Source: Parachlamydiales bacterium (GTDB taxonomy: Bacteria > Chlamydiota > Chlamydiia > Chlamydiales > SM23-39). Taken from it: a stretch of 64,000 nt of DNA. A program made the translations under genes and the position numbers. Positions 1-64,000 of the stretch are shown here, in pieces (the first letter of the stretch is position 1; every line of letters starts with the position of its first letter). The stretch covers positions 228,157-292,156 of the forward strand of contig JBNLAH010000001.1 in assembly GCA_050302075.1 (NCBI GenBank). Direction: 5' to 3'. The notes below the pieces were generated by a model. The model had not been told where the DNA came from and did no database searches. It saw nothing but the letters and a program-made list of their open reading frames with translations.

Positions 1-186
1 ATGAAGACTATTAGAGCATTATCAATAATTGCTTTAGCTGCATACTTGATCTTTCAAGGTTTATATTATTTAGCTGAGTTAACATCACCTGTAACTCATG
101 CAGCTATTGGTATTTTAGGTTTAGGTGCTGGAGTACTTATGTTCATTTCTCTTGGACATTGGGTCGATGTTTCTAAAGAAAAATAA
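1..186 (+). CDS. small two-TM membrane protein, hypothetical
   Basis: 61-aa ORF with two hydrophobic stretches; starts at the window edge; followed by a hairpin. Confidence 0.6.
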   Translation: MKTIRALSIIALAAYLIFQGLYYLAELTSPVTHAAIGILGLGAGVLMFISLGHWVDVSKEK

Positions 187-209
187 TCTGGGATACAAGA
201 AAAACTAAT

Positions 210-240
210 TTCCTAGCCTGATTAAAGAGAGGGCTAGGAA
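210..240. terminator. inverted repeat, probable terminator between convergent genes
   Basis: TTCCTAGCC (210-218) / GGCTAGGAA (232-240). Confidence 0.55.
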
Positions 241-256
241 GTTTAATTTCATATTC

Positions 257-1120
257 TTAAGGTATAACAACTTCTGCTTTTGACTGTGAAACCCATTTTC
301 CTGTTTCTAGAAAATGGCTGACTTGTTTTTTTGCTATATTTTCATCTAAATCACAAGGAAGGTCATTTGCACCTGTATAATGAATTCCCAATACTTTAGT
401 GCGGCCTTCTAGTGATTGAGCTACTGACTTAAGGTTGTGCATCTTGTCATCAATAAAGATTACCTTTTTAGGGATCCAATTAATTTCCTTAAAGAAGCTC
501 ATTAAAACAGGACCTTTATCATGCAAAGATGTTATTAGAACTCCTGACTTATAAATAGGAGGGAACTCAAGACTTGGATCTTTAGCAAGCTTAAGGGTTC
601 CTATATCAGATAATTTATTTCCAATCCCAAATTGAAACCCAAATTTTTGTAATTCGTCGACTCTCCAGTCAATAAAACTCTCTACTTTTCCAATTTTTCC
701 TCCTGGAGCTGCAGTAAAAGCTATTACTGGAATTTCTTCTCGCTGTTTTTTTTCTATAAAATCAATGCTTTTATTATTGATTACAGAGTGGGGGGCTTTC
801 ATCAATATCTCGCGAAAAATATACCTTTTTTCTCCATGTTCGTTGACAGCGACTTTTTTGCCTCCTAATAATTGGTCTAGGTATTTTTCCCACTTAGGTT
901 TTAAGATAGGATCATTTGGAGTTATCAGAGTTTGATCAACATCAAAAAGTACCAAAGTCTCTTTGTCAGCGTCTTCAAGCAGTTTTTCTATGAAATTCCA
1001 GTCACTAGTTTTAAGGATTTCAGAAGCAGATTGCTTTGAGTCTACACAGGTAGTAGAATAGCTTGGAATTGAATTAGATAAAAATAAAAACACTAGAAAT
1101 AATTTTAAAAATAAATTCAT
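257..1120 (-). CDS. DUF2608-like HAD-superfamily protein with signal peptide
   Basis: LVLFDVDQTL (HAD motif I) and VIFIDD (motif IV); hydrophobic N-terminus from ATG at 1120 (ORF open to 1174). Confidence 0.75.
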   Translation of the reverse strand: MNLFLKLFLVFLFLSNSIPSYSTTCVDSKQSASEILKTSDWNFIEKLLEDADKETLVLFDVDQTLITPNDPILKPKWEKYLDQLLGGKKVAVNEHGEKRYIFREILMKAPHSVINNKSIDFIEKKQREEIPVIAFTAAPGGKIGKVESFIDWRVDELQKFGFQFGIGNKLSDIGTLKLAKDPSLEFPPIYKSGVLITSLHDKGPVLMSFFKEINWIPKKVIFIDDKMHNLKSVAQSLEGRTKVLGIHYTGANDLPCDLDENIAKKQVSHFLETGKWVSQSKAEVVIP

Positions 1121-1285
1121 TTTAAAACCAATTATTGTTACAATGAAATGAGATGTTATTTTAACAAAGGTCAATTTTATTGTATTTTGTTAAAATAATA
1201 ATATTATTATTTTTCTGGAAAAAAATCTAAAAATGCTTTTATATTTCTATTCTCAAATTTTTTAAAAGTTTGTCTAGATATTTTA

Positions 1286-1900
1286 ATGAGTAATAATAAT
1301 ATTTTTTTATTAGAGGATATTCCAGCAGTTCCTTTTTACTTCATTAGACATGGAGAGACAGATTGGAATGTAAACAAGTTATGTCAGGGTAGAAAGGATA
1401 TTCCCTTAAACACTAATGGTATTAAAAGTGCATATTCTGCAGCAAAAAAGCTTGCAAATGTTTCTTTTGACCTTATTTTGACAAGTCCCTTGCTTCGGGC
1501 TAAGCAAACTGCTGAAATTCTATCAAAAGAACTAAAAGTCGATTTTGAAATTGCAGAAGAATTTGCTGAGCGGGGCTTTGGCGAGCTGGAAGGTAAGTCA
1601 AGTTTTCTAATGTATGAATTTGAAAAACAAGAAATAAAAGGGAATATTTCTGAGACTTTGAAAGTTGAAAAAATAGAGGATCTTCAATCTAGAGTCAAAA
1701 AAGGTCTGAAAAATATTTTAGATCCAAATTTGCAAGTTTTATTAGTTTCGCATGGGAGGCTTTTTTTTGCGCTTAATCAAATGCTTTCAATAAAGCTGAT
1801 AAACCAAATTCAGAATACAGAGCCGCTTCTTATTAAACCAAGCAAGGGCCATTGGGAGATAATAGACTCATCTGATGAGAGTTTTTATCTATTAAAATAG
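1286..1900 (+). CDS. histidine phosphatase (phosphoglycerate mutase-like) family protein
   Basis: RHGETDWN, SPLLRAKQTA and VSHG motifs. Confidence 0.9.
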   Translation: MSNNNIFLLEDIPAVPFYFIRHGETDWNVNKLCQGRKDIPLNTNGIKSAYSAAKKLANVSFDLILTSPLLRAKQTAEILSKELKVDFEIAEEFAERGFGELEGKSSFLMYEFEKQEIKGNISETLKVEKIEDLQSRVKKGLKNILDPNLQVLLVSHGRLFFALNQMLSIKLINQIQNTEPLLIKPSKGHWEIIDSSDESFYLLK

Positions 1901-1923
1901 ATTAAGTACAAGAAAATTCAATT

Positions 1924-2544
1924 TTAATAGTTTAGAATCTCAACTTCTCCACTTTTCAAATGATAGTATGCTGGAAAAATTTGTAATTTTTCATTTTTGA
2001 TAAGCTTCTTGAAGCCTTTGTTCTGTGCTAACTTATTTCTCATTGCTATAGCATTGGCTTTAATTGCAGCTTCTAAACGATCTTGGTGATTCTTCAATCT
2101 TATTTTTTTGACAGATGGAGAAATAAGCGCTGCTATCTCAGGGATGTCTTTGTCTTGTTTCTGTAGAACAGCGTTCACTGCTCCACAATTTTCATGACCA
2201 AGTACTAAGATAATAGATGAATGTAATTGATGGACAGCATAAGCAATGCTTTCTTTTGCAGTAGAATCTATAACATTACCAGCAAGCCGAACAACAAAAA
2301 GGTCTCCTATTCCTTCGTCAAAGATAATCTCAGGACTGACTCTTGAATCAGAGCAGCTCACAACTACAGCAAAAGGCTCCTGTTCAAAAACAGTTTCTTT
2401 CCTCCTTTCTAGAGTTCGATTTGGATGAATAAGATTTCCATTCATAAATCTATTATTCCCATCAAGCAATCGATTAAGGTCATTTGAATCCCCAAACAAT
2501 CCACAAGAGGTTAAAAATAGCGATAATATGAATAGACGGACCAT
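1924..2544 (-). CDS. beta-class carbonic anhydrase, predicted lipoprotein
   Basis: CSDSRV and HENCGA zinc-ligand motifs; N-terminal lipobox LTSC. Confidence 0.9.
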   Translation of the reverse strand: MVRLFILSLFLTSCGLFGDSNDLNRLLDGNNRFMNGNLIHPNRTLERRKETVFEQEPFAVVVSCSDSRVSPEIIFDEGIGDLFVVRLAGNVIDSTAKESIAYAVHQLHSSIILVLGHENCGAVNAVLQKQDKDIPEIAALISPSVKKIRLKNHQDRLEAAIKANAIAMRNKLAQNKGFKKLIKNEKLQIFPAYYHLKSGEVEILNY

Positions 2545-2841
2545 TAGTTTTCTCCTTTTTCACAATGAAATTATTCGAAAATCGTTCTAAAAAAATTTTC
2601 GTAAAAAGTTAAGCTATTAAATCAAAATAAAGCTCTTTATTTTCTTAATAAGAAGAATAAGTTGATAAAATCAATTGTTTTTTGTCAGGTAGTTCTGATG
2701 TCCACTTTTTAACTATTGTGATTTAAAGATATGTATTGACTGTGAGATTTCCAAGTAAAGAGATTGATATTAGATCTTTAATTTGGAATTATTTTTTGGT
2801 TTTTGTAGACTTTGCGCAAATTAAACTAGTATTGGGAAAAA

Positions 2842-3417
2842 ATGAAACTTGAACTCGATTGTACTTGGGACAATAAGAAAAATAGAGCAAAGCAAAGAAT
2901 CCAGTTTGACTATCTTCCTAAATCAATTTTTGGGATGCCTGTAGATAAAATAACTTTAATACAAAAGTTAGCTCAAAGGGCGCATGTTGAAGGACCTTCT
3001 ATTCTTAAAGATATAGAGGAAATTTCAAATCAATTTCCTAAAAGTCTCTATGCTCTACTGAATTATTATAAGACTTTACAGTTTTTTGAATATTTAGAAG
3101 AGGTAGATGAAGTTTTTATAAAAATGAAAAAACTATTTCCAGAAGAAATTTTTACAAAATGTATTGCTAGTGAATTACTTTTAAATAATAAGGAATATGA
3201 AAAGTTTCCAGAAATTTTCAATCATATTGAGGTGCTAAAGGGTGCTTTTCCTAAAAGACGGGACTTCTTTTTTGAAGAGGCACTTTTTTTCCATAATTTA
3301 TGGGGGCGCTATTTATTTGAGACAGGTAATGGATTTCAAGCTGAAAAGCACAAAAAGCTTATCTTATTAATCGTAAATACGCTGCAAAACTATCAAATGA
3401 TTTCTTCCCAAATTTAA
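2842..3417 (+). CDS. hypothetical helical (TPR-like) protein
   Basis: 191-aa ORF; no motif recognised. Confidence 0.6.
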   Translation: MKLELDCTWDNKKNRAKQRIQFDYLPKSIFGMPVDKITLIQKLAQRAHVEGPSILKDIEEISNQFPKSLYALLNYYKTLQFFEYLEEVDEVFIKMKKLFPEEIFTKCIASELLLNNKEYEKFPEIFNHIEVLKGAFPKRRDFFFEEALFFHNLWGRYLFETGNGFQAEKHKKLILLIVNTLQNYQMISSQI

Positions 3418-3611
3418 AAATTACAAAGAATTAAGGGCAAAGACAGCTATTTAAAACTTCTTAGTTACAACGTCTAATAAGTATAGATAGAGGTGCTTTG
3501 GGATCTAAACATGAAAAAAATTGTCAGATCAAAGGAATGTAAAAGTTTTATTCAGCAGCTTTTAGAATTTTCAGATGAAAAGTAATATCATTTGGATTTA
3601 CAATTTAGGCT

Positions 3612-4220
3612 ATGAATATTCAAAATTTTTCTCCCAAGACTTTCAAAAAAATTGATGTTACTAATTTAAGAAAATCACTGATGTTTTACCATGTTAAGGA
3701 ACTAAGAGAGCTCGCTGTTAGGTTATCTCTAGTAGATAGAGGAAATAAGAAAATGATTATTCTTCGCATCTGTCACTTTTTATCAACAGGAGAAAAACTG
3801 GCAGTTCCAAAGTTTCCAAAAGAGTCCTGTGCTCAGAGAGGAAAAACCTATCATTTAGAGCAAAATGCATTAATGCTGAAAGGTGCATATAAAAATGATT
3901 TAAAAACCAGAGAGTTTTTTAAAAGTTTCATTGGCCCACACTTTCACTTCACAGCTTTTGGGATTGATTGGTTAAATGAGAAATGGCTTGAAGGTAACCC
4001 ACCAACTTATCTTGAATTCGCAAATATGTGGGAAGATGAGTATCGCAGGAGAAAAGAGAATCCAGCTTCTCCAAAAGAGGAATGGGCGTATATTAATTTT
4101 GTGAAAAAGTTTTTGGAAGTCTCGCCAGAAGCAACCCAATCAAATATTCATAAAGCTTGGCAAAAAGAGCGAGAAAAGCAAAAGGCTAAAGCCAATCAGC
4201 TTATTGAGAATTTTTTGTGA
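3612..4220 (+). CDS. conserved hypothetical protein (SAP-like N-terminus, possibly DUF6434-like)
   Basis: 202-aa ORF; ELRELA..LSL..G.K..II.RI pattern, then REFFKSFIGPHFHFT and W.YINF segments. Confidence 0.55.
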   Translation: MNIQNFSPKTFKKIDVTNLRKSLMFYHVKELRELAVRLSLVDRGNKKMIILRICHFLSTGEKLAVPKFPKESCAQRGKTYHLEQNALMLKGAYKNDLKTREFFKSFIGPHFHFTAFGIDWLNEKWLEGNPPTYLEFANMWEDEYRRRKENPASPKEEWAYINFVKKFLEVSPEATQSNIHKAWQKEREKQKAKANQLIENFL

Positions 4221-4350
4221 AGTTTATAATTCATAATTCTAGAAGAAAGTTATCTCTTAATAATCGATAATGTTGGATGTAATTTTGTCGTACTTTAGAA
4301 AAATTGCTATTGAAAAAACAGCATCTCCTCTTGAAGATACTGGTTATTAA

Positions 4351-5172
4351 CTATTGAGATTTTTCTAAGTGTAATTGATATAAAGAAAATGAATTGCTGA
4401 AAATATGCACAGTAGAAGAAGAAGTAACTCCTCCTGTTATTTCCCTTGATAATCCCCAGAAAAGGGAGGTTAAAAAAATTGTATTAAAAACAGCAAGATT
4501 AAACCATCCTTGACTAGGTCTACAATGTAAGATTGTAAAAATCAAGGAACTCCAAAAAACACGTATTATTTTACTACTATCACTATCTGGATTTTTTTGA
4601 TAGCTCCTCATGACAGAATGAAGTTTTTTTCTAAAAACCAATTCTTCTAAAACAGGGATAAAAAATGCTACGTCAAAGATCCGAAGGGGCTCAAATTTAA
4701 AATTTTTAATAATTTCTTGTGTGGCTTCAAATTCAAGTTTGAAAGTATTTAAAAGTTTTATAGTGGATTTTAAAGTCATTTCTGACATGGGGATAGTTAT
4801 ACTAGATAGGATAAACCCTAATGCTAGTTGTTTTATTTTACTCGTTTTAAGTAGATCTAAAGATTTTCCCAAACAAAGTCTTGAAAAAGCATTTCTTAGA
4901 AGAAGCGAACTCATCTTCTGATATGTAGAAGAGTTCCATTTTTTGTAATTTCGATAGCTCTTAATGTAACTATAACTTCTGATCGGCAGAGTAAATACAT
5001 CTACTGTAGAAGAATACCCTAAATTAAGAAAAAATTTAAGGAAGTCTGTTGTTTTTTTTGAACTTTTTAAGTTCGCCAAACTTAATCTGGAATTATCCAT
5101 AAGTGAAAAAGTAGGAGAGATAGCCAAACCTAATCTATTATAAGTTAAAGAAGTATCTGAATAAAAGCTCAT
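4351..5172 (-). CDS. CPBP (CAAX/Abi) family intramembrane metalloprotease
   Basis: EELVFR, F...H and H...N motifs in the hydrophobic C-terminal half. Confidence 0.75.
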   Translation of the reverse strand: MSFYSDTSLTYNRLGLAISPTFSLMDNSRLSLANLKSSKKTTDFLKFFLNLGYSSTVDVFTLPIRSYSYIKSYRNYKKWNSSTYQKMSSLLLRNAFSRLCLGKSLDLLKTSKIKQLALGFILSSITIPMSEMTLKSTIKLLNTFKLEFEATQEIIKNFKFEPLRIFDVAFFIPVLEELVFRKKLHSVMRSYQKNPDSDSSKIIRVFWSSLIFTILHCRPSQGWFNLAVFNTIFLTSLFWGLSREITGGVTSSSTVHIFSNSFSLYQLHLEKSQ

Positions 5173-5328
5173 TTTCCCTTTTTTTTTGCGATCATTTTAA
5201 TATTTTTATTACTTTTAAATAAAGTAATTGTAGTATTTATCATTACTTAATGATTTAATTTAACATAAAATATTAATTTTATCACGAGCTGGTACTTTTT
5301 TTTAACAAAGCTTGATATACTCATATCT

Positions 5329-5856
5329 TTAAGTAGGATCGATGAGTTGTCCATTTTTCGATACATATGTTTCAGTACACAAGCTTCGATTAAAACAACA
5401 AGGTCTTCGTTTTCCTTTCAGCAACATAGCGCAAGCATTCTCAATTCGTCGCTTACGCGTTTCTGGTTGTTTAGTTGAGCGTATCCAGCGGATCCAATCC
5501 CAACGTGCCATTGTTGTGATTTCTATCCATGTACCGAGCGCTTTTGAGGTGGCCAGAGCCTCTTTCAAATCTGATGGTATCTCAGGTTCTAGCCATTCTT
5601 TTGTTGGTTCTATTTCAAGTGTTACGGTATCTCCTGCATTTATCTTAGCAGCATCGCTCATTGTTTGGCTTATCCTAAACCAGTGACTTCCTTTACCATC
5701 TGGCTCTAGCTCCATTTGAAAGTGGAACCCATTAATAATTCCTTTAATCATTGTCATACCTCTAGAAGGGAGCTTTGCGCTTGCACTTTCTGGCAATCTG
5801 AGGATAGTCCAAGAACCTATTTTAAATAATTTTGCTTCAAAATGAATAATTGACAT
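5329..5856 (-). CDS. DUF1905 + YdeI/OmpD-associated family protein
   Basis: LPSRG, EPDGKGSHW and WIRWIRSTKQPETRKRRI motifs; likely start at ATG 5856. Confidence 0.75.
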   Translation of the reverse strand: MSIIHFEAKLFKIGSWTILRLPESASAKLPSRGMTMIKGIINGFHFQMELEPDGKGSHWFRISQTMSDAAKINAGDTVTLEIEPTKEWLEPEIPSDLKEALATSKALGTWIEITTMARWDWIRWIRSTKQPETRKRRIENACAMLLKGKRRPCCFNRSLCTETYVSKNGQLIDPT

Positions 5857-6055
5857 ATATCTCTTGTTATTTTTTATTGATGATCCTGTGGCTAGCTCAA
5901 TAATATAGCAGCCAAAATTTGAAGTAAATTTTCGCAAAAATTCTCATTTATTTTAAGAACTACCGTTATCTATAGAATGCAATAAACATGATGTAGCAAT
6001 GATAGATTGCGACTAAAACTTTATAAAAGATAATCAAAATAAAGACTGAACCAAG

Positions 6056-6523
6056 TTATAAGGCATTTGATTGATTTATCATTTTGATATGAAGGATGCC
6101 ATCTTCATCAAACGGGGAACCAACGCTCTGATACTTATGACTCTCGTAAAATTTCTTCAAATACAGCTGAGCTGAAATAATTATTGGAGTGGTATTCTTA
6201 ATTTTTTTTAAATAGAGCTCAATTTGAGCCATCATTTCGTTTGCAATTCCTTGGCCTCGTTCCGATTTTTTTACTACAACGCGGCCAAAACTTAAGGCAT
6301 CAGTATATAATGTCCCTATTGGAAAGAACCTCAAATAAGCTACCAAATTGTTATTTTTTATACCTAGAAGATGTATTGTTTTTTGATCTTGGTAGTCGAT
6401 ATCTTGATAAATGCATTTTTGCTCGACAGCAAAGACTTCTTCTCGCAAATTTAAAATATCATAAAGCTCTTGATTAGTCAGTTCTTGAAATGAGAGCCAT
6501 TTCCAGTTTATCATGGTTTGCAA
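6056..6523 (-). CDS. ElaA-like GNAT acetyltransferase
   Basis: LREEVFAVEQ.C.YQDID, GRVVV, SAQLYL..FY and EDGILH motifs. Confidence 0.9.
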   Translation of the reverse strand: MQTMINWKWLSFQELTNQELYDILNLREEVFAVEQKCIYQDIDYQDQKTIHLLGIKNNNLVAYLRFFPIGTLYTDALSFGRVVVKKSERGQGIANEMMAQIELYLKKIKNTTPIIISAQLYLKKFYESHKYQSVGSPFDEDGILHIKMINQSNAL

Positions 6524-6806
6524 ATTTGCTTTTTTTTGAGGAATTATTCCAACTAGTATTTAAAAAAACAAGTCCTTGAATATTTTGAAGTGAAAAAGGA
6601 ATAGCTTTTAGAGACAGAGAAATAGAAAACCGGTTTTGCTAGTTGATTCTGATAAAAAGCTTTTTATTCATTAATTTACTCACTTATACCTGGAAATTTG
6701 AAGAAAAGAATCTATGAAAATATCAGATAGGAAAAATTCATGTTTAAATTTCGGCGGTTGGTATTTCCAGAATACTTTACAATCCAAGTTCGATGAGGAA
6801 TAAAAG

Positions 6807-7856
6807 ATGATACCTATTGAGATGAAAAAAAAGTATTACAGAGCTTTAGTTGCTAAAGATCCAAATTATGACGGTGTTTTTTATGTCGGGGTAAAGAGTA
6901 CTGGAGTTTTTTGCAGATCAGTTTGTCCAGCTCGCAAGCCGAAATTTGAGAACTGTGAATTTTATGCTGTAGCAAAAGAAGCTCTTTTGGCTGGTTTTCG
7001 ACCTTGTAAGCGTTGTCTTCCATTGTCTTATCCAGATGAAGTTCCAGAAGTAGTTCGTGAGCTAATTCAAGCAATAGAAGATCATCCAGAAAAAAAGTGG
7101 AAGGAAGCAGATTTTCGTAAAAAATCAACCAGTGCAGCTCAAGCGTCCAGGCTTTTTAAAAAGAGGTTTGGGATGACTTTTGTTGCCTATGCTAGAGCTC
7201 ATCGCTTAGCAATGGCACTGAAACAAATCAAAGGGCGAAGAGCTGTGATTGAGGCTCAGATCGATTCTGGATATGATTCAGGTAGTGGATTTCGTGATGC
7301 TTTTTCTAAAATCATGGGTACTCCACCTGCAAAATCAAAAGAAGTAAGGCTTTTGAAAGCTGATTGGATTGATACTCCACTTGGGCCAATGGTTGCAATT
7401 GCTGATGAAAGGGCTTTATATCAATTAGAATTTATAAATAATCGTAGAATAGAACAAGAAATTCAGAGACTTCAAGATAAACTCAATATGACGATAATTC
7501 CAGGGAAAACAGAGGTTATCAATTTAATAGAAAAAGAGCTTAATCAGTATTTTAAAGGTGGGTTAGAACAGTTTCTTACACCAATAATGATGATTGGGAC
7601 TCCCTTTCAAAAGAGAGTGTGGTTAGAACTTAAGAAAATTCCCATAGGAGAGACTCGCTCTTATTCCGATATTGCTAAAAAATTGGGAACTTCAAAAGCT
7701 GTTCGTGCTGTTGGAAGTGCAAATGGGGCTAATCGACTGGCTATTATAATTCCCTGTCATCGAGTGATCAATATTGACGGTCGGCTCGGAGGTTATAAAG
7801 GTGGTCTTGCTCGAAAAAATTGGTTACTTGAACATGAGGCTAAATATGAGAAGTGA
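6807..7856 (+). CDS. ada: bifunctional Ada regulator / O6-methylguanine-DNA methyltransferase
   Basis: N-terminal zinc motif (FCRSVC, FRPCKRC), AraC-like HTH, C-terminal PCHRV. Confidence 0.92.
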   Translation: MIPIEMKKKYYRALVAKDPNYDGVFYVGVKSTGVFCRSVCPARKPKFENCEFYAVAKEALLAGFRPCKRCLPLSYPDEVPEVVRELIQAIEDHPEKKWKEADFRKKSTSAAQASRLFKKRFGMTFVAYARAHRLAMALKQIKGRRAVIEAQIDSGYDSGSGFRDAFSKIMGTPPAKSKEVRLLKADWIDTPLGPMVAIADERALYQLEFINNRRIEQEIQRLQDKLNMTIIPGKTEVINLIEKELNQYFKGGLEQFLTPIMMIGTPFQKRVWLELKKIPIGETRSYSDIAKKLGTSKAVRAVGSANGANRLAIIIPCHRVINIDGRLGGYKGGLARKNWLLEHEAKYEK

Positions 7857-8418
7857 TAATCAAAGATGTTTCGGAACAGGAAAAGAATTCTATGAAAAGT
7901 ATCATGATGAGGAATGGGGGGTTCCCGTTCACGACGATCGACTTCTTTTCGAAATGCTTTGTTTAGAAGGAGCACAAGCTGGTTTAAGCTGGGAGACAAT
8001 TCTTAAGAGACGAGATGGGTATCGATATTTATTTCATCTATTTGAACCAGAAATTGTAGCGAAAATGACAGATAATGAGCTTGAAAAATTGCTAAAGGAT
8101 CCAAGAATCATCAGAAATCGTCAAAAAGTATTTAGCGTACGAAAAAATGCGAAGGTAGTATTGAAAATTCAAGAGGAGTTTGGATCATTAAATGCCTATC
8201 TCTGGAGCTTTGTAGATAATAAGCCCATTATTAATCACTTTGAGAAAATAGATGAGATCCCTTCAAGTTCTGCTATTAGCCATGAGCTCTCAAAGGATTT
8301 AAAAAGAAGAGGTATGTCGTTTGTAGGTACAACAATAATTTATGCATTTATGCAAGCTGTTGGAATAGTAAATGATCACTTAATAAAATGCCCATGTCAT
8401 TTAAATTCTAAAATTTGA
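7846..8418 (+). CDS. tag: DNA-3-methyladenine glycosylase I
   Basis: YHDEEWG, LEGAQAGLSW.TIL, IIRNR and NDH motifs; ATG 7846 overlaps the end of ada. Confidence 0.93.
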   Translation: MRSDNQRCFGTGKEFYEKYHDEEWGVPVHDDRLLFEMLCLEGAQAGLSWETILKRRDGYRYLFHLFEPEIVAKMTDNELEKLLKDPRIIRNRQKVFSVRKNAKVVLKIQEEFGSLNAYLWSFVDNKPIINHFEKIDEIPSSSAISHELSKDLKRRGMSFVGTTIIYAFMQAVGIVNDHLIKCPCHLNSKI

Positions 8419-8604
8419 GAGCTATTGCAGAGTAAGATAAAATAACCTTAACCTACACTAAACCAACATCTTAATTTCAATCTTCTTTGTTTTTTTATTC
8501 GTTTAATTTTGGAAAAATTACAATTAATTAATTTAATGTTCGGTTTTTTTATTGATTGTTTTTATTTTTATGTTTAATAATTTCTATTTTTTATAGGAGT
8601 TATT

Positions 8605-9177
8605 ATGAAAAAAATTATCTTTTTGTTCTTTATGGGATTCGCAACTTTAGCTTTTTCAGACCAACTTATTATTCCTTCTGAAACAGTAGACTCTAAACTG
8701 AGTTTTCCTAATGAAACAAAACAAAGCCCTAAGCAAGGATTTTTCTATGTTCGTTTTGCTGCTGCAGAAAAAAAACTGAAAAAAAATTCTGATATTTTAC
8801 CCGGTCTTGGTTTTGGCTATCGTAAGTTAACTGGAAATGGGGCTGCAGATATTTCTATTAGCGGAATAGGTATTCAAGAGGACAGAAACAGCAAATTTGT
8901 TTGGACAGCTCCAAAGGCTTCTTATATTCATTTTCTCACACCTGAGGCACAAAAAAGTACATATGTAGGAGGTGGTTTAGCTTGGGGTGGAATAAGTTCA
9001 AGCAAACAAAAATTTATCGGTCTTATCACATATGCAACAATAGGTTATGAATTTCTTCGAAAAAGTGATGTTCTAGGATTTTCTGAACTGAACATCAGTC
9101 AAGCAGCTATCAAAGTTTATCAAAGAGGAAAATTTCCAGAACCTGTAGTTGAATTTACAGTGGGAATGGGATTTTAA
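8605..9177 (+). CDS. exported protein, probable small outer-membrane beta-barrel
   Basis: signal peptide, alternating beta-strand pattern, C-terminal aromatic residue (VGMGF). Confidence 0.55.
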   Translation: MKKIIFLFFMGFATLAFSDQLIIPSETVDSKLSFPNETKQSPKQGFFYVRFAAAEKKLKKNSDILPGLGFGYRKLTGNGAADISISGIGIQEDRNSKFVWTAPKASYIHFLTPEAQKSTYVGGGLAWGGISSSKQKFIGLITYATIGYEFLRKSDVLGFSELNISQAAIKVYQRGKFPEPVVEFTVGMGF

Positions 9178-9549
9178 TTCGATCGTGTTGGTATCTAGCT
9201 GATATATCCTTATATAAAGCACCGCATTAAGCAAAACTTTTTATTAGGGAGAGTTTTTACGCAATTTTTTCTCCCTACAATAAGTTGCTGTTGAAGCTGA
9301 TTATTTACAGTTAGATCCATGATTCCATATGTCCAAGCATTTTAATTTTAGAAATAGGATCTAAAAGGCTGGTGAACAAAAACCATTGAAAACTTAGCAA
9401 AAGATATTAAATTATTTTTCTTTAAAAAATAGAAAAATTTTTATTACAGTTTTAGTGAATTTTTTTTAAGTTTAAATCTTAAATTCAGATAATTTACTTC
9501 TGATATCTTTTATTTTCATTTATAATATCTTAGATATTTTGGATTAAAA

Positions 9550-10224
9550 ATGAATTGTGTTGTCAATTTTATTTTAGGAACCATCTGTTCACAAGTAGCA
9601 GATAGAGGATTAGCAAATTCATTGGGTGTAGAAACCCTCAAACATGGGACAAGTTTTTTTTCCTATGCGAATATCCGCAGGCTTGGAGGCGTGCCAAAAT
9701 ATGAAAGTTTTTCATCAAAGTTATTAGCAAATTCTCTCAAAAAGAACTCAAGTTATTTTTATGTGTTTAAGGAAAATATATCTTTTTATAAAGGCTTAGT
9801 GTTGCCACGTATGCACATAATTAACAGCTCTGTTAGGACCATCCAAAAGCAAATTCCTTTTGATTCTTTTCTTGGAAAATCTCTAATTGCCTTAGGTGCA
9901 GCAATAAATGTTATAGCGACCCCCACTATCAATTTTCGATATCGAAAAGAAGAAATAACAGGACGCTTTGAAAGTGACCTTCAGTACCGTTTTGGGAAGT
10001 CAAAAGAGTCTTCAATAGCCTACAAGACTAAGGAAAAAGTAGAGAATTGGCGTATTGGTTCAATTCTAGTTGGAGTAAATGCTTCATGGTTAAATCGAGT
10101 GAAGGAAAATCCCAGACAACTATTAAAGGGTGTAATTCAGCTCATTGGAGCAGTTCTTCTTACTTGGTATGCAGGTAATTCAGTAAGAACTATTTCATTT
10201 GTCGCAGGGGCTATTCTTGCTTGA
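9550..10224 (+). CDS. hypothetical protein with C-terminal hydrophobic segment
   Basis: 224-aa ORF; no motif recognised. Confidence 0.55.
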   Translation: MNCVVNFILGTICSQVADRGLANSLGVETLKHGTSFFSYANIRRLGGVPKYESFSSKLLANSLKKNSSYFYVFKENISFYKGLVLPRMHIINSSVRTIQKQIPFDSFLGKSLIALGAAINVIATPTINFRYRKEEITGRFESDLQYRFGKSKESSIAYKTKEKVENWRIGSILVGVNASWLNRVKENPRQLLKGVIQLIGAVLLTWYAGNSVRTISFVAGAILA

Positions 10225-10273
10225 TCTCCAATATCATCTACCCAAAATGATATTAGGTTGCGATTAAGATTTA

Positions 10274-10309
10274 AAGGCAGAGAGAGATACATTTAGGACT
10301 ACTTTTCTC
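10274..10309 (+). repeat. possible highly degenerate copy of the junction element
   Basis: intergenic GAGAGATACATTTAGGACT (10282-10300) matches GAGAGACGCATTCAGAACT at 15/19. Confidence 0.35.
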
Positions 10310-10412
10310 ACAGTTTTATTTCCATTTATCTTTCTCAAAAAAACAACTGATTTGAATTTTAATTAAGTAATACATAGCATATTCAGCATTCTTAATTATA
10401 ATAATAAGTTAC

Positions 10413-13250
10413 ATGAAGAAAATAATATTTTTATTTCTTGCAGTTTTTGCATCTAATTATTGTTACTCTATTGAAGAAAACCACCATAAAGACAGGCTTT
10501 TAAAAATTCTGGAACTTATGCAGGAAAGATTCCTTTTTTCCACTCATAAAAAAGAAAGTGTAGAGAACAATAAAATTATTTTTCAGGAAGTGGATGAAAT
10601 TGTAGAACAAACTCTTAAAACATATCCTGAAGATTTATCATTAAGGGTTCTCTGCATTCGTTTGTTATACATTCAAGGAAATCACTATCTTTACAGAGAT
10701 CTGCCAGTATTAGCACAGAAAAAATTGCTTACAGCAAAAGAACTTTGTGAAAAAGAACTCTCTCCTCTTTGCGAATCAGTAGAAAAAATCTGTGAGGAAC
10801 TTGTTAATGCTGACAACCGTCTACCTTCTTTTTACGCTATGGTTTTGCGCCTTCTTGGAAAAGCTTATATTTTTTCTTCAGACTCTCACAACAAACTATT
10901 AAAAGATGAAGGGGAAGCCTTGTTAAGACAGGCTATAAAAATTCGAGAGCATATCGACAGTCAATCAGAAACCGGATGTTATCAAGATACAATTGACAAT
11001 GCCATCATCGGTAATACTCATATTTTTAAAAGGGAACTAGCTTCTTATATTATTCTTGATAAAGGTGAGCTTGATGAGGCAGAAAACCTTTTTTTAGAGA
11101 TGCTAAAGATCGATGATCCTATGAATCAACAGTTATGTCTAAAAAGACTCATGGTCATTTATCAGAGAAAGGGACAGAAAAAAGACACATTATTAGAAAG
11201 ACAATGCCAATATAAAAATGCTATTGAAACAGCTAATAAACTAATTCAGTATTTAGAGAAAAATCCTGAAATTTTTCGCATCTCTCTTATACTGACCCAA
11301 ATTGGGCAACTTTATTTTGATCCGCAAAATCCTTTTCGTGATTTAGAAATTAGTCGCAAATTTTTTGAGCAGGCAAAAAAAACATGTTCTGATGAATTAA
11401 AGTCGATTTCCATTTTGTTACATCAAGGATTATCCAAGGTTTACCAAGAAATTGCTAAGAAAGAAGAATGGAAATATGCTGAAATATCCAGTACAACATA
11501 TTTGCGAGAATTATCTCAGGCGCCTGAGAGAAAAGTTGTTGCTTATGAGCAACTTGGAGACCTTTATTTTGAGCAGAAAAAATATATTGTTGCCACAACA
11601 CTTTATAGCAATGCTTTAAGCATTCTTCGCAAGTTTCCTGATTTGCTCGATAATCCATTGTGGGTGCGTCTTATGCAAAAAATGGAAAAAGTAGAGAGAA
11701 GTGTTTTTCCAGCTAAAGACCAGGACCTATTGTTATATACTCAAAGCTTGTCAACTTATCGGAAGAGATTGGATAAGATGCGTCAAAAAGCAAAAGATAT
11801 GATTGGTAATAAGCCAGTGAAAGAGGTCTTTGAATATATCACATTGGAGTATAAAAAATTGATACAATTGATATTAAAAGATCTTGGTGCAAATGAATCT
11901 TTCCCTCCTTTTACGCTAATCTGTGGAGGTTCCATGAGTTGGAATGTCGCAACACCTTACTCTGACGTGGAGCTAGCTTTTTTGATAGATTCTGAAAGAT
12001 CTGAAATAGAAAAAACAATGATTAAGAAGTTAGCTACCTTATTGACTCTTAGACTTAATGCGATTGGAGAGGCTCCTGCCGGTTGTTTAAAATTGGATTC
12101 TCTTTCTTGGTTGGGTGTCGATGAAGGCCCATCTCCTCGGGGGATCATGCTTGACCCATTCCAGTTAGCCACGCCTCAAAAATATTTTATTGGAACTCCA
12201 GAAGAGTTTGCTTTACTTCAAAAAAACCTTTCAACTGTTCAAAAAAATGATTCTCGCAGTATGACCCAATTTGGTTCTTCATTTATGCATGCTTCATTTG
12301 TATTTGGTAACCAGAAGCTTCATTTGCTCTATAAAAATCAATTACAAAATATATTCAGTCCACAGGAAAAAAAGGAAATTTCTAATGATAGAATAAAAAA
12401 AGACCTAACTCGTTGGGAGATAAAACATGCTCGGGATGCCTATGGGGAAAGGTGCAGTGTAAAGCATGATCTTTATAGAGTGCTTGATATAATCCTTTAT
12501 GATTTGGCTTTTCGATTTTCAATGCTTGAGGCAAAAGACCTTTGGGAGGTTTTCGAAAAGTTAGAGGCTCGTGGAATTATAGACCATAAAATGGCAACTA
12601 ATGGACTTAAAATTCTTGACCTGATCGGTGAATTGAGGATCAAAACCTATCTTTCAGCTCAGTGTCAAAGAGAGTGGATTGACCCTCAAACAGCTGAAAT
12701 TGCAATGATCCGGGATTTTCTAAAATCCTTATATGAACATGTTAAAGATCTTATTCCTGAAGTAAATCTAAAGGATATTACTTCTTCAGACAGCATTGAG
12801 TCTTTATTGAAAAAACTTGTTTTTAATAAAGCATTTTATGGTGCTAACCATCCTGTTGTATCTCAAAGCCATGCCCAACTTGGTTTGGCTTTAATAAAAA
12901 TTAAACATTTTCATGAAGCTGCCCACGAGTTCAAAAAGGCTATAAGTATAGATAGTTTTATCTACGGTACTCATCATCCCAGAGTGGAAAATTACCATCG
13001 TCAGCTTGAGTTTTGCCAGGAAAAAATAGACTCCCAAAATATACTTTCTATTACACCTTGTCACAGTCATTGTAAAGAGTTAGAGTTTATAATTTCCCAT
13101 CCTTCTTACAAGTCTTTTGACTTAAAATTGCAAGCGTTATCAGCTTTAAGGCAGGGGGATTTATTTAGAGCTAATGTTTTTTTTGATTTATCTAAGATTG
13201 TCTTTGATTGTTATCACAAAGATTGTCAACCTTGTAAGCACGAATTCTAG
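10413..13250 (+). CDS. exported TPR-repeat protein with DUF294/GlnE-like nucleotidyltransferase domain
   Basis: signal peptide; TPR-like helices; GGSMSWNVATPYSDVE (GS...SDxE NTase motif); C-terminal HPVV/HPRV TPR units. Confidence 0.65.
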   Translation: MKKIIFLFLAVFASNYCYSIEENHHKDRLLKILELMQERFLFSTHKKESVENNKIIFQEVDEIVEQTLKTYPEDLSLRVLCIRLLYIQGNHYLYRDLPVLAQKKLLTAKELCEKELSPLCESVEKICEELVNADNRLPSFYAMVLRLLGKAYIFSSDSHNKLLKDEGEALLRQAIKIREHIDSQSETGCYQDTIDNAIIGNTHIFKRELASYIILDKGELDEAENLFLEMLKIDDPMNQQLCLKRLMVIYQRKGQKKDTLLERQCQYKNAIETANKLIQYLEKNPEIFRISLILTQIGQLYFDPQNPFRDLEISRKFFEQAKKTCSDELKSISILLHQGLSKVYQEIAKKEEWKYAEISSTTYLRELSQAPERKVVAYEQLGDLYFEQKKYIVATTLYSNALSILRKFPDLLDNPLWVRLMQKMEKVERSVFPAKDQDLLLYTQSLSTYRKRLDKMRQKAKDMIGNKPVKEVFEYITLEYKKLIQLILKDLGANESFPPFTLICGGSMSWNVATPYSDVELAFLIDSERSEIEKTMIKKLATLLTLRLNAIGEAPAGCLKLDSLSWLGVDEGPSPRGIMLDPFQLATPQKYFIGTPEEFALLQKNLSTVQKNDSRSMTQFGSSFMHASFVFGNQKLHLLYKNQLQNIFSPQEKKEISNDRIKKDLTRWEIKHARDAYGERCSVKHDLYRVLDIILYDLAFRFSMLEAKDLWEVFEKLEARGIIDHKMATNGLKILDLIGELRIKTYLSAQCQREWIDPQTAEIAMIRDFLKSLYEHVKDLIPEVNLKDITSSDSIESLLKKLVFNKAFYGANHPVVSQSHAQLGLALIKIKHFHEAAHEFKKAISIDSFIYGTHHPRVENYHRQLEFCQEKIDSQNILSITPCHSHCKELEFIISHPSYKSFDLKLQALSALRQGDLFRANVFFDLSKIVFDCYHKDCQPCKHEF

Positions 13251-13338
13251 ATATGCCTGTGCCTACTAGTTCAGAAAATACTATCAAATTATCCTCTATA
13301 GTCTGCTTGTATTTGCATCAAGTTATTCTTTAATATAT

Positions 13339-13821
13339 TTAAGAATTAACTTGGGGTTTAGGAGAGTGAAAATAGGAAATAAGTTGCTTTGCATTTAAAG
13401 CAAAAAGAGCAATGAAAAGAATGCTTAATGGACTTGATAAATGCATTGAGAGGCCACATCCAAAAATCATTATAACACAGCTCATAATCTTTGCAGCTAT
13501 CATCCAAACTTTATCTAAAGCACTAAAAAGTTTCTCAAGCTTTGGAAGATTTCCAATATTTGCAATTTTTTGTATTCCATACGTCAGAAGAGGCATTGTA
13601 AGTCCAACACTTCCTAATGAAATAATACTTAAATCACTAAGATACAACTCAGATGCTGCAGCCATTAGAAAGATTGAGGAAGCAGGTTGCTGTAAGATTT
13701 TTCCAGCTACCCGTGTAATAGAAGATTCTGAGGATGTCTCCATAAGATTTCCAGCTGCTGAAGACACTCCTACTGAAGCTTCTAAATACATAATTAAATC
13801 ATGTAAATATATTGGACCCAT
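13339..13821 (-). CDS. hydrophobic membrane protein, paralog copy 1 of 3
   Basis: MGPIYL...KILQQPA...QKIANI.NLPKLEK.FS.LDKV shared with 18838-19332 and 21909-22409. Confidence 0.8.
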   Translation of the reverse strand: MGPIYLHDLIMYLEASVGVSSAAGNLMETSSESSITRVAGKILQQPASSIFLMAAASELYLSDLSIISLGSVGLTMPLLTYGIQKIANIGNLPKLEKLFSALDKVWMIAAKIMSCVIMIFGCGLSMHLSSPLSILFIALFALNAKQLISYFHSPKPQVNS

Positions 13822-14135
13822 AATTACTATTAGTTGATTAATTGTAAATTAATTATATATTAATGATAACTAAAAAACAAGAAATTGAATTATTATCAAT
13901 AATAATTTGATAGACACGTTATAATATAAAACTCAACTTTAAGTAAAATTATTTTTTTAAATAAACTAAAAATCTTTGCTTTAAGCGTTTATAAAAAAGA
14001 TAAATAAGTATGATTTTTTATAAAATAAAATGTTACAAATAATTTTAGACTTAGTTCTTATATTTTCTATAAAATTTTTTATAGTATTCTAGAAACATTT
14101 AAGCTTTCAGCTAGTTCGGAATATGTCTAAACAAA

Positions 14136-14171
14136 TGGAGATAAAGAGAAGTGTTCAGAATTTTTAACTGG
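14136..14171 (+). repeat. junction element J1 (degenerate)
   Basis: TGGAGATAAAGAGAAGTGTTCAGAATTTTTAACTGG; 27/36 identical to J7. Confidence 0.75.
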
Positions 14172-14296
14172 AAGGAATTTTCAAACAAAATTGGGCAATA
14201 GGCTGTTTAGCCAACAGTTTGTTGTCTAATTAATAGTGATCTAATTTCATAGCCTCCTCAATGACGTGTTTGGAGCTATTAATTGTCTGCTAGGTT

Positions 14297-15586
14297 TTAG
14301 TTTTTACTGTTTAAAGTCTTAAAGCTAGCTCTGTAGCTTGCAACTATGAGTAGTACCATCAAAATAAAAACAAGTATCTTAAGATAGAGAGCTATAGCAG
14401 CAATTGATCCAAAGGTAACTAAGAGTCCTTGCGTGGTCAGTGATGGAACTGCCATCATAATAGGAAGTGCGATCATCTCAGTAACGATTTTGGTTTTGAA
14501 TCGGTTTTGATAGGGTAGATAGAGATATAATATTTGAGTTAAAGGGAAGAACAGAAAGCTAGCAGTAGTCACAAGAAGTCCATTAAAGACTCCTAGCCCT
14601 GGCCAAGATAAAGAGGAACTTAGAAAGATAATCCCTCCTACCAGGATAGATAGGGAGGCATAGAGAGCGGTGGTTTTCCATCCTTTCTTTAAAATGAGCC
14701 AGGTACCTAATATTACCCAAATAATAGAAATTGCAATTGTTGCAGAGACTACAAATCTTAAGTAACTGCCCATAAAAAGTTGGTAATCAGCTGGTTTCAG
14801 AGACTGAGTCTTAATCTGGAACTTAATGAGAATATCTAAAAAGTTTTTGATCATAGTAGAACCAGCTAATAAATAAGCAGCGCTTAAGATAGGAAAGTGA
14901 GTTTGTGATGAAGAAGACTCTTGGGGATGGATCAAACTATCCGGCAATCTTTTCCATGACCAGTTGAAGGTGAAGAAAGAAAAGACTACGAGGGCTATAG
15001 CTGGAATAACCATAGCCATTAGGGACCATTTGGAGGCGCCAATTGCCATTAAGCCTAAATTTGATACAATGGCTCCAGCAACACCCAAGACAAATGCAAG
15101 TGGAATATAATATTTTATTCCTTCAGGTAGGGAAGAAATACGATTAATAAACCCCCAGACAAATAGTGAATAAAGACTAAAGTTGAAAACACTTAGCATT
15201 ATGTACATCAGAGATATAACCCAGTGAGTTATCAAAGGTTTATATATTCCAAACGCTTCTGGTACCCCATTCAGTACCAAATGTTCTTGAAAAAACATTA
15301 GCCCAGTAAGAAGAACTATTACTCCTGTTAAAGCGATTAAAGTGCCCCTAAATACTTTTTCGAAGGGTTTGTAAATTGAAAAAATAAGAAGAGAGAGTGC
15401 CAGGATTATTTGGGGTAAGAATGTAGATACTTTAAGAGCTGGAATTTGAGCAAATCCTAGTTGTTTTCCTATGAGGGCATTTTGAGATAAATGAAAAAGA
15501 GTACTGCTACAAGAGAGGAGCACCAACAGCCATAAAGCTGGAAGAAAGATGAATTTTATGGCTTTTCGTAAGTTGGCATTTGTCAT
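14297..15586 (-). CDS. divergent Npt1/Npt2 (TLC/NTT) family nucleotide transporter-like protein
   Basis: multi-pass membrane protein; SLFVWGFINRI...EG.KYY, KKGWKTTA and YL.LP...RFKTK resemble NTT signature segments. Confidence 0.65.
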   Translation of the reverse strand: MTNANLRKAIKFIFLPALWLLVLLSCSSTLFHLSQNALIGKQLGFAQIPALKVSTFLPQIILALSLLIFSIYKPFEKVFRGTLIALTGVIVLLTGLMFFQEHLVLNGVPEAFGIYKPLITHWVISLMYIMLSVFNFSLYSLFVWGFINRISSLPEGIKYYIPLAFVLGVAGAIVSNLGLMAIGASKWSLMAMVIPAIALVVFSFFTFNWSWKRLPDSLIHPQESSSSQTHFPILSAAYLLAGSTMIKNFLDILIKFQIKTQSLKPADYQLFMGSYLRFVVSATIAISIIWVILGTWLILKKGWKTTALYASLSILVGGIIFLSSSLSWPGLGVFNGLLVTTASFLFFPLTQILYLYLPYQNRFKTKIVTEMIALPIMMAVPSLTTQGLLVTFGSIAAIALYLKILVFILMVLLIVASYRASFKTLNSKN

Positions 15587-15863
15587 GATAAATCCTGTTT
15601 TTTTAATTTTTTAAGCCGCTTGTACTTATAAGCTCATTTTTTCTATCTGATTTTCAACATGCAATCGGGTGCTCTATTCTACATTTTTTAGAACGATTGT
15701 TGCAAAAGGAAAGGAAGTTGGATGCTTCCTTTGCGGTTTCCTTTTTTTAGAGAAAATCTTTCTTAAGGATTTGACTTCATATTAAAATCTGATGGATTTG
15801 CATCTTTATCAGGGTTTTCAATTAAGAGCTTAAAGACTGAGATTGGATACAAAAAGTGTCCAA

Positions 15864-15899
15864 CCAGGTAGGAAGGATGCATTCAGAACTTTTGATTGG
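15864..15899 (+). repeat. junction element J2
   Basis: right 24 bp GATGCATTCAGAACTTTTGATTGG is 23/24 identical to J7; left half degenerate; left flank 15837-15863 is 25/27 identical to 17887-17913. Confidence 0.85.
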
Positions 15900-15966
15900 A
15901 AAAAAGTTGAATCAACTGATATGGTGCCCTTGCTAAAAATAAGGTTTTTGCACAAGAGCTAGTATT

Positions 15967-16806
15967 TTGAAAAAACTCTCTCTACTCCTTTTTCTATTGG
16001 TTATTTCTAAGGGACTTGCTGAAGAGAAATTAACAAGTCATTCATTGCCTACAGTTGTCATCACTTGCGCCTCAGGTGAACTAGGAGGAGCAATAGGAAA
16101 AAAATTGGCAAGTGCAAATAATTTGATTTTGACTGGTCGAAATCTAAAGAAACTTCAAATTCTTCAAAAAGAATTACAATCTAAATTCCCACACAATTAC
16201 GAAATAATTTTGCTAGACTATTGTGATTCATCTTCCATTCATGAATTTGAGAAAACTTTAAAAGTTAAAAAATCTGAAATTTCAGGCCTAGTTTTAATAA
16301 CGCCACGCCCCCAGTTTTGCAGTAGCCTACTAGAGTCTGAAGCAAATTGGATGAGTTTATTTCGACTTACTTTTACAGGTCCTATAGAGGTTCTCAAAAA
16401 AGTATTATCTCACACAGCCTCTCTACGTAAAATAGTTGTAATAGCGGGAACAACATCTGTTCAGCTGATCCCTGAGTATGGACCTACTTGTGTCATAAGA
16501 AGAATGTGGACGACTTATGTGAAAGCACTATCGCACCAGTTGGGTTCTAAAGGAATTTGTATAAACGCCTTATCACCAGGAGTTGTATTAACAGACTTCC
16601 ATGTTGAAAGAATAGCAATTAAAGCAAGACAAAATTATATTGATTACAATGATCAGATGAAGCAAGAGGTCGCGCAAATTCCTCTAGGACGTCATGCACT
16701 ACCTAGAGAAGTAGCGCAAACTGTAAAATTCCTTTTATCAAATGACTCAGACTTTATCAACGGAATCAATTTAGTGGTTGATGGGGGATCTACATTAAGC
16801 TATTAA
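15967..16806 (+). CDS. SDR family oxidoreductase (atypical), N-terminal signal-like segment
   Basis: VITCASGELG, NALSPG and INGINLVVDGG motifs; canonical YxxxK not evident. Confidence 0.8.
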   Translation: MKKLSLLLFLLVISKGLAEEKLTSHSLPTVVITCASGELGGAIGKKLASANNLILTGRNLKKLQILQKELQSKFPHNYEIILLDYCDSSSIHEFEKTLKVKKSEISGLVLITPRPQFCSSLLESEANWMSLFRLTFTGPIEVLKKVLSHTASLRKIVVIAGTTSVQLIPEYGPTCVIRRMWTTYVKALSHQLGSKGICINALSPGVVLTDFHVERIAIKARQNYIDYNDQMKQEVAQIPLGRHALPREVAQTVKFLLSNDSDFINGINLVVDGGSTLSY

Positions 16807-16971
16807 TGCTTATTTACCGTCTTTTTAAGTTTGGGAATAAAGAGAAATGAATTTTTCTAGATATGAGGTTTTTTCATTTAACGCTCTTTCCTAATTAAGG
16901 CATCAGAAGCTAGATCAACAACTATTTATGAGCCAGATAATAATTAACAAACCGACTGTCAAAGGGTACTT

Positions 16972-17502
16972 ATGAAACAGTTAAAGGAAACTATGCCTTC
17001 GCAGCTTGTTAAGTCTCTCGAAGAGATATACCAGCCGGCTGGCTTGAATATTCGTGATTTTGAAAGAGAAACCGAGAGTCAAGATTATGGAGCCTGTCGA
17101 TTCAGGCTAAATAGTCAAAAGATTGTGTTTCGTGTTGCAAAGACTACTCCAAAAAAAGTTGGACAATTTGTTGTTATATGGAAAAGAGCTGCAAGTGGTG
17201 TTATTGAGCCCTATGAAGTAAAAGACGATGTAAATTTTTTTGTAATTGCAGTACAAGCAAATGGCCATGTAGGTCAGTTTGTATTTCCTAAAAATGTTTT
17301 GCATGCAAAAGGAATTCTTTCAGGGAAAGGCTCTGAGGGCAAAAGAGCAATTAGGGTCTTTCCTGTATGGGATATTACTACAAGTCGACAAGCTAAGAAT
17401 ACTCAAGCATGGCAGCTTGATTATTTTTTCGAAATCACTAAAAATCAAGAAGAGAACATTTCAAATATTCAAAAAAGGTATAAGTATGACAATAAGTCCT
17501 AA
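16972..17502 (+). CDS. MepB family protein
   Basis: FRVAKTTPKKVGQFV.IWKR, GQFVFP, GKRAIRV.P.W and TQAWQL motifs. Confidence 0.85.
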   Translation: MKQLKETMPSQLVKSLEEIYQPAGLNIRDFERETESQDYGACRFRLNSQKIVFRVAKTTPKKVGQFVVIWKRAASGVIEPYEVKDDVNFFVIAVQANGHVGQFVFPKNVLHAKGILSGKGSEGKRAIRVFPVWDITTSRQAKNTQAWQLDYFFEITKNQEENISNIQKRYKYDNKS

Positions 17503-17857
17503 GCCCAACCTCCAGCTTGTTTATGTATCTGATATAAAGCATTCAACAGATTTTTATAAAATGATTTTTAAGGCTGAACCAGTGTTTACAAGTCCTCGTT
17601 ATGTGGCATTTTCGGCTGGAGAAGGCGCATTGTTTGCTATTTGGGCAGGAGGAACAGTTCCTGATGTATCTTCTCCCAGATATTCTGAGGTGGGAATTAT
17701 GCTACCTTCTAATGAAGCTGTAGACCAGCTCTATGAGGAATGGAAGCAGAATTCTGATATTAACATCGTTCAGGAACCCCAGACTGAAGTTTTTGGTCGT
17801 ACTTTTCTTGTAAAAGACCCTGATGGTCATATTATTCGCGTTTGCCTAAAAGATTAA
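17486..17857 (+). CDS. VOC/glyoxalase-bleomycin resistance family protein
   Basis: LVYVSDI..S.DFY and FGRTFLVKDPDGHIIRV; ATG 17486 overlaps the end of the MepB gene. Confidence 0.85.
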   Translation: MTISPKPNLQLVYVSDIKHSTDFYKMIFKAEPVFTSPRYVAFSAGEGALFAIWAGGTVPDVSSPRYSEVGIMLPSNEAVDQLYEEWKQNSDINIVQEPQTEVFGRTFLVKDPDGHIIRVCLKD

Positions 17858-17918
17858 TGAAATAAGATGTTCAAACCCGTAATCCGCTGAGATTGGATGA
17901 AAAAAGTGTCCAATTAAT

Positions 17919-17954
17919 TGGAGGTGGAGAGACTCGTTCAGAACTTTTAATTTG
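17919..17954 (+). repeat. junction element J3
   Basis: TGGAGGTGGAGAGACTCGTTCAGAACTTTTAATTTG; 32/36 identical to J7; first 14 bp identical to the tmRNA 3' end. Confidence 0.92.
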
Positions 17955-18209
17955 ATGAAAGCTCATCAAAGTTCTCTCTTTTTAAACTCCTTTTATCATA
18001 TCCCCAGATCAGAGTCTTACGTGTTTCTAGTTTAGACAATTTTGTGCTTTCAAACCGACTTTCAGAAACGCTTTAAACTTCATGATCTATTTTTCTGGGA
18101 TGTCTCCAAAATTTCTCTTTTAAAAATAGTTTATTGGTAAATTTTAAGTTGTTTTTTTTGTTAATATTGATAAAGTTTTGCCCCACTTTAGAAACCTAAG
18201 GAGTATAAT

Positions 18210-18755
18210 ATGTGTGTTAGTTTTAGAAAACTTGGTACTGCGATTCTTGGAGCAAGTGCAGCTGGTTATGCTGCTGGAAGATTTAGCAATCAAAGACAAG
18301 TGCAAGCACAAATAGATGCTAGGGTAGAAAGTGCATATCTGCAGGCGCAACGAGAGGCAAAAGCTAAGATGCGCGAGCAAATGTACAATCGACTAGGAAT
18401 TGTGAGATTTGGTAATGCGCGAGCAAATTATGCTCCTGCTTTTGTTGTAGCAACAGTACCTCCATTTTCTGATATGCCAGTAGCTAAATTTGAAGGAGGG
18501 GGCATCCTTCCTGGTAGTGGTATAATGATGGACAAGGTGCGTATGACTGGCCAAAATGTATCTGAATGTCTAGCTGAATGTGTGGATGCTATAGAAGAGG
18601 ATCAAGCTCTTATTGTTATACACGATGGGCAGGCAGTGTTCGTTATAGGTTGTGGAGGACGTCCTGAATCGGATTGGAGTGCAGTACGCAAAGCTTTAGG
18701 AATTAATGAAAGTGTTTCAGGGGGGAAGATAACAGATGTTGACAATAGCATCTAA
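18210..18755 (+). CDS. hypothetical protein with N-terminal hydrophobic segment and short coiled coil
   Basis: 181-aa ORF preceded by an AAGGAG ribosome-binding site. Confidence 0.65.
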   Translation: MCVSFRKLGTAILGASAAGYAAGRFSNQRQVQAQIDARVESAYLQAQREAKAKMREQMYNRLGIVRFGNARANYAPAFVVATVPPFSDMPVAKFEGGGILPGSGIMMDKVRMTGQNVSECLAECVDAIEEDQALIVIHDGQAVFVIGCGGRPESDWSAVRKALGINESVSGGKITDVDNSI

Positions 18756-18837
18756 TGTGAGTTGATTCAGAAAATACTATCAAATCATTCTCTCTAGCCT
18801 TCTTATAATTGCATGTCAAGCTGTTCTTTTAATATAT

Positions 18838-19332
18838 TTAAGAATTGACTTGGGCTTTAGAATTTTGAAAATAGGGCATAAGTTGCTTTGTATATAAAAC
18901 AGCATTTAATGCAAAAAGACCTATGAAAAGAAGGATTAGTGGACTTGATAAAGATGCTGAGAGGTTATACCCAATAATCATTGCACCACAGCTCATAACC
19001 TTTGCAGCTATCGACAAAACTTTATCTAAAGTACTAAAAAATTTCTCAAGCTTTGGAAGATTTGCAATGTTTGCAATTTTTTGCATTCCATGCGTTATAA
19101 GAGGCGCTATTAGCCCAATGCATCCTGATAAAATAGTGATTTCGTTTCTATAGTAAAAACCAGATACTATGCTCATTGTAAAGAGTGAGAAAGCAGGTTG
19201 CTGTAAAATTTTTCCAGCTATCTTACTAGTAGAAGATTCTGGTCTTGTTTCAATAAAGTTTCCAGCTGTTGAAGACAATCCTGTTGCAGCCATCAAGTAC
19301 ATAAATGGCCTATCTAAATATCCTGGTCCCAT
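18838..19332 (-). CDS. hydrophobic membrane protein, paralog copy 2 of 3
   Basis: homologous to 13339-13821 and 21909-22409, including the flanks. Confidence 0.8.
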   Translation of the reverse strand: MGPGYLDRPFMYLMAATGLSSTAGNFIETRPESSTSKIAGKILQQPAFSLFTMSIVSGFYYRNEITILSGCIGLIAPLITHGMQKIANIANLPKLEKFFSTLDKVLSIAAKVMSCGAMIIGYNLSASLSSPLILLFIGLFALNAVLYTKQLMPYFQNSKAQVNS

Positions 19333-19843
19333 AATTTTACCTATTATTAATAGGTCTCTATTTTATATTAATTAAAATAAATAAACAAGAAACTAGATTA
19401 TTTTATAATTACTTTGGGTATATATTGTAATTTAATTTCTAGTTTTTTATTTAAAATGTTATATTATTAATTGCCGTAAATAACTGCAAGTTTGTTTCTT
19501 ATATTTTTTCCCCATTTATACTAATTTGTAGATATCTGAGAAATATTTCAAAGTAATAAAAATTTTTTTTTAATGTTTGTCTTCAATTGCGCTCAGTTAT
19601 TTTAATCTATTCAAATATATTTCTAAAAAACTGGGATTAGGAAATTACTTGTAAGTCTTATGATATAATTCATAAGATCATTGTAAAATTCAATTAAGTT
19701 AAGTCAAAATAAAGCGAAACAAAAAGCAAACTGAATGAAGCTTTTGCCTTAAAAGTAAACATTGCTCGTAAAAGATAAGCTTTCTTTCACAATCGAAAAA
19801 AAACTTAACAAGTCCCTCAACATAAATGTTTTCATTTGCAAAA

Positions 19844-19879
19844 TGGAGGTGGAGAGACGAGTTCAGAACTTTTGACTAT
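19844..19879 (+). repeat. junction element J4
   Basis: TGGAGGTGGAGAGACGAGTTCAGAACTTTTGACTAT; 31/36 identical to J7. Confidence 0.92.
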
Positions 19880-20055
19880 GCTTTGAAAAGAAATCTTTTT
19901 CATTTACGTGGGAGAGGATGTTAAGTAGATCATTTTTATACAAGACAAAAAGGGAACATAAATAAAACTGCATTCAGCTTTTATCTTCAAAATAAATAAA
20001 TATATCTGCCATAATTTTCCGATTTAAAAAACATATCTTTAAATGGATTTAGATT

Positions 20056-21693
20056 ATGAAGTGTTATATAAAAAGTTTTTGTAAATTGTTTAGTGTTTTT
20101 CTAGCTGTAATCGGGTGTTTGTCTTCCCAACCATTATTCTCTGAAGCTTTAAAAACTGAAATGTTTTCTGTCGAAAAACCAGTTTTGCCAAAAATTTCCA
20201 ATCTTCAACTCCCAACACTAAACTCTGAAGTCTGTTCAAATCAAGACGGAAAAATACTACAGAGTTATAAAAAGAAGTTTGAAAAAAAATATGGCCGTAA
20301 TTTTTTAAAAAAACAGTGCAATTACAATTTTCTTTCTCTGGTTTGTAAAAAAGATTTGCAATGTGCTACTAGCATGCAAAAAAAAGCAGTTCAATTCCTA
20401 AAAATGATCTTTGAAGAACTCTCTAAAGCCAATTATAGCAAAGAAGACTTTCGTCATTATATGAACTGGTCTTTGAATATTTCTAGTTCATTATTTTTTG
20501 AAAAATATCTTTTTGCAGAGGAAGAGTTAAATGATTTATTTTACAAGCTCAATGATATTTCTGTCAGATCTCTCACTCCTAGATCAGCAGAAGAAAAAGG
20601 AAGGCATGAGGCATTTGCCTTAAAAAGCAAAAATGGGAAAGTTGCAGCTTTGATAAAAGTTGTAAAAGGTCCTAGGAATGCTTGGGCTAAAGTAGCACCT
20701 ATCATGGAGCAAAACGGTTCTGCAGGTCTTTATGAAAAGGTGGGTTATGATATTGATGTAATCTTAGGTTTGAAAATGACCCCGGCCACGTTGCTTGGGA
20801 AAATGCAATTAGAAAATGGTGAGACTGAAGATGTGGTCATCCAAAACTTTATTTCTAACTCCATTGATTTAGGTAATCTTTTGTATCGAGAAGATGGTGC
20901 TGAACTTATTATGAGCATTCCTACAGCTCCAGCTCAGATGATGGCCTTAAGTGGTATGATTAAAGGTCGTTTAGGTGGACACTTGGGTAATTATCTGTTT
21001 CATTTAAAAGATGGAGTAATAGATACAGTTTATGATATTGATTTAGAAGAACTTTTACCTCCTTGCAATCGACTTGAAAAAGGAATGACTCTATACCCTT
21101 TAAAAGAAGATAGAAATCAAGCCGATCGAATCAATGTATCTGATCTTAGCTCAGATTTACAGGAAATGGCTTATAAATCTGCTCCCTTATGTAGAATGTG
21201 TATTTTAGGATTACCACAGAATGGAAAGCCTTTTGAAAGGGCATGTTTGAAAATTATTGTGCATGATTTGCTTCCCTGTTTGCTAGATGAGTATCATGAA
21301 TATTTAAATGATGAAAAAGAAATTAGAAGAGAGTGCTTGCAAGCTCAAAAGGAACGTCTTTTAAAAATTCAGGAAATTTGCAAACAGCAATTAGAACTTC
21401 CTGAAATTTCGCTAACTCCAAGAGACCTTTATTTTTATCTTTTTGGAGGAAAACATCTTTATAAATTAGCCCGTGAAAGAGGATATCCTCCAATTATTAT
21501 TTTCAATCAAGTCATTGGAGATCCTCTTCAACATAGTATGATTGATTTTTCACGTCCTGAAAAAATGCCTTTTTGTAAATTTTTGAATGAGAGAGATACT
21601 TCAGAGCAGAAAAAAGCTCATAGTGATTTTATATTTGATAATCTGCTTATCTTAGAAAATCAAGAATCTCTAGCAGGTCAAGGCAATCAATAA
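20056..21693 (+). CDS. exported protein with PI3/PI4-kinase/HipA-like fold (possibly catalytically atypical)
   Basis: signal peptide; VAALIK, EKVGYDID..LGL..TP.T, IQNFI, GHLGNYL and IDLE resemble PI4K-type motifs. Confidence 0.5.
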   Translation: MKCYIKSFCKLFSVFLAVIGCLSSQPLFSEALKTEMFSVEKPVLPKISNLQLPTLNSEVCSNQDGKILQSYKKKFEKKYGRNFLKKQCNYNFLSLVCKKDLQCATSMQKKAVQFLKMIFEELSKANYSKEDFRHYMNWSLNISSSLFFEKYLFAEEELNDLFYKLNDISVRSLTPRSAEEKGRHEAFALKSKNGKVAALIKVVKGPRNAWAKVAPIMEQNGSAGLYEKVGYDIDVILGLKMTPATLLGKMQLENGETEDVVIQNFISNSIDLGNLLYREDGAELIMSIPTAPAQMMALSGMIKGRLGGHLGNYLFHLKDGVIDTVYDIDLEELLPPCNRLEKGMTLYPLKEDRNQADRINVSDLSSDLQEMAYKSAPLCRMCILGLPQNGKPFERACLKIIVHDLLPCLLDEYHEYLNDEKEIRRECLQAQKERLLKIQEICKQQLELPEISLTPRDLYFYLFGGKHLYKLARERGYPPIIIFNQVIGDPLQHSMIDFSRPEKMPFCKFLNERDTSEQKKAHSDFIFDNLLILENQESLAGQGNQ

Positions 21694-21711
21694 AAAGTCG
21701 AAATTTAGAAA

Positions 21712-21742
21712 AAAATGAGGCAACAAACTGTTGCCTCATTTT
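21712..21742. terminator. bidirectional intrinsic terminator-like hairpin
   Basis: AAAATGAGGCAACA / TGTTGCCTCATTTT perfect 14-bp inverted repeat just after the stop at 21693. Confidence 0.8.
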
Positions 21743-21795
21743 CAACAGCTTACTGGCAAATATTAATAATAGTGATCTGAGTTCATAGGATTTAA

Positions 21796-21831
21796 GGGGA
21801 GTGTAGGGATAAATTCAGAACTTTTGATTGG
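21796..21831 (+). repeat. junction element J5 (left half degenerate)
   Basis: GGGGAGTGTAGGGATAAATTCAGAACTTTTGATTGG; 28/36 identical to J7, last 18 bp identical. Confidence 0.8.
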
Positions 21832-21908
21832 CATGGGGTTATAGTAATGTCTTCTCATCCCCCCTATAACATGCTTATAATAACACTTAAGCTATTCTTT
21901 TAATATAT

Positions 21909-22409
21909 TTAAGGATTAACGAGGTCTTTAGAAGGTTGAAAATAGTGCATAAGTTGCTTTGTATATAAAACAGCATTTAATGCAAAAAGACTTAAGAAAA
22001 GAAGGATTAGTGGACTTGATAAAGATATTGAGAGCTTATATCCAAAAATCATTGCACCACAGCTCATAACTTTTGCAGCTATCGACAAAACTTTATCTAA
22101 AGTACTAAAAAATTTCTCAAGCGTTGGAAGATTTGCAATATTTGCAATTTTTTGCATTCCAAGCGTTAGAAGAGGCATTGCAAGTCCAACACTACCTAAT
22201 AAAATATAGCTCCTGAGTCCAAGATCTAGATCTAGATCTGATACTTCATTCATTAGAAGGATTGAGACAGCAGGTTGCTGTAAGATTTTTCCAACTACCT
22301 TACCGATAGAAGATTCTGAGTCTGTTTCAATGAAGTTTCCAACTGTTGAAGACAATCCTGCTGTAGCCATCAAGTACATAATTGGCTTATCTAGATATAT
22401 TGGTCCCAT
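21909..22409 (-). CDS. hydrophobic membrane protein, paralog copy 3 of 3
   Basis: homologous to 13339-13821 and 18838-19332. Confidence 0.8.
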   Translation of the reverse strand: MGPIYLDKPIMYLMATAGLSSTVGNFIETDSESSIGKVVGKILQQPAVSILLMNEVSDLDLDLGLRSYILLGSVGLAMPLLTLGMQKIANIANLPTLEKFFSTLDKVLSIAAKVMSCGAMIFGYKLSISLSSPLILLFLSLFALNAVLYTKQLMHYFQPSKDLVNP

Positions 22410-22623
22410 AATTTTACCATTAGTTAATTAACTATGTGTTAATTATATATTAATTAAAATAAATAGACAAGAATCTGATTTTTTAATAATAATTACTTGA
22501 TATTTATATAATAATATAGTTGCGTTTTTAATTTAAAATGATGTTTTTTATAAAATAAATTACGGCAAGTAGCTATAAGTTTAAATAACTTGAATCAGTT
22601 CTTTATAGCCCTTTGCTACAAAT

Positions 22624-22659
22624 TAACAGTGGAGAGACGCTTTCAGAACTTTTGATTGG
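22624..22659 (+). repeat. junction element J6
   Basis: TAACAGTGGAGAGACGCTTTCAGAACTTTTGATTGG; 31/36 identical to J7. Confidence 0.9.
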
Positions 22660-22717
22660 GATAATTTCGCTAAAAAGGCTATAACTTTTTCTAAAATTTA
22701 TATCAGTAGAAGAGCCT

Positions 22718-22774
22718 ATGGATAGAGGAGAAGTAATACTTTACACAACAGCAGATGGTCAGACCTCCATCTAA
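22718..22774 (+). pseudogene. N-terminal remnant of a RhuM/Fic-associated family gene
   Basis: ATG...TAA reads MDRGEVILYTTADGQTSI*, resembling the GE(I/V)ILYxTxDG start of RhuM-family proteins. Confidence 0.55.
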
Positions 22775-22786
22775 TATATTTCTGAG

Positions 22787-23029
22787 ATGCCATTCATTAT
22801 TTTAAGAGCAAAAAACTCAAATAAGATAGGTATGTTGCGGACATCTGCTATAGAGCTCGGAATCAAGTTTGTGGATTTTACTGATACAATTACAATTGGT
22901 ACTTATCAAGAGCAGCTAGAGCGAACAAAAGTCACTCAGAAAGCTGATCTAATTTACTATGGAATCGTATTATTTGGTGATTGGGAAAAAGTACCAGAAT
23001 TGACTAAAAAGTTTTCTCTCTGGAAGTAA
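22787..23029 (+). pseudogene. DUF2000-like protein, N-terminally truncated
   Basis: PFIILRA.NS..I, DFT.T, YYGI.LFG and LTKKFSLWK C-terminal pattern; only 80 aa. Confidence 0.55.
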
Positions 23030-23041
23030 GGCCTGAATATC

Positions 23042-23929
23042 ATGAATATTTCAATAGATGCTTCTCTAGTCAGTCGTTTGATTGCCTCTCAATTTCCTAA
23101 CTGGAAACATCTTCCTATTGAACCTGTAGCGATGAGTGGGTGGGATAATCGAACCTTCCATTTAGGTAAAAAAATGTTGGTTCGCCTTCCAAGCAAAGCA
23201 GATTATGAACTGCAAGTGGAAAAGGAGCATGAGTGGTTACCAAAACTCGCTCTAGCGCTTCCAGTTTCAATTCCTATTCCTTTGGCAATGGGCAGGCCAG
23301 AGTATGGGTATCCTTGGAAATGGTCGATTTATCAATGGCTTGAAGGTGAGACTGTAGCTACTGATTTGCCGAGTGATTTAGTTGCATTTGCCCTTGATCT
23401 TGCCAGTTTTCTGAAAGCTTTACATAAAATCGATACTGAGGGAGGGCCCTCGCCAGGATTACACAGTTTTTATCGAGGTGGACCGTTATCAATTTACGAT
23501 TCGGATACACGTAAAGCAATTCTTTCCTTAAAAAGGAAAATTGATGCAAAGACAGCAACGGATATTTGGGAAAAAGCTTTATCAACTTCTTGGAAGGATC
23601 ATCCTGTGTGGGTTCACGGAGACATCAGCGCCGGCAACCTTTTAGTTAAAGCTAATAAACTTTGTGCTGTGATTGATTTTGGGCAACTAGCAGTAGGTGA
23701 TCCAGCATGTGATCTTGCTATCAACTGGACGTTATTTTATGGGAAAAGTAGGAATGCCTTTCAAAAGGCATTTTCTTTTGATGAAGATACTTGGGTACGG
23801 GCTCAGGGGTGGGTTTTATGGAAAGCGTTAATTGTAGCAGTTGGTGGTACCAATCCAAGTAATTTCGAGTCGAAGCAGTGTTGGCGTATTCTTGAAGAAG
23901 TAATAGAAGATCACCGTAAGTCTAATTGA
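23042..23929 (+). CDS. aminoglycoside phosphotransferase (APH/choline kinase) family protein
   Basis: GWDNRTF, VRLP, HGDISAGNLL, VIDFG and GDPACDLA motifs. Confidence 0.9.
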   Translation: MNISIDASLVSRLIASQFPNWKHLPIEPVAMSGWDNRTFHLGKKMLVRLPSKADYELQVEKEHEWLPKLALALPVSIPIPLAMGRPEYGYPWKWSIYQWLEGETVATDLPSDLVAFALDLASFLKALHKIDTEGGPSPGLHSFYRGGPLSIYDSDTRKAILSLKRKIDAKTATDIWEKALSTSWKDHPVWVHGDISAGNLLVKANKLCAVIDFGQLAVGDPACDLAINWTLFYGKSRNAFQKAFSFDEDTWVRAQGWVLWKALIVAVGGTNPSNFESKQCWRILEEVIEDHRKSN

Positions 23930-24094
23930 TACTCTCTCAATTTAATTTAATAATCCTGACTTGATCCATTTTTTCAGATTGATACTTGATTTTGCAAAAG
24001 CATCTGCAGGACTTTTATTAAAGGGGGCAGGCCAAGGACGAAGGTTAGGGTAGCGTTACAGCTGGGATTTTTAGTTACATGTCACTAAAAACAA

Positions 24095-24122
24095 AAGGCT
24101 TTAGCCGTAAAACTAAAGCCTT
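24095..24122 (-). terminator. terminator-like hairpin immediately left of J7
   Basis: AAGGCTTTAG / CTAAAGCCTT 10-bp inverted repeat with an A-run on its left (U-tract on the minus strand). Confidence 0.7.
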
Positions 24123-24131
24123 AAAATTAGT

Positions 24132-24167
24132 TGGAGGTGGAGAGACGCATTCAGAACTTTTGATTGG
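24132..24167 (+). repeat. junction element J7 (reference copy)
   Basis: TGGAGGTGGAGAGACGCATTCAGAACTTTTGATTGG; first 14 bp identical to 27670-27683. Confidence 0.93.
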
Positions 24168-24293
24168 TCTAAAATGGATCAAAATTTTAATGTAATTAAC
24201 TGTTATTTAGTCAGTTAAGCTTTTGTTGTTGACGTTGAGAATTGGATAGAATATACTGCAGTTGTTGATTAATTGATGTAAATACTATCCAAT

Positions 24294-24920
24294 ATGAAAA
24301 GAAAATCAAAAGCTATTCGAGATAAAGCTATTGAAATATTTAAGCTTCATGGAGGTATTCTCAGATCTTCAAAGGCTATTAAGGAAGGAATACATCCTCG
24401 TATTCTTTATGAATTACGTAATCAGGGTATTATTGAAGAGCTTCAAAGGGGATTATATGCTTTAACCGATTTACCTGACATTGAAGATCCTGATTTAGTT
24501 GCAATTTCAAAAATGATACCTGATGGAGTTATTTGTTTAATATCGGCTCTTTATTTTCATCGTTTGACAGTACAAATTCCAAGATGGATAGATATTGCAG
24601 TTAAGAGAAAATATGTTCCTCCTAAAGTCAAACATCCTCCAATCCAAATTCATTGGTTTTCAGATAAATTTTATAAATCAGGCATAGAAAAATATAATTT
24701 TGGGGGAGCTGAAATAAAAATATATTCTCGAGAAAAATCGATTATTGATTGCTTCAGATTGAGAAAAAAAATAGGGATTGATGTTGCTGTAGAAGCTTTG
24801 AAGAATTATTTAAAACAGGATAATCTTAATATTCATCTTTTGTTGGATTTTGCAAAGGAATCGAGAGTAATTAAATTATTAGAACCATATCTACAGGCTT
24901 TAATTTATGATCAATCATAA
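24294..24920 (+). CDS. abiEi: type IV toxin-antitoxin AbiEi-family antitoxin
   Basis: N-terminal wHTH-like segment ending RGLY; ICLISAL.FH.LT and YS.EK.I.D.FR motifs; overlaps the toxin gene. Confidence 0.85.
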   Translation: MKRKSKAIRDKAIEIFKLHGGILRSSKAIKEGIHPRILYELRNQGIIEELQRGLYALTDLPDIEDPDLVAISKMIPDGVICLISALYFHRLTVQIPRWIDIAVKRKYVPPKVKHPPIQIHWFSDKFYKSGIEKYNFGGAEIKIYSREKSIIDCFRLRKKIGIDVAVEALKNYLKQDNLNIHLLLDFAKESRVIKLLEPYLQALIYDQS

Positions 24921-25791
24921 CATAAAAAACATTTCAGTTTCAGTAAAAGCCCGTCTATTAAACCTTGCTCGCAATTCAAAAAGACCTTTTCAGGAATTAT
25001 TGCAATATTATGGAATGGAGCGTTTTCTTTTTAGACTATCAGAATCTAATCATAGAGATGTATTTATTTTAAAAGGAGCTCTTCTTTTAAAAGTTTGGAG
25101 AATTTCTGATTCTCGAGCAACGATGGATATTGATACTTTAGCAAGAACATCAAATTCTTTGGAAAATCTTAATAAAATAACAAAAGAGATATGCGAGCAT
25201 GTTCCATCTATTGATGATGGTGTTGAATTTCTTTCGTCTTCCGTTAGAGTAGAAAAAATGCAATTGCAGAAAGAGTATGAAGGTATTCGAATTCGTTTTG
25301 AAGGCTGTCTTGGTTCTGCAAAAATTCCAATGCAAATTGATGTTGGGTTTGGGGATGTTATTACTCCTGCGGTTGAAGAATACCAATATCCAAATCTTCT
25401 AGATTTTCCAGGACCAAAACTTAAAATGTATCCTCAAGAAACACTTATTGCAGAGAAAATTTTAACAATGGTTGAAAAAGGAGAAACAAATAGTAGAATA
25501 AAGGATTTTTATGACGTTTGGCTTCTAATTCGACACAATACATTTTCTCATGAGATATTGAAATTAGCTTTGGATAGAACTTTTAAATCTCGTAATATGC
25601 AATATAATTTCAAAACAGTTCGATCTTCGATTGAAATATATTTAAAAAGCGTTCAGGCAAATTTATTATGGGAAAGATTTAAACTAAAGAAAATACCTCA
25701 GATATATCAGCATATTTCATTTGAAATTTTAACAAATGAAATAATCAATCTTTTAGAGAAGATAGAAGAAAATATTTTACTCAAATTATAA
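24907..25791 (+). CDS. abiEii: AbiEii/AbiGii nucleotidyltransferase toxin
   Basis: ERFL.RL, FILKGA, RATMDID, IAEK and SRIKDFYD motifs. Confidence 0.88.
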   Translation: MINHNIKNISVSVKARLLNLARNSKRPFQELLQYYGMERFLFRLSESNHRDVFILKGALLLKVWRISDSRATMDIDTLARTSNSLENLNKITKEICEHVPSIDDGVEFLSSSVRVEKMQLQKEYEGIRIRFEGCLGSAKIPMQIDVGFGDVITPAVEEYQYPNLLDFPGPKLKMYPQETLIAEKILTMVEKGETNSRIKDFYDVWLLIRHNTFSHEILKLALDRTFKSRNMQYNFKTVRSSIEIYLKSVQANLLWERFKLKKIPQIYQHISFEILTNEIINLLEKIEENILLKL

Positions 25792-25815
25792 TATTGAGAA
25801 TTAAAATAATAAGCC

Positions 25816-26463
25816 TTAAATAATCTGAAGTCTTAAATTAAAATCAGAAAGATCATAAAAAAATGAATTTTTATGAATATAGGGGTTCATTCTTTGCCTT
25901 TCATTTAGCTCTTTTTCCCAATTTTCCTTATTGTTTAAGGCGTCAGAAGCGGCATCAACAACTATTGCAGATCCAGATAAAATAAGTGCAGTGCTGGTTC
26001 CAGCGCTAAATGGAGCGGCCAAGACACCTACAAGAATTTGACCTATACCAAACCAATATTTCAATTTAACTCCACTAGGCTGTTCTAGTTTGCATAAGTG
26101 AGCCATATTCTTTAAGCTAATCGGTTTTACGGATACAGATCGAGTTTTATAATATATTTGTAAAGCAAAATTCATCATAGGATCTAAAAGCTCCTCATTT
26201 GATAGGCTATGAATAAACTTATCAATGAGCAAAGATCCTTTTTCAAGATCTCCCTTAGAAAGATAAACCGCAGCTCTCATGCCTGTTATTTTGCTTTTCT
26301 GTTCAGGTTCGAAAGTTTCCCATTCGTCCAATGTTTGCAAACTTTCTAAAAACCTCTCTTCTTGAAAGTAATGAATAAAAGACTCTGCATATCGACTACT
26401 TAAAGGAGATGCAAAAATAAATAAGGGAAACGGTAAAAATATAAACAATCTCAGAAAATGCAT
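25816..26463 (-). CDS. hypothetical exported protein with C-terminal hydrophobic hairpin
   Basis: signal-like MHFLRLFIFLPFP start at 26463; Gly/Ala-rich hydrophobic segment GIGQILVGVLAAPFSAG. Confidence 0.6.
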   Translation of the reverse strand: MHFLRLFIFLPFPLFIFASPLSSRYAESFIHYFQEERFLESLQTLDEWETFEPEQKSKITGMRAAVYLSKGDLEKGSLLIDKFIHSLSNEELLDPMMNFALQIYYKTRSVSVKPISLKNMAHLCKLEQPSGVKLKYWFGIGQILVGVLAAPFSAGTSTALILSGSAIVVDAASDALNNKENWEKELNERQRMNPYIHKNSFFYDLSDFNLRLQII

Positions 26464-26663
26464 GAAGTTCCTCCAAACATTTTTATAAAAAGACATCCTG
26501 CAAGTATTGATCCCCAAAGGAGCACTATTCCTTTACGCATTTTTTTTTTGTCATTCATTTGCCAAGCTGTTTTTAGCATTAATATGCTGGGAGGTAATGC
26601 AAAAAAAGAAAATAGTAAAAGTCCTAAACGGACTATAGAAAAAACAATGTATCCTAGTTCCAT
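26451..26663 (-). CDS. small two-TM hypothetical protein
   Basis: 70 aa with two hydrophobic segments; overlaps the start of the downstream gene. Confidence 0.5.
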   Translation of the reverse strand: MELGYIVFSIVRLGLLLFSFFALPPSILMLKTAWQMNDKKKMRKGIVLLWGSILAGCLFIKMFGGTSCIF

Positions 26664-26741
26664 AAAACCCCCATTTTGAGGAAGAAAAATATATATAAAT
26701 AAAAATTATATTGTCAAGTAGCTACGAATGACTTTTGGAAG

Positions 26742-27371
26742 TTAATATTTACTTTTTATGGAATGACTAAGATTCCCTATAAAATAGCATCTAGGACTAG
26801 AAATCAAATGTACACTTTTGGGATCTAATTTTGAGCCAACCGATATTTCTAATTTTACAGTATCAAGTAAATCACATTCTATCTCTATTTCATCATTCAA
26901 TTGCACCTGAGTCAATGAATCTTTTAATATAAGAAGATCGTAATCAAAAGAAACTGTTTTATTTGTTGTTATTAGTTTTACAATAGCAATTTTCTGGCTA
27001 GTAATGTTTTTTAATAGTATTTTCCATTTTATTTCGAATGTTCCTTCCAATTTAAGAGTTATGTAGGGATCTCTTAAAAACGGTACTGAAAAAAAAGTTC
27101 CATCTCCTGTTATATTTTTTGGGGATTCGAATTCAGTATAATTCCATTCCCTGGTCGAATGAAAATAATTTGATGTATTTGAATAGTGGTTATTGATTGT
27201 ATCAGCTTGCTGAATAGAGTTATTGTTGCTGTTATTCATAGAAATAGGATTACCATGTTTAGTCTTAGACTGCACTTTCTGAACAGGAGAATTCTCTTTT
27301 TTTGAGGAAAACGTGAATTTAAACTTATCAAAGATTTTAGGTGACATTTTTTCTATTGGATAATTTAACAA
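26742..27371 (-). CDS. hypothetical protein
   Basis: 209-aa ORF with Asn/Ser-rich N-terminal linker. Confidence 0.55.
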   Translation of the reverse strand: MLNYPIEKMSPKIFDKFKFTFSSKKENSPVQKVQSKTKHGNPISMNNSNNNSIQQADTINNHYSNTSNYFHSTREWNYTEFESPKNITGDGTFFSVPFLRDPYITLKLEGTFEIKWKILLKNITSQKIAIVKLITTNKTVSFDYDLLILKDSLTQVQLNDEIEIECDLLDTVKLEISVGSKLDPKSVHLISSPRCYFIGNLSHSIKSKY

Positions 27372-27375
27372 AAAA

Positions 27376-27395
27376 GCCTATCAGATTTGATAGGC
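27376..27395 (-). terminator. terminator-like hairpin left of J8
   Basis: GCCTATCA / TGATAGGC flanked by an A-run and a T-run. Confidence 0.7.
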
Positions 27396-27415
27396 CTTTT
27401 GACTATATTTGTCAA

Positions 27416-27439
27416 TGAAGGTGGAGAGAATCGAACTCT
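27416..27439 (+). repeat. junction J8: duplicate of the tmRNA 3' end (att-like)
   Basis: TGAAGGTGGAGAGAATCGAACTCT is 23/24 identical to 27670-27693. Confidence 0.9.
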
Positions 27440-27486
27440 ATGATTTTTTCTAAACTGGATCAAACTTCGATAAATAACATTAATAA

Positions 27487-27499
27487 TATCAATAAGTTA
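27487..27499 (+). promoter_or_regulatory. IHF-consensus-like site
   Basis: TATCAATAAGTTA fits WATCAANNNNTTR. Confidence 0.4.
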
Positions 27500-27552
27500 A
27501 GTGATGTTCAAATGTTCTATCTTATTTTGGTTTTAGCCGCTTTTTTGCAGTC

Positions 27553-27573
27553 TAGTGCGTAAGTAGTGCGTAA
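27553..27573 (+). repeat. 10-bp direct repeat, possible integrase arm-type sites
   Basis: TAGTGCGTAA at 27553-27562 and 27564-27573. Confidence 0.55.
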
Positions 27574-27634
27574 ATGAATTTAACAAAGCAGATTTTGAAA
27601 TTGTAAATTTAAGATATTTCTCTTTAAAAATAAA

Positions 27635-27661
27635 AGACTTCGCTTGGATTTTGCGAAGTCT
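27635..27661 (-). terminator. tmRNA terminator
   Basis: AGACTTCGC / GCGAAGTCT 9-bp inverted repeat 8 bp downstream of the tmRNA end, followed on the minus strand by a T-rich tract. Confidence 0.8.
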
Positions 27662-27669
27662 AGAATGAA

Positions 27670-28072
27670 TGGAGGTGGAGAGAATCGAACTCTCGTCCTT
27701 AGCAAACTCAATATTAATGACTACATGCTTATCTCCTTTGTTAATAATCTACTCTGATGAAAGGAGCAACACTACAAGTAGATTTAATCCTCGTTGTCTT
27801 GGGTATCTTTTCAGAGGATCAGAGAAAAGGACCCAAACCCAGAAATATGACGGTAGATTCTAAAACTCTGGATCTGATTTTAGGCTACCGGGCGCTTAAA
27901 ACTGTTAGGTCTTAAGCAGCAGCTGCAAAAGTTTCTACTCCAGCAGAGAAGTCAACTTTTACGATTTTGCTTTCTTTAGCAATTATAGTGTAATCGGCTT
28001 TTTAAGAGGCCAACCGATCAACCTCTGCATGCCACTAATACGAAATTTCCAAGTCGAAACCTGTTCACCCCC
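27670..28072 (-). ncRNA. ssrA: tmRNA; tag reading frame 27980-27912 encodes (A)KESKIVKVDFSAGVETFAAAA*
   Basis: 5' GGGGGTGAACAGGTTTCGAC; 3' GAGAGTTCGATTCTCTCCACCTCCA with T-loop; acceptor stem with G3-U70; Ala-ending tag; CCA not encoded. Confidence 0.96.
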
Positions 28073-28205
28073 GTTAGTGATTATAACATAATTTTGAATT
28101 AAATCATAGTAGCAGTTGAGCTGGATTTTAATAAAGATAAACTCTAAAGTATTAATACTTATGCTATTAATTAAAATATATCTTACTTAGAAGGGGTTAT
28201 TCTAA

Positions 28206-31200
28206 ATGTTTCATTATCAACAAGATGAGTCATTTTCTGATCGAGAGGACAGAATAGAGATTTTTTGGAGAGAGAACGAAATCTTTAAAAAGTCCATTGA
28301 AATGAGAGCAAAAGGGGAATTATTTTCATTTTATGACGGTCCTCCATTTGCAACGGGACTGCCACACTATGGACATCTTTTGGCTGGAACAATTAAGGAT
28401 ATTATTCCGAGATATAAGACAATGAAAGGGTATTATGTCCCAAGAAGATTTGGCTGGGACTGTCATGGTCTTCCAGTTGAGAATGAAATTGAAAAAGCTA
28501 AAGAATTATCTGGAGCGGCATCAATAGAAAAATTTGGGATAGCCAATTTTAATGAAGAGTGTAGAAAAATTGTTTTAAGATATACATCTGAGTGGCAAGA
28601 GACAGTAGAGCGAATGGGCAGATGGGTTGATTTTGAAAATACCTATAAAACAATGGATCTTACGTTCATGGAGTCTGTCTGGTGGGTTTTTAAACAGTTA
28701 TTTGACAAAGGTCTAGTTTATGAAGGGTTCAAGGTGATGCCTTTTTCAGCAAAACTTGGAACACCACTTTCAAATTTTGAAGCAAATTTAAACTATCGTG
28801 ATGTAAATGATCCATCCGTAACTGCTATTTTTCAGTCAGAAGATGATGAAAAAACAGCTTTTTTGGCATGGACAACAACTCCTTGGACTCTTCCATCAAA
28901 TTTAGCTTTAGCTGTAGGTCCGGATATCATTTATGTGAAAGTTTATTCTAAGAAGCATGATATGAATTTCATCCTGGCGAAAGATCGTTTATCTTCGCAT
29001 TTTAAAGAAGATGACAGTTTTGAGATTTTGAAAGAATTTAGAGGTAGTGAACTAGAAGGCGAGAGATATAAGCCCTTATTTAGGTATTTTGATGATCAAG
29101 CAGATGCTTTCAAAATTATTTGTGATGACTTTGTAACAACAGAGGATGGTACTGGTATTGTACATTCTGCTCCAGCATTTGGTGAGGTTGACTTTTTTGC
29201 TTGTAAAAAGGCTGGGATTGAACTTGTTTGCCCTGTTGATAACAATGGAAAATTTACTAAGGAAGTACCTGATTATGAAGGCATGCTAGTTAAAGATGCT
29301 GATAAATTAATTATTAAAGACCTTAAAGCAGCTGGAAAAATATTTTCACACTCTCAGATTAGGCACCGCTATCCGTTTTGTTGGAGATCTGACACTCCAT
29401 TAATTTATAAGGCTGTGAGTACCTGGTTTGTATCTGTAGAAAAGATAAAAGATGAGTTATTAAAGGCAAACGAAGAAATTAATTGGGTTCCATCTCATAT
29501 TAAATATGGAAGGTTTGGGAAATGGCTTGAAAATGCCAGAGACTGGGCAATCAGCCGAAATCGTTATTGGGGTACTCCTATACCAATTTTTATAAGTGAT
29601 GATGGAGACATTAAAGTAATCGGATCAGTAAAAGAACTTGAAGAAAAAACAAAACAAAAGATTACTGACTTGCATCGCCATTTTATTGATGATTTAACAT
29701 TTGAAGAGAATGGTAAAAAATACCATAGAGTCAAGGAAGTTTTTGATTGTTGGTTTGAGTCTGGATCAATGCCGTATGCGCAGAATCACTACCCATTTGA
29801 TTCAAAAGAACAAACAGAAAAGTCATTTCCAGCAGATTTTATTGCTGAAGGATTGGATCAGACAAGGGGCTGGTTTTATACATTGAATGTTTTATCTGTA
29901 GCTTTGTTTAATAAACCAGCTTTTAAGAACGTGATTGTTAATGGAATTATCTTAGCCGAAGATGGGACAAAGATGTCTAAGAGGCTCAAAAACTACCCAG
30001 ATCCTAAAGACGTTATAAATAATTTTGGTGCAGATGCCATTAGAATGTATATGCTAAACAGTCCAGCAGTTAAAGCAGATGATTTGCGATTTTCAGAAAA
30101 GGGGGTAGAGCTTGTCTTGAGACAGATTTTAATTCCTTTTTGGAACTCTTTTGTGTTTTTGTCAACTTACGCAAAAATATATAACTGGGCTCCTAGTAAA
30201 AACAGTAATCAGCCAGCTGGACTTATAGATAAATGGATACTATCTAAGCTTCAGGGGCTAATTAATAAAGTTGAAACAGCTCTTGATAATTATGAGCTTA
30301 ATTCAGCCGTTAGTCCTTTCATTGAATTTATAGATGATTTGACAAACTGGTTTATAAGAAGATCTAGGCAAAGATTTTGGGCCGATGAAGACAGCCAAGA
30401 TAGGAGAGATGCATTTCAAACACTTTATCTAGTGCTTTTAAAACTTAGTAAAATAGCAGCGCCATTTATTCCATTTTTAAGTGAGGCAATCTATCAAGAG
30501 CTTAAAACACCTGAAATGAAAGAATCTGTACACCTATGTGATTTTCCAAAGTACAAAGAGGATCTCAGGGATATTTCTTTAGAAGAACAAATGAGCTACA
30601 TTCAACGGGCTGTTAGTTTAGGCCATTCTCTTCGAAAAGAGCAGAAGTTAAAAGTAAGACAACCTCTATCGCTAGCACAAGTTGCAACTTCGAATAAGAA
30701 AATATTAGAAGCTTTAAAAGAGCAAAAAAATCTGATATTGGAGGAGTTAAACGTTAAAAATTTAGAAGTTCACTCGGATGAATCTAAATTTGTAGAAAGA
30801 ATAGCAAAGCCAAACTTTAGAGTACTTGGAAAGAAAATTGGAAAGCTTATGCCAGAAGCTCAAAAAGAAATTCAAAAGTTTGAAACTAAGCAGCTAGATG
30901 CCATTGAGCTTGGAAATCCGGTTGAGGTAGTTATTAATGGAAATAAAATTCTTCTGACAAAAGAAGATGTTTTTATTGAAAGGAAAATATCCGAAGGAAC
31001 AGTAGCGTCCAGTGATCAAGAAATAGCTATTATAATTGACACTAAAATAACAGAAGACCTTTTACTGGAAGGGTATGCTAGGGAGCTTGTAAATAAAATT
31101 AATACAATGAGACGTGAACTCGGACTTCATGTATCAGACAGAATTAATGTTGTAATTGATGCACCTGAAGTTATTGAAAAAAGTTTTGAGCTTTTTAAAA

Positions 31201-31313
31201 ATTATATTATTGGTGAAATCCTTGCTCTTGATGTTAAATTCGAGAAAACTACTGGAACGACATGGGATCTAAATTCAATTGAAACTGTGATAAAAATAGA
31301 AAAAGCTAATTAA
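28206..31313 (+). CDS. ileS: isoleucine--tRNA ligase (type 2)
   Basis: DGPPFATGLPHYGH, WTTTPWTLPSN, EGLDQTRGWF and KMSKR motifs. Confidence 0.98.
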   Translation: MFHYQQDESFSDREDRIEIFWRENEIFKKSIEMRAKGELFSFYDGPPFATGLPHYGHLLAGTIKDIIPRYKTMKGYYVPRRFGWDCHGLPVENEIEKAKELSGAASIEKFGIANFNEECRKIVLRYTSEWQETVERMGRWVDFENTYKTMDLTFMESVWWVFKQLFDKGLVYEGFKVMPFSAKLGTPLSNFEANLNYRDVNDPSVTAIFQSEDDEKTAFLAWTTTPWTLPSNLALAVGPDIIYVKVYSKKHDMNFILAKDRLSSHFKEDDSFEILKEFRGSELEGERYKPLFRYFDDQADAFKIICDDFVTTEDGTGIVHSAPAFGEVDFFACKKAGIELVCPVDNNGKFTKEVPDYEGMLVKDADKLIIKDLKAAGKIFSHSQIRHRYPFCWRSDTPLIYKAVSTWFVSVEKIKDELLKANEEINWVPSHIKYGRFGKWLENARDWAISRNRYWGTPIPIFISDDGDIKVIGSVKELEEKTKQKITDLHRHFIDDLTFEENGKKYHRVKEVFDCWFESGSMPYAQNHYPFDSKEQTEKSFPADFIAEGLDQTRGWFYTLNVLSVALFNKPAFKNVIVNGIILAEDGTKMSKRLKNYPDPKDVINNFGADAIRMYMLNSPAVKADDLRFSEKGVELVLRQILIPFWNSFVFLSTYAKIYNWAPSKNSNQPAGLIDKWILSKLQGLINKVETALDNYELNSAVSPFIEFIDDLTNWFIRRSRQRFWADEDSQDRRDAFQTLYLVLLKLSKIAAPFIPFLSEAIYQELKTPEMKESVHLCDFPKYKEDLRDISLEEQMSYIQRAVSLGHSLRKEQKLKVRQPLSLAQVATSNKKILEALKEQKNLILEELNVKNLEVHSDESKFVERIAKPNFRVLGKKIGKLMPEAQKEIQKFETKQLDAIELGNPVEVVINGNKILLTKEDVFIERKISEGTVASSDQEIAIIIDTKITEDLLLEGYARELVNKINTMRRELGLHVSDRINVVIDAPEVIEKSFELFKNYIIGEILALDVKFEKTTGTTWDLNSIETVIKIEKAN

Positions 31314-33202
31314 TATAATTTTCTTTTTCTATATAAGGTTATAATTGCAATTATTATTATAACAAAAACAGACCAAGTAAATATTTTTGGGAAAGATAAA
31401 AGCGGGAAATGAGGTTGCTCTGGCCTTCCCCAACGATTAGGGGGCCAAAAAATAACATCAGAACTTCCTTTAAGATTTTCTTGAGGAACAAAGCCAAAGT
31501 CCCTTGAATCGGAGCTATTTGCATGATTATCCCCAAGAGCCAAGTAACCATTTGCAGGAATTGTCAACCCGTACTCTTGAATCATTTGAACATCTAACTC
31601 GTTGTTATCTAATAAAGGTGGTCCTAGGTCAATAAATGGTTCATATGAAAGAGAGTTTTTTTCAATTTCAATTTCTTTTTCAATAAACTTCTCTAAAACA
31701 ATATCTCCTTTTTTATAGATTGGTTTGCCCAGCAAATAGAGTTCGCCATCGCGAAAATAAGTATATCGAGAGGGAGATAAGTATTGATTTTTAGATCTAG
31801 GTGAAAAGAGCTGGTTCCATTGGACTCCCAAGTTATAAAGCATTTGAATATTTTCACTTGAATGTACGTAAAGAGGATGGTCTTTTGGCATTTTTTTTAG
31901 AAATCCACCAAAAGGTAAAATATTGAAAATGTTTTTAAGGATGTTTGGAGCTTTCAGCATCATGCTATCTAGCTGAACTTTATATAAAACGCCATCATCG
32001 AATTCATATATTCCATCTTGCACGTTGGGAAGTGAAACTGAATACAAGGAAGGATATGATCCATAACGGTAGGCTTTACCATTTTGAACAACAAATCTTG
32101 AAGTAGTCATACTTTCCATAAGTAATTTAAGATGATCCTCAGTAAGTGGTATAACTGACCTACTATAACTTAATCCTGGCCTTAACCTTGAATACTGATC
32201 TTTAATAAGTTGAAGTGGTTTAATTTGCGGATGATGTGTAATTTCTAAATAAAGAGGAGCTTGATTTTCATCTGTAATATTTAAAAAGTCTTCGACCTGG
32301 TCACTTGTTAAAATTCTGGTAGTTCCATAATTTTTAAATCCCCAGAGGTTTGAGTATTTTTGAATATTTTTCTCTGTTAACATCTCAGAGCTTAATCCGC
32401 CATATGGTGTTGCTGATAATTTAGCAACCGGCTCATTCATTTGATATATATATATAGGGGAAAAGATGCCATTTGAAGTTATTTCATTTGCAACTACTTT
32501 TCCATCAAGATTTATAAACGGAATATGTTCTATTTTTTCAAACAAATCATTATCGTATTCTTCAATTTTATTTCCTTCAGAGTCAATCCCATATATTTTT
32601 CCTCCATAAAAATAAATGGTATCACCAGGTTTTGCTATTAACCGTTTAATATATTGTTTTTTCCCAGGAAAAATAAAAAAATACATAGTATTTACATCTG
32701 GGATGTCCATTCCTCCGCCATTAAAAATTATGATATTCCCTCTTTTTAAGAGCTTTTCATTAAAATAAAAATGTTTGTTAGCTAGGGGAACATTAAGGTT
32801 GAAATTATTTTTTGTGACAGTGACATAGTCTTTCTCTTTAAAAGTGGGGCGCATAGAACCAGATGGTATATTATAAAATTCAAACCACATCTGTCTAATT
32901 ACTATCGCTACTGCTAAAGCTATTAAAATGCCAAAGGTATATTCGATAAACTTTTGAAAAGAACTTTGCTTAAGGTGTTTATCTGCTAATTCCATCAATT
33001 TATGAACACGGGTGTTACATAATTCTTTTTGCTTTTCATTTATCGCTGATCCGATACTTAAAAAAGTATCTTCAAATTCCTTTTGTGTTTGTAAGTTTAT
33101 GCCTTTTCTTTTTCTTTTGTATAAACTTGCGATCTTTCTTAATACTTTTTTTGAGTGTCTGATTGAGAATTCTTTCATGGATAGTAGCAAATAAAAAAAC
33201 AA
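31310..33202 (-). CDS. lepB: signal peptidase I, long chlamydial type
   Basis: IPSGSMRPT, YIKRLI and LGDN..NSSDSRDFGFVP motifs; likely start near 33178. Confidence 0.93.
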   Translation of the reverse strand: MFFYLLLSMKEFSIRHSKKVLRKIASLYKRKRKGINLQTQKEFEDTFLSIGSAINEKQKELCNTRVHKLMELADKHLKQSSFQKFIEYTFGILIALAVAIVIRQMWFEFYNIPSGSMRPTFKEKDYVTVTKNNFNLNVPLANKHFYFNEKLLKRGNIIIFNGGGMDIPDVNTMYFFIFPGKKQYIKRLIAKPGDTIYFYGGKIYGIDSEGNKIEEYDNDLFEKIEHIPFINLDGKVVANEITSNGIFSPIYIYQMNEPVAKLSATPYGGLSSEMLTEKNIQKYSNLWGFKNYGTTRILTSDQVEDFLNITDENQAPLYLEITHHPQIKPLQLIKDQYSRLRPGLSYSRSVIPLTEDHLKLLMESMTTSRFVVQNGKAYRYGSYPSLYSVSLPNVQDGIYEFDDGVLYKVQLDSMMLKAPNILKNIFNILPFGGFLKKMPKDHPLYVHSSENIQMLYNLGVQWNQLFSPRSKNQYLSPSRYTYFRDGELYLLGKPIYKKGDIVLEKFIEKEIEIEKNSLSYEPFIDLGPPLLDNNELDVQMIQEYGLTIPANGYLALGDNHANSSDSRDFGFVPQENLKGSSDVIFWPPNRWGRPEQPHFPLLSFPKIFTWSVFVIIIIAIITLYRKRKLY

Positions 33203-33379
33203 TACTAGAGAATCCAGTTAAATATTTTCAATGTGGAAATTTTGTTCATAACTTACTTGCTTGTGTTTCAGTGACATAGGAGAAATGCTATTTCATAAGT
33301 TGTTGAAAATTAATGACTTATGGATCTAGCTGAGTGTTTTTAAGAATAGATAAAGATAATATAAATAACATGTCTATAA

Positions 33380-34378
33380 CTATTTAAAAAGTAAGGGTAT
33401 TTTCCATTCTAAAACTGTTTTCGAGTTATTTGGTTTAATATACCAAATATAATAAGTATTATCTTGTAATGAGCTTTTTAAAGTTTCTGAGTCAATAAAG
33501 ATCTCTATTTTTTCATTTTGAATGTTTTTTTTCTGATACGCAAGTTTCTGGAATTGTTTAGTCTCATCAAGATAATTAAGAGCAAATACTTCTAACTCTT
33601 TGTAATACTTAGGGCATTTAAGATAAAAAGATAAGCCCTCTTCTGATAATTTAGGGTCTAAAAAAAATTCAAGAGGCCTATAAAGAATATCTTTTTTAGG
33701 AGAAATAAGATTATGTCCAGCATCGATAACTTTTAAAGAAATAGAAAGATGATCTCCGATTAATTCTATCCAAAAAGGAAAAAAGAATTTTTTCTCTTTA
33801 TCAAAGTATAGTTGAAGTCGTTTGCCTGCAAGCTCACTAGAGTCATTTGGCCATATGCTTAAGAAAACATCATATGAAGGTGATTTAATTTTTTTCCCAT
33901 GCACAATCATTGGAGGAATCCAAATAGCTCTTCTATCTATTTCATCTGATAGAGGAGGCGGGCCTACTTTTTTGAGCTTATCCTTTGGTGTTTTTTCAAG
34001 TTGAGATTCAAGCATTTGAACCAAAAAATTATCTTGTTTAGAGCTTTCTAGCCAGGCCATTCTTGTAAATGAGAATGTCTCAACAATTTCATTTTGAGTT
34101 AGATCTATTTCAAATAATATCCAAGATGTACTACCCGGTGCATTATTTAAAATCCACTTTTGCCAATCTAAGGAAGGAACTACAGAAATAGGTGCTGATA
34201 TTTCTTCAATAACTAACTTACTTGGTTTAATATCAACAACTCTGATGATAGTGATCATTTTTTTTTGTTTTAAAACAAAAAAATCTCCTGGTTGAGTATT
34301 GACTAAGCGATCTTTTAAAGTATTGGAATAACATATTTGAGTAACAGCAAGAAGGAAGAATAAGAATACTTTTTTCAT
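33380..34378 (-). CDS. conserved chlamydial exported hypothetical protein
   Basis: signal peptide; located upstream of lepB, as in the Chlamydia ileS-lepB neighbourhood. Confidence 0.65.
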   Translation of the reverse strand: MKKVFLFFLLAVTQICYSNTLKDRLVNTQPGDFFVLKQKKMITIIRVVDIKPSKLVIEEISAPISVVPSLDWQKWILNNAPGSTSWILFEIDLTQNEIVETFSFTRMAWLESSKQDNFLVQMLESQLEKTPKDKLKKVGPPPLSDEIDRRAIWIPPMIVHGKKIKSPSYDVFLSIWPNDSSELAGKRLQLYFDKEKKFFFPFWIELIGDHLSISLKVIDAGHNLISPKKDILYRPLEFFLDPKLSEEGLSFYLKCPKYYKELEVFALNYLDETKQFQKLAYQKKNIQNEKIEIFIDSETLKSSLQDNTYYIWYIKPNNSKTVLEWKIPLLFK

Positions 34379-34532
34379 ATTGGATAAGCATTAATAAAAT
34401 GATAATCATAGCAACATGAATTGAAATTTCGCACTACAAAACTATTTTCTAGCATTGTAAGTTGTATTTTAGATTCAAATAAAATATAGATCATACAATT
34501 TTGTAAAACATTCTTTTTAAAAAATTTTTAGC

Positions 34533-34880
34533 ATGAAAAAAAAACCAAAACACTTGATATTTAGAGCATTTTTATTGACTTTGGGAGTTTTCATTTTGCT
34601 GATGCTGCTAGTCTCAGCTACAAAAAATGAGGAAAGGATTTGTTTTTTGACGAAGAAAATTACAGAGCTAGAGGATATTAAAAGGGGCTTTATTGCGAAA
34701 GCTCTTAGGCATGAAAACCAAGCTCAAAGGCTCCAGTTTATTGATGGGGAAGAGCTAGAGGCTAAAAAACATGCTAAGCTAGCTGCTAAGTATCAACTGG
34801 CCGCCGAAAAAGTCCAACAAGAAATCGAGCAACTTCAAAGAGAAAAGTGTATTTTGTGTGAGGAAAAAAATGATTTATAA
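34533..34880 (+). CDS. membrane-anchored coiled-coil hypothetical protein
   Basis: N-terminal TM segment followed by a charged helical region. Confidence 0.6.
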   Translation: MKKKPKHLIFRAFLLTLGVFILLMLLVSATKNEERICFLTKKITELEDIKRGFIAKALRHENQAQRLQFIDGEELEAKKHAKLAAKYQLAAEKVQQEIEQLQREKCILCEEKNDL

Positions 34881-36321
34881 ATCTTCTTTGGCCTTGTTTA
34901 CTGATCTATATCAATTAACTATGGCATATGGCTACTGGAAGACAAACATGCTAAATAAAAGAGCTGTTTTTCATTTAAACTTTAGAAAAATGCCCTTTAA
35001 AGGGTCATATGCAATTATGGCTGGGGTTCAAACAGCTATTGAGTTTATACAAAATTTTAGTTTTGATTTAACAGATGTTGAATATTTAGCTACATTAAAG
35101 ACAAGTGATAATGAACGTCTATTTGAAGATAAATTTTTAGAATACCTTTTAAATTTTAAGTTTAGCGGTAATCTTTATGCGGTTGAAGAAGGTAATTTAA
35201 TTTTTCCGTATGTTCCTATGTTGAGGGTGGAGGCTCCAATTCTCCAAGCTCAGCTACTTGAAAGCCCGATGCTAAATATAATAAATTATCAAACATTAAT
35301 TGCTACAAAGGCAGCTAGAGTATGTCATGCAGCTCAAGATGATACTGTTGTTGAGTTCGGAATGCGAAGAGCTCAAGGGATCGACGGAGCTATTTCTGCA
35401 TCTAGAGCTGCGTATATTGGAGGTTGCCACTCAACATCGCATGTTCTGGCTGGAAAATTATTTGATATACCAGTGAAGGGCACTCATGCACATAGTTGGG
35501 TAATGGCCTTTGAAGAGGAAATGACAGCTTTTAGTGAATATGCAAATGTGATGCCTCAAAATTGTGTTTTGTTGATTGACACCTATGACACTGTAGAAGG
35601 GGTCAAAAAAGCAATTCAAGTAGCTAAAAATATAAAGAGGAAAAATTTTAATCTTTTAGCAGTAAGGCTAGATTCTGGTGATTTAAACTTTTTAAGTATT
35701 GAAATTAGAAAGATCTTAGATTCTCACGGATTTGAAAAGACTAAGATCATGGCAAGTAATGAGTTGGACGAGTATCTAATCAGAGATTTAAAGCAACAAG
35801 GGACAAAAGTAACAATTTGGGGAGTTGGAACAAAGCTAATTACTGGAAACGATCAGCCTGCTTTAGACGGTGTTTATAAGCTCTCAGCTATAACAGATGA
35901 TCATGGCAAATGGAAATATAAGCTAAAACTATCTGAGCAGACAGCGAAATCAACTAATCCTGGAATTTTGCAAGTTAGGAGGTTTCATAAAAACAATAAA
36001 TATCTTTTTGATGTAATATATGATGAAAATTTTAAAATCTCTCAAAATTTTGAAGCTGTCCACGTGCGAGACTTTTCAAAGGTAAGAAAAAAAATTGAAG
36101 GTGCTGAGCATAAAGATTTATTAATTCCTATTATTCAAGATGGTAAGCTTATTTATAAATTTCCAAAATTAAAAGAAATAAGGGAAAGGTCAATTAACGA
36201 AGTTAAAATGCTATTCCCATCAATGCAAAGATTTTTGAATCCGGAACCATATTTTGTTGGACTTGAAAAAAAATTGCATGATTTTAAAATCAACTTAATG
36301 AACAAAATGCGGAAGATATGA
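34858..36321 (+). CDS. pncB: nicotinate phosphoribosyltransferase
   Basis: TDLYQLTM, EFGMRRAQ, GTHAHSW, LIDTYD and RLDSGD motifs. Confidence 0.96.
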   Translation: MRKKMIYKSSLALFTDLYQLTMAYGYWKTNMLNKRAVFHLNFRKMPFKGSYAIMAGVQTAIEFIQNFSFDLTDVEYLATLKTSDNERLFEDKFLEYLLNFKFSGNLYAVEEGNLIFPYVPMLRVEAPILQAQLLESPMLNIINYQTLIATKAARVCHAAQDDTVVEFGMRRAQGIDGAISASRAAYIGGCHSTSHVLAGKLFDIPVKGTHAHSWVMAFEEEMTAFSEYANVMPQNCVLLIDTYDTVEGVKKAIQVAKNIKRKNFNLLAVRLDSGDLNFLSIEIRKILDSHGFEKTKIMASNELDEYLIRDLKQQGTKVTIWGVGTKLITGNDQPALDGVYKLSAITDDHGKWKYKLKLSEQTAKSTNPGILQVRRFHKNNKYLFDVIYDENFKISQNFEAVHVRDFSKVRKKIEGAEHKDLLIPIIQDGKLIYKFPKLKEIRERSINEVKMLFPSMQRFLNPEPYFVGLEKKLHDFKINLMNKMRKI

Positions 36322-36923
36322 AAGCTCTTTTAATTATTGATATGCAAAATGATTTTATGCCTGGAGGTGCTCTTGAAGTCAGCCGCGCTGATGAAATTGT
36401 TCCTACAATCAATCGATTAATGGACTTATTTGACAATATATATGCAACAAAAGATTGGCATCCCAAAAATCATATAAGTTTTGCTTCTATGCATAATAAA
36501 AATGTAAATGAAGAGATTATAGTAAATGACATTGCTCAAAGACTTTGGCCAGATCATTGTATTCAGAATACAGAAGGTGCAAAAATAGTTTCTGGTATAA
36601 ATATCAATAAGATAGACAAAATTTTTTATAAGGGATCTGATGAGGGCGTAGATAGTTATAGTGCATTTTTTGATAATAACCATGAAAGATCAACGGGGCT
36701 AGATTCGTTTTTGAAAGAAAGGGACATAAATGATGTTTATTTAGTTGGGGTTGCAACAGATTATTGCGTAAAATTTTCAGCATTGGATGCTCTTAGATTA
36801 GGTTTTAATGTATATGTAATCAAAGATGCATGTATGCCTGTAGATGCAAATAAAGAAAATCAAGTTTTACTGGAATTGGAAAAAAAAGGAGTTCAAATAA
36901 TCCTATCAAAAGAGATTTTTTAA
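36318..36923 (+). CDS. pncA: nicotinamidase/pyrazinamidase
   Basis: IDMQNDF, DWHP..H.SF, WPDHC and GVATDYCV motifs. Confidence 0.95.
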   Translation: MKALLIIDMQNDFMPGGALEVSRADEIVPTINRLMDLFDNIYATKDWHPKNHISFASMHNKNVNEEIIVNDIAQRLWPDHCIQNTEGAKIVSGININKIDKIFYKGSDEGVDSYSAFFDNNHERSTGLDSFLKERDINDVYLVGVATDYCVKFSALDALRLGFNVYVIKDACMPVDANKENQVLLELEKKGVQIILSKEIF

Positions 36924-36984
36924 TTTTTTTTACTAAAAAAAATCCAAAACGATTATTGTCCAAATTAATAGAGGATACTCTAAT

Positions 36985-38433
36985 ATGGGACTTTTTAGTT
37001 TTCTTCCGCTTGCACAAGCAGATTCACCGTGTGGACCTGGTAAAATCATTAAACCTCCTGAGGTTCTAAAGTTAGAGGCGTTTGATTTTTCGGACTATCA
37101 TATAGCAACACTAATAATATTTGTCCTGGCTATTTTCCACACTCTGTCTGCTAATAGAATTACTGCATATGCACACAAACTTGATAGGAATCATAAAGCA
37201 AGACTAAAAAAGCTTGGAAAAGACCCAAAAGAAGAGGTCAGCTTTTTGGCTGAGATTACTGTTTTCTTAGGAGAGGTCGAGGTTATATTTGCTCTTTGGA
37301 TTATTCCGCTTTTTCTGTTGACTGTTGGGTTTTATGACTGGAATACAGCACTAGAATATCTCGACTCAAGAGATTTTACAGAGCCTTTATTTGTTGTTGT
37401 GATTATGAGCCTGGCTGGAACAAAACCGATAGTTGAAATGTCTGAAAGGTTTATAAGTTTCTTATCAAAGCTAGTGGGTGGTACCATCTCTTCATGGTGG
37501 TTGATTATTTTAACTATTGGGCCACTTCTAGGGTCATTAGTCACAGAAGCTGGTGCTATGACAATTGCAGCTACTTTGCTCTCTCGTAAATTTTATGAAT
37601 ACAAACCCTCTTTAAGGTTGGCGTATGCAACTTTAGGGCTTTTATTTGTGAATGTTTCGGTAGGGGGAGTTTTGACAAATTTTGCAGCACCACCAGTGCT
37701 TGTGATTGCTAGGTGTTGGGAATGGAGTTCATTTTTTATGTTAACTCAGTTTGGCTGGAAGGTAGTAATAGGAATGTTATTTGCTAATTTATCCTATTGG
37801 TTTATGTTTCGCTCTGAACTTAAATCTATGGAGAAAGAAAAGAAAGCTGTAAACAAAATGACCTTACCAAAACAAAATTCTCATATTCCCTTTTGGATTA
37901 CAATGACACACATTTTTTTTATTTTTTGGATTGTCTTAAACTCACATTATGCAGCAGTTTTTATAGGCAGCTTTTTGATATATCTGGGATTTCACAAAGC
38001 AACTAAGCCCCATCAGTATGCTAATGGAATAAAAAGGCCACTACTTGTAGGACTTTTCTTGGCAGGTCTGATAATTCATGGGGGGCTTCAAGGATGGTGG
38101 ATTGTTCCTTTAATGGAAAAACTAGGCCATACAGCAGTAATGGTAGTCGGTGTTATTTTAACGGCGTTCAATGATAATGCAGCAATTTCTTACTTAACAT
38201 CTTTAATTCCTAACTGGGGTGCAGATTTTAAATACGCAATCATCAGTGGAGTTATTACGGGAGGTGGTCTTACTGTTATTGCAAATGCTCCAAATCCAGC
38301 TGGATTTGTTATTTTAAATAAACACTTCAGTGGAGGAATTTCAGCTGTTCGATTATTCTTGGCTGCAACGTTCCCGACTATTTTATTTTTTATTATGTTT
38401 TACTTACCCTTTCTTTTTGGCTATAGGGGATAG
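36985..38433 (+). CDS. putative Na+/H+ antiporter (DUF1504-like)
   Basis: multi-pass membrane protein; LGEVEV, GGVLT.FAAPPV, DNAA and GGGLTVIANAPNPAG motifs. Confidence 0.8.
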   Translation: MGLFSFLPLAQADSPCGPGKIIKPPEVLKLEAFDFSDYHIATLIIFVLAIFHTLSANRITAYAHKLDRNHKARLKKLGKDPKEEVSFLAEITVFLGEVEVIFALWIIPLFLLTVGFYDWNTALEYLDSRDFTEPLFVVVIMSLAGTKPIVEMSERFISFLSKLVGGTISSWWLIILTIGPLLGSLVTEAGAMTIAATLLSRKFYEYKPSLRLAYATLGLLFVNVSVGGVLTNFAAPPVLVIARCWEWSSFFMLTQFGWKVVIGMLFANLSYWFMFRSELKSMEKEKKAVNKMTLPKQNSHIPFWITMTHIFFIFWIVLNSHYAAVFIGSFLIYLGFHKATKPHQYANGIKRPLLVGLFLAGLIIHGGLQGWWIVPLMEKLGHTAVMVVGVILTAFNDNAAISYLTSLIPNWGADFKYAIISGVITGGGLTVIANAPNPAGFVILNKHFSGGISAVRLFLAATFPTILFFIMFYLPFLFGYRG

Positions 38434-38440
38434 TATTAAA

Positions 38441-38680
38441 TCAATAGAGGTCTTTTAGGAAATTTAAAGCACTTAAAAAAGATGCAAAGTCGTTTTCTTC
38501 AATGTTTTCAAATGCCGCTTTTAAATCTCTAAGGGCGTTTAATTTTTCAATATCTATAGGTGATGAACTTGTAGCTACAAGGTCAAAAAGCTCATGCATT
38601 TTCAGCTTTACCTTATCAGTGCTTTTTTCTAACAAAAGCTCATTTATTAGATTGATAATTTTCTGATCGTCAACGTTCAT
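38441..38680 (-). CDS. small hypothetical protein
   Basis: 79-aa ORF co-oriented with the upstream lipase-like gene. Confidence 0.5.
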   Translation of the reverse strand: MNVDDQKIINLINELLLEKSTDKVKLKMHELFDLVATSSSPIDIEKLNALRDLKAAFENIEENDFASFLSALNFLKDLY

Positions 38681-38715
38681 TTTGAATATAGCTCTTTTTA
38701 TTAAAATACAAAGAG

Positions 38716-40212
38716 CTATGATTTAAGAAAAGGTGATTTGAGCTTTTTCAAATCAGGCATCTTGATTGACTTTGATATTTTGTTAATCGAAATCATTATC
38801 ATTAAGTAAAGTGCCTTATAAAAAAAGAAGGGCACTGAGTAAATACTATGAAAAACAAGCATTACTTTTCTTGCTAGTCTTTTATTTTCAGCAACTGGGT
38901 TTACTCTAAGAAAGATAGTTGGCTCAAATCCATAAGGTTTCATATGAGCAAAATAGAAGTTCCTTTTAACATCTGGAATTACTTTGATCATATCAAGGCA
39001 TGTTGGATGAAAGTTTAACATACTTACAATGTCACTTGGATGTAAAAACGTTTTCCCTCTCATCTTATCAGATAAGTTTCTAGGAAATAGTCCGGCTGGA
39101 TCATATGCGCTAACTTCAGTAGATGAGGGGAAGTCTTTTGCAAAGTGGTATGTCAAAGAACCACCTAAACTATGTCCCAACACTTTTACCTTTTCATTTG
39201 GATACTTAGATTTTGTTTTGGCCATCCAAGCATGTAGTTGTTTTTTCCCGATTTTATATAGAGTTTCTCCTACAGAAAAACCAGGTGTGTAGTCCGTTAA
39301 GCTTGCAAAAAAAGAGCCGTCAGCAGTTGGGTTTGGCGGAGTTCCTCTAAAGATTAGGATCGGTGGAAATCCTTTTTTCTTTGGTGTTAAAGCGAAAGCC
39401 TCAATAGGACCACCTATCCACTTAGGAGCTAGCATAATCTTTTCTATTTCGTATTTGCAAGTTTTTAAGCGTCCATTTTTTCTAACTGGAATTTCTATAA
39501 TCTCGCCTTTGTCTGGTTCTACAAATGAATAAAGACAAAGAATCTGTTCAATTAGTGAATCTACTAAAAAATCATTAGAAAAAGTTTTTTTGCTGAAAAA
39601 TGGCATTCTAAATTCAGGCATCAAACTTGATAAAAAAGAAGTTGAAAATTTGGTGTTAATATTTTTAAGGATATCTTTTAACTCTTCTCGTATTTTTTGA
39701 AATAAGACGGGGTCTTTTCTCCAAAAAATTGCTTTTAAATTATCAATAGAAAAAAGCCCACGGTTCAAAGAAACCGGATGTAGAATAAAATTTAAAAAAT
39801 TTCTTATCGGGTGCTTGTCGATTCCCTTTTTTCCGGCATAAGGATAAAAACCTTCATTCTCGATATGGAAAATAACATCTTCCAAATTTTTAAGAACTTT
39901 TCTAGCACAGTTACAGATTAATAAATCAGATCTTGAGACTTCAGCATTAAATAAAGCCTGATCTAAAATAGACTTCCAATGTCTAGAAATTATCGCATGA
40001 TACTTTGAATCATACTTTTGTAGTAAAAATTCTTTGAATAGGTTTTCTATTTTTTGAATAATATTAGCTTCTTCTGCTTTTTGACCTTTTTTATCGCTGG
40101 TAGATTCCAATAAATCGGAAGTGATTCTAGAAGCACTTTTCCTATAAATCAGAGAATCGATAGTTAAATCTTTTATATTAATTGAGGAGTTTCTTGAAAA
40201 AATAGAACTCAT
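38716..40212 (-). CDS. lipase class 3-like alpha/beta hydrolase
   Basis: IFRGT and GHSLGG nucleophile elbow. Confidence 0.75.
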   Translation of the reverse strand: MSSIFSRNSSINIKDLTIDSLIYRKSASRITSDLLESTSDKKGQKAEEANIIQKIENLFKEFLLQKYDSKYHAIISRHWKSILDQALFNAEVSRSDLLICNCARKVLKNLEDVIFHIENEGFYPYAGKKGIDKHPIRNFLNFILHPVSLNRGLFSIDNLKAIFWRKDPVLFQKIREELKDILKNINTKFSTSFLSSLMPEFRMPFFSKKTFSNDFLVDSLIEQILCLYSFVEPDKGEIIEIPVRKNGRLKTCKYEIEKIMLAPKWIGGPIEAFALTPKKKGFPPILIFRGTPPNPTADGSFFASLTDYTPGFSVGETLYKIGKKQLHAWMAKTKSKYPNEKVKVLGHSLGGSLTYHFAKDFPSSTEVSAYDPAGLFPRNLSDKMRGKTFLHPSDIVSMLNFHPTCLDMIKVIPDVKRNFYFAHMKPYGFEPTIFLRVNPVAENKRLARKVMLVFHSIYSVPFFFYKALYLMIMISINKISKSIKMPDLKKLKSPFLKS

Positions 40213-40324
40213 ACTTAAAAACAGTTTTATATATTTACTGCAGTATTTTATGTCGAATTTAATTAAAAAGCTACTTTAATTTTGCTAAAAAAGTTTAAAA
40301 AAATCTTAGATTTTTTTTTAGATT

Positions 40325-41734
40325 CTAGATACATTCCCAACCACCACCTAATGACTTATACAGTGATATCAGGTCGTTAATTAAATTTTTCTTTGAGTCT
40401 ATGTATATTTTTTGAATTTCAATAAACTCGTTTTCAACTATTAAATACCTTTGGTGGTCTTCTAGGCCTGATTTCAAAAGCTCATAATTTAGCTCGAACA
40501 CTTTTTTTGTTGAATTAAGCTCCTTTAAATTTTCTTTTAAAATATCGTTTTCATAGAAGAAAGTTACAAGAGCATTTTCAACATCTTCTAATGCTAGAAT
40601 AATAGCATTCTCATAGGCCAAGAGCGCTTGTTTTTGTTTGTATTTTTTAGCCTTTACCTGAGCTCTAAATTTGCCAAAAGCAAAAATATTCCAATCTATT
40701 TTTGGTCCAATATACCAAGTTCTAGAGCTCCATTGAAACCATCTGCTTGCTTGATTTGTCAGGTACGAGAAATTTCCTGTAAGTGAGAATTTTGGAAAAA
40801 GATCCGCAACAGCTACTCCAATATCAGCAGTTGCTTTAGCAAAATCTCTTTCAGATTTTCTAATGTCGGGTCTTCTTCTCAATAAATCAGATGGGATGCC
40901 GACTGAGACCATTTTATCGACTATTGGCAGTTCATAATCATCTGAAATAGTTAGGGCAAACTTTTCAGGTTGATATCCTAATAAGACAGCAAGTCTATTA
41001 AAAACTTGTTTCGCACTTTTTTCTAAGTCAATAAGCTCTTTTTCTTTTCTTGCAAGCTCTGCTATCTCATTTTCTACTTCAATTAAGCTGACTAGCCCAG
41101 CTTTTTCTTTTCGTTCTATTAATTTGACAATTTTCTTTTGGTTTTCAACAATTTTTTTAGTGCAGTCTATTAGTTTGTTTGTGCTTATATATTGTATATA
41201 GTTTCTTGCAACATCACTAAGCAAAGTAATTAATACATCCCGCATACTTTCTTGATCTGACTGCAGCTCGTAAAATGCAGATTCTTTTCCCCGTCTTAAC
41301 CCCCCAAAAACATCCACTTCCCATAGTGCATCAAATCCAGCTAGATAAAAATTTTGGACTGGAGGACCAAAAAAAGGTGCTTCAGAAATATTTTGGCTAA
41401 TTCTAGCTCGAATTTGCCTAGCAGATGCAGTAATCTCAGGGTATAATTTTGCACTCTCAAATTTATAAAGAGCTCTAGTTTCTTCTATTCTTTCAAGGGC
41501 AATAGCAAGATCATAATTATTTTCTATCGCTTCTGAGATCAATTCATTTAATTTTGGGTCGTTAAATTTTTCCCACCAGTTTTTTAAGTTTGCTGGTTTA
41601 TTGTTTGAGTTACTTTGAGAATCATACTTTTTTGAAAAAGCTACCTTAGGCTGTTTGTAGTCAGGTCCAACAGCACATGAGGTAATTAAATATGCGATAA
41701 GTAAAGAAGTTGATAATAACTTAGATTTCTTCAA
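40325..41734 (-). CDS. efflux transporter outer-membrane lipoprotein (NodT/OprM family)
   Basis: lipobox TSCAVGPDY; WW..FNDP.L, LLRRRPDIR..E and LYKSLGGGW motifs. Confidence 0.92.
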   Translation of the reverse strand: MKKSKLLSTSLLIAYLITSCAVGPDYKQPKVAFSKKYDSQSNSNNKPANLKNWWEKFNDPKLNELISEAIENNYDLAIALERIEETRALYKFESAKLYPEITASARQIRARISQNISEAPFFGPPVQNFYLAGFDALWEVDVFGGLRRGKESAFYELQSDQESMRDVLITLLSDVARNYIQYISTNKLIDCTKKIVENQKKIVKLIERKEKAGLVSLIEVENEIAELARKEKELIDLEKSAKQVFNRLAVLLGYQPEKFALTISDDYELPIVDKMVSVGIPSDLLRRRPDIRKSERDFAKATADIGVAVADLFPKFSLTGNFSYLTNQASRWFQWSSRTWYIGPKIDWNIFAFGKFRAQVKAKKYKQKQALLAYENAIILALEDVENALVTFFYENDILKENLKELNSTKKVFELNYELLKSGLEDHQRYLIVENEFIEIQKIYIDSKKNLINDLISLYKSLGGGWECI

Positions 41735-41847
41735 TTTAGTTACCTAATGGGCTTTTTTAATCCGCTGCCTTTAGCCTCACAATAAGAGGGCTGTTTTCTT
41801 TAATCAATTATTTTGTTAATAAAAAAATAAAACCTCAAATAAAGCTT

Positions 41848-42552
41848 ATGGCTAAAAATTACTTAATATTAGGTGCTAGTTCTGGCATGGGGCTAGCTCT
41901 TACTAAATGCTTATTGGCAGATGCGGATAAGATTTTTGCTATGTGTAGAAGTAAAGAAAATATTCCAAGTGATCAAAAGATCAGCTTTTTTGAATTAAAT
42001 ATAGAAGATAAAGAACCAAGCTTTCCACAAATAGACGATCCAATTCATGGTTTGGCCTACTTCCCTGGTAGTATTGATCTAAAACCATTCTCATCTTTGC
42101 ACTTGGAAGACTTTGTTAGAGACATGGAAATTAATCTTTATGGCGCAGTAAAAACCATACAGGCTTATCTTCAAAATTTAAAAAAGGCAGAGAAAAGCTC
42201 AATTCTTTTAGTCAGTACAGTCGCTGTTAAGGTAGGGATGCCGTTTCATGCGTCTATCAGCGCAGCTAAAGGAGCCATTGAAGGATTAGGAAGATCTCTA
42301 GCAGCAGAGCTTGCTCCTGCAATCCGTGTAAATATTGTAGCACCATCCATTACAGAAACAAGGATGTCAAAAAGTCTCATTAAAGATGAGAACAAGAAGC
42401 AAACATTTGCTAAAAGACATCCAATGCAATCAGTTGGAAGCCCGGAAGATATAGCCAAGATGGCTAGTTTTCTACTTTCTGATAACTCAAAGTGGATTAC
42501 AGGTCAGACAATCCACGTTGATGGCGGATTGTCATCTCTTCGGCTTTTTTGA
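41848..42552 (+). CDS. SDR family oxidoreductase
   Basis: GASSGMG, AKGAIEG and ITGQ.I.VDGG motifs. Confidence 0.9.
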   Translation: MAKNYLILGASSGMGLALTKCLLADADKIFAMCRSKENIPSDQKISFFELNIEDKEPSFPQIDDPIHGLAYFPGSIDLKPFSSLHLEDFVRDMEINLYGAVKTIQAYLQNLKKAEKSSILLVSTVAVKVGMPFHASISAAKGAIEGLGRSLAAELAPAIRVNIVAPSITETRMSKSLIKDENKKQTFAKRHPMQSVGSPEDIAKMASFLLSDNSKWITGQTIHVDGGLSSLRLF

Positions 42553-42600
42553 ATACTATTGTTTCAAATTTTTTAAACAGTAAACTTTGCTATGACCATT

Positions 42601-43161
42601 CTATGGTGTTTCACAGCAATCTTCTGAATCAAATTCAGCTGGAACTTTTTCAAAGATAGCTTTTTTGCTTAATTTAACATTAAGTTTATGTGGTTCTGAT
42701 GAAATTTGTCTTGCTACTGATGTAGTTTTTTCCTGAACAGATAAGTTACTCTTTTGAATAGGCAACATGTGAACTTGTAATGGGCGAGGTTCAGAGACAG
42801 CCTGACTTATATGTCTATTCAAATACTTAGAACTAAGAGTTTTTGGAATCATTATTAGTTCTTGTATTACTGTTCTACGAGTCTGCATTCTCTGTCTTGA
42901 AGTAGGGCGAGTAAAAAAATGTGTTTTAAAATTTCCCAAATCAATCAAATGACTCTCTGTATGACCTGTCGGAAGAAAAGGAGGTGATGGTGGTCTTTTT
43001 TCAGGAATTGGTGGAGTATCTCTACTATCTAGATCTGAAGCAATTGCAGCTAAAGCAGTCGATTGAACTTTTGATGGGGCTAATGGATCTAAAAATGAAG
43101 CTTGTGGAGAGTCATAAAAAACTCCTATATTTCCAGCTGAGTAAACAGACATAATAAACAC
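42601..43161 (-). CDS. Pro/Ser-rich hypothetical protein
   Basis: 186-aa low-complexity ORF. Confidence 0.5.
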   Translation of the reverse strand: MFIMSVYSAGNIGVFYDSPQASFLDPLAPSKVQSTALAAIASDLDSRDTPPIPEKRPPSPPFLPTGHTESHLIDLGNFKTHFFTRPTSRQRMQTRRTVIQELIMIPKTLSSKYLNRHISQAVSEPRPLQVHMLPIQKSNLSVQEKTTSVARQISSEPHKLNVKLSKKAIFEKVPAEFDSEDCCETP

Positions 43162-43434
43162 CTTAATTAACTTAACTTGAACAATTTAGCATAAGGAATA
43201 AATAAAAACAATTAAACTAATAGTTGATAACTATTAAATAATTTAATAAACTTTTCTGTTTTTTTAGTAAATTATTGTTTTTCGTAGAAAGAGTAATAAA
43301 TCTGTAAACTTTATCATTATGATCTTAGCTCTAGCAATAGTTCATTGGTCTCTTATTAATAATAAAAATAAGTAAGAATTTAGCAAAAAATCTAACTTTA
43401 GGATTTATTCTTTTCTGTGATATAGAAAAAAATA

Positions 43435-44679
43435 ATGAAGCAAGAAAAATCCAGATTAGCTCTTTTTGTTATTTTATGTGTGGTCTTTATTGATTATTTC
43501 AGTATTGGAGTTGTTTATCCATTATTTAGCTCTTTGCTTTTTACTGAAGGATCTTTTTTTCTTCCTGAAGATACGTCAAATACGGTTAAGGGGCTTTATT
43601 TAGGAATTTTACTTGGTACAGAACCAATCTTTCACTTTTTGAGTACGCCAATTTTTGGGGCCGTTTCTGATCAATATGGTAGAAAAAAAATCATTTTAAT
43701 GAGTCTAAGCATTGGTATACTTGGATACATCATTGCAGTTTTTGCTATAGCTTTTAAAAGTCTAATTTTTCTCATCTTCTCTAGAATGTTTATTGGGATT
43801 GGTTGTGGAAACTCGTCTGTAGTTCAGGCAGCTATTGCAGACATGAGTAAAAAAGAGGAAAAATCAAAGAATTTTGGACTTTATAACATGGCCCTTGGGA
43901 TTGGTTTTACTGTTGGGCCATTTCTAGGCGGACTGTTAACAAATAAAAATTTAATCTATTTTGCAAGTTACAATCTTCCTTTTTTATTTGCTCTAGTTTT
44001 CATAACAATTAACTTGTTATTGGTTAAATTGATATTTAAAGAAACTTTCACTCCTATTAAGAAAAAAGAAAAATTTGATATTTTGCTTGGATTTAAAGTT
44101 TTGAAAAAAGGTTTTTTTATGAAAGACCTTAGATGGCTTTTTGTTTGCGCCTTTATTTTTGTTTTCGGGTTTTCATTTTTTTTTGAATTTATATCTGTCT
44201 ACTTAATCAAGTATTTTGATTTCAATTCTTCAGATCTCGGAATGTATTATGGGTTTGCTTCTGGTGTTTACGCGATTAGTAGCGGTTTTTTGATTCGACC
44301 GGTTGTGAATAAATTTTCGCCTAATAACGTTTTTTTCTGGGCTCTTATTGCAGCGGGCATTGGTTTTTTTCTTGCAACTTTGATTGAAACTGTTGGAATT
44401 CTATATTTTTATATTGCAATAGTTGAATTTTGCATAGCTCTTCTTTTTCCAACAATATCTACGTTAATATCCAATAAAGTAGGAGAGGAAGTTCAAGGAG
44501 AGACTTTAGGAATTTTACAAGCAACAACTGCTTTTGGATTTGGTGCATCCCCACTTTTCTCGGGTACTATAGTTGGGCTATATCCAATTATGCCGATTAT
44601 AATGGGAGGGGCATGCATGTTATTGGCTGCTTTTATTTTTAAGAAAATCCATTTTAGAAAAGCAAAGCTACACAGTTAA
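43435..44679 (+). CDS. MFS transporter, TetA/DHA1-like
   Basis: GAVSDQYGRK motif A and GF.VGPFLGG motif C; about 12 TM segments. Confidence 0.9.
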   Translation: MKQEKSRLALFVILCVVFIDYFSIGVVYPLFSSLLFTEGSFFLPEDTSNTVKGLYLGILLGTEPIFHFLSTPIFGAVSDQYGRKKIILMSLSIGILGYIIAVFAIAFKSLIFLIFSRMFIGIGCGNSSVVQAAIADMSKKEEKSKNFGLYNMALGIGFTVGPFLGGLLTNKNLIYFASYNLPFLFALVFITINLLLVKLIFKETFTPIKKKEKFDILLGFKVLKKGFFMKDLRWLFVCAFIFVFGFSFFFEFISVYLIKYFDFNSSDLGMYYGFASGVYAISSGFLIRPVVNKFSPNNVFFWALIAAGIGFFLATLIETVGILYFYIAIVEFCIALLFPTISTLISNKVGEEVQGETLGILQATTAFGFGASPLFSGTIVGLYPIMPIIMGGACMLLAAFIFKKIHFRKAKLHS

Positions 44680-45528
44680 GCTCTCTAAGTATTTTCCATA
44701 ACTATTATTATATTTCTTAGAGAATCTAACTAGATCTTCTTTTCCTATCCAACCATTTAAAAAGGCTATTTCTTCGATACAAGCAATTTTAAAACCCTGC
44801 CTCTCTTCGATTGTGTGAATGAACTCACTGGCACTTAAAAGTGATTCGTGAGTACCAGCATCTAGCCATGCAACGCCTCTACCTAAGAGAAAAACATCAA
44901 GGTCATTATTTTGAAGGTAAAGACGGTTAATGTCAGAAATTTCAAGCTCACCTCTATCAGAAGGAGTTAAATTTTTTGCATAATCAATTGATTTATGGTC
45001 ATAAAAATAAAGTCCTGTTACAGCAATATTTGAAGTCGGATTTGAGGGTTTTTCTATTAAAGATATCGGCTTTTTTTGATGATCTAAAGTAACAACTCCA
45101 TATCTATTTGCTTTTGTTACTCTATAGCCGAAAATTTTAGCTCCGTATGGACTATTTTTTGCTTCTTTTAAAAGCTGCATTAAACCTTGTCCATGAAAAA
45201 GATTATCACCAAGTATTAATGCATATTGGTCATCTTGAACAAAATGCTCTCCAATTAAAAGAGCCTCTGCAATGCCATTAGGCTTGTCTTGGCTAGCATA
45301 CCGGATATTCATTCCTAAATATGAGCCATTTTGAAAGAGACTTTCAAAAAGAGGCATGCTATCAGTTGTTGAAATTATGAGAACATCCTTAATCCCGGCC
45401 AACATTAATACAGACAAGGGATAGTAGATCATTGGCTTATCGTATATTGGCAAGAGCTGTTTTGAAACGCTTAAAGTTACTGGAAAAAGTCTACTTCCAG
45501 TGCCTCCAGCTAGGATAATGCCTTTCAT
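44668..45528 (-). CDS. rfbA: glucose-1-phosphate thymidylyltransferase
   Basis: GIILAGGTGSRL.P.T, SKQLLPIYDKPM, RGELEI and WLDAGT motifs. Confidence 0.96.
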   Translation of the reverse strand: MKGIILAGGTGSRLFPVTLSVSKQLLPIYDKPMIYYPLSVLMLAGIKDVLIISTTDSMPLFESLFQNGSYLGMNIRYASQDKPNGIAEALLIGEHFVQDDQYALILGDNLFHGQGLMQLLKEAKNSPYGAKIFGYRVTKANRYGVVTLDHQKKPISLIEKPSNPTSNIAVTGLYFYDHKSIDYAKNLTPSDRGELEISDINRLYLQNNDLDVFLLGRGVAWLDAGTHESLLSASEFIHTIEERQGFKIACIEEIAFLNGWIGKEDLVRFSKKYNNSYGKYLESLTV

Positions 45529-45992
45529 TTTGTTTTATTTATGTTTTTAACATAAATTAAATGATCTAAGGTTTTTAACCCACCAAGAATTAGTTGCATT
45601 CTTTTAGCATCTTCATATGTTACCCATTTGGCTTCTGTATGCTCGCTCAAGTTCAATTCAATTTTTGGTAGAGCCTCAAATGAGAAGGAAAATAAATGCA
45701 TAATAAACTCTGAGTCATGTCTTTGAATATATAGCTTTCCATGTTCTTCAGTTAATGAAGGCGTTAATTCAATACCAACTTCTTCATAAACCTCTCTTAT
45801 GACCCCTTCCTTATAAGTTTCTCCTTTTTCTAGTTTACCACCGGGTAAACACCATTTCCCCCCCTGGGTAGTTTTAGGGTGTCTTTTCACTAATAAAAAA
45901 TAATTGTTTGATTCAATGAAACAAGTTACAACATTTTTATCAGATGTAAAATCATTCGGTTTAGTTGGACTTGCAAAAAACTTTTCTTCCAT
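45525..45992 (-). CDS. NUDIX hydrolase
   Basis: GGKLEKGE.....IREVYEEVG Nudix box. Confidence 0.9.
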   Translation of the reverse strand: MEEKFFASPTKPNDFTSDKNVVTCFIESNNYFLLVKRHPKTTQGGKWCLPGGKLEKGETYKEGVIREVYEEVGIELTPSLTEEHGKLYIQRHDSEFIMHLFSFSFEALPKIELNLSEHTEAKWVTYEDAKRMQLILGGLKTLDHLIYVKNINKTK

Positions 45993-46117
45993 TGGGTTTT
46001 CTCCAGTAAGTTCTCTAAATAAGATGATAAAAAAAAGATCATTCTTTAACCATGTTTTAATAATTTGTTTACAGTAGTTAATTATTTTCTTGATGGAAAT
46101 TGCGCTAAAGTGGCAAG

Positions 46118-49100
46118 TTGGCTAAACGCAAAATATTTATTATAATAATGAAAGATTCTTTAACTTTAGAGAGTGATGCGAAAGATAGTATAATTATCCA
46201 TGGGCCTAAGATAGATAATTACCATGAAAGTCGCATAAAAAGGCTATCTGAGGTATTTCTTTTCAATAAAGACATAGCAAATGAGATCAAATCACCATGG
46301 ATCCGATGGAAGATTGGTCAAAAAGCTCCAACATATGCATTTTTGTGTATAGTCACTCCATTCAAAGATGAACTTTCAACCTTTTGTGAAGAGACCCTCA
46401 AGCATCATCTTTTCTACGATAAAAAAATCCCGATAGTTTTTACGAATAATTTGTATTTTTCTTTTAAATCAAGACCTTATGAAGTGCTTGAATTTAAGGA
46501 AATCTGCTTGAAGGTTGATCAAGAAGAGCATCTTCATAATTTAAAGAAAAATAAATCAAAAATATCCAAAGACATATCCTCTGGTCTGCGTTTTCCCAAT
46601 TACGTAAATGAATTTTTGAAACTAAACCGATCTCAAGTTAATTTAAATACTCCACTATTATATGAGATAATTAATAATCTACTTATCAAATTTCCCAGTA
46701 AAATAGATAAACAGATTTTCAGCGACTTACAGCATTTTTTAATTTTTGCTACAGACTCTTTTACAAAACAGCATTCTTTACAACATGTCTTAAAAGTTAT
46801 TTTAGCATATTACTTCTTTAAAAAAGAAATCGAGCATAAATCAAAAGCCTATCCTAACCAAAGGCACATAAAAATTAAAATATCAAACACAAAGCTTTAT
46901 TATCCTTTTGGGCATAAGGATGTACTTGGGATTTTTTTGGCTTTAAACATTAAAACTGACAAGGAAAGATTTGGTAAAAAACATATTGTAATGATACTTG
47001 ATCAAGTTCTTAACAATTACTCTTTTATAGATAGCTCGTTTTTTATTTTCCAAGTCGGGAGTCTTAGTTTCTTATATCTAGAGCTTAAGAAAAAAGACAA
47101 TAGAAAACATCAGAGCCTAAAAGGGATTGTCGAAACATTATCACATGAGATAAAAAACTCAATTGAAATGATAAGTTCGAGAGTCATCTCGTATCGTAAT
47201 GAAGAAGAAATATATAGAAATATTATTCTGCTTAAAGATCAGCTTCAATATAGAGAAGATCTTCCTCAAGTGGTTATTTCTTTTCATGAGCATTTTGGAG
47301 AAACTCTAAAGTTTCATGTTATTATATTGAGGTTGGTAAAGAAGAAAAAGCCATACATTAAAAAAAATATAGAGTTGTTCTCGAAGGCGTCAATATACAT
47401 AGAGAAAACCATTCAACTAGAACCTTTAGATGAGGATTACACAAAAGAGGCTACAGTAGTAATAATATCTTTTTCATCATCAAACTTTATAAGAAAAGAT
47501 CATTCCATAGATCTTTTAAAAGCTAGGAATTTTGCAAGTGAATGTGTAGTTGAAATAGTAGGGGAGTTTAGGGACTTTAATGGTGGTTATATAGATAAGC
47601 AGAGGAAAAATTTTTATCAAGTAAAGCAGCTGCTAGGTAAAGTTGGTTCTAAAAATGAAGTGTATATCGAAAATCTATTCTATTCACTAGTTCCTGTTAC
47701 TGTGCAGGCTCTATTTTCTCCAAATAATCTAAGAAGTCTATTTTTGATTTTTTTAAAGAGTTTATCAATGGAAGTTCCATCTGGTAAAAATTTCATATCC
47801 TTAGTGGAACAAAATGATGAAAGCGTTTATTTTTTCGTTAAATCTAAAGATATCAATTTAAAAGATGCTTTTTTGCCTTTAGAAGAAGAAAACTTTTTTG
47901 ATCCGTTTAACTTTGCATCAACTTCTATTGAAATAGACTCTTATTTATATTTAGGCTTTATTTTTTTACATCCAGAGAATCCAAGGGATTTTATAGCCAA
48001 AATTTACAAAATAATAAGAAAGTACTTCCAATCTAAGAAAGCAGAACAGTCACTTTGTATCAACTTGCCTAGACCAGGCTGCTCTTTAGATCCTAGGGTA
48101 GATGGTGATAGACACTCCGGCGTTTTAATTAAAATGCTATATGAGGGCCTTACACGAATAGGGTTTGATGGCAAGCCTCAGCTAGCATTGGCTGAGAAAG
48201 TAACGATATCAGAAAATAAAAAAACCTATGTCTTTCACTTAAAAAAAGCTTATTGGTCAAACAAAATTCGCATTACAGCCCATGATTTTGAGTATGCATG
48301 GAAAAAAATTTTAGATCCAAATATTCAAAAAAACCATGCATTCATGTTTTTTTCAATCAAGAATGCAGAAGCTATAAAAAATGGTAAAAAAAGTTTTAAT
48401 GAGCTTGGCATTCATGTAGTTGATGAAAAAACCCTAAGAATTGATCTTGAATATCCAATGCCTTACTTTCTTTTCCTAACAGCTCATTGGATCTATTCTC
48501 CTTTATGCAAAAACGTATGCCAAGTAGATCCTGGATGGGCATACTTTGGTGAAAATGAGTATGTATGTAATGGCCCATTTAAAATAGACACATGGGAACG
48601 TGATAAAGAAATAATTTTGGCTAAAAATCAGAATTACTGGGATGTTGATTCCGTCAAACTTAATCGAATCAAGGCAGTTAACGTAGAAGATGAAGAGCTT
48701 TTACTTTCTATGTTTGACAAAGGGAAAATTCATTGGCTAGGAGAGCCTCTTTCTCTAGTTCCTTCCAAGATCTTGAATTCAAAAGACTGCCAAAAAGTAA
48801 TTAAAACTCATCAAACATCTGCATTATTTTGGTTGATGTTAAACGTAAAAAGTTATCCAGTTAGATCTAAATTTATTCGGCAGGCATTAGCATATAGTCT
48901 TAATCGAAGTCAAATAGTTGAAAAAATATTAGGGAAAAAAGCTTCTGTCGCAACCCAGATTTCAAATGACTATGAATTTAATTCGAATCAAAATTCTTTT
49001 AAAGATGCTGACTATGAGAGTGCTGATAAGTGTTTTAACTTAGGACTTAAAGAAATGAATCTGAGTAGGAATGATTTTCCTAGTATAACTCTTTCCTTTA

Positions 49101-49552
49101 GTCCGTCAGAACAATATGAAGAGCTTTTTTTAGAAATCGCCAAACAGTGGAAAGAAGTACTTGGAATAGATGTAGTTTTAAAACGAGTGCCAGTTGTCCA
49201 ACTAAGAAAACTTTTAAAATTTTACGACTTTCAAGTTAGTGGATACATTCATTATTCATGGTCAGATGATCCAATCTATCATTTTGATTATCTGAAATGC
49301 CCTGGATACCAGTTCAACGGAACTCAGTGGCATAATCCGTTGTTTTCATCTTTGATAAATCAAGCACAAAAAGAGCTTGATTTGGCAAAAAGAGAAAAAA
49401 TAATTGCCAATGCAGAAAGTGTCATTTTACAGGATATGCCTGTTATACCAGTTTACTTTTATAACTATCGATTTGTTCAATCAGAATCTTTAAAGAAAGT
49501 TATTCTATCGAACGTTGGACAAATTGATTTTAAATATAGTGAGTTCACATGA
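46118..49552 (+). CDS. large protein: ~640-aa unknown N-terminal region fused to an OppA-like (SBP family 5) domain
   Basis: C-terminal SLDPR, LYEGL, TAHDFEYAW, NGPF and DMPVIPVY; no signal peptide; start uncertain (TTG 46118 or ATG 46148). Confidence 0.8.
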   Translation: MAKRKIFIIIMKDSLTLESDAKDSIIIHGPKIDNYHESRIKRLSEVFLFNKDIANEIKSPWIRWKIGQKAPTYAFLCIVTPFKDELSTFCEETLKHHLFYDKKIPIVFTNNLYFSFKSRPYEVLEFKEICLKVDQEEHLHNLKKNKSKISKDISSGLRFPNYVNEFLKLNRSQVNLNTPLLYEIINNLLIKFPSKIDKQIFSDLQHFLIFATDSFTKQHSLQHVLKVILAYYFFKKEIEHKSKAYPNQRHIKIKISNTKLYYPFGHKDVLGIFLALNIKTDKERFGKKHIVMILDQVLNNYSFIDSSFFIFQVGSLSFLYLELKKKDNRKHQSLKGIVETLSHEIKNSIEMISSRVISYRNEEEIYRNIILLKDQLQYREDLPQVVISFHEHFGETLKFHVIILRLVKKKKPYIKKNIELFSKASIYIEKTIQLEPLDEDYTKEATVVIISFSSSNFIRKDHSIDLLKARNFASECVVEIVGEFRDFNGGYIDKQRKNFYQVKQLLGKVGSKNEVYIENLFYSLVPVTVQALFSPNNLRSLFLIFLKSLSMEVPSGKNFISLVEQNDESVYFFVKSKDINLKDAFLPLEEENFFDPFNFASTSIEIDSYLYLGFIFLHPENPRDFIAKIYKIIRKYFQSKKAEQSLCINLPRPGCSLDPRVDGDRHSGVLIKMLYEGLTRIGFDGKPQLALAEKVTISENKKTYVFHLKKAYWSNKIRITAHDFEYAWKKILDPNIQKNHAFMFFSIKNAEAIKNGKKSFNELGIHVVDEKTLRIDLEYPMPYFLFLTAHWIYSPLCKNVCQVDPGWAYFGENEYVCNGPFKIDTWERDKEIILAKNQNYWDVDSVKLNRIKAVNVEDEELLLSMFDKGKIHWLGEPLSLVPSKILNSKDCQKVIKTHQTSALFWLMLNVKSYPVRSKFIRQALAYSLNRSQIVEKILGKKASVATQISNDYEFNSNQNSFKDADYESADKCFNLGLKEMNLSRNDFPSITLSFSPSEQYEELFLEIAKQWKEVLGIDVVLKRVPVVQLRKLLKFYDFQVSGYIHYSWSDDPIYHFDYLKCPGYQFNGTQWHNPLFSSLINQAQKELDLAKREKIIANAESVILQDMPVIPVYFYNYRFVQSESLKKVILSNVGQIDFKYSEFT

Positions 49553-51114
49553 GAAAAATACTAAATTTATATATAATAATAGCAGTAACTTTATTCTTAA
49601 CTAGTTGCAAGAATAATACCCCCAAATCTGATAGTACATTAAAGATAAACTTTCAGACAGAACCATTGTCGTTAGAACCAAAGCTGGGGATTAACTTAAC
49701 TAGTCAAATTGCTATCCGAGCTTTATTTGAAGGCTTGATGAAAATAAGTGAAATAGGTGAGGTGACTTTAGGAGTTGCAGAAAAATATAATGTTTCTGAA
49801 GACAAAAAAACTTATGTATTCAAGTTGAGAGACACCTATTGGAGCAATGGAGAGAAGGTTAGTGCGCATGATTTTGAAAAGGCTTGGAAAAGTGCTGTAA
49901 GACCAGATTCACTATGTCGACTTCCACACCTTTTTTACTCAATAAAAAATGCAAAAAAAATAAGGGAAAATCTTTTATCAATTGATGAACTGGGAGTAAA
50001 GGCCATCAATGATAAAACCCTTAAAGTAGAATTGGAGTATCCGGCGCCTTTTTTCTTAGGTCTATTATCAAATCCCATATTTTCTCCTGTTAAAGATATT
50101 GACACTGAAGGTGGAAAGGAAAGTTTAATCATTTCAAATGGCCCATTCATGTTAAGTGAATATATACCTAATAAGGGAATGCTTTTGGTAAAAAATCCTC
50201 ACTACTATTTAAGTGATCAAATCAAAATTGATGCTATTGATATAGCATTTATTAAAGATCCCCAGACTGCAATGAATATGTTCAAGAAAAATGAGTTTGA
50301 TTTTATTGGAGATCCCGTTTCTAAAATTCCTCTAGAAGAAGAAGAAAAGCTTTTAAAATCGAACAAGCTGACAGTCAAACCAAGTGCTGGAATTTACTGG
50401 ATAGGCTTTAATACAGGTAAGACCCCATATAATAATGTTCATTTTAGGAGGGCTTTGGCATATAGCTTGGATAACGGGCTATTTTCTCAGCTGCTGAATT
50501 ATAAACAGCCGGCAAAGACATTTGTTCCTGACTTTTTGTCAAACCTAAGCGAATTTTCTTCATGGTATGATGTAAACGAGGCTAAAAAGCAGTTAGAGAT
50601 AGCTTTAACAGAGTTAAATTTAACTAAAGATAATGTGCCTACAGTTAAGTTGACTTATTGTGAGAAAATGGATGGAGGTAAGCAGCTTCCTCTTTTAATA
50701 AAAAAACAATGGGAGAAGAACTTAAATATCAAAGTCGAAGTGCAAGAAATGGAGTGGAACAGCTATTTAGACGCTCTCTTTAAACATAAATTAGATGTGG
50801 TCGGGGTTCCGTGGTTTTCCTACATTAATGATTCTTCATATCTTTTGGAAACATTTAAGTTGCGTTCACTCTCCTCAAACTGGACCTTGTGGGAAAGCAA
50901 GGAGTTTATTGAGAGTTTAGATAATAGCAATCAGTGTGTTGATCTGAACAAAAGAAAAGAGTTTCTTTCAAATGCAGAAAAAGTCATTGAGAGTGAGATG
51001 CCGATAATTCCTTTATTCTATGATGATTATCGCTATCTTACAAAACCGAATGTTCGAAATATTGTTATCTCAAAAATTGGCGAGATAGAGTTTCGTTACT
51101 GCTCTATAGATTAA
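49549..51114 (+). CDS. oppA: oligopeptide ABC transporter substrate-binding lipoprotein
   Basis: lipobox LTSC; LFEGL, SAHDF..AW, SNGPF and MPIIPL motifs. Confidence 0.88.
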   Translation: MRKILNLYIIIAVTLFLTSCKNNTPKSDSTLKINFQTEPLSLEPKLGINLTSQIAIRALFEGLMKISEIGEVTLGVAEKYNVSEDKKTYVFKLRDTYWSNGEKVSAHDFEKAWKSAVRPDSLCRLPHLFYSIKNAKKIRENLLSIDELGVKAINDKTLKVELEYPAPFFLGLLSNPIFSPVKDIDTEGGKESLIISNGPFMLSEYIPNKGMLLVKNPHYYLSDQIKIDAIDIAFIKDPQTAMNMFKKNEFDFIGDPVSKIPLEEEEKLLKSNKLTVKPSAGIYWIGFNTGKTPYNNVHFRRALAYSLDNGLFSQLLNYKQPAKTFVPDFLSNLSEFSSWYDVNEAKKQLEIALTELNLTKDNVPTVKLTYCEKMDGGKQLPLLIKKQWEKNLNIKVEVQEMEWNSYLDALFKHKLDVVGVPWFSYINDSSYLLETFKLRSLSSNWTLWESKEFIESLDNSNQCVDLNKRKEFLSNAEKVIESEMPIIPLFYDDYRYLTKPNVRNIVISKIGEIEFRYCSID

Positions 51115-51157
51115 TTGTTCAAAAAAAATAATTTTTATTTAAATAAGTGAGTTAAAA

Positions 51158-52732
51158 ATGAAAAATAAATTCTATTTCTTTGCTTCTGTTTTTATAGCTT
51201 CGTTATTGATATTTGGATGCGAACCTAAAAGCTTCAATAAATCTAAAATTTTAAAGCTAAACTTTGCAATGGAGCCAATTTCTTTAGATCCTAGATTTGG
51301 AACCAATGTAACAAGTCAAAGTGTTATCAGAGCCTTGTTTGAGGGGTTGATGAAAGTGAGCAATACTGGAGATGTTACTTCTGGTATTGCTGAAAGTTAC
51401 AAAATTTCAGAAGATAAAAAAATATATGTTTTTAAATTAAAAGATTCAAGCTGGAGTGATGGTCAAAAAGTGAGCGCATATGACTTTGAATATGCATGGA
51501 AGAGCGCTATTTTACCTAACTCTAAATGTAGAGTTCCGCAGTTGTTTCATACTATAAAAAATGCAGAGAAAATAAGAAAAAAACTCTTGCCAATTGCCGC
51601 GATGGGAGTAAAGGCTATTGATGAAAAAACTCTTCAAGTAGAGCTGGAATACCCAGTTCCTTTTTTTCTGAACTTGTTATCAAATCCAGTTTTTTCACCG
51701 CTTAGAGAAGATAAAGATGATTTTGATAATCCATCAGAAATAATTACAAATGGACCTTTCCAAGTTAAAAAATATGAACTAGGAAAAAGGATATCTTTAT
51801 TTAAAAACCCTCACTATGGCTCAAAAGACCAAATAAAAATAGATGGAATTGAAATATCTTTTGTCAAAGATCCTCAAACCTCCATGTACATGTTCAAAAA
51901 AAAGGAGATTGACTATATCGGAAATCCAATAAGTAAAATTCCATTTGAAGAAGAAGAAAAGCTCTTTAAGTCAGGAAAGCTGAATGTTAAGCCGATAGCT
52001 GCAATTTACTGGCTCGGGTTTAACACAAGTCAATTTCCATATAATAATCCTCACTTTAGAAAAGCTTTGGCGTATAGCTTAAATAATGAGTTGTTTTCTC
52101 AAGCACTTAACTATAAAAAACCGGCAAAGTCATTTGTTCCGATCAGCTTGTCTAATTTGTCTGAAAAAGAGCTGATATCTTGGTACAACATAGATGAAGC
52201 TAAAAAAGAACTAGAAACCGCTTTATCAGAATTAAATTATAATGTTGAAAATCTTCCTCCGCTTAAAGTTACATATGGTGGCCAGACAAGCGGTGGCAAG
52301 ACAATAGCTCTTTTGATAAAAAGACAATGGGAAAATAACCTGAAAATTAAAGTAGATATTGAAGAAATGGAGTCAAACAGTTACTTGGCGGCTATATTTG
52401 ATCATAAATTAGATATTGCTGGTAGTGGTTGGTTTGCTCATTTTGATGATCCACTTTATCATCTAGAAACGTTTAAGCTTCGCTCTTATAAATCTAATTG
52501 GGCTGTATGGGAAAATGAGAAATTTGTAGAAAGTCTAGATAAAAGCAATCAAACATCTGACCCAAATGAAAGAAAACTCATTTTAAAAGAAGCCGAAAAA
52601 ATTATGAAAGAAGATATGCCAATAGTTCCATTGTATTATGAAGACTACCGTTACCTTGTAAAACCTAATGTTCACGGTATTGTTATAACAAAAACTGGTG
52701 GTATTGAATTTCGTTATTGTCACATTGACTAA
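51158..52732 (+). CDS. oppA: oligopeptide ABC transporter substrate-binding lipoprotein (paralog)
   Basis: lipobox FGC; SLDPR, LFEGL and TNGPF motifs; closely similar to 49549-51114. Confidence 0.88.
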   Translation: MKNKFYFFASVFIASLLIFGCEPKSFNKSKILKLNFAMEPISLDPRFGTNVTSQSVIRALFEGLMKVSNTGDVTSGIAESYKISEDKKIYVFKLKDSSWSDGQKVSAYDFEYAWKSAILPNSKCRVPQLFHTIKNAEKIRKKLLPIAAMGVKAIDEKTLQVELEYPVPFFLNLLSNPVFSPLREDKDDFDNPSEIITNGPFQVKKYELGKRISLFKNPHYGSKDQIKIDGIEISFVKDPQTSMYMFKKKEIDYIGNPISKIPFEEEEKLFKSGKLNVKPIAAIYWLGFNTSQFPYNNPHFRKALAYSLNNELFSQALNYKKPAKSFVPISLSNLSEKELISWYNIDEAKKELETALSELNYNVENLPPLKVTYGGQTSGGKTIALLIKRQWENNLKIKVDIEEMESNSYLAAIFDHKLDIAGSGWFAHFDDPLYHLETFKLRSYKSNWAVWENEKFVESLDKSNQTSDPNERKLILKEAEKIMKEDMPIVPLYYEDYRYLVKPNVHGIVITKTGGIEFRYCHID

Positions 52733-52737
52733 TTAAC

Positions 52738-52791
52738 TTTAGGCTCTTTCAAAAATTATTGACGAAAAAGGTTAATTTGGAAGAGCCTAAA
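52738..52791. terminator. long inverted repeat after the oppA cluster
   Basis: TTTAGGCTCTT / AAGAGCCTAAA with a ~32-nt loop. Confidence 0.4.
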
Positions 52792-52816
52792 AATATTCAT
52801 ATGAGTTAGGTACATT

Positions 52817-53515
52817 GTGAAAACAGAAAATATCATCTATAAGGATAATACAGAGCTGGAGGCTACTGTTTCATACTCAAAATCAAATGCTCCAGTAGTA
52901 CTTATTTTTCATGCTTGGAGCGGCAAAGATCAATTTGTTATTGATAAAACAAAAGAGTTAGCTAAAGCTGGCTATGTTGGGTGTGCGCTTGATATTTATG
53001 GAAAAGGAGTTATTGGTAACGATAAAGATGAGTGCACTAAACTTATGAGTCCCTTTATTGAAGATAGACAACTTCTTCAAAAAAGGATCTTGGCTGGGTA
53101 TGACATGGCAAAAAGCTTAAAATTTGTTGATTCTAATAAGATTGCTGCGATTGGTTTTTGTTTTGGGGGACTATGTGCATTAGACCTTGCTAGAAGCGGG
53201 GTAGATATTAGAGGCATAGTAAGTTTCCATGGAATTTTGATGGGGCATTCACTAGCTAAAAATAACATATCTGCCAAGGTGTTAGCCTTACATGGGCATG
53301 ATGATCCGTTGGTTTCTCCTGAGGATGTGCTCGCTTTTGAAAAAGAGATGAGCGAAAGAAATGTTGATTGGCAAGTGCACGTTTATGGAAAAACTATGCA
53401 TGCTTTTACAAATCCATCTGCCAATGACAAAGATTTTGGTACTGTTTACAATCCAGTAGCTGAGAAAAGAGCAATGGGCTCTATGTATAATTTTTTAGAA
53501 GAGATTTTTTCTTAG
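52817..53515 (+). CDS. dienelactone hydrolase family protein
   Basis: GFCFGG, SFHG, HGHDDP and HAFT motifs. Confidence 0.92.
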   Translation: MKTENIIYKDNTELEATVSYSKSNAPVVLIFHAWSGKDQFVIDKTKELAKAGYVGCALDIYGKGVIGNDKDECTKLMSPFIEDRQLLQKRILAGYDMAKSLKFVDSNKIAAIGFCFGGLCALDLARSGVDIRGIVSFHGILMGHSLAKNNISAKVLALHGHDDPLVSPEDVLAFEKEMSERNVDWQVHVYGKTMHAFTNPSANDKDFGTVYNPVAEKRAMGSMYNFLEEIFS

Positions 53516-54148
53516 GTGTCTGGGTTAAATAGTTTCGATAAGATTTTATATATCAATTTGGCTCATAGAATAGATCGAAATGAAAGAGTCTTATCAGAGC
53601 TTTCTAAATTATCTGTTCAAAAAGAAAAAATAATACGTATTGATGCGCATTACACACCTTTAAATGGCCATAAGGGGTGCTGTTTAAGTCATATGAAAGC
53701 ACTTACTTACGCGGATGATAACAACCTAAACAATGTATTGATTTTAGAAGATGACGTAGTGTTTGAACATTCTTTGTCTGAAGTGTCTAAATATATAAAT
53801 TACTTTCTCGAAAATGTTAAAACTTGGGATGTCTTTTTTTTATCTACTAGAGTATTAGCCAAAAATAAAACAAAATTTTCTGAAATTTTTCGAGTAACTT
53901 GTGCTCAAACATCTCATGCATATGCTATCAATAATCATTACTTCAAAAATCTGTATGAATGTTATGAGCGGTCCTATAAAAAAATGGAAAATGATGTATT
54001 TTTTATTCAATCAAGAAAGCATTGCTTAGACCAAGAATGGAAAAAACTTCAAAAAAAAGATAGTTGGTATATTGGGGCCAGCCCAATAGCAAGACAAGGT
54101 AGGTCAGTTAGCGATATTGAATTAGAAGTAACCGACAAACCTTTTTAG
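53516..54148 (+). CDS. glycosyltransferase family 25
   Basis: YINL..R.DR, GC.LSH, LILEDD and AYAIN motifs. Confidence 0.85.
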   Translation: MSGLNSFDKILYINLAHRIDRNERVLSELSKLSVQKEKIIRIDAHYTPLNGHKGCCLSHMKALTYADDNNLNNVLILEDDVVFEHSLSEVSKYINYFLENVKTWDVFFLSTRVLAKNKTKFSEIFRVTCAQTSHAYAINNHYFKNLYECYERSYKKMENDVFFIQSRKHCLDQEWKKLQKKDSWYIGASPIARQGRSVSDIELEVTDKPF

Positions 54149-54540
54149 AAGTTGATTTTCTCAATAAATTGCTTAGTCGGTGGAAATAGTGGGCTTGGAA
54201 GTTCATCCAATGAGAACCACTTCCAACACTCACATTTATCTGGCTCATTTAGGCTAAGTTCTCCTGAGAACTTTAGCACTTTAACTAAAAAAGATATGTA
54301 ATGTTTGTTTTCAAAAATAGTAGATATCCAAGGCCCAACCTTTAACTTTTCAGCAATAAGTGAAGTTTCTTCTTTAAGTTCCCTTTTGGCACATTCTTCA
54401 AAAGTTTCATTAAATTCTAAATGACCTCCGGCAAAAGACCAAGTACCAGATCCATGAGATGCTGTTCTTTTTCCCATTAATAATTTTTTTCCTGAAATAA
54501 CAGCAACTCCAACTCCTATCAAGGGTCTTGCATAATTCAC
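54145..54540 (-). CDS. NUDIX hydrolase (NUDT15/MutT-like)
   Basis: GGHLEFNE.FEECA.RELKEET and EPDKCE.W.WF motifs. Confidence 0.9.
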   Translation of the reverse strand: MNYARPLIGVGVAVISGKKLLMGKRTASHGSGTWSFAGGHLEFNETFEECAKRELKEETSLIAEKLKVGPWISTIFENKHYISFLVKVLKFSGELSLNEPDKCECWKWFSLDELPSPLFPPTKQFIEKINF

Positions 54541-54664
54541 TTTAAATACCTAAGTTCAAAATAGTTTGCTATAATTTAGCTTTTTAAGGGGTTTATTTAG
54601 AACTGTTTTCTTAGTTTGCAAAAAAAACTATTTTTTTAGATTTTTAAGAAAAAAGAATATTTAA

Positions 54665-55393
54665 ATGAAAAAAAGAAAAGGAAGGTACTACATCGGGACA
54701 TCTGGATGGCATTATGAACACTGGTTAGGAGCATTTTATCCTAAAGATTTGCCAAAAAGTCAGATGTTGGAATTCTATTCCAAGTATTTTTCTACAGTCG
54801 AAATTAACAATACATTTTATAGATTGGTTAACAAAAACACATATCAATCATGGAAAGACTCTACTCCTAATGAATTTATTTTTTCTGTGAAAGCATCCAG
54901 GCAAATTACCCATTATCAGAAACTAAAAAATGTTAGTTACTCACTTAAAAAGTTCTTATCTGGCACAAAATACTTGGAAAATAAGCTTGGGGCTTGTCTT
55001 TTTTTGCTTCCTCGAAATTTTAAACTCAACAATGAGAGGCTTGAAGGTTTTTTAAAGCAGCTGCCAAAAAGTAAGTTTGCATTTGAATTTAGAGATCCCT
55101 CTTGGTTCGATGAAGATGTTTACTTTCTTTTAAAAGATTATAAGTGTGCTTTTTGTATTTATGAATTTGATCAAGTTCTTTCCCCACATATAATAACTAC
55201 TGATTTTGTTTATATTAGATTGCATGGTCCATCGGGTCCTTACAGTGGGAGATATTCAAAAAAGACTCTGTTAGAGTGGGCATCAAAAATAACTAAATGG
55301 AGCCAAATGGGCAAAGATGTTTTCATGTACTTTGATAATGATGAAAAAGGTTACGCCCCTTTAAATGCTTTAGAGTTAATAGAACTGCTCTAG
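54665..55393 (+). CDS. DUF72 domain protein
   Basis: IGTSGW.Y..W, VEINNTFY, FEFRD.SW, YIRLHG and YFDND motifs. Confidence 0.92.
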   Translation: MKKRKGRYYIGTSGWHYEHWLGAFYPKDLPKSQMLEFYSKYFSTVEINNTFYRLVNKNTYQSWKDSTPNEFIFSVKASRQITHYQKLKNVSYSLKKFLSGTKYLENKLGACLFLLPRNFKLNNERLEGFLKQLPKSKFAFEFRDPSWFDEDVYFLLKDYKCAFCIYEFDQVLSPHIITTDFVYIRLHGPSGPYSGRYSKKTLLEWASKITKWSQMGKDVFMYFDNDEKGYAPLNALELIELL

Positions 55394-55491
55394 GCATTCA
55401 AATATCACTTCTTAAAAAAATATATTTAAATTTCTTGAATATAAAGTAAATATTTTATAAACATTCTCATTCAATTTTATGGTTATCCATT

Positions 55492-58374
55492 ATGAGATTG
55501 TTTCTGTTCATATTTTTTATACCCTTATTTGCTTTTTGCAGCGCGCTTGACAAAGATGATGATCCAACTATTTTTAATAATGTTAATGTTATAACAGGCA
55601 GTTTAAGTGTTACTTTTCATGATGAAGTAGTAAATGGTGCAGTGCCAATATTTCTTGTAAGGTCTTATTCAAGTAGTGGAGCTCTTGAAAAAGAGAAAAA
55701 TAATTATGATTTGTTACTAAACGCAATACATAAGGGTTGGAATATTTCTGGTGGATGGAGTTTTTTTCCTCATAAAAGCTTGTTAATTGAAGAGGACAAT
55801 GAAATTGAGAAATACCAGGTTTATGTTTATGAAAAATCAGGAGTTTACCTTAGTTTTAAATTTAAAAAGTTCGAAAATGAAAGGCAGCTAATAGCTATTT
55901 TTCAGTCGGTTGATAGTGGCCATATTTCTTATGGTAATTTAGGAGGGGACACAAACCCTAAAAATTATAAATTGAAAATTGATCTTAAAAATTCAATTGC
56001 TGTTTTGACTCTTCCTGATAGGACACAAAGAGTTTACTCGGGTCTAAGCAAAAATAAAAACAACAAGGTATTTAATAAATCATATTACTATTTAAGATCA
56101 GAGACCTTAAGTACCCAACATATCTTACAGTACTTTTATGATGATAACAAACATTTGAAAAGAATCATTGCTACTAACCCAAGTGGCAGTAAAGTTTTTT
56201 CATCATTAAATTTTGATATTTATACTCATAAATATCGTTTGGAGAGGCTTTATTGCAAAACATCTACCGGTAAATTTATCGATTATAATTTTAAAGAACA
56301 TGAGAATCGAACCTATTTAAGGGAAGTTTTCTTCAGCAATAAACCTGCAGAAAAAAATATACTCATTCCCTCTCGAAAGAAAGCTGGTGGACGAATCAAT
56401 ACCTTTTATATAAATGGAAAAGAGCAGCTTTTTGTTAATTATTATGATTCAGAGAATATTAAAGATGAGAGAAGGTGGATTGAAGACCCTAAAAGCAAGC
56501 CTTTTCATATAGATAAAGTTAAAAATATAAATCGATTAGTTAATGCAAGTGGCAAAAGAATTTGCTTTGCTTCATTTTCATATTATAAAAATCGCACTGA
56601 TGTAAGAGATGTTGAAAACCTGCTTACTAGATTTCATCATGACTCGAAAAAGTTATTAGCAATTGAATATTTTAACCAAAATGACCAGCTACATTCAGTT
56701 CAAAAATTTTTTTGGTCAGGAAACCTACTAAAGTGCAAAGCTAAATTTGACGGTAACGGTAAAGCACTTTTTGCTAAGTCATTCTCTTATGATAGCTTAG
56801 GAAATGTTACCTCAGAAGTATTTTGGGGGATTTTAACTGGTGATGAAACAAATAACATAGAAATAGATGCTTATGGCAACGTTTCGGGTGGAAGTAGTTT
56901 TACAAAAACTTATAGCTATTACCCTAATACAAACTTACGAAAAGAGGAAAAGGAGGAAAACGACCTTCGGTATGTCTTTACATATGTTCCTAATACTAAT
57001 CTATTAAATACAAAGTTTACCTATAGTGAAAATGAAATTATAGCAAGAGAGTTTTACATATATGACGAAGACCATTTACTAGTTAAGACAATTCATGATG
57101 ATGGATCATCTTCTAATATAAACAACCTATTAGATGTAACTGAACAACACTGTATTGAATATGAGAATGATCCTCGAACAGGCTTGAAAACTTTGATATC
57201 AGAGCTTTACTGGGATTTTGATAAAAAACAGTATCTTAAAGTCAGATCAAAAAAACTAAAGTACTCATTGCAGAACCAGGTAATTGAAGAGGACATTTTT
57301 GATTCTAATGATAATTATCGCTACACAATTTATACGGAGTATGACCAGTATGGAAATGTTATTCGTAAAACAACCCCAATTGGGCAGGAAGAGACCTTTA
57401 GATATGATTATATTGGAAACTTAATAGAGTCTAAAGAGATTGGATCTGAGCCCAAAAAGTTTACTTATGATTTTTCAAATAATTTAATAGAAGTTCTTGG
57501 TGTTTGCTCTAATGATCTACAATTGACAACTTATGACTTAAAAAAAAGACCTATTAAAGTTGTGGATTCAAAAGAAAATTCCATAATTAATAATTATGAC
57601 TGTTTCGGAAATCGCATTCAAACTGTATTTCCTCCAATAAAAAGTCATAATGATGAGCTGATTACTTCTGAAATTAACTGCCAATATGACACTTTAGGAA
57701 ATTTAATCACTCTAACTGCCGCCAATGGTGAGATCACCAAGTCAATTTATAATGCCTATGGGAAACCACTTAAAATCACCTACCCGGATGGATCAGAAAT
57801 AAATCATATCTATGATAATGATGGAACTCTTTTAAAGACTATTTTGCAAGATCAGACAGTTATTATTTTTAAATATGACAGTCTCAAAAGAGTTATTTTA
57901 AAAGAGGTATTTTCGGGTAATGGAAATCTTATGTCTAATGAGTCATGGTCATATAGTTTTTTTCAGTTAATTTCTCACAAAAGCTCTTCTGGGATTACTA
58001 TAAATTATAAATATGATGGAGCCGGTCGTAAAGTTGAAGAAGACATAGAAGGTATAAAGACCACTTTTTCTTATGATGCTTTGGGATTTAATATCAAAAC
58101 TCAGATAAAAGATATTTCTAGCTGCAAAAGCATAGATGATGCTGGAAGAGTAATCAAAGAATGGGAAGAAGACATATATGGAAATATCAAAAATCTAACA
58201 ACTTTCTATTATGATTTGGAAAATAGAAAAATAAGAGGTGAGAGGCTTACTTCAAAGGGGCTTTCAAGTGATTTTTTCTACTATGACGTGAAAGGAAGAA
58301 TAGCAAGGCATATAGATCCTGATGACAATGTTGTTTCTTATGCTTATGAAGATGATTTTATAAATGAGTTATAA
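55492..58374 (+). pseudogene. RHS/YD-repeat protein, C-terminally truncated
   Basis: signal peptide, VNVITG...RSYSS start and many YDxxG repeats; ends at INEL* with no RHS core or DPxG cleavage motif. Confidence 0.8.
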
Positions 58375-58730
58375 CAAAAAGAGCAATTGAGAACCTGGAT
58401 CCAAACCAAAAGAAGGTTTTAAGAAGGATTTTATATGTTCAAGCATTAGGACCTGCGTTGCCGATACAACGAAAATTAGGAAAGGAAATTCTAAATACTT
58501 ACTCTGATGCAGATTCAATTACAAATATGTTCTCTGTTCCATACATCCTTAATGATGAATATGATATTAAATTTGTGCCCTGCATTTCAAAATATAAAGA
58601 TAGGAATTTTTTTGTGGCAGACCATAAATTTTTAAGTCCTACATACCGAGGTCAATGGACAAAAAAAATAGATGATCTAAATGAAGAATTTGGATTTTAC
58701 AAAGGAGATAATCGTGAACAATATCGTTAA
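58368..58730 (+). pseudogene. orphan C-terminal fragment of the RHS protein, in a different frame
   Basis: frame open from 58368 without an ATG: VITKRAIENLDPNQKK...VQALGPALPI...NTYSDADSI; overlaps the next gene. Confidence 0.55.
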
Positions 58731-59364
58731 AATATTATTAGTATTAGCTTTAGCTGCATTATTTATTAACTTAAAAACAAAATCTAACGAGAGAGAAAAA
58801 GATGAAGATGACTACGAGGTTTATGTTGACCAAGTAGTAAATACTTTTGCAAATGAAATGCGAGAAAAATATGGATTAAGGTGTTGTGGTAGTGGAGGCT
58901 CTATGCCATATAATGTAGAAACTATTATTGTTAATTTTATTATTTTAAAGAAAACAACTTTAGAAGAAGCAAGAATAATTGAAGTTAATGCAGTAGAGAG
59001 ACTAATTGAGCTAGTTAATAATCATGAGAAAATAAGACCCTATTTGGCTGAATACCCCTTCAATTCTAGTCGAACAAAAATTTCAATTTCATTTAATGAT
59101 AAGTCTGGGTTGAGTCATACTGATGGCACTATAACCTATGTTTCATTAATTAAGAATAAAATTTTTTTTAAACAAGCTGAAAAAGTCACAAGGAAAAAAC
59201 TTTCTGGTGAAACATATGAAGCAGACAATCTCATTACTCTATTAGAAGAGCCTTATGAGGTAGCTTTAGAGAAGGTTAAAGCTTCTAATAAACTTGTTAA
59301 TTCAAACACTACTTTTGATAAATTAGCTTTAGAGAAAGATGAGTTAATAGAGGAAAAAGAGTGA
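58714..59364 (+). CDS. membrane-anchored hypothetical protein, candidate RHS immunity protein, copy 1
   Basis: GTG at 58714 after AAGGAG; N-terminal TM; near-identical to the next gene; directly after the RHS C-terminal fragment. Confidence 0.65.
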   Translation: MNNIVKILLVLALAALFINLKTKSNEREKDEDDYEVYVDQVVNTFANEMREKYGLRCCGSGGSMPYNVETIIVNFIILKKTTLEEARIIEVNAVERLIELVNNHEKIRPYLAEYPFNSSRTKISISFNDKSGLSHTDGTITYVSLIKNKIFFKQAEKVTRKKLSGETYEADNLITLLEEPYEVALEKVKASNKLVNSNTTFDKLALEKDELIEEKE

Positions 59365-59963
59365 GACTTAGGAAAAAGAGCAGTTTTCTTAAAATATTAT
59401 TAGTATTAGTTTTAGCTGCATTATTTATTAACTTAAAAACAAAATCTAACGAGAGAGAAAAAGATGAAGATGACTACGAGGTTTATGTTGACCAAGTAGT
59501 AAATACTTTTGCTACTGAAATGCGAGAGAAATATGGACTAAGGTGTTGTGGTAGTGGAGGTTCGATGCCATATAATGTAGAAACTATCAGTGTTATTTTT
59601 ACAGTTTTAAAAAAAACAACTTTAGAAGAAGCAAGAATAATCGAAGTTAATGCAGTAGAAAGGCTAAGAGAGTTAGTAAATAATCATGAGAAAATAAGAC
59701 CCTATTTAGCTGAATATCCTTTCACTCCTAGTAGGGCCGATGTGTCTATTTCATTTAATGATAAAAATGGACATCATACTGATGGAACAATTACTTATGT
59801 ATTTATGGCAAAAAATAAAATTTTCTTCGATAAAGCTGAAAAAGTCACAAGAAAAAAACTTTCTAGTGAAACATACGAGACAAATAAACTCATTACTCTA
59901 TTAAAAGAGCCTTATGAGGTAGCTTTAGAGAAAGTGAAAAACTCTAATGAACTCAAAATGTAA
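59361..59963 (+). CDS. membrane-anchored hypothetical protein, candidate RHS immunity protein, copy 2
   Basis: tandem duplicate of 58714-59364 (DNA repeat starts at 58727 and 59389). Confidence 0.65.
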   Translation: MRLRKKSSFLKILLVLVLAALFINLKTKSNEREKDEDDYEVYVDQVVNTFATEMREKYGLRCCGSGGSMPYNVETISVIFTVLKKTTLEEARIIEVNAVERLRELVNNHEKIRPYLAEYPFTPSRADVSISFNDKNGHHTDGTITYVFMAKNKIFFDKAEKVTRKKLSSETYETNKLITLLKEPYEVALEKVKNSNELKM

Positions 59964-59970
59964 CAGTCAT

Positions 59971-60243
59971 TTATGGTGCTTGTTGTTTCTTTTTTTTCCA
60001 CATTACGAGTATGCCACCAATGATAAAAATAGCTCCTGCAATTAAAAAAGTATATGTCTGCTTTTTGTTATAAACGGTAACATCCTCAAAAGTTACAACT
60101 TCCTGGTATTCTCCATCGTCTACACTTTCACCCACGCTTTCAATAGAGTCGCTTTCTTGTTTGCTGTTATAAATAGTTTTCCCAGCATCAAAAACAAAAT
60201 AAGCTCCAAGTGCAATTAGGACGATTGCAATAAAAGTTCTCAT
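59971..60243 (-). CDS. small two-TM membrane protein
   Basis: two hydrophobic segments and a basic tail; same architecture as 60254-60532. Confidence 0.6.
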   Translation of the reverse strand: MRTFIAIVLIALGAYFVFDAGKTIYNSKQESDSIESVGESVDDGEYQEVVTFEDVTVYNKKQTYTFLIAGAIFIIGGILVMWKKKKQQAP

Positions 60244-60253
60244 AAAATCTCCA

Positions 60254-60532
60254 CTATTTCCTTTTTCTGAAAAAATAAAGTAATCCCGAACCTATAGCAA
60301 CTAATGCTATGCCTCCAATCAGAGTGGAATAAATACGTTTTTTATTATATCCATAGCTTTTTTCTAATATTTTATTTATCTCTCCTTGAGCTTGTTCATT
60401 AGTAAAAGGTGAGATGACTTCAGTAACATCATCTTTTATGTCGTCCATCTTATATATTTTCCAAGATGCTTCAACTACCAGAACTGCTCCCAAGAATATA
60501 ATAACTAATGCTATAGCGTGCTTATAGTTCAT
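60254..60532 (-). CDS. small two-TM membrane protein
   Basis: two hydrophobic segments, basic tail RKRK. Confidence 0.6.
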   Translation of the reverse strand: MNYKHAIALVIIFLGAVLVVEASWKIYKMDDIKDDVTEVISPFTNEQAQGEINKILEKSYGYNKKRIYSTLIGGIALVAIGSGLLYFFRKRK

Positions 60533-60702
60533 TTCTAACCTCTTTATTTTTCTCCTATAATCATTAGAAAATAAAGTAAAGTATTTTTATTAATAGACTG
60601 CAAAAAAAACATTTGATCAATTTTATAAATACGCTACATTCAGCAATTAGGGCATGAACTTGGCCTGAAGCAGCGTCTTGATATTTAAATTAAGGAATTG
60701 AA

Positions 60703-63042
60703 ATGGATGAAAAACGTTTAAAGAATATGGATGCACACTGGCGTGCTGCAAATTATTTGTCAGTTGGACAAATATATCTGAAAGAAAATCCTCTTTTGTT
60801 AGAGCCATTAGACAAAAAACATATCAAATCAAGACTTTTAGGCCACTTTGGAACATCCCCTGGTTTGAATTTAATTTATACTCATTTAAATCGTCTTATA
60901 CAAGATAGGAAAGCAGATATCATATATATTGCTGGTCCTGGACATGGAGGTCCTGCGCTGCGTGCAAATGTTTACTTAGAAGGCACCATGACAGAAATAT
61001 ATCCAGATATCGACTGGTCGATTTTTGGAATGAAAAAATTAATGAGAGAGTTTTCTTGGCCTGGTGGCGTACCTTCTCATGTCAGTCCTCCTACTCCGGG
61101 GTCAATTCATGAGGGAGGAGAACTTGGTTATTCACTAGTACATGCGTTTGGTGCAGTCTTAGACAACCCAAGCCTTACAGCTGTTTGTGTAGTAGGTGAT
61201 GGAGAGAGTGAGACAGGACCACTTGCTACTAGTTGGCAGTCAAACAAGTTTATCAACCCCAAAAGGGATGGACTAGTCCTGCCTATTTTACACTTAAATG
61301 GATATAAGATTTCTGGCCCTACTCTTTTTGGGAGAATGAAAGATGAGAATATTAAAAAGTTTTTCGAAGGTCTTAGTTATCAAGTTCGATTTGTTGAAGG
61401 GGATGATCCAATGACTGTCCATAAGATTATGTGGGAAACTTTAGATTGGGCATATGATAAATTAGAGGAAATAAAAACGGCTGACAGTACTCTTGAATCA
61501 CCTATCCCTCTTCCGATTATTATTCTTAGAACACCCAAAGGTTGGACTGGACCTAAGTACGTCGATGGTAAAAAGGTTGAAGGAACCTTTCGTTCCCATC
61601 AAGTTCCAATTGCCGATGTTATTGAAAATTCAGAGCATTTAAAAATTTTAGAAGACTGGATGAGAAGTTATTCACCTCATGACCTTTTTGATAAGAATGG
61701 AAAACCATGCGAGGAAGTTCTTTCAGTTATTCCTGAGAAAACCTTAAGAATGGGTACAAATCCAAACGCTAATGGGGGAATATTGCTCAAAGAGTTGAAG
61801 CTTCCAGATTATGGAAAATATGCATTAGATTTAAAAAGTCCAGGAAGCATGATAGGAGAGGCAACAAGAGAACTTGGAAAGTATATTCGAGACATAATGA
61901 AAGAAAATGTCGATAATTTTCGAGTTTTTTGCCCTGATGAAACAAACTCAAATCGCTTGAATCATCTATTTGAAATCACAAAAAGAATGTTTTTAGGAGA
62001 GATGCACGAAGGTGATGAAGATTTATCATCTGATGGACGAGTGATGGAAGTATTAAGTGAGCATTTATGTCAAGGTTGGTTAGAAGGTTATCTTTTAACC
62101 GGGAGGCATGGAATTTTCCCATGCTATGAAGCATTTGCACTTATAGTTGACTCAATGCTAAATCAGCATGCGAAATGGTTAAAAGCGTGCAGGGATCTTC
62201 CATGGAGAGTCCCTGTAGCATCATTAAACTATTTATTGACCTCTCATGCTTGGAGGCAAGATCATAATGGCTATAGCCACCAGGGGCCTGGCTTTATTGA
62301 GTCTGTCATGGAAAAGAAGAGTTCTGTCGCTAGAATTTATTTACCTCCTGATGCTAATTGTTTGCTGTCAGTTGCAGATCATTGTTTTAGAAGTAAAAAT
62401 TATGTGAATTTAATTATTGCAGGTAAGCAGCCCATGTTTCAATGGCTCGATATTCAAAGCGCCAAAGAGCATTGTCACAAAGGAATTGGAATGTGGTCTT
62501 GGGCCAGTGATAACGATAAAAATCCAGATATTATATTTTGCTCAGCAGGAGACACTCCAACGCTTGAGGTTCTCGCAGCTGTTCAAATGCTAAAAGAAAA
62601 GTTTCCTGATGTAAAAATACAGACGAATAATGTTGTTGATCTTTTTACGTTAATGTCAAAGCAAGAGCATCCTCATGGGATAGATGAAAGTGAATTCATA
62701 GAACTTTTCACTGAGAATCAACATATTATCTTTGCTTTTCACGGGCACCCAGCAGTAATTCATGATTTGATTTATAGCAGGACAGATCCGGAGCGTTTCC
62801 ATGTTCATGGATATATTGAAGAGGGGACGACAACAACCCCTTTTGACATGGTTGTGTGCAACCAAATAAGTAGATTTCATTTAGCAATTAATGCAATGCG
62901 TTTTATACCCAAGTTAAAAGATCGTAAAGATGCTTTTATAAAAGAGTGTGAACTAAAACTACAAGAGCATAAAAAATATATCTTTGAAAATGGGCATGAC
63001 ATGCCTGAGATCACAGAATGGAAATGGAAAAATGTCTTTTAG
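60703..63042 (+). CDS. xfp: phosphoketolase (XFP/XPK)
   Basis: RAANYL, GPGHG, HEGGELGY, GDGESETG, LSEH.C.GWLEGY and QDHNG.SHQ motifs. Confidence 0.96.
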   Translation: MDEKRLKNMDAHWRAANYLSVGQIYLKENPLLLEPLDKKHIKSRLLGHFGTSPGLNLIYTHLNRLIQDRKADIIYIAGPGHGGPALRANVYLEGTMTEIYPDIDWSIFGMKKLMREFSWPGGVPSHVSPPTPGSIHEGGELGYSLVHAFGAVLDNPSLTAVCVVGDGESETGPLATSWQSNKFINPKRDGLVLPILHLNGYKISGPTLFGRMKDENIKKFFEGLSYQVRFVEGDDPMTVHKIMWETLDWAYDKLEEIKTADSTLESPIPLPIIILRTPKGWTGPKYVDGKKVEGTFRSHQVPIADVIENSEHLKILEDWMRSYSPHDLFDKNGKPCEEVLSVIPEKTLRMGTNPNANGGILLKELKLPDYGKYALDLKSPGSMIGEATRELGKYIRDIMKENVDNFRVFCPDETNSNRLNHLFEITKRMFLGEMHEGDEDLSSDGRVMEVLSEHLCQGWLEGYLLTGRHGIFPCYEAFALIVDSMLNQHAKWLKACRDLPWRVPVASLNYLLTSHAWRQDHNGYSHQGPGFIESVMEKKSSVARIYLPPDANCLLSVADHCFRSKNYVNLIIAGKQPMFQWLDIQSAKEHCHKGIGMWSWASDNDKNPDIIFCSAGDTPTLEVLAAVQMLKEKFPDVKIQTNNVVDLFTLMSKQEHPHGIDESEFIELFTENQHIIFAFHGHPAVIHDLIYSRTDPERFHVHGYIEEGTTTTPFDMVVCNQISRFHLAINAMRFIPKLKDRKDAFIKECELKLQEHKKYIFENGHDMPEITEWKWKNVF

Positions 63043-64000
63043 GATCCTTGTTATAAATAGTGGATCAACTTCATTAAAGTTCGCTTTTTTCGAAAAATCT
63101 AAATGTCAATTTCGTGGAGAAATAGAACAAATTTCTGCTCCACAATCAAGGCTTTGGGTCAAAGGATTACTAACTATAGAAGAAGAATGTAAAGTTGAAG
63201 ATCAAGATAGTGCTGTCGAATTAATGATAAATATTTTAAACAAAAATAACTTTTCGACAGTTGATGCTGTGGGTCACAGAATAGTTTTTGGGGGCGATGT
63301 CTTTGATTTTCCTGTAATAATTGATAGGCAAGTATTTCAAAAATTACAAGAATTGTCATCATATGACCAAATTCACATGCCTTCCCAAATTAAAAGTATC
63401 GAATTAATACAAAAGCATTTTCCAAAAGTTACTCAGGTTGCTTGTTTTGATACTAGTTTTCATTTAACAATGCCCGATAAATCAAAAGTATTTGCTTTAC
63501 CCAATTCATTATATGAAGCAGGTATCAAGCGTTATGGATTTCATGGTCTTTCCTTCGAGTCTGTCATTCAAAATAATAGAATAGATTATGAAAAGATAAT
63601 TATAGCCCACTTGGGTTCAGGTAGTTCAGTTTGCGCAGTTAAAGATAGAAAAAGTATAGACACAACCATGGGGCTTACCTCGCTTGGAGGAATACCTATG
63701 CAAGTGAGATCTGGAGACTTGGATCCGGGGATTATTTTGTTTTTACTAAGACAGAAAAAATGGACACTAGAAAGGTTGGAAAAGCTTCTTTATAAAGAAA
63801 GCGGATTGCAAGGTATATCTGGAATATCAGATATGAAAACCTTACTTACAAAATCAGAAAGTGATCCAAAAGCACAAAATGCGATTGAGTTATTTTGTTA
63901 TAGTATAGCAAAGGCAATAGGCTCTTATATTGTTGCGTTGCAGGGGATAGATGCTATTGTATTTACAGGTGGGATAGGAGAGAGATCTTCAATAATTAGG
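63032..64000 (+). CDS. ackA: acetate kinase, partial (runs off the window; absent from the ORF track)
   Basis: read by hand from ATG 63032: ILVINSGSTSLKF, GHRIV.GG, FDTSFH, RYGFHGLS, HLGSG, RSGDLDPG, VFTGGIGE. Confidence 0.93.
   Translation, partial: MSFRILVINSGSTSLKFAFFEKSKCQFRGEIEQISAPQSRLWVKGLLTIEEECKVEDQDSAVELMINILNKNNFSTVDAVGHRIVFGGDVFDFPVIIDRQVFQKLQELSSYDQIHMPSQIKSIELIQKHFPKVTQVACFDTSFHLTMPDKSKVFALPNSLYEAGIKRYGFHGLSFESVIQNNRIDYEKIIIAHLGSGSSVCAVKDRKSIDTTMGLTSLGGIPMQVRSGDLDPGIILFLLRQKKWTLERLEKLLYKESGLQGISGISDMKTLLTKSESDPKAQNAIELFCYSIAKAIGSYIVALQGIDAIVFTGGIGERSSIIR

Follow-up and report, generated by a model that had tools for sequence, protein, structure and literature searches.

The tmRNA gene and the array behind it

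The window, that is, the whole stretch of 64,000 nucleotides analysed, carries the tmRNA gene (ssrA) at 27670-28072 on the minus strand, as located by ARAGORN, and a 36-bp element repeated at 14136, 15864, 17919, 19844, 21796, 22624, and 24132 (J1 to J7), always on the plus strand. The seven copies matched the one at 24132 in 27, 27, 32, 31, 28, 31, and 36 of 36 positions, respectively. The first 14 bp of J3, J4, and J7 were identical to the antisense ssrA end (14/14), and the cores of J1, J2, J5, and J6 kept 11, 6, 9, and 10 of the 14 matches. At 27416 (J8), the first 24 bp of the ssrA end recurred with 23/24 matches. The ssrA 3' end is therefore repeated directly, in tandem and in a single orientation, downstream of ssrA, and modules 1 to 8 are 1728, 2055, 1925, 1952, 828, 1508, 3284, and 254 bp long. 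An earlier note on this DNA had given the same seven positions, one orientation, identities of 27-32/36, and eight module lengths, all of which were reproduced; its 14-bp identity between intact copies and the tmRNA 3' end held for J3, J4, and J7, and its eighth junction is a repeat of the ssrA end but of a different type. The features are as follows (LSR, large serine recombinase; nt, nucleotide identity).

13339..13821, minus: gene X for a membrane protein, copy 1, on the left side of J1 (78-85% nt to the other two copies; 74-76% nt to the G303 ssrA-region copy)
14136..14201, plus: J1, core and putative LSR tail relic (EVFRIFNW...), the most decayed
14297..15586, minus: module 1 cargo, TLC nucleotide-transporter-like gene (PF03219; in L005 and L049, copies of 82-84% nt begin right behind a junction of this type)
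15841..15868, plus: 28-bp putative LSR gene-body relic (EIGYKKCPT), hairpin-forming in the fold (arm profile 29.8 against a null maximum of 11.8)
15864..15962, plus: J2, core 5 bp short, tail intact (DAFRTFDW...)
15967..17857, plus: module 2 cargo, short-chain dehydrogenase, MepB-like, and glyoxalase-like genes
17891..17918, plus: 28-bp putative LSR gene-body relic preceding J3 (score 22.5 against a null maximum of 11.8)
17919..18035, plus: J3, attP-like junction, tail WRWRDSFRTFNL...
18210..19332: module 3 cargo, a 181-aa protein of no named family (plus) and gene X copy 2 (18838-19332, minus)
19844..19924, plus: J4, tail WRWRDEFRTFDY...
20056..21693, plus: module 4 cargo, a 545-aa protein (0 Pfam or NCBIfam hits)
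21796..21903, plus: J5, core decayed, tail DKFRTFDW...
21909..22409, minus: module 5 cargo, gene X copy 3
22624..22725, plus: J6, tail WRDAFRTFDWDNFAKKAITFSK... (92-97% nt to module left ends in L065/L066, L162, and L284)
22718..22775, plus: rhuM gene cut after 18 codons (deletion breakpoint about 22775/22776; full RhuM-family ORF in L162 and L284, homologous ORF in L066)
22776..23029, plus: DUF2000 gene lacking its 5' part (Pfam positions 53-133 only; 82% nt to a longer copy in L041)
23042..23929, plus: phosphotransferase (APH-like) gene (PF01636; far below the cut-offs of named resistance families)
24067..24131, plus: putative right arm of a tyrosine-integrase element with an ssrA terminator hairpin (-17.6 kcal/mol; homologues in many hosts; adjoins an intact integrase in L252)
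24132..24218, plus: J7, core intact, tail WRWRDAFRTFDWSK...
24294..25791, plus: AbiEi/AbiEii type IV toxin-antitoxin pair (PF13338, PF08843; L284 and a run X2 contig share the left end at 97-98%)
25816..27371, minus: two genes of no named family, right side of module 7 (a 630-bp module in L063 matches the right end at 79%)
27372..27415, plus: terminator arm of another recurrent family, before J8
27416..27669, plus: module 8, a tyrosine-integrase element reduced to two arms, with a 24-bp ssrA copy at its left, a terminator at its right, and the shared arm repeat around 27548-27574 (left part 70-77% to L194, L199, L273, and L287, right part 75% to L014 and L070)
27670..28072, minus: tmRNA gene (ssrA), the insertion target (ARAGORN)

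The element was well separated from background. J1 to J7 scored 26-56 bits in a leave-one-out test, against a maximum of 10-16 in three genome shuffles, and a profile built solely from junctions of other genomes found all seven at 29-64 bits, with the first non-junction match at 15.8. The genome-wide profile scan proposed earlier placed 7 of 10 matches inside the ssrA array, which rules out an element scattered over the genome. The three further copies lie at C89:205 (a 506-bp contig), C2:54574, and C2:55214, the C2 pair being degenerate. The copy at C89 probably belongs to a less abundant organism or strain; in the source run, contigs with a junction had a depth of about 3 against 25. Since the genes beside the C2 pair have homologues about 17 kb behind ssrA in G303, this pair may be a displaced piece of the array. 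The J2 and J5 cores gave 0 exact matches to the ends of the 33 tRNAs found.

The junction element and its recombinase

J1 to J7 all read W-R-W-R-D-x-F-R-T-F-D-W in one frame, and all seven tails stay open in that frame for 21-38 codons; the copies, previously called intergenic, thus look like coding relics. Among 159 junctions from many hosts, the tail frame had a stop in codons 13-24 in 21 cases and the other two frames in 98 and 81; further on, stops in the tail frame peaked at codons 24-36 (123). Judged from these comparisons, the repeated element is an attachment site within the 3' end of a chlamydial LSR gene. The search for a recombinase tied to the motif, also proposed earlier, yielded LSR genes in relatives with the tail inside the gene end. 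An ORF in L027 has the domains PF07508, PF13408, and PF00239. For 120 LSR homologues, the scoring assigned an antisense-tmRNA end to 30, loosely a tRNA-like end to 56 (a few of which are tmRNA variants), and another end to 32; two full-length ones (P0004, P0025) continue through WRW[RL]DAFRT. A phage LSR in L131 has a C-terminal WDVFRT, and the viral contigs gave 0 exact matches to a free attP form and one distant phage LSR only.

Of 17 offsets tried, one of 5 bp aligned the tail segment GAACTTTTG and the ssrA segment GAACTCTCG best, with 7 of 9 positions matching; att sites of serine integrases are reported to have such a geometry (PMC3783163). At core positions 10-12, a TTG variant was present in 11/66 junctions versus 0/154 tmRNA-type ends. 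The crossover probably falls in the core's first 9 bp, on or close to the TG that occupies positions 7-8. The 28-bp gene-body stubs adjoin J2 and J3, and stub lengths in junctions cluster at 28-37 bp, which would also fit selection for a working att arm.

In the 96%-complete genome, PF00239 and PF07508 gave 0 hits, so that no LSR was found genome-wide. PF00589 gave 3 hits, all outside the window, and the sole non-Xer-like tyrosine integrase lies in its own 9.6-kb island at tRNA-Met; it was ruled out as a trans-acting enzyme, having its own 25-bp repeat. No transposase was found in the 28 ORFs at 257-27371. The earlier statement that the 64 kb hold neither recombinase nor transposase therefore stands for recombinases by Pfam, and for transposases over these 28 ORFs, all of them left of ssrA. 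No junction-to-junction or alternative joint was seen in the contigs of the source run, which drop rare circles, and depth was even at 24-25x. Runs X2 and X4 did show joints, supported by 21-39 letters and belonging to other organisms.

Insertions in relatives and the origin of the modules

P-type junctions were found behind ssrA in 33 of 80 Chlamydiota regions, in line with the expected clustering. The regions came from 68/81 and 137/141 genomes with an ssrA match; long contigs were favoured, and 13 regions had <2.5 kb. The scan, among the matches listed, selects for intact cores, and counts from it are biased accordingly; since one genome per species was sampled, intact shared cassettes could be missed. 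L269 and L233 form an empty/filled pair: L269 agrees at 99.8-99.9% with the sequence on either side of the 12,614-bp LSR element in L233, and the element sits exactly at the 14-bp core. Of 15 LSRs next to a core, 4 were complete, 3 had internal deletions, and 8 were cut at the 5' side, some maybe by the contig end. L248 and L273 share a 922-bp module and its left flank, followed by ssrA in the former and by a further 3.4-kb module in the latter. The earlier note was right in taking the junctions for att hybrids left by repeated site-specific insertion into the 3' end of ssrA, and this pair supports its view that each newcomer moves the older modules further off.

J8 is assigned, from its sequence, to a tyrosine-integrase element collapsed to its arms. 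As expected of a tyrosine-integrase tDNA island, it carries a displaced 24-bp tmRNA fragment up to the T-loop and a shared arm repeat on both sides; parents have PF00589 in L252 and a fragment of it in L287, and here the integrase is lost. Of 160 right ends in relatives, 63 were scored as hairpins, the largest class, many being short GC-rich terminators, and no autonomous parent of this class was identified. Modules with such an end commonly hold one gene and measure around 1 kb (median 985 bp). The terminator type occurred at 7/35 junction-free ssrA flanks, and it is therefore not clearly the native type.

The modules carry cargo genes, as claimed, but not all of these are unrelated, since three are gene X paralogues (78-85% identical), which precede J1, J4, and J6. 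Gene X had 0 Pfam or NCBIfam hits above cut-off, and its Atlas scores were <=0.80. The module 2 gene set was absent as a unit in 300 genomes (one genome unscored), where its genes occurred only separately. The three gene X paralogues, together with their upstream spacers, would suit local duplication, or inter-strain homologous recombination via the shared 36 bp, as the builder of much of the array; they resemble one another more than they do the G303 copy, and right ends repeat the flank left of their own junction in 11/158 modules, one such repeat being identical over 140 bp (L013). However, the seven tails diverge past the first 12 codons and two match modules of other hosts at 92-98%, the spacer homology fades ahead of the junctions, and most of the 11 repeats are widespread arm families. 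This origin is thus very improbable.

Homologous modules as a rule shared one end: among 80 pairs, 39 shared the left end only, 40 the right end only, and 1 both (in one assembly). The rhuM left end, at 92-97%, occurs in four hosts with four different right ends, and module order is reversed in L284. Of 59 whole-module matches, 54 were identical with identical flanks, which reflects near-identical strains or a single genome counted twice, and 3 kept a shared flank; none had an unrelated left neighbour, except a 243-bp gene-less module found in two contexts in one assembly (L045, L063). Neither comparison thus showed cassettes as intact moving units. In module 6, a cut rhuM is joined to a cut DUF2000 gene, which marks it as a deletion chimera. 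Modules 1, 2, and 8 alone appear to retain ends of one type and plausibly pair attL with attR; the right arms of modules 6 and 7 come from other families, and no cognate right end was recognised for modules 3-5 and no autonomous parent found for modules 1-5.

The earlier note had speculated that small integrase-less circles were inserted one by one, and could be excised, in trans, giving an integron-like array. Such a model can draw on modules 1 and 2, in which a left tail is paired with a right 28-bp LSR arm, on similar short-armed modules directly at ssrA in L047 and L241, on the 243-bp module, and on LSR sequence being detectable by tblastn in only 5 of 60 modules of the 80 regions. Many relatives also have neat one-gene modules of 0.5-1 kb. 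Nevertheless, the absence of an LSR from this genome, the scarcity of whole modules in new surroundings, the chimeric module 6, the J2 core 5 bp short, and the even depth without junction-to-junction joints speak against it. Moreover, the terminator arms lack LSR arm sequence, so circles formed from them would carry an attL-type site, and serine integrases normally do not recombine such sites with attB (PMC3783163). We consider the model quite improbable for the array, circles moved in trans being possible for modules 1-2. A trans-acting recombinase fits poorly with an element that appears to be the 3' end of a recombinase gene itself, and an integron-like capture array with the complete and partly deleted LSR elements that bear the same junction in relatives.

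The alternative offered by the earlier note, decayed remnants of full-size elements, fits better; most likely, integrative elements piled up at the 3' end of ssrA and decayed there. The LSRs, a chlamydial family of about 500 aa, carry attP inside the end of their own gene, as their sequences show. Integration splits this gene: as seen in the empty/filled pair, its body comes to lie next to ssrA, reading into the antisense strand, and a tail of 25-35 codons remains at the far end as the 36-bp junction. Each new element enters the restored ssrA end and displaces the older ones, as one strain pair shows. Tyrosine-integrase elements also enter here and supply terminator arms (J8, and those before J7 and ssrA). 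Integrase and replication genes are then lost by deletion, which joins an element's left end to the right end of one that arrived later and so fixes 1-4 cargo genes; modules 6 and 8 show this, and it is presumed for the rest. Selection for a terminator beside ssrA would probably explain the surviving right ends. Since the element appears to be a cut-off LSR gene end, the array would consist of fused remnants of a known kind rather than integron-like mobile cassettes, and the modules are mostly read as fused relics.

The largest right-end class, lacking an autonomous parent, counts against a reading by relics only. Modules with a 28-37-bp LSR arm (such as 1 and 2), together with one-gene modules ending in short GC-rich terminators, might be integrase-free mini-cassettes, cut out by visiting LSR elements and put back at ssrA across chlamydial families. 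We regard this as unlikely; if true, it would mean gene capture via a serine integrase with a relaxed left half-site.

Known systems and biological meaning

The closest known counterpart of the array is the Dehalococcoides ssrA islands, which lie in tandem behind ssrA with the serine integrase DsiB (McMurdie et al. 2011, PMC3146451). According to that report, DsiB is a CcrB-like LSR whose gene 3' end overlaps the att site and which is maybe whole only on the circle, and 15/31 islands lack an integration module and were proposed to be cis-mobilisable or fixed. Tandem direct ssrA-end repeats and an LSR overlapping att (in relatives; as relics here) are common to both. The chlamydial array differs in sharing 14 bp with ssrA rather than 20, in its modules of 0.25-3.3 kb, in tyrosine-integrase elements sharing the site, and in its chlamydial host. 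The six-gene module (DsiA, ParB, Mom) was absent by Pfam from the complete elements L231 and L233, so the array works like a Dsi island but is not one. P0025 matched CcrB with an E value of 2e-27, far below the cut-off. Compared by eye, the Dehalococcoides flanking motif and the tail, read on the ssrA strand, agree at about 10/13 degenerate positions.

CIME accretion is described as integration, decay without integrase, and the next insertion at the target gene end (Guedon et al. 2017, PMC5704250). The array likewise lacks genes for integrase and transfer; a CIME retains its own attL and attR, whereas most modules here appear to have ends from two different elements. Prochlorococcus tycheposons use tRNA/tmRNA sites, newer ones pushing older ones and leaving fragmented integrase remnants, and 910/937 use tyrosine integrases (bioRxiv 10.1101/2020.12.28.424599). 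Their marker is a partial tRNA, while that of the array is the recombinase's coding tail. Integrons and CALINs are reported as arrays of small gene modules that extend from one end (Cury et al. 2016, PMC4889954), as this array does. In contrast, the array has no IntI, no shared attC-like hairpin, sequence-conserved junctions, and modules that are not intact units. IntI-like PF00589 gave 0 hits in the window and among 237 module ORFs of relatives, and attC-like folding was rejected (z-scores of +1.4 to -2.4 over 14 folds, with hairpins at different places).

No description of such an ssrA array in chlamydiae was found in the literature searched, subscription journals lying mostly outside the search. 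According to a 2014 survey, serine recombinases were not known to target tRNA/tmRNA genes (PMC4383910); the Dehalococcoides case had been published before it.

The empty/filled pair maps the att site of an uncharacterised integrase family. Environmental chlamydiae are usually regarded as poor in mobile DNA, and in these organisms the ssrA end, occupied in 33/80 regions, serves widely as a point of entry for foreign genes. Each tail relic would be a countable mark of a past insertion, so that gene gain can be read in order.

The 36-bp repeat and its source

The seven 36-bp copies were confirmed with the identities first described, 27-32/36 to the last copy and far above chance, and so was the tmRNA gene.

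14136..24132, + strand: J1 to J7, seven 36-bp copies, each with a 14-bp core (antisense ssrA end) and a tail
27416: J8, junction
27670-28072, minus strand: tmRNA gene (ssrA)

A profile trained on the junctions of other genomes alone recovered J1-J7, and the genome-wide scan bore out the link to ssrA, seven of the ten matches in the assembly being the array. The others were one on a 506-bp contig and two degenerate junctions on a second contig (C2:54574 and C2:55214), which are 640 bp apart, have similar tails and lie far from ssrA beside a pnp-like gene. As for J8, the ssrA duplication stood (23/24 bp repeated); its type, however, differs from that of J1-J7, whose tail it lacks.

When translated on the + strand, each copy is a variant of WRWRDAFRTFDW, open for 21-38 codons. 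In the species collection, an exact 26-nt pattern occurred in at least 128 stretches; where titles were named, most were Chlamydiota. At one locus, a 440-codon frame encoding a large serine recombinase (LSR) crosses into antisense ssrA at the 14 bp of the core. Across the phylum, 124/301 genomes had a match to this LSR family, frequently as a 3' fragment; integrated members of the family terminate in antisense tmRNA or tRNA. The source genome had no match in that search, and a six-frame profile search of it gave no LSR (best E 0.41). Two of the 120 protein homologues are full-length LSRs running through the tail, and a phage LSR of 34% identity likewise continues through it. At codons 13-24 of 159 junctions, 21 stops fell in the tail frame versus 98 and 81 in the other frames; stops in the tail frame peaked directly after these codons. 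Since the tails are open, LSR homologues run through them and stops are depleted in that frame specifically, the 36 bp is, by its sequence, an attP within the recombinase gene, which integration leaves behind at the far junction.

Insertion point and occurrence in relatives

L233 carries a 12,614-bp LSR element whose empty allele is seen in L269, a metagenome contig: the two agree at 99.8-99.9% across both flanks and part at the core. At core positions 10-12, the variant TTG was present in 11/66 junctions but in 0/154 tmRNA-type ends, so that these positions are element-derived and the crossover probably falls within the first 9 bp. A 9-bp motif common to the tail and ssrA matches at 7/9 with a 5-bp offset. 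In serine integrases, the zinc-domain motif occupies attP positions 16-24 but attB positions 11-19, a shift of 5 bp towards the centre (PMC3783163). Because the tail/ssrA offset fits this shift, we infer that the att centre would lie at core 7-8.

Among 80 ssrA-downstream regions, 33 held one to four tail junctions, all on the same strand (threshold 16; opposite-strand maximum 12.1). Module length was 2.4 kb at the median (n=60); tblastn found LSR sequence in 5/60 modules, and Pfam found three LSRs and no tyrosine integrase among 237 module ORFs, whose cargo included RhuM, Fic, AbiEii, YhcG, GNAT, TetR and phosphotransferases. One relative (L045) has seven junctions within 6.5 kb; the window is thus at the dense end, not unique. 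The divergent TLC nucleotide-transporter-like gene at 14297-15586 has copies of 82-84% nucleotide identity at ssrA in L005, L049, L167 and L209, and therefore travels on these elements.

Left of J1, 257-13250 holds accessory-looking genes (GNAT, Ada, tag, OmdA, a 945-aa TPR protein) and no junction score above 8 bits. The ssrA region of a relative (G303) holds a copy of the TPR gene at 84% identity, and L032 one of Ada at 74%; from these matches, the stretch may have joined the pile earlier and since lost its junctions.

A gene-less GC-rich element of ~175-215 bp, absent from the source genome, also enters the 14-bp core, occurs as tandem copies and adjoins ssrA in L009, L029, L033, L052, L080, L165, L166, L185, L188 and L236. 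It terminates in an inverted ssrA-end copy plus a terminator, often the same as the preceding one; we take it to be REP-like in appearance. In L016, L074 and L286, the ssrA-adjacent terminator is made of inverted LSR tail sequence. In L258 (8735-10028) and L241, ssrA-end duplications of at least 28 bp flank 1.3-kb modules adjoining an LSR element.

Cassettes or remnants at ssrA

Common ends were compared among 160 non-redundant modules, one genome per species. Of 80 pairs with a common end, 39 shared only the left, 40 only the right and one both; the last is a 243-bp unit that carries no gene and occurs twice in one assembly, on separate contigs. When redundant modules were retained, there were 59 whole-module matches, 54 of them identical including their flanks; the remaining five were the 243-bp case (two), a common flank at 81-87% (two) and a new insertion (one). 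In this last pair a new element sits between the identical module and ssrA, in agreement with the proposal that new inserts displace older modules. The left ends at J6 and J7 have 92-98% copies in other hosts, joined to other right ends, and stand in opposite order in L284. In module 6, rhuM is cut after 18 codons and fused to a DUF2000 gene without a start. J2 and J3 retain 28 bp of the LSR gene body, folding as a hairpin. LSRs adjoining the core grade from complete down to 48-residue stubs. The contigs of the source run showed even depth and no alternative joint.

The earlier note's integrase-less circles are accordingly not supported, as ends are shared singly in 79/80 pairs, module 6 joins cut genes and the genome has no LSR. 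Its alternative, decayed remnants of full-size elements, is favoured by the fused ends and the ladder of stubs; that the array is a pile of such remnants at ssrA is quite probable. It is improbable that some modules are integrase-free mini-cassettes excised and re-inserted at ssrA by visiting LSR elements. Several points speak against the remnant reading: hairpins are the most frequent class of right end in relatives (63/160), often as a short GC-rich terminator without a recognised parent and often bounding a module of just one gene; stub lengths concentrate at 28-37 bp; modules 1 and 2 have both ends of one type and could hence be excised by a visiting LSR; and sampling one genome per species narrows detection of shared cassettes.

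Three paralogous membrane-protein genes of 160-166 aa (13339-13821, 18838-19332, 21909-22409), each upstream of a junction and with one homologue in the G303 ssrA region, suggest that part of the array arose by local duplication. Outside the array, tandem paralogues occur at 58716-59953 (two copies ~660 bp apart, 82-92%) and 48203-52485 (three genes ~1.6 kb apart, ~70%).

Returning to the remnants, the arms preceding J7 and ssrA belong to one conserved ~140-bp family with a terminator and paired arm repeats. In L252, 83% related to the window across ssrA and the next core genes, such an arm adjoins an intact tyrosine integrase; none of the window cargo is present within the 5.4 kb available. 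The J8 tail matches the left ends of tyrosine-integrase-type elements, and in L287 an integrase fragment then follows. Module 8, adjoining ssrA, is the two arms of such an element fused at the common repeat. Elsewhere in the genome, a 9.6-kb island at tRNA-Met (C1:342532-352173), with a 25-bp direct repeat, encodes a tyrosine integrase of 352 aa along with a second, fragmentary integrase.

Likeness to known islands

The integron features tested are absent here. Decay and accretion are known in CIMEs (PMC5704250) and in tycheposon islands (bioRxiv 10.1101/2020.12.28.424599), both of which the array resembles. The ssrA islands of Dehalococcoides (PMC3146451) are likewise tandem; the 3' end of their LSR gene overlaps att, and about half are without an integration module. 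The array is well explained as a chlamydial case of the plan known from these Dehalococcoides islands.

Follow-up and report, generated by a model that had tools for sequence, protein, structure and literature searches.

The seven copies of a 36-bp block that lie behind the tmRNA gene in this chlamydial genome most probably represent the left-over ends of successively inserted islands, whose attachment (att) site lies inside the gene of a large serine recombinase (LSR); we put the probability of this reading, which covers anatomy and history, at roughly 0.85. As far as sequence comparison can establish it, gene and att site overlap, the recombinase has two alternative C-termini, its tail is under coding selection, the crossover falls within block positions 1–4, and the recombinase itself has been lost here. 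The window, that is the whole stretch of DNA analyzed, comprises 64,000 nucleotides of a chlamydial genome of 1.84 Mb (89 contigs, 96.2% complete) and contains the following features:

14136..27415: seven cargo modules in an array, each 0.8–3.3 kb long and lacking a recombinase, with typical accessory genes
14136..14201, plus strand: J1, decayed P′ arm plus tail, with codon 3 a stop
15839..15868, plus strand: P-arm remnant (recombinase last codons) left of J2, 24/30 identical to the LSR end of locus L072
15864..15962, plus strand: J2, P′ arm and tail, left part of the arm damaged
17889..17918, plus strand: P-arm remnant (recombinase last codons) left of J3, 23/30 identical to the L072 LSR end
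17919..18035, plus strand: J3, P′ arm and tail
19844..19924, plus strand: J4, P′ arm and tail
21796..21903, plus strand: J5, P′ arm and tail
22624..22725, plus strand: J6, P′ arm plus tail, with codon 1 a stop; genome L164 has a near-identical tail
24095..24122, minus strand: hairpin terminator to the left of J7; 24/200 junctions have one of this type
24132..24167, plus strand: J7, attP P′ arm from an LSR island that targets ssrA; conserved 36-bp block reading WRWRDAFRTFDW
24133..24134, plus strand: putative crossover dinucleotide GG of J7 (block positions 2–3)
24149..24157, plus strand: putative P′ zinc-ribbon-domain motif ATTCAGAAC, +16 to +24 from the putative centre, encoding F-R-T
24168..24218, plus strand: J7 orphan coding tail SKMDQNFNVINCYLVS with stop, last codons of the free-form recombinase, without start and without upstream frame
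27416..27669, plus strand: element of 254 bp without genes, from a second family that targets ssrA, with a longer tmRNA 3′ copy (through the T-loop) and a terminator
27552–27574: TGCGTAA direct repeats within the 254-bp element
27670..28072, minus strand: tmRNA gene ssrA, its 3′ end being attB
27670: antisense tmRNA 3′ end, reading WRWRESNSRP and a stop, the tail of the integrated form
27682–27690: T-loop, putative attB zinc-ribbon motif

According to the preferred reading, each repeat would be the far end (P′ arm) of an island inserted by an LSR of about 500 aa at the extreme 3′ end of ssrA. On the free circle, attP would lie in the last codons of the LSR, which would read EPF-x9-CPTN-WRWRD.FRTFDW-x-K-hydrophobic and end about 18 codons after W12. 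Strand exchange at approximately TG/G, the last bases of the acceptor stem, would leave the LSR head-on to ssrA and ending in WRWRESNSRP, and integration would strand the true tail at the other end of the island. Since each newcomer enters the same site, islands would stack; the primase-helicase/LSR cores would later have been deleted, leaving cargo headed by orphan tails and interleaved with the ends of a second (tyrosine-type) ssrA element family.

All seven copies of the block, with their translations, are found on the plus strand at J1–J7 as the initial annotation had described them, and the same holds for the continuation of J7 to the stop at 24218 and for the peptide at the tmRNA junction. 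An 18-nt pattern taken from the right half of the block matched seven times in the window, against 0.01 matches expected, and a profile built from 148 foreign copies gave ten matches above the cut in the whole genome, the window seven included. The others are two decayed copies on contig C2 (54574 and 55214, separated by 640 bp and remote from all called tRNAs) and one on the 506-bp contig C89 (position 205), which is nearly intact and whose flanks differ from those of the window copies; nothing else in the genome exceeded the cut. Two degenerate junctions suspected by eye at about 13255 and 18750 gave no profile score. Every window copy has an in-frame stop at most 30 codons upstream, no open frame leads into the block at any of the seven, and J1 and J6 carry a stop codon within the block itself. 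Therefore, no window copy is a working gene end, and the copies are no longer translated. The J7-type block is also found at the far end of intact islands, and in another study 11 contigs break off before 24131 and 11 behind 24167.

The cargo of the array comprises a TLC-like transporter, an SDR protein, MepB, a glyoxalase, genes of unknown function, a DUF2000 protein with an APH-family phosphotransferase, and an AbiEi/AbiEii pair. No match to PF00239 or PF07508 was obtained in this 96.2% complete genome, in which the LSR is represented by 30-bp remnants beside J2 and J3; the array thus lacks the recombinase gene of its own that defines an autonomous LSR island, and the earlier suggestion that the modules keep only an att remnant agrees with this. 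An uncharacterized gene of about 165 codons occurs three times in the window (13339–13821, 18838–19332, and 21909–22409; 66–73% amino acid identity), each time left of a junction, and a homolog in genome G306 likewise lies behind a junction. Left of J1, positions 1–13250 hold accessory-type genes (GNAT, Ada, glycosylase, DUF1905) without scored junctions, and possibly represent older, ameliorated parts of the array. Elsewhere in the window, three tandem paralogous repeats with a spacing of about 1.6 kb (46118–52732) and a tandem gene duplication of 660 bp (58681–59963) were noted.

The cognate enzyme is found in relatives, where an LSR of about 500 aa reads head-on into the tmRNA 3′ end with the C-terminus CPTNWRWRESNSRP followed by a stop, while the far end of the island carries WRWRD.FRTFDW and a tail. 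Among the best 30 recombinase loci, 19 contained a tRNA or tmRNA within the locus, four ended in CP[TN][NS]WRWRESNSRP over a tmRNA called by ARAGORN, and two further ones had the same type of end over an uncalled or partial tmRNA copy. Eleven regions from nine genomes, selected for the proximity of motif and recombinase (in one case a recombinase fragment), were studied closely; in all nine selected genomes an LSR reads into the ssrA end (six intact, three broken), with at least one WRWRD junction upstream. These junctions lie 6.6–12.6 kb upstream of the intact LSRs, with further recombinase-less modules beyond, and the core of an intact island consists of a CHC2/Toprim/AAA_25 primase-helicase, a small protein of unknown function, and the LSR. 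The Pfam Resolvase, Recombinase, and zinc-ribbon domains all scored above cut-off in the proteins P0001 and P0030, the catalytic residues R8 and S10 are invariant in 38 close homologs, and the best fold matches of the predicted structure are serine integrases.

A search for recombinases ending in the motif, as the initial annotation had suggested, returned both forms, some of them over ssrA. The C-termini of 71 homologs comprised 60 that are tRNA or tmRNA antisense (38 of these reading WRW[RG][ED][SL]N), three that consist of WRW.D.FRT plus an in-frame tail, and eight of other types. Locus L239 has two LSRs in tandem, and the frame of the first continues into the tail that belongs to the second island. 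Together with the junctions, these LSR ends support the proposal that the recombinase gene contains the att site in its 3′ end and that integration swaps the protein tail. The wider LSR family counts 3,495 clusters (E ≤ 1e-30), and throughout it the distance from the PF motif to the att-encoded residues is fixed (114/118 antisense ends and 17/20 attP-like ends); class counts among 150 distant representatives are rough, as 53 were unanchored and at least three of 12 attP-like calls were false. The LSR retargets among tmRNA, tRNA-Tyr, tRNA-Ile, and tRNA-Asn with little change in attP. In the tRNA-Asn lineage, intact tail-form LSRs (L279, 4416–5702; L280; L282, 3543–7150) are followed by LSR-less modules, one of which, at 148 bp, consists of tail and terminator only. 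Locus L233 carries two long tmRNA 3′ copies 1.3 kb apart (8736 and 10029), the first under an LSR end. No free circular form was found in phage or plasmid records, and none is shown in 13 viral loci, in which the C-termini were left unread; promoter scans stayed at chance level.

The position of strand exchange was bounded by comparing island far ends, matched to their recombinases by proximity, with the target ends. Identity ends at position 4 in one island (L277), at 5 in four (L209, L245, L248, L249), at 8 in one (L225), and at 9 in four (L210, L217, L073, L228); in seven further islands the far end is identical to the target throughout and hence uninformative. An automated far-end pairing produced several false partners and was left out of the counts. 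The flanks left of block position 1 are unrelated. Since the far ends of these ten islands leave the target at positions 5–10, the comparison places the crossover within positions 1–4, at the acceptor end (approximately TG/G), and not at the symmetry axis that had initially been assumed where tmRNA identity ends (position 14). In 23 of 23 LSR ends (P arms) a TCC is invariant although it spans five different codons, and seven of the ten informative islands show its mirror, G[GA]TTGGA, at positions 8–14, which puts the centre between positions 2 and 3. A symmetry scan (0.41 at 2.5, 0.44 at 14, and 0.46 at 16) did not single out a centre, so that positions 1–4 stand as the bound, and we infer the exact centre from the TCC/GGA mirror and the spacing rule of known serine integrases.

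For the Listeria integrase, the zinc-ribbon motif lies at positions 11–19 in attB and 16–24 in attP, as far as the accessible part of the publication states (Rutherford et al., 2013; PMC3783163). With the centre between positions 2 and 3, the T-loop GAATCGAAC falls at exactly 11–19 and ATTCAGAAC of the island end at exactly 16–24. GAAC occupies block positions 23–26 in P′ and 18–21 in the tmRNA arm, a shift of 5 bp given this putative centre. The T-loop may therefore serve as zinc-ribbon motif of attB, with P′ carrying a mimic of it 5 bp further out. A mirrored zinc-ribbon motif was absent from 23 P arms and from the flanks of 16 ssrA ends and 155 junctions; the P arm carries TCC only, and the left flanks of these junctions and ssrA ends show just a weak A/T preference at −1/−2. 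The CCAAYYA elements left of J2 and J3, initially read as inverted matches to the right-hand consensus, are present; they are, however, remnants of the recombinase last codons, as their identity to the L072 end indicates.

The tails behave as coding sequence. Copies were selected on block positions 1–36, with the tail not used in the selection, and 185 distinct junctions gave 178 tails with enough sequence and 154 after removal of similar ones. Codons 13–22 of these 154 tails contained 13 stops in the LSR frame, against 117 and 111 in the other plus-strand frames and 65–98 in the minus-strand frames; shuffled tails had a mean of 114 stops (standard deviation 10), and none of 2000 shuffles was as low as the observed value. 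No stop depletion was found left of the block. Codon 15 is hydrophobic in 85% of the tails with the third base free, conservation beyond W-x-K-hydrophobic is slight, the sequences are very diverse, and the length ranges from 2 to more than 40 codons (median 18). The seven window tails are still open for 9–26 codons, which is a relic of coding selection on the tail.

Within the block, the signal is more restricted than initially claimed, when the whole 12-mer was taken as a conserved peptide. In the 109 copies whose codons 8–12 were unconstrained by the search pattern, R8 was AGA in 102 without any synonymous change, T9 showed three synonymous against five replacement changes, F10 two against 12, and D11 alone had a synonymous excess. 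Codon-position bias, proposed for the block in general, was seen at codons 5, 6, and 11 and was absent from R8-T9-F10. Since WRWR is tmRNA antisense and FRT a motif fixed at the DNA level, the protein signal consists of W12 and the following ten codons.

What the tail does in the enzyme can be approached by structure prediction. AlphaFold gave residues 481–500 of the tail form a pLDDT of 85, with a helix at 487–495, and those of the integrated form values of 54 and 51, the two models being of different proteins (72% identical) with different alignments; the C-terminus of the integrated form is thus predicted to be disordered. Folding of the tail against the enzyme body scored 0.38 against 0.01 for the best control (run agreement of at least 44%, partner pLDDT of at least 56), a mark reached by 116/157 solved pairs and 2/215 mismatched pairs; 18/157 solved pairs and both passing mismatches reached it at no more than 0.60. 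These models weakly suggest that the tail packs on the enzyme body. By analogy with the tyrosine integrase of Mx8, we regard it as somewhat favored that the free-form tail packs on the enzyme and confers full activity, whereas the integrated form would be less active or less stable, holding the island in place. The directionality or stability switch put forward in the initial annotation is a putative role of the tail swap. Strong stop depletion and a fixed register across distant relatives argue that the tail matters in the free form. Nevertheless, most intact LSR genes were found in the integrated form, and so this form may still excise.

A serious competitor, to which we give somewhat less credence, keeps the same anatomy and does without a switch: the overlap would be genome economy, the tail a stabilizing last helix, and both forms would work, with direction set by some directionality factor or by transcription, since read-through from ssrA runs antisense to the LSR gene once this is integrated. 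The slight conservation of the tails speaks for it, as such diversity in sequence and length is more in line with a loose structural requirement than with a precise switch. So does a conserved protein of 158–198 aa with a KQ.EANR.NA..STGP motif, encoded between primase-helicase and LSR in most intact islands (L239, 9452–9970, with equivalents in L066, L068, L070, and L072), which has no Pfam match and might act as a directionality factor or in packaging. In the single island examined for terminators, the minus strand showed none from ssrA to the LSR, again in keeping with this alternative, while stop depletion, the fixed register, and the predicted disorder of the integrated C-terminus count against it.

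The left flanks bear on the history of the array. Among 187 non-redundant flanks, 92 contain terminators (7/180 in the control), 11 contain LSR remnants, and 84 contain neither; the eleven include J3, and the J2 remnant was identified by hand. The hairpin left of J7 is probably the right arm of a second ssrA element family of the tyrosine-integrase type. This arm, with its TGCGTAA repeats, is widespread and occurs in 108/301 Chlamydiota genomes. A regular-expression search found no tyrosine integrase beside the terminator arms, and phmmer placed a tyrosine recombinase beside the arm motif at tmRNA (L327) and at tRNA-Leu (L341), not at most loci. In L118 (minus orientation), three ssrA-end copies about 214 bp apart (1572, 1786, and 2001) carry the same terminator next to another right-hand sequence; they are perhaps a third type of mini-element. 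Serial insertion by two integrase systems, combined with core deletion, explains the mixture of flanks.

It is conceivable, though rather unlikely, that the modules are instead live non-autonomous cassettes, which a visiting or distal LSR would excise and re-insert in trans, as in an integron-like array. If motifs are present only on the ssrA-side arms, any junction could serve as attP and the ssrA end as attB. The lack of a motif in the left flanks (155 junctions, 16 ssrA ends), like that of a mirrored zinc-ribbon motif in the P arms, fits this idea. Further points in its favor are the tail-form LSRs of L279 and L282, where the LSR-less modules behind them carry a repeated terminator arm, the module gene present three times in the window array, the duplication of a module in genome G259, and the recurrence of the J7 module (about 98% identical) in data of two other studies, in one case beside another left flank. 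On the other hand, LSR remnants (11/187), terminators (92/187), and many ends of the second family in the flanks are what stacking and deletion predict, most window copies are decayed, and no junction was scored left of two of the three copies of the 165-codon gene. In addition, no excision joint was found in the likely source sequencing run, which was available as contigs, and these drop rare variants.

More far-reaching, and improbable as a whole, is a joint reading to which we attach a single estimate: a very large LSR family would read the near-universal tRNA T-loop as attB motif, using essentially one arm per site, and direction would be set by the enzyme rewriting its own C-terminus. With one-arm recognition, attL and attR resemble attP and attB, and DNA architecture cannot then set direction. 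If this joint reading were true, a later insertion would give a resident LSR a new tail and reactivate it in the chromosome, and throughout the environmental Chlamydiota the ssrA array would serve as an integron analogue, a cassette platform run by a serine recombinase. Finally, the view that the block is a non-coding repeat of DNA or RNA (just a recombination site, or a regulatory element) and reads as a peptide by chance can be dismissed for this LSR family on the available sequences: WRWR being tmRNA antisense, the lack of synonymous bias at codons 8–10, and the missing upstream frames in the window would fit it, but natural full-length recombinases end in the peptide and only one of the six frames is depleted of stops.

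Tail swapping has precedent in DsiB, in streptococcal rumA integrases, and in phage Mx8. For the ssrA islands of Dehalococcoides, the accessible part of McMurdie et al. (2011; PMC3146451) describes a dsiB 3′ end that always overlaps attL, with the authors' suggestion that DsiB may be fully functional perhaps only on the circle or with the 3′ fragment of the next island; 15 ssrA islands lack an integration module, insertion was inferred to occur in the T-loop, and no conserved tail was noted by the authors. As described there, the systems share a serine recombinase, the ssrA target, tandem islands, and the overlap of recombinase and att site. They differ in that the six-gene module of DsiB, DsiA, a RecF-like protein, ParB, Mom, and a large protein is absent from the chlamydial islands, the TTCAGRSMGMRKCCA motif beside the 20-bp repeat is not in the chlamydial profile (by inspection), and the chlamydial crossover lies at the acceptor end, not in the T-loop. 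Unlike DsiB as published, the chlamydial family also uses many tRNAs.

The serine integrases of streptococcal ICEs at rumA, according to the portion available (Ambroset et al., 2016; PMC4701971), have an att site inside the gene and an exchanged C-terminus, for which a functional difference was proposed; they belong to conjugative elements with a protein-coding target, and that portion describes no stacked orphan tails. The same source reports that the integrase gene of Myxococcus phage Mx8 (IntP) contains attP, that integration replaces 112 C-terminal residues by 13, and that the integrated form is less active. The chlamydial LSR shares with it attP inside the integrase gene and two C-termini, and by analogy Mx8 IntP may be the best functional model for the tail swap, although, in the account accessible there, it differs in tyrosine chemistry, phage origin, and a much longer tail. 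Canonical LSRs (Listeria A118/LI, phiC31, and Bxb1), as far as covered by the available text of Rutherford et al. (2013; PMC3783163), have the same domain order and fold, and their zinc-ribbon positions (16–24 in attP, 11–19 in attB) match the chlamydial ssrA-side arms; on the same basis, the chlamydial enzyme differs in its C-terminal extension across attP, the lack of a mirrored zinc-ribbon motif, and the tRNA/tmRNA targets. The accessible part of the Islander paper (PMC4383910) states that serine recombinases are not known at tRNA genes. Unlike an integron, the array has no tyrosine integrase IntI beside it, the three tyrosine recombinases of this genome lying on contigs C4 and C5 and about 95 kb away on C1; the junctions are explained as LSR arms.

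Staphylococcal SCC composites (CcrAB/CcrC) are likewise stacked by LSRs at the end of one conserved gene and include segments that lack a recombinase. They have another target, and no CcrA partner was seen in the chlamydial islands of the nine-genome set; the CcrA/B/C equivalog scores were 35–96 bits against cut-offs of 700–900 (CcrB: 74–96 against 900). Since neither the DsiB module and motif, compared by published description, nor the Ccr scores fit, we regard the chlamydial enzymes as a separate LSR family. In openly accessible main texts, we found neither this family nor the ssrA arrays of chlamydiae described, and a prior description is possible in subscription journals or supplements; the accessible parts of three papers (PMC13626063, PMC12884075, and PMC5862659) contain nothing on either.

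Within the phylum, a scan of 401 Chlamydiota genomes with a 26-nt pattern (at most two mismatches) found the junction motif in 157, often several times in runs on one contig, while the reversed pattern gave no match and none of the 30 genomes of the small-genome family f4 contained the motif. A Recombinase domain occurs in 91/400 Chlamydiota genomes. A second LSR subfamily of 567–621 aa (L034–L040), ending over tRNA-Ser, is also present in the phylum, and a broken LSR homolog (L324, 15001–16344; 63% identical) lies on a plasmid record of Neochlamydia sp. S13.

New here are this phylum-wide count and the coding signal measured in orphan tails, as well as the att map, with the T-loop as putative attB motif and a possible one-sided recognition. 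Since both enzyme forms are available as natural pairs, the family lends itself to testing whether a recombinase is controlled with no directionality factor besides itself, and a serine integrase that enters the 3′ end of tRNA and tmRNA genes via the T-loop could become a broad-host integration tool. The tail swap also explains spurious C-termini in annotations, and the anatomy explains why island finders that assume tyrosine integrases miss LSR elements at ssrA and tRNA genes. For the environmental chlamydiae, obligate intracellular as they are, the occurrence of the motif in 157/401 genomes means that they have a busy gene-traffic site at ssrA.
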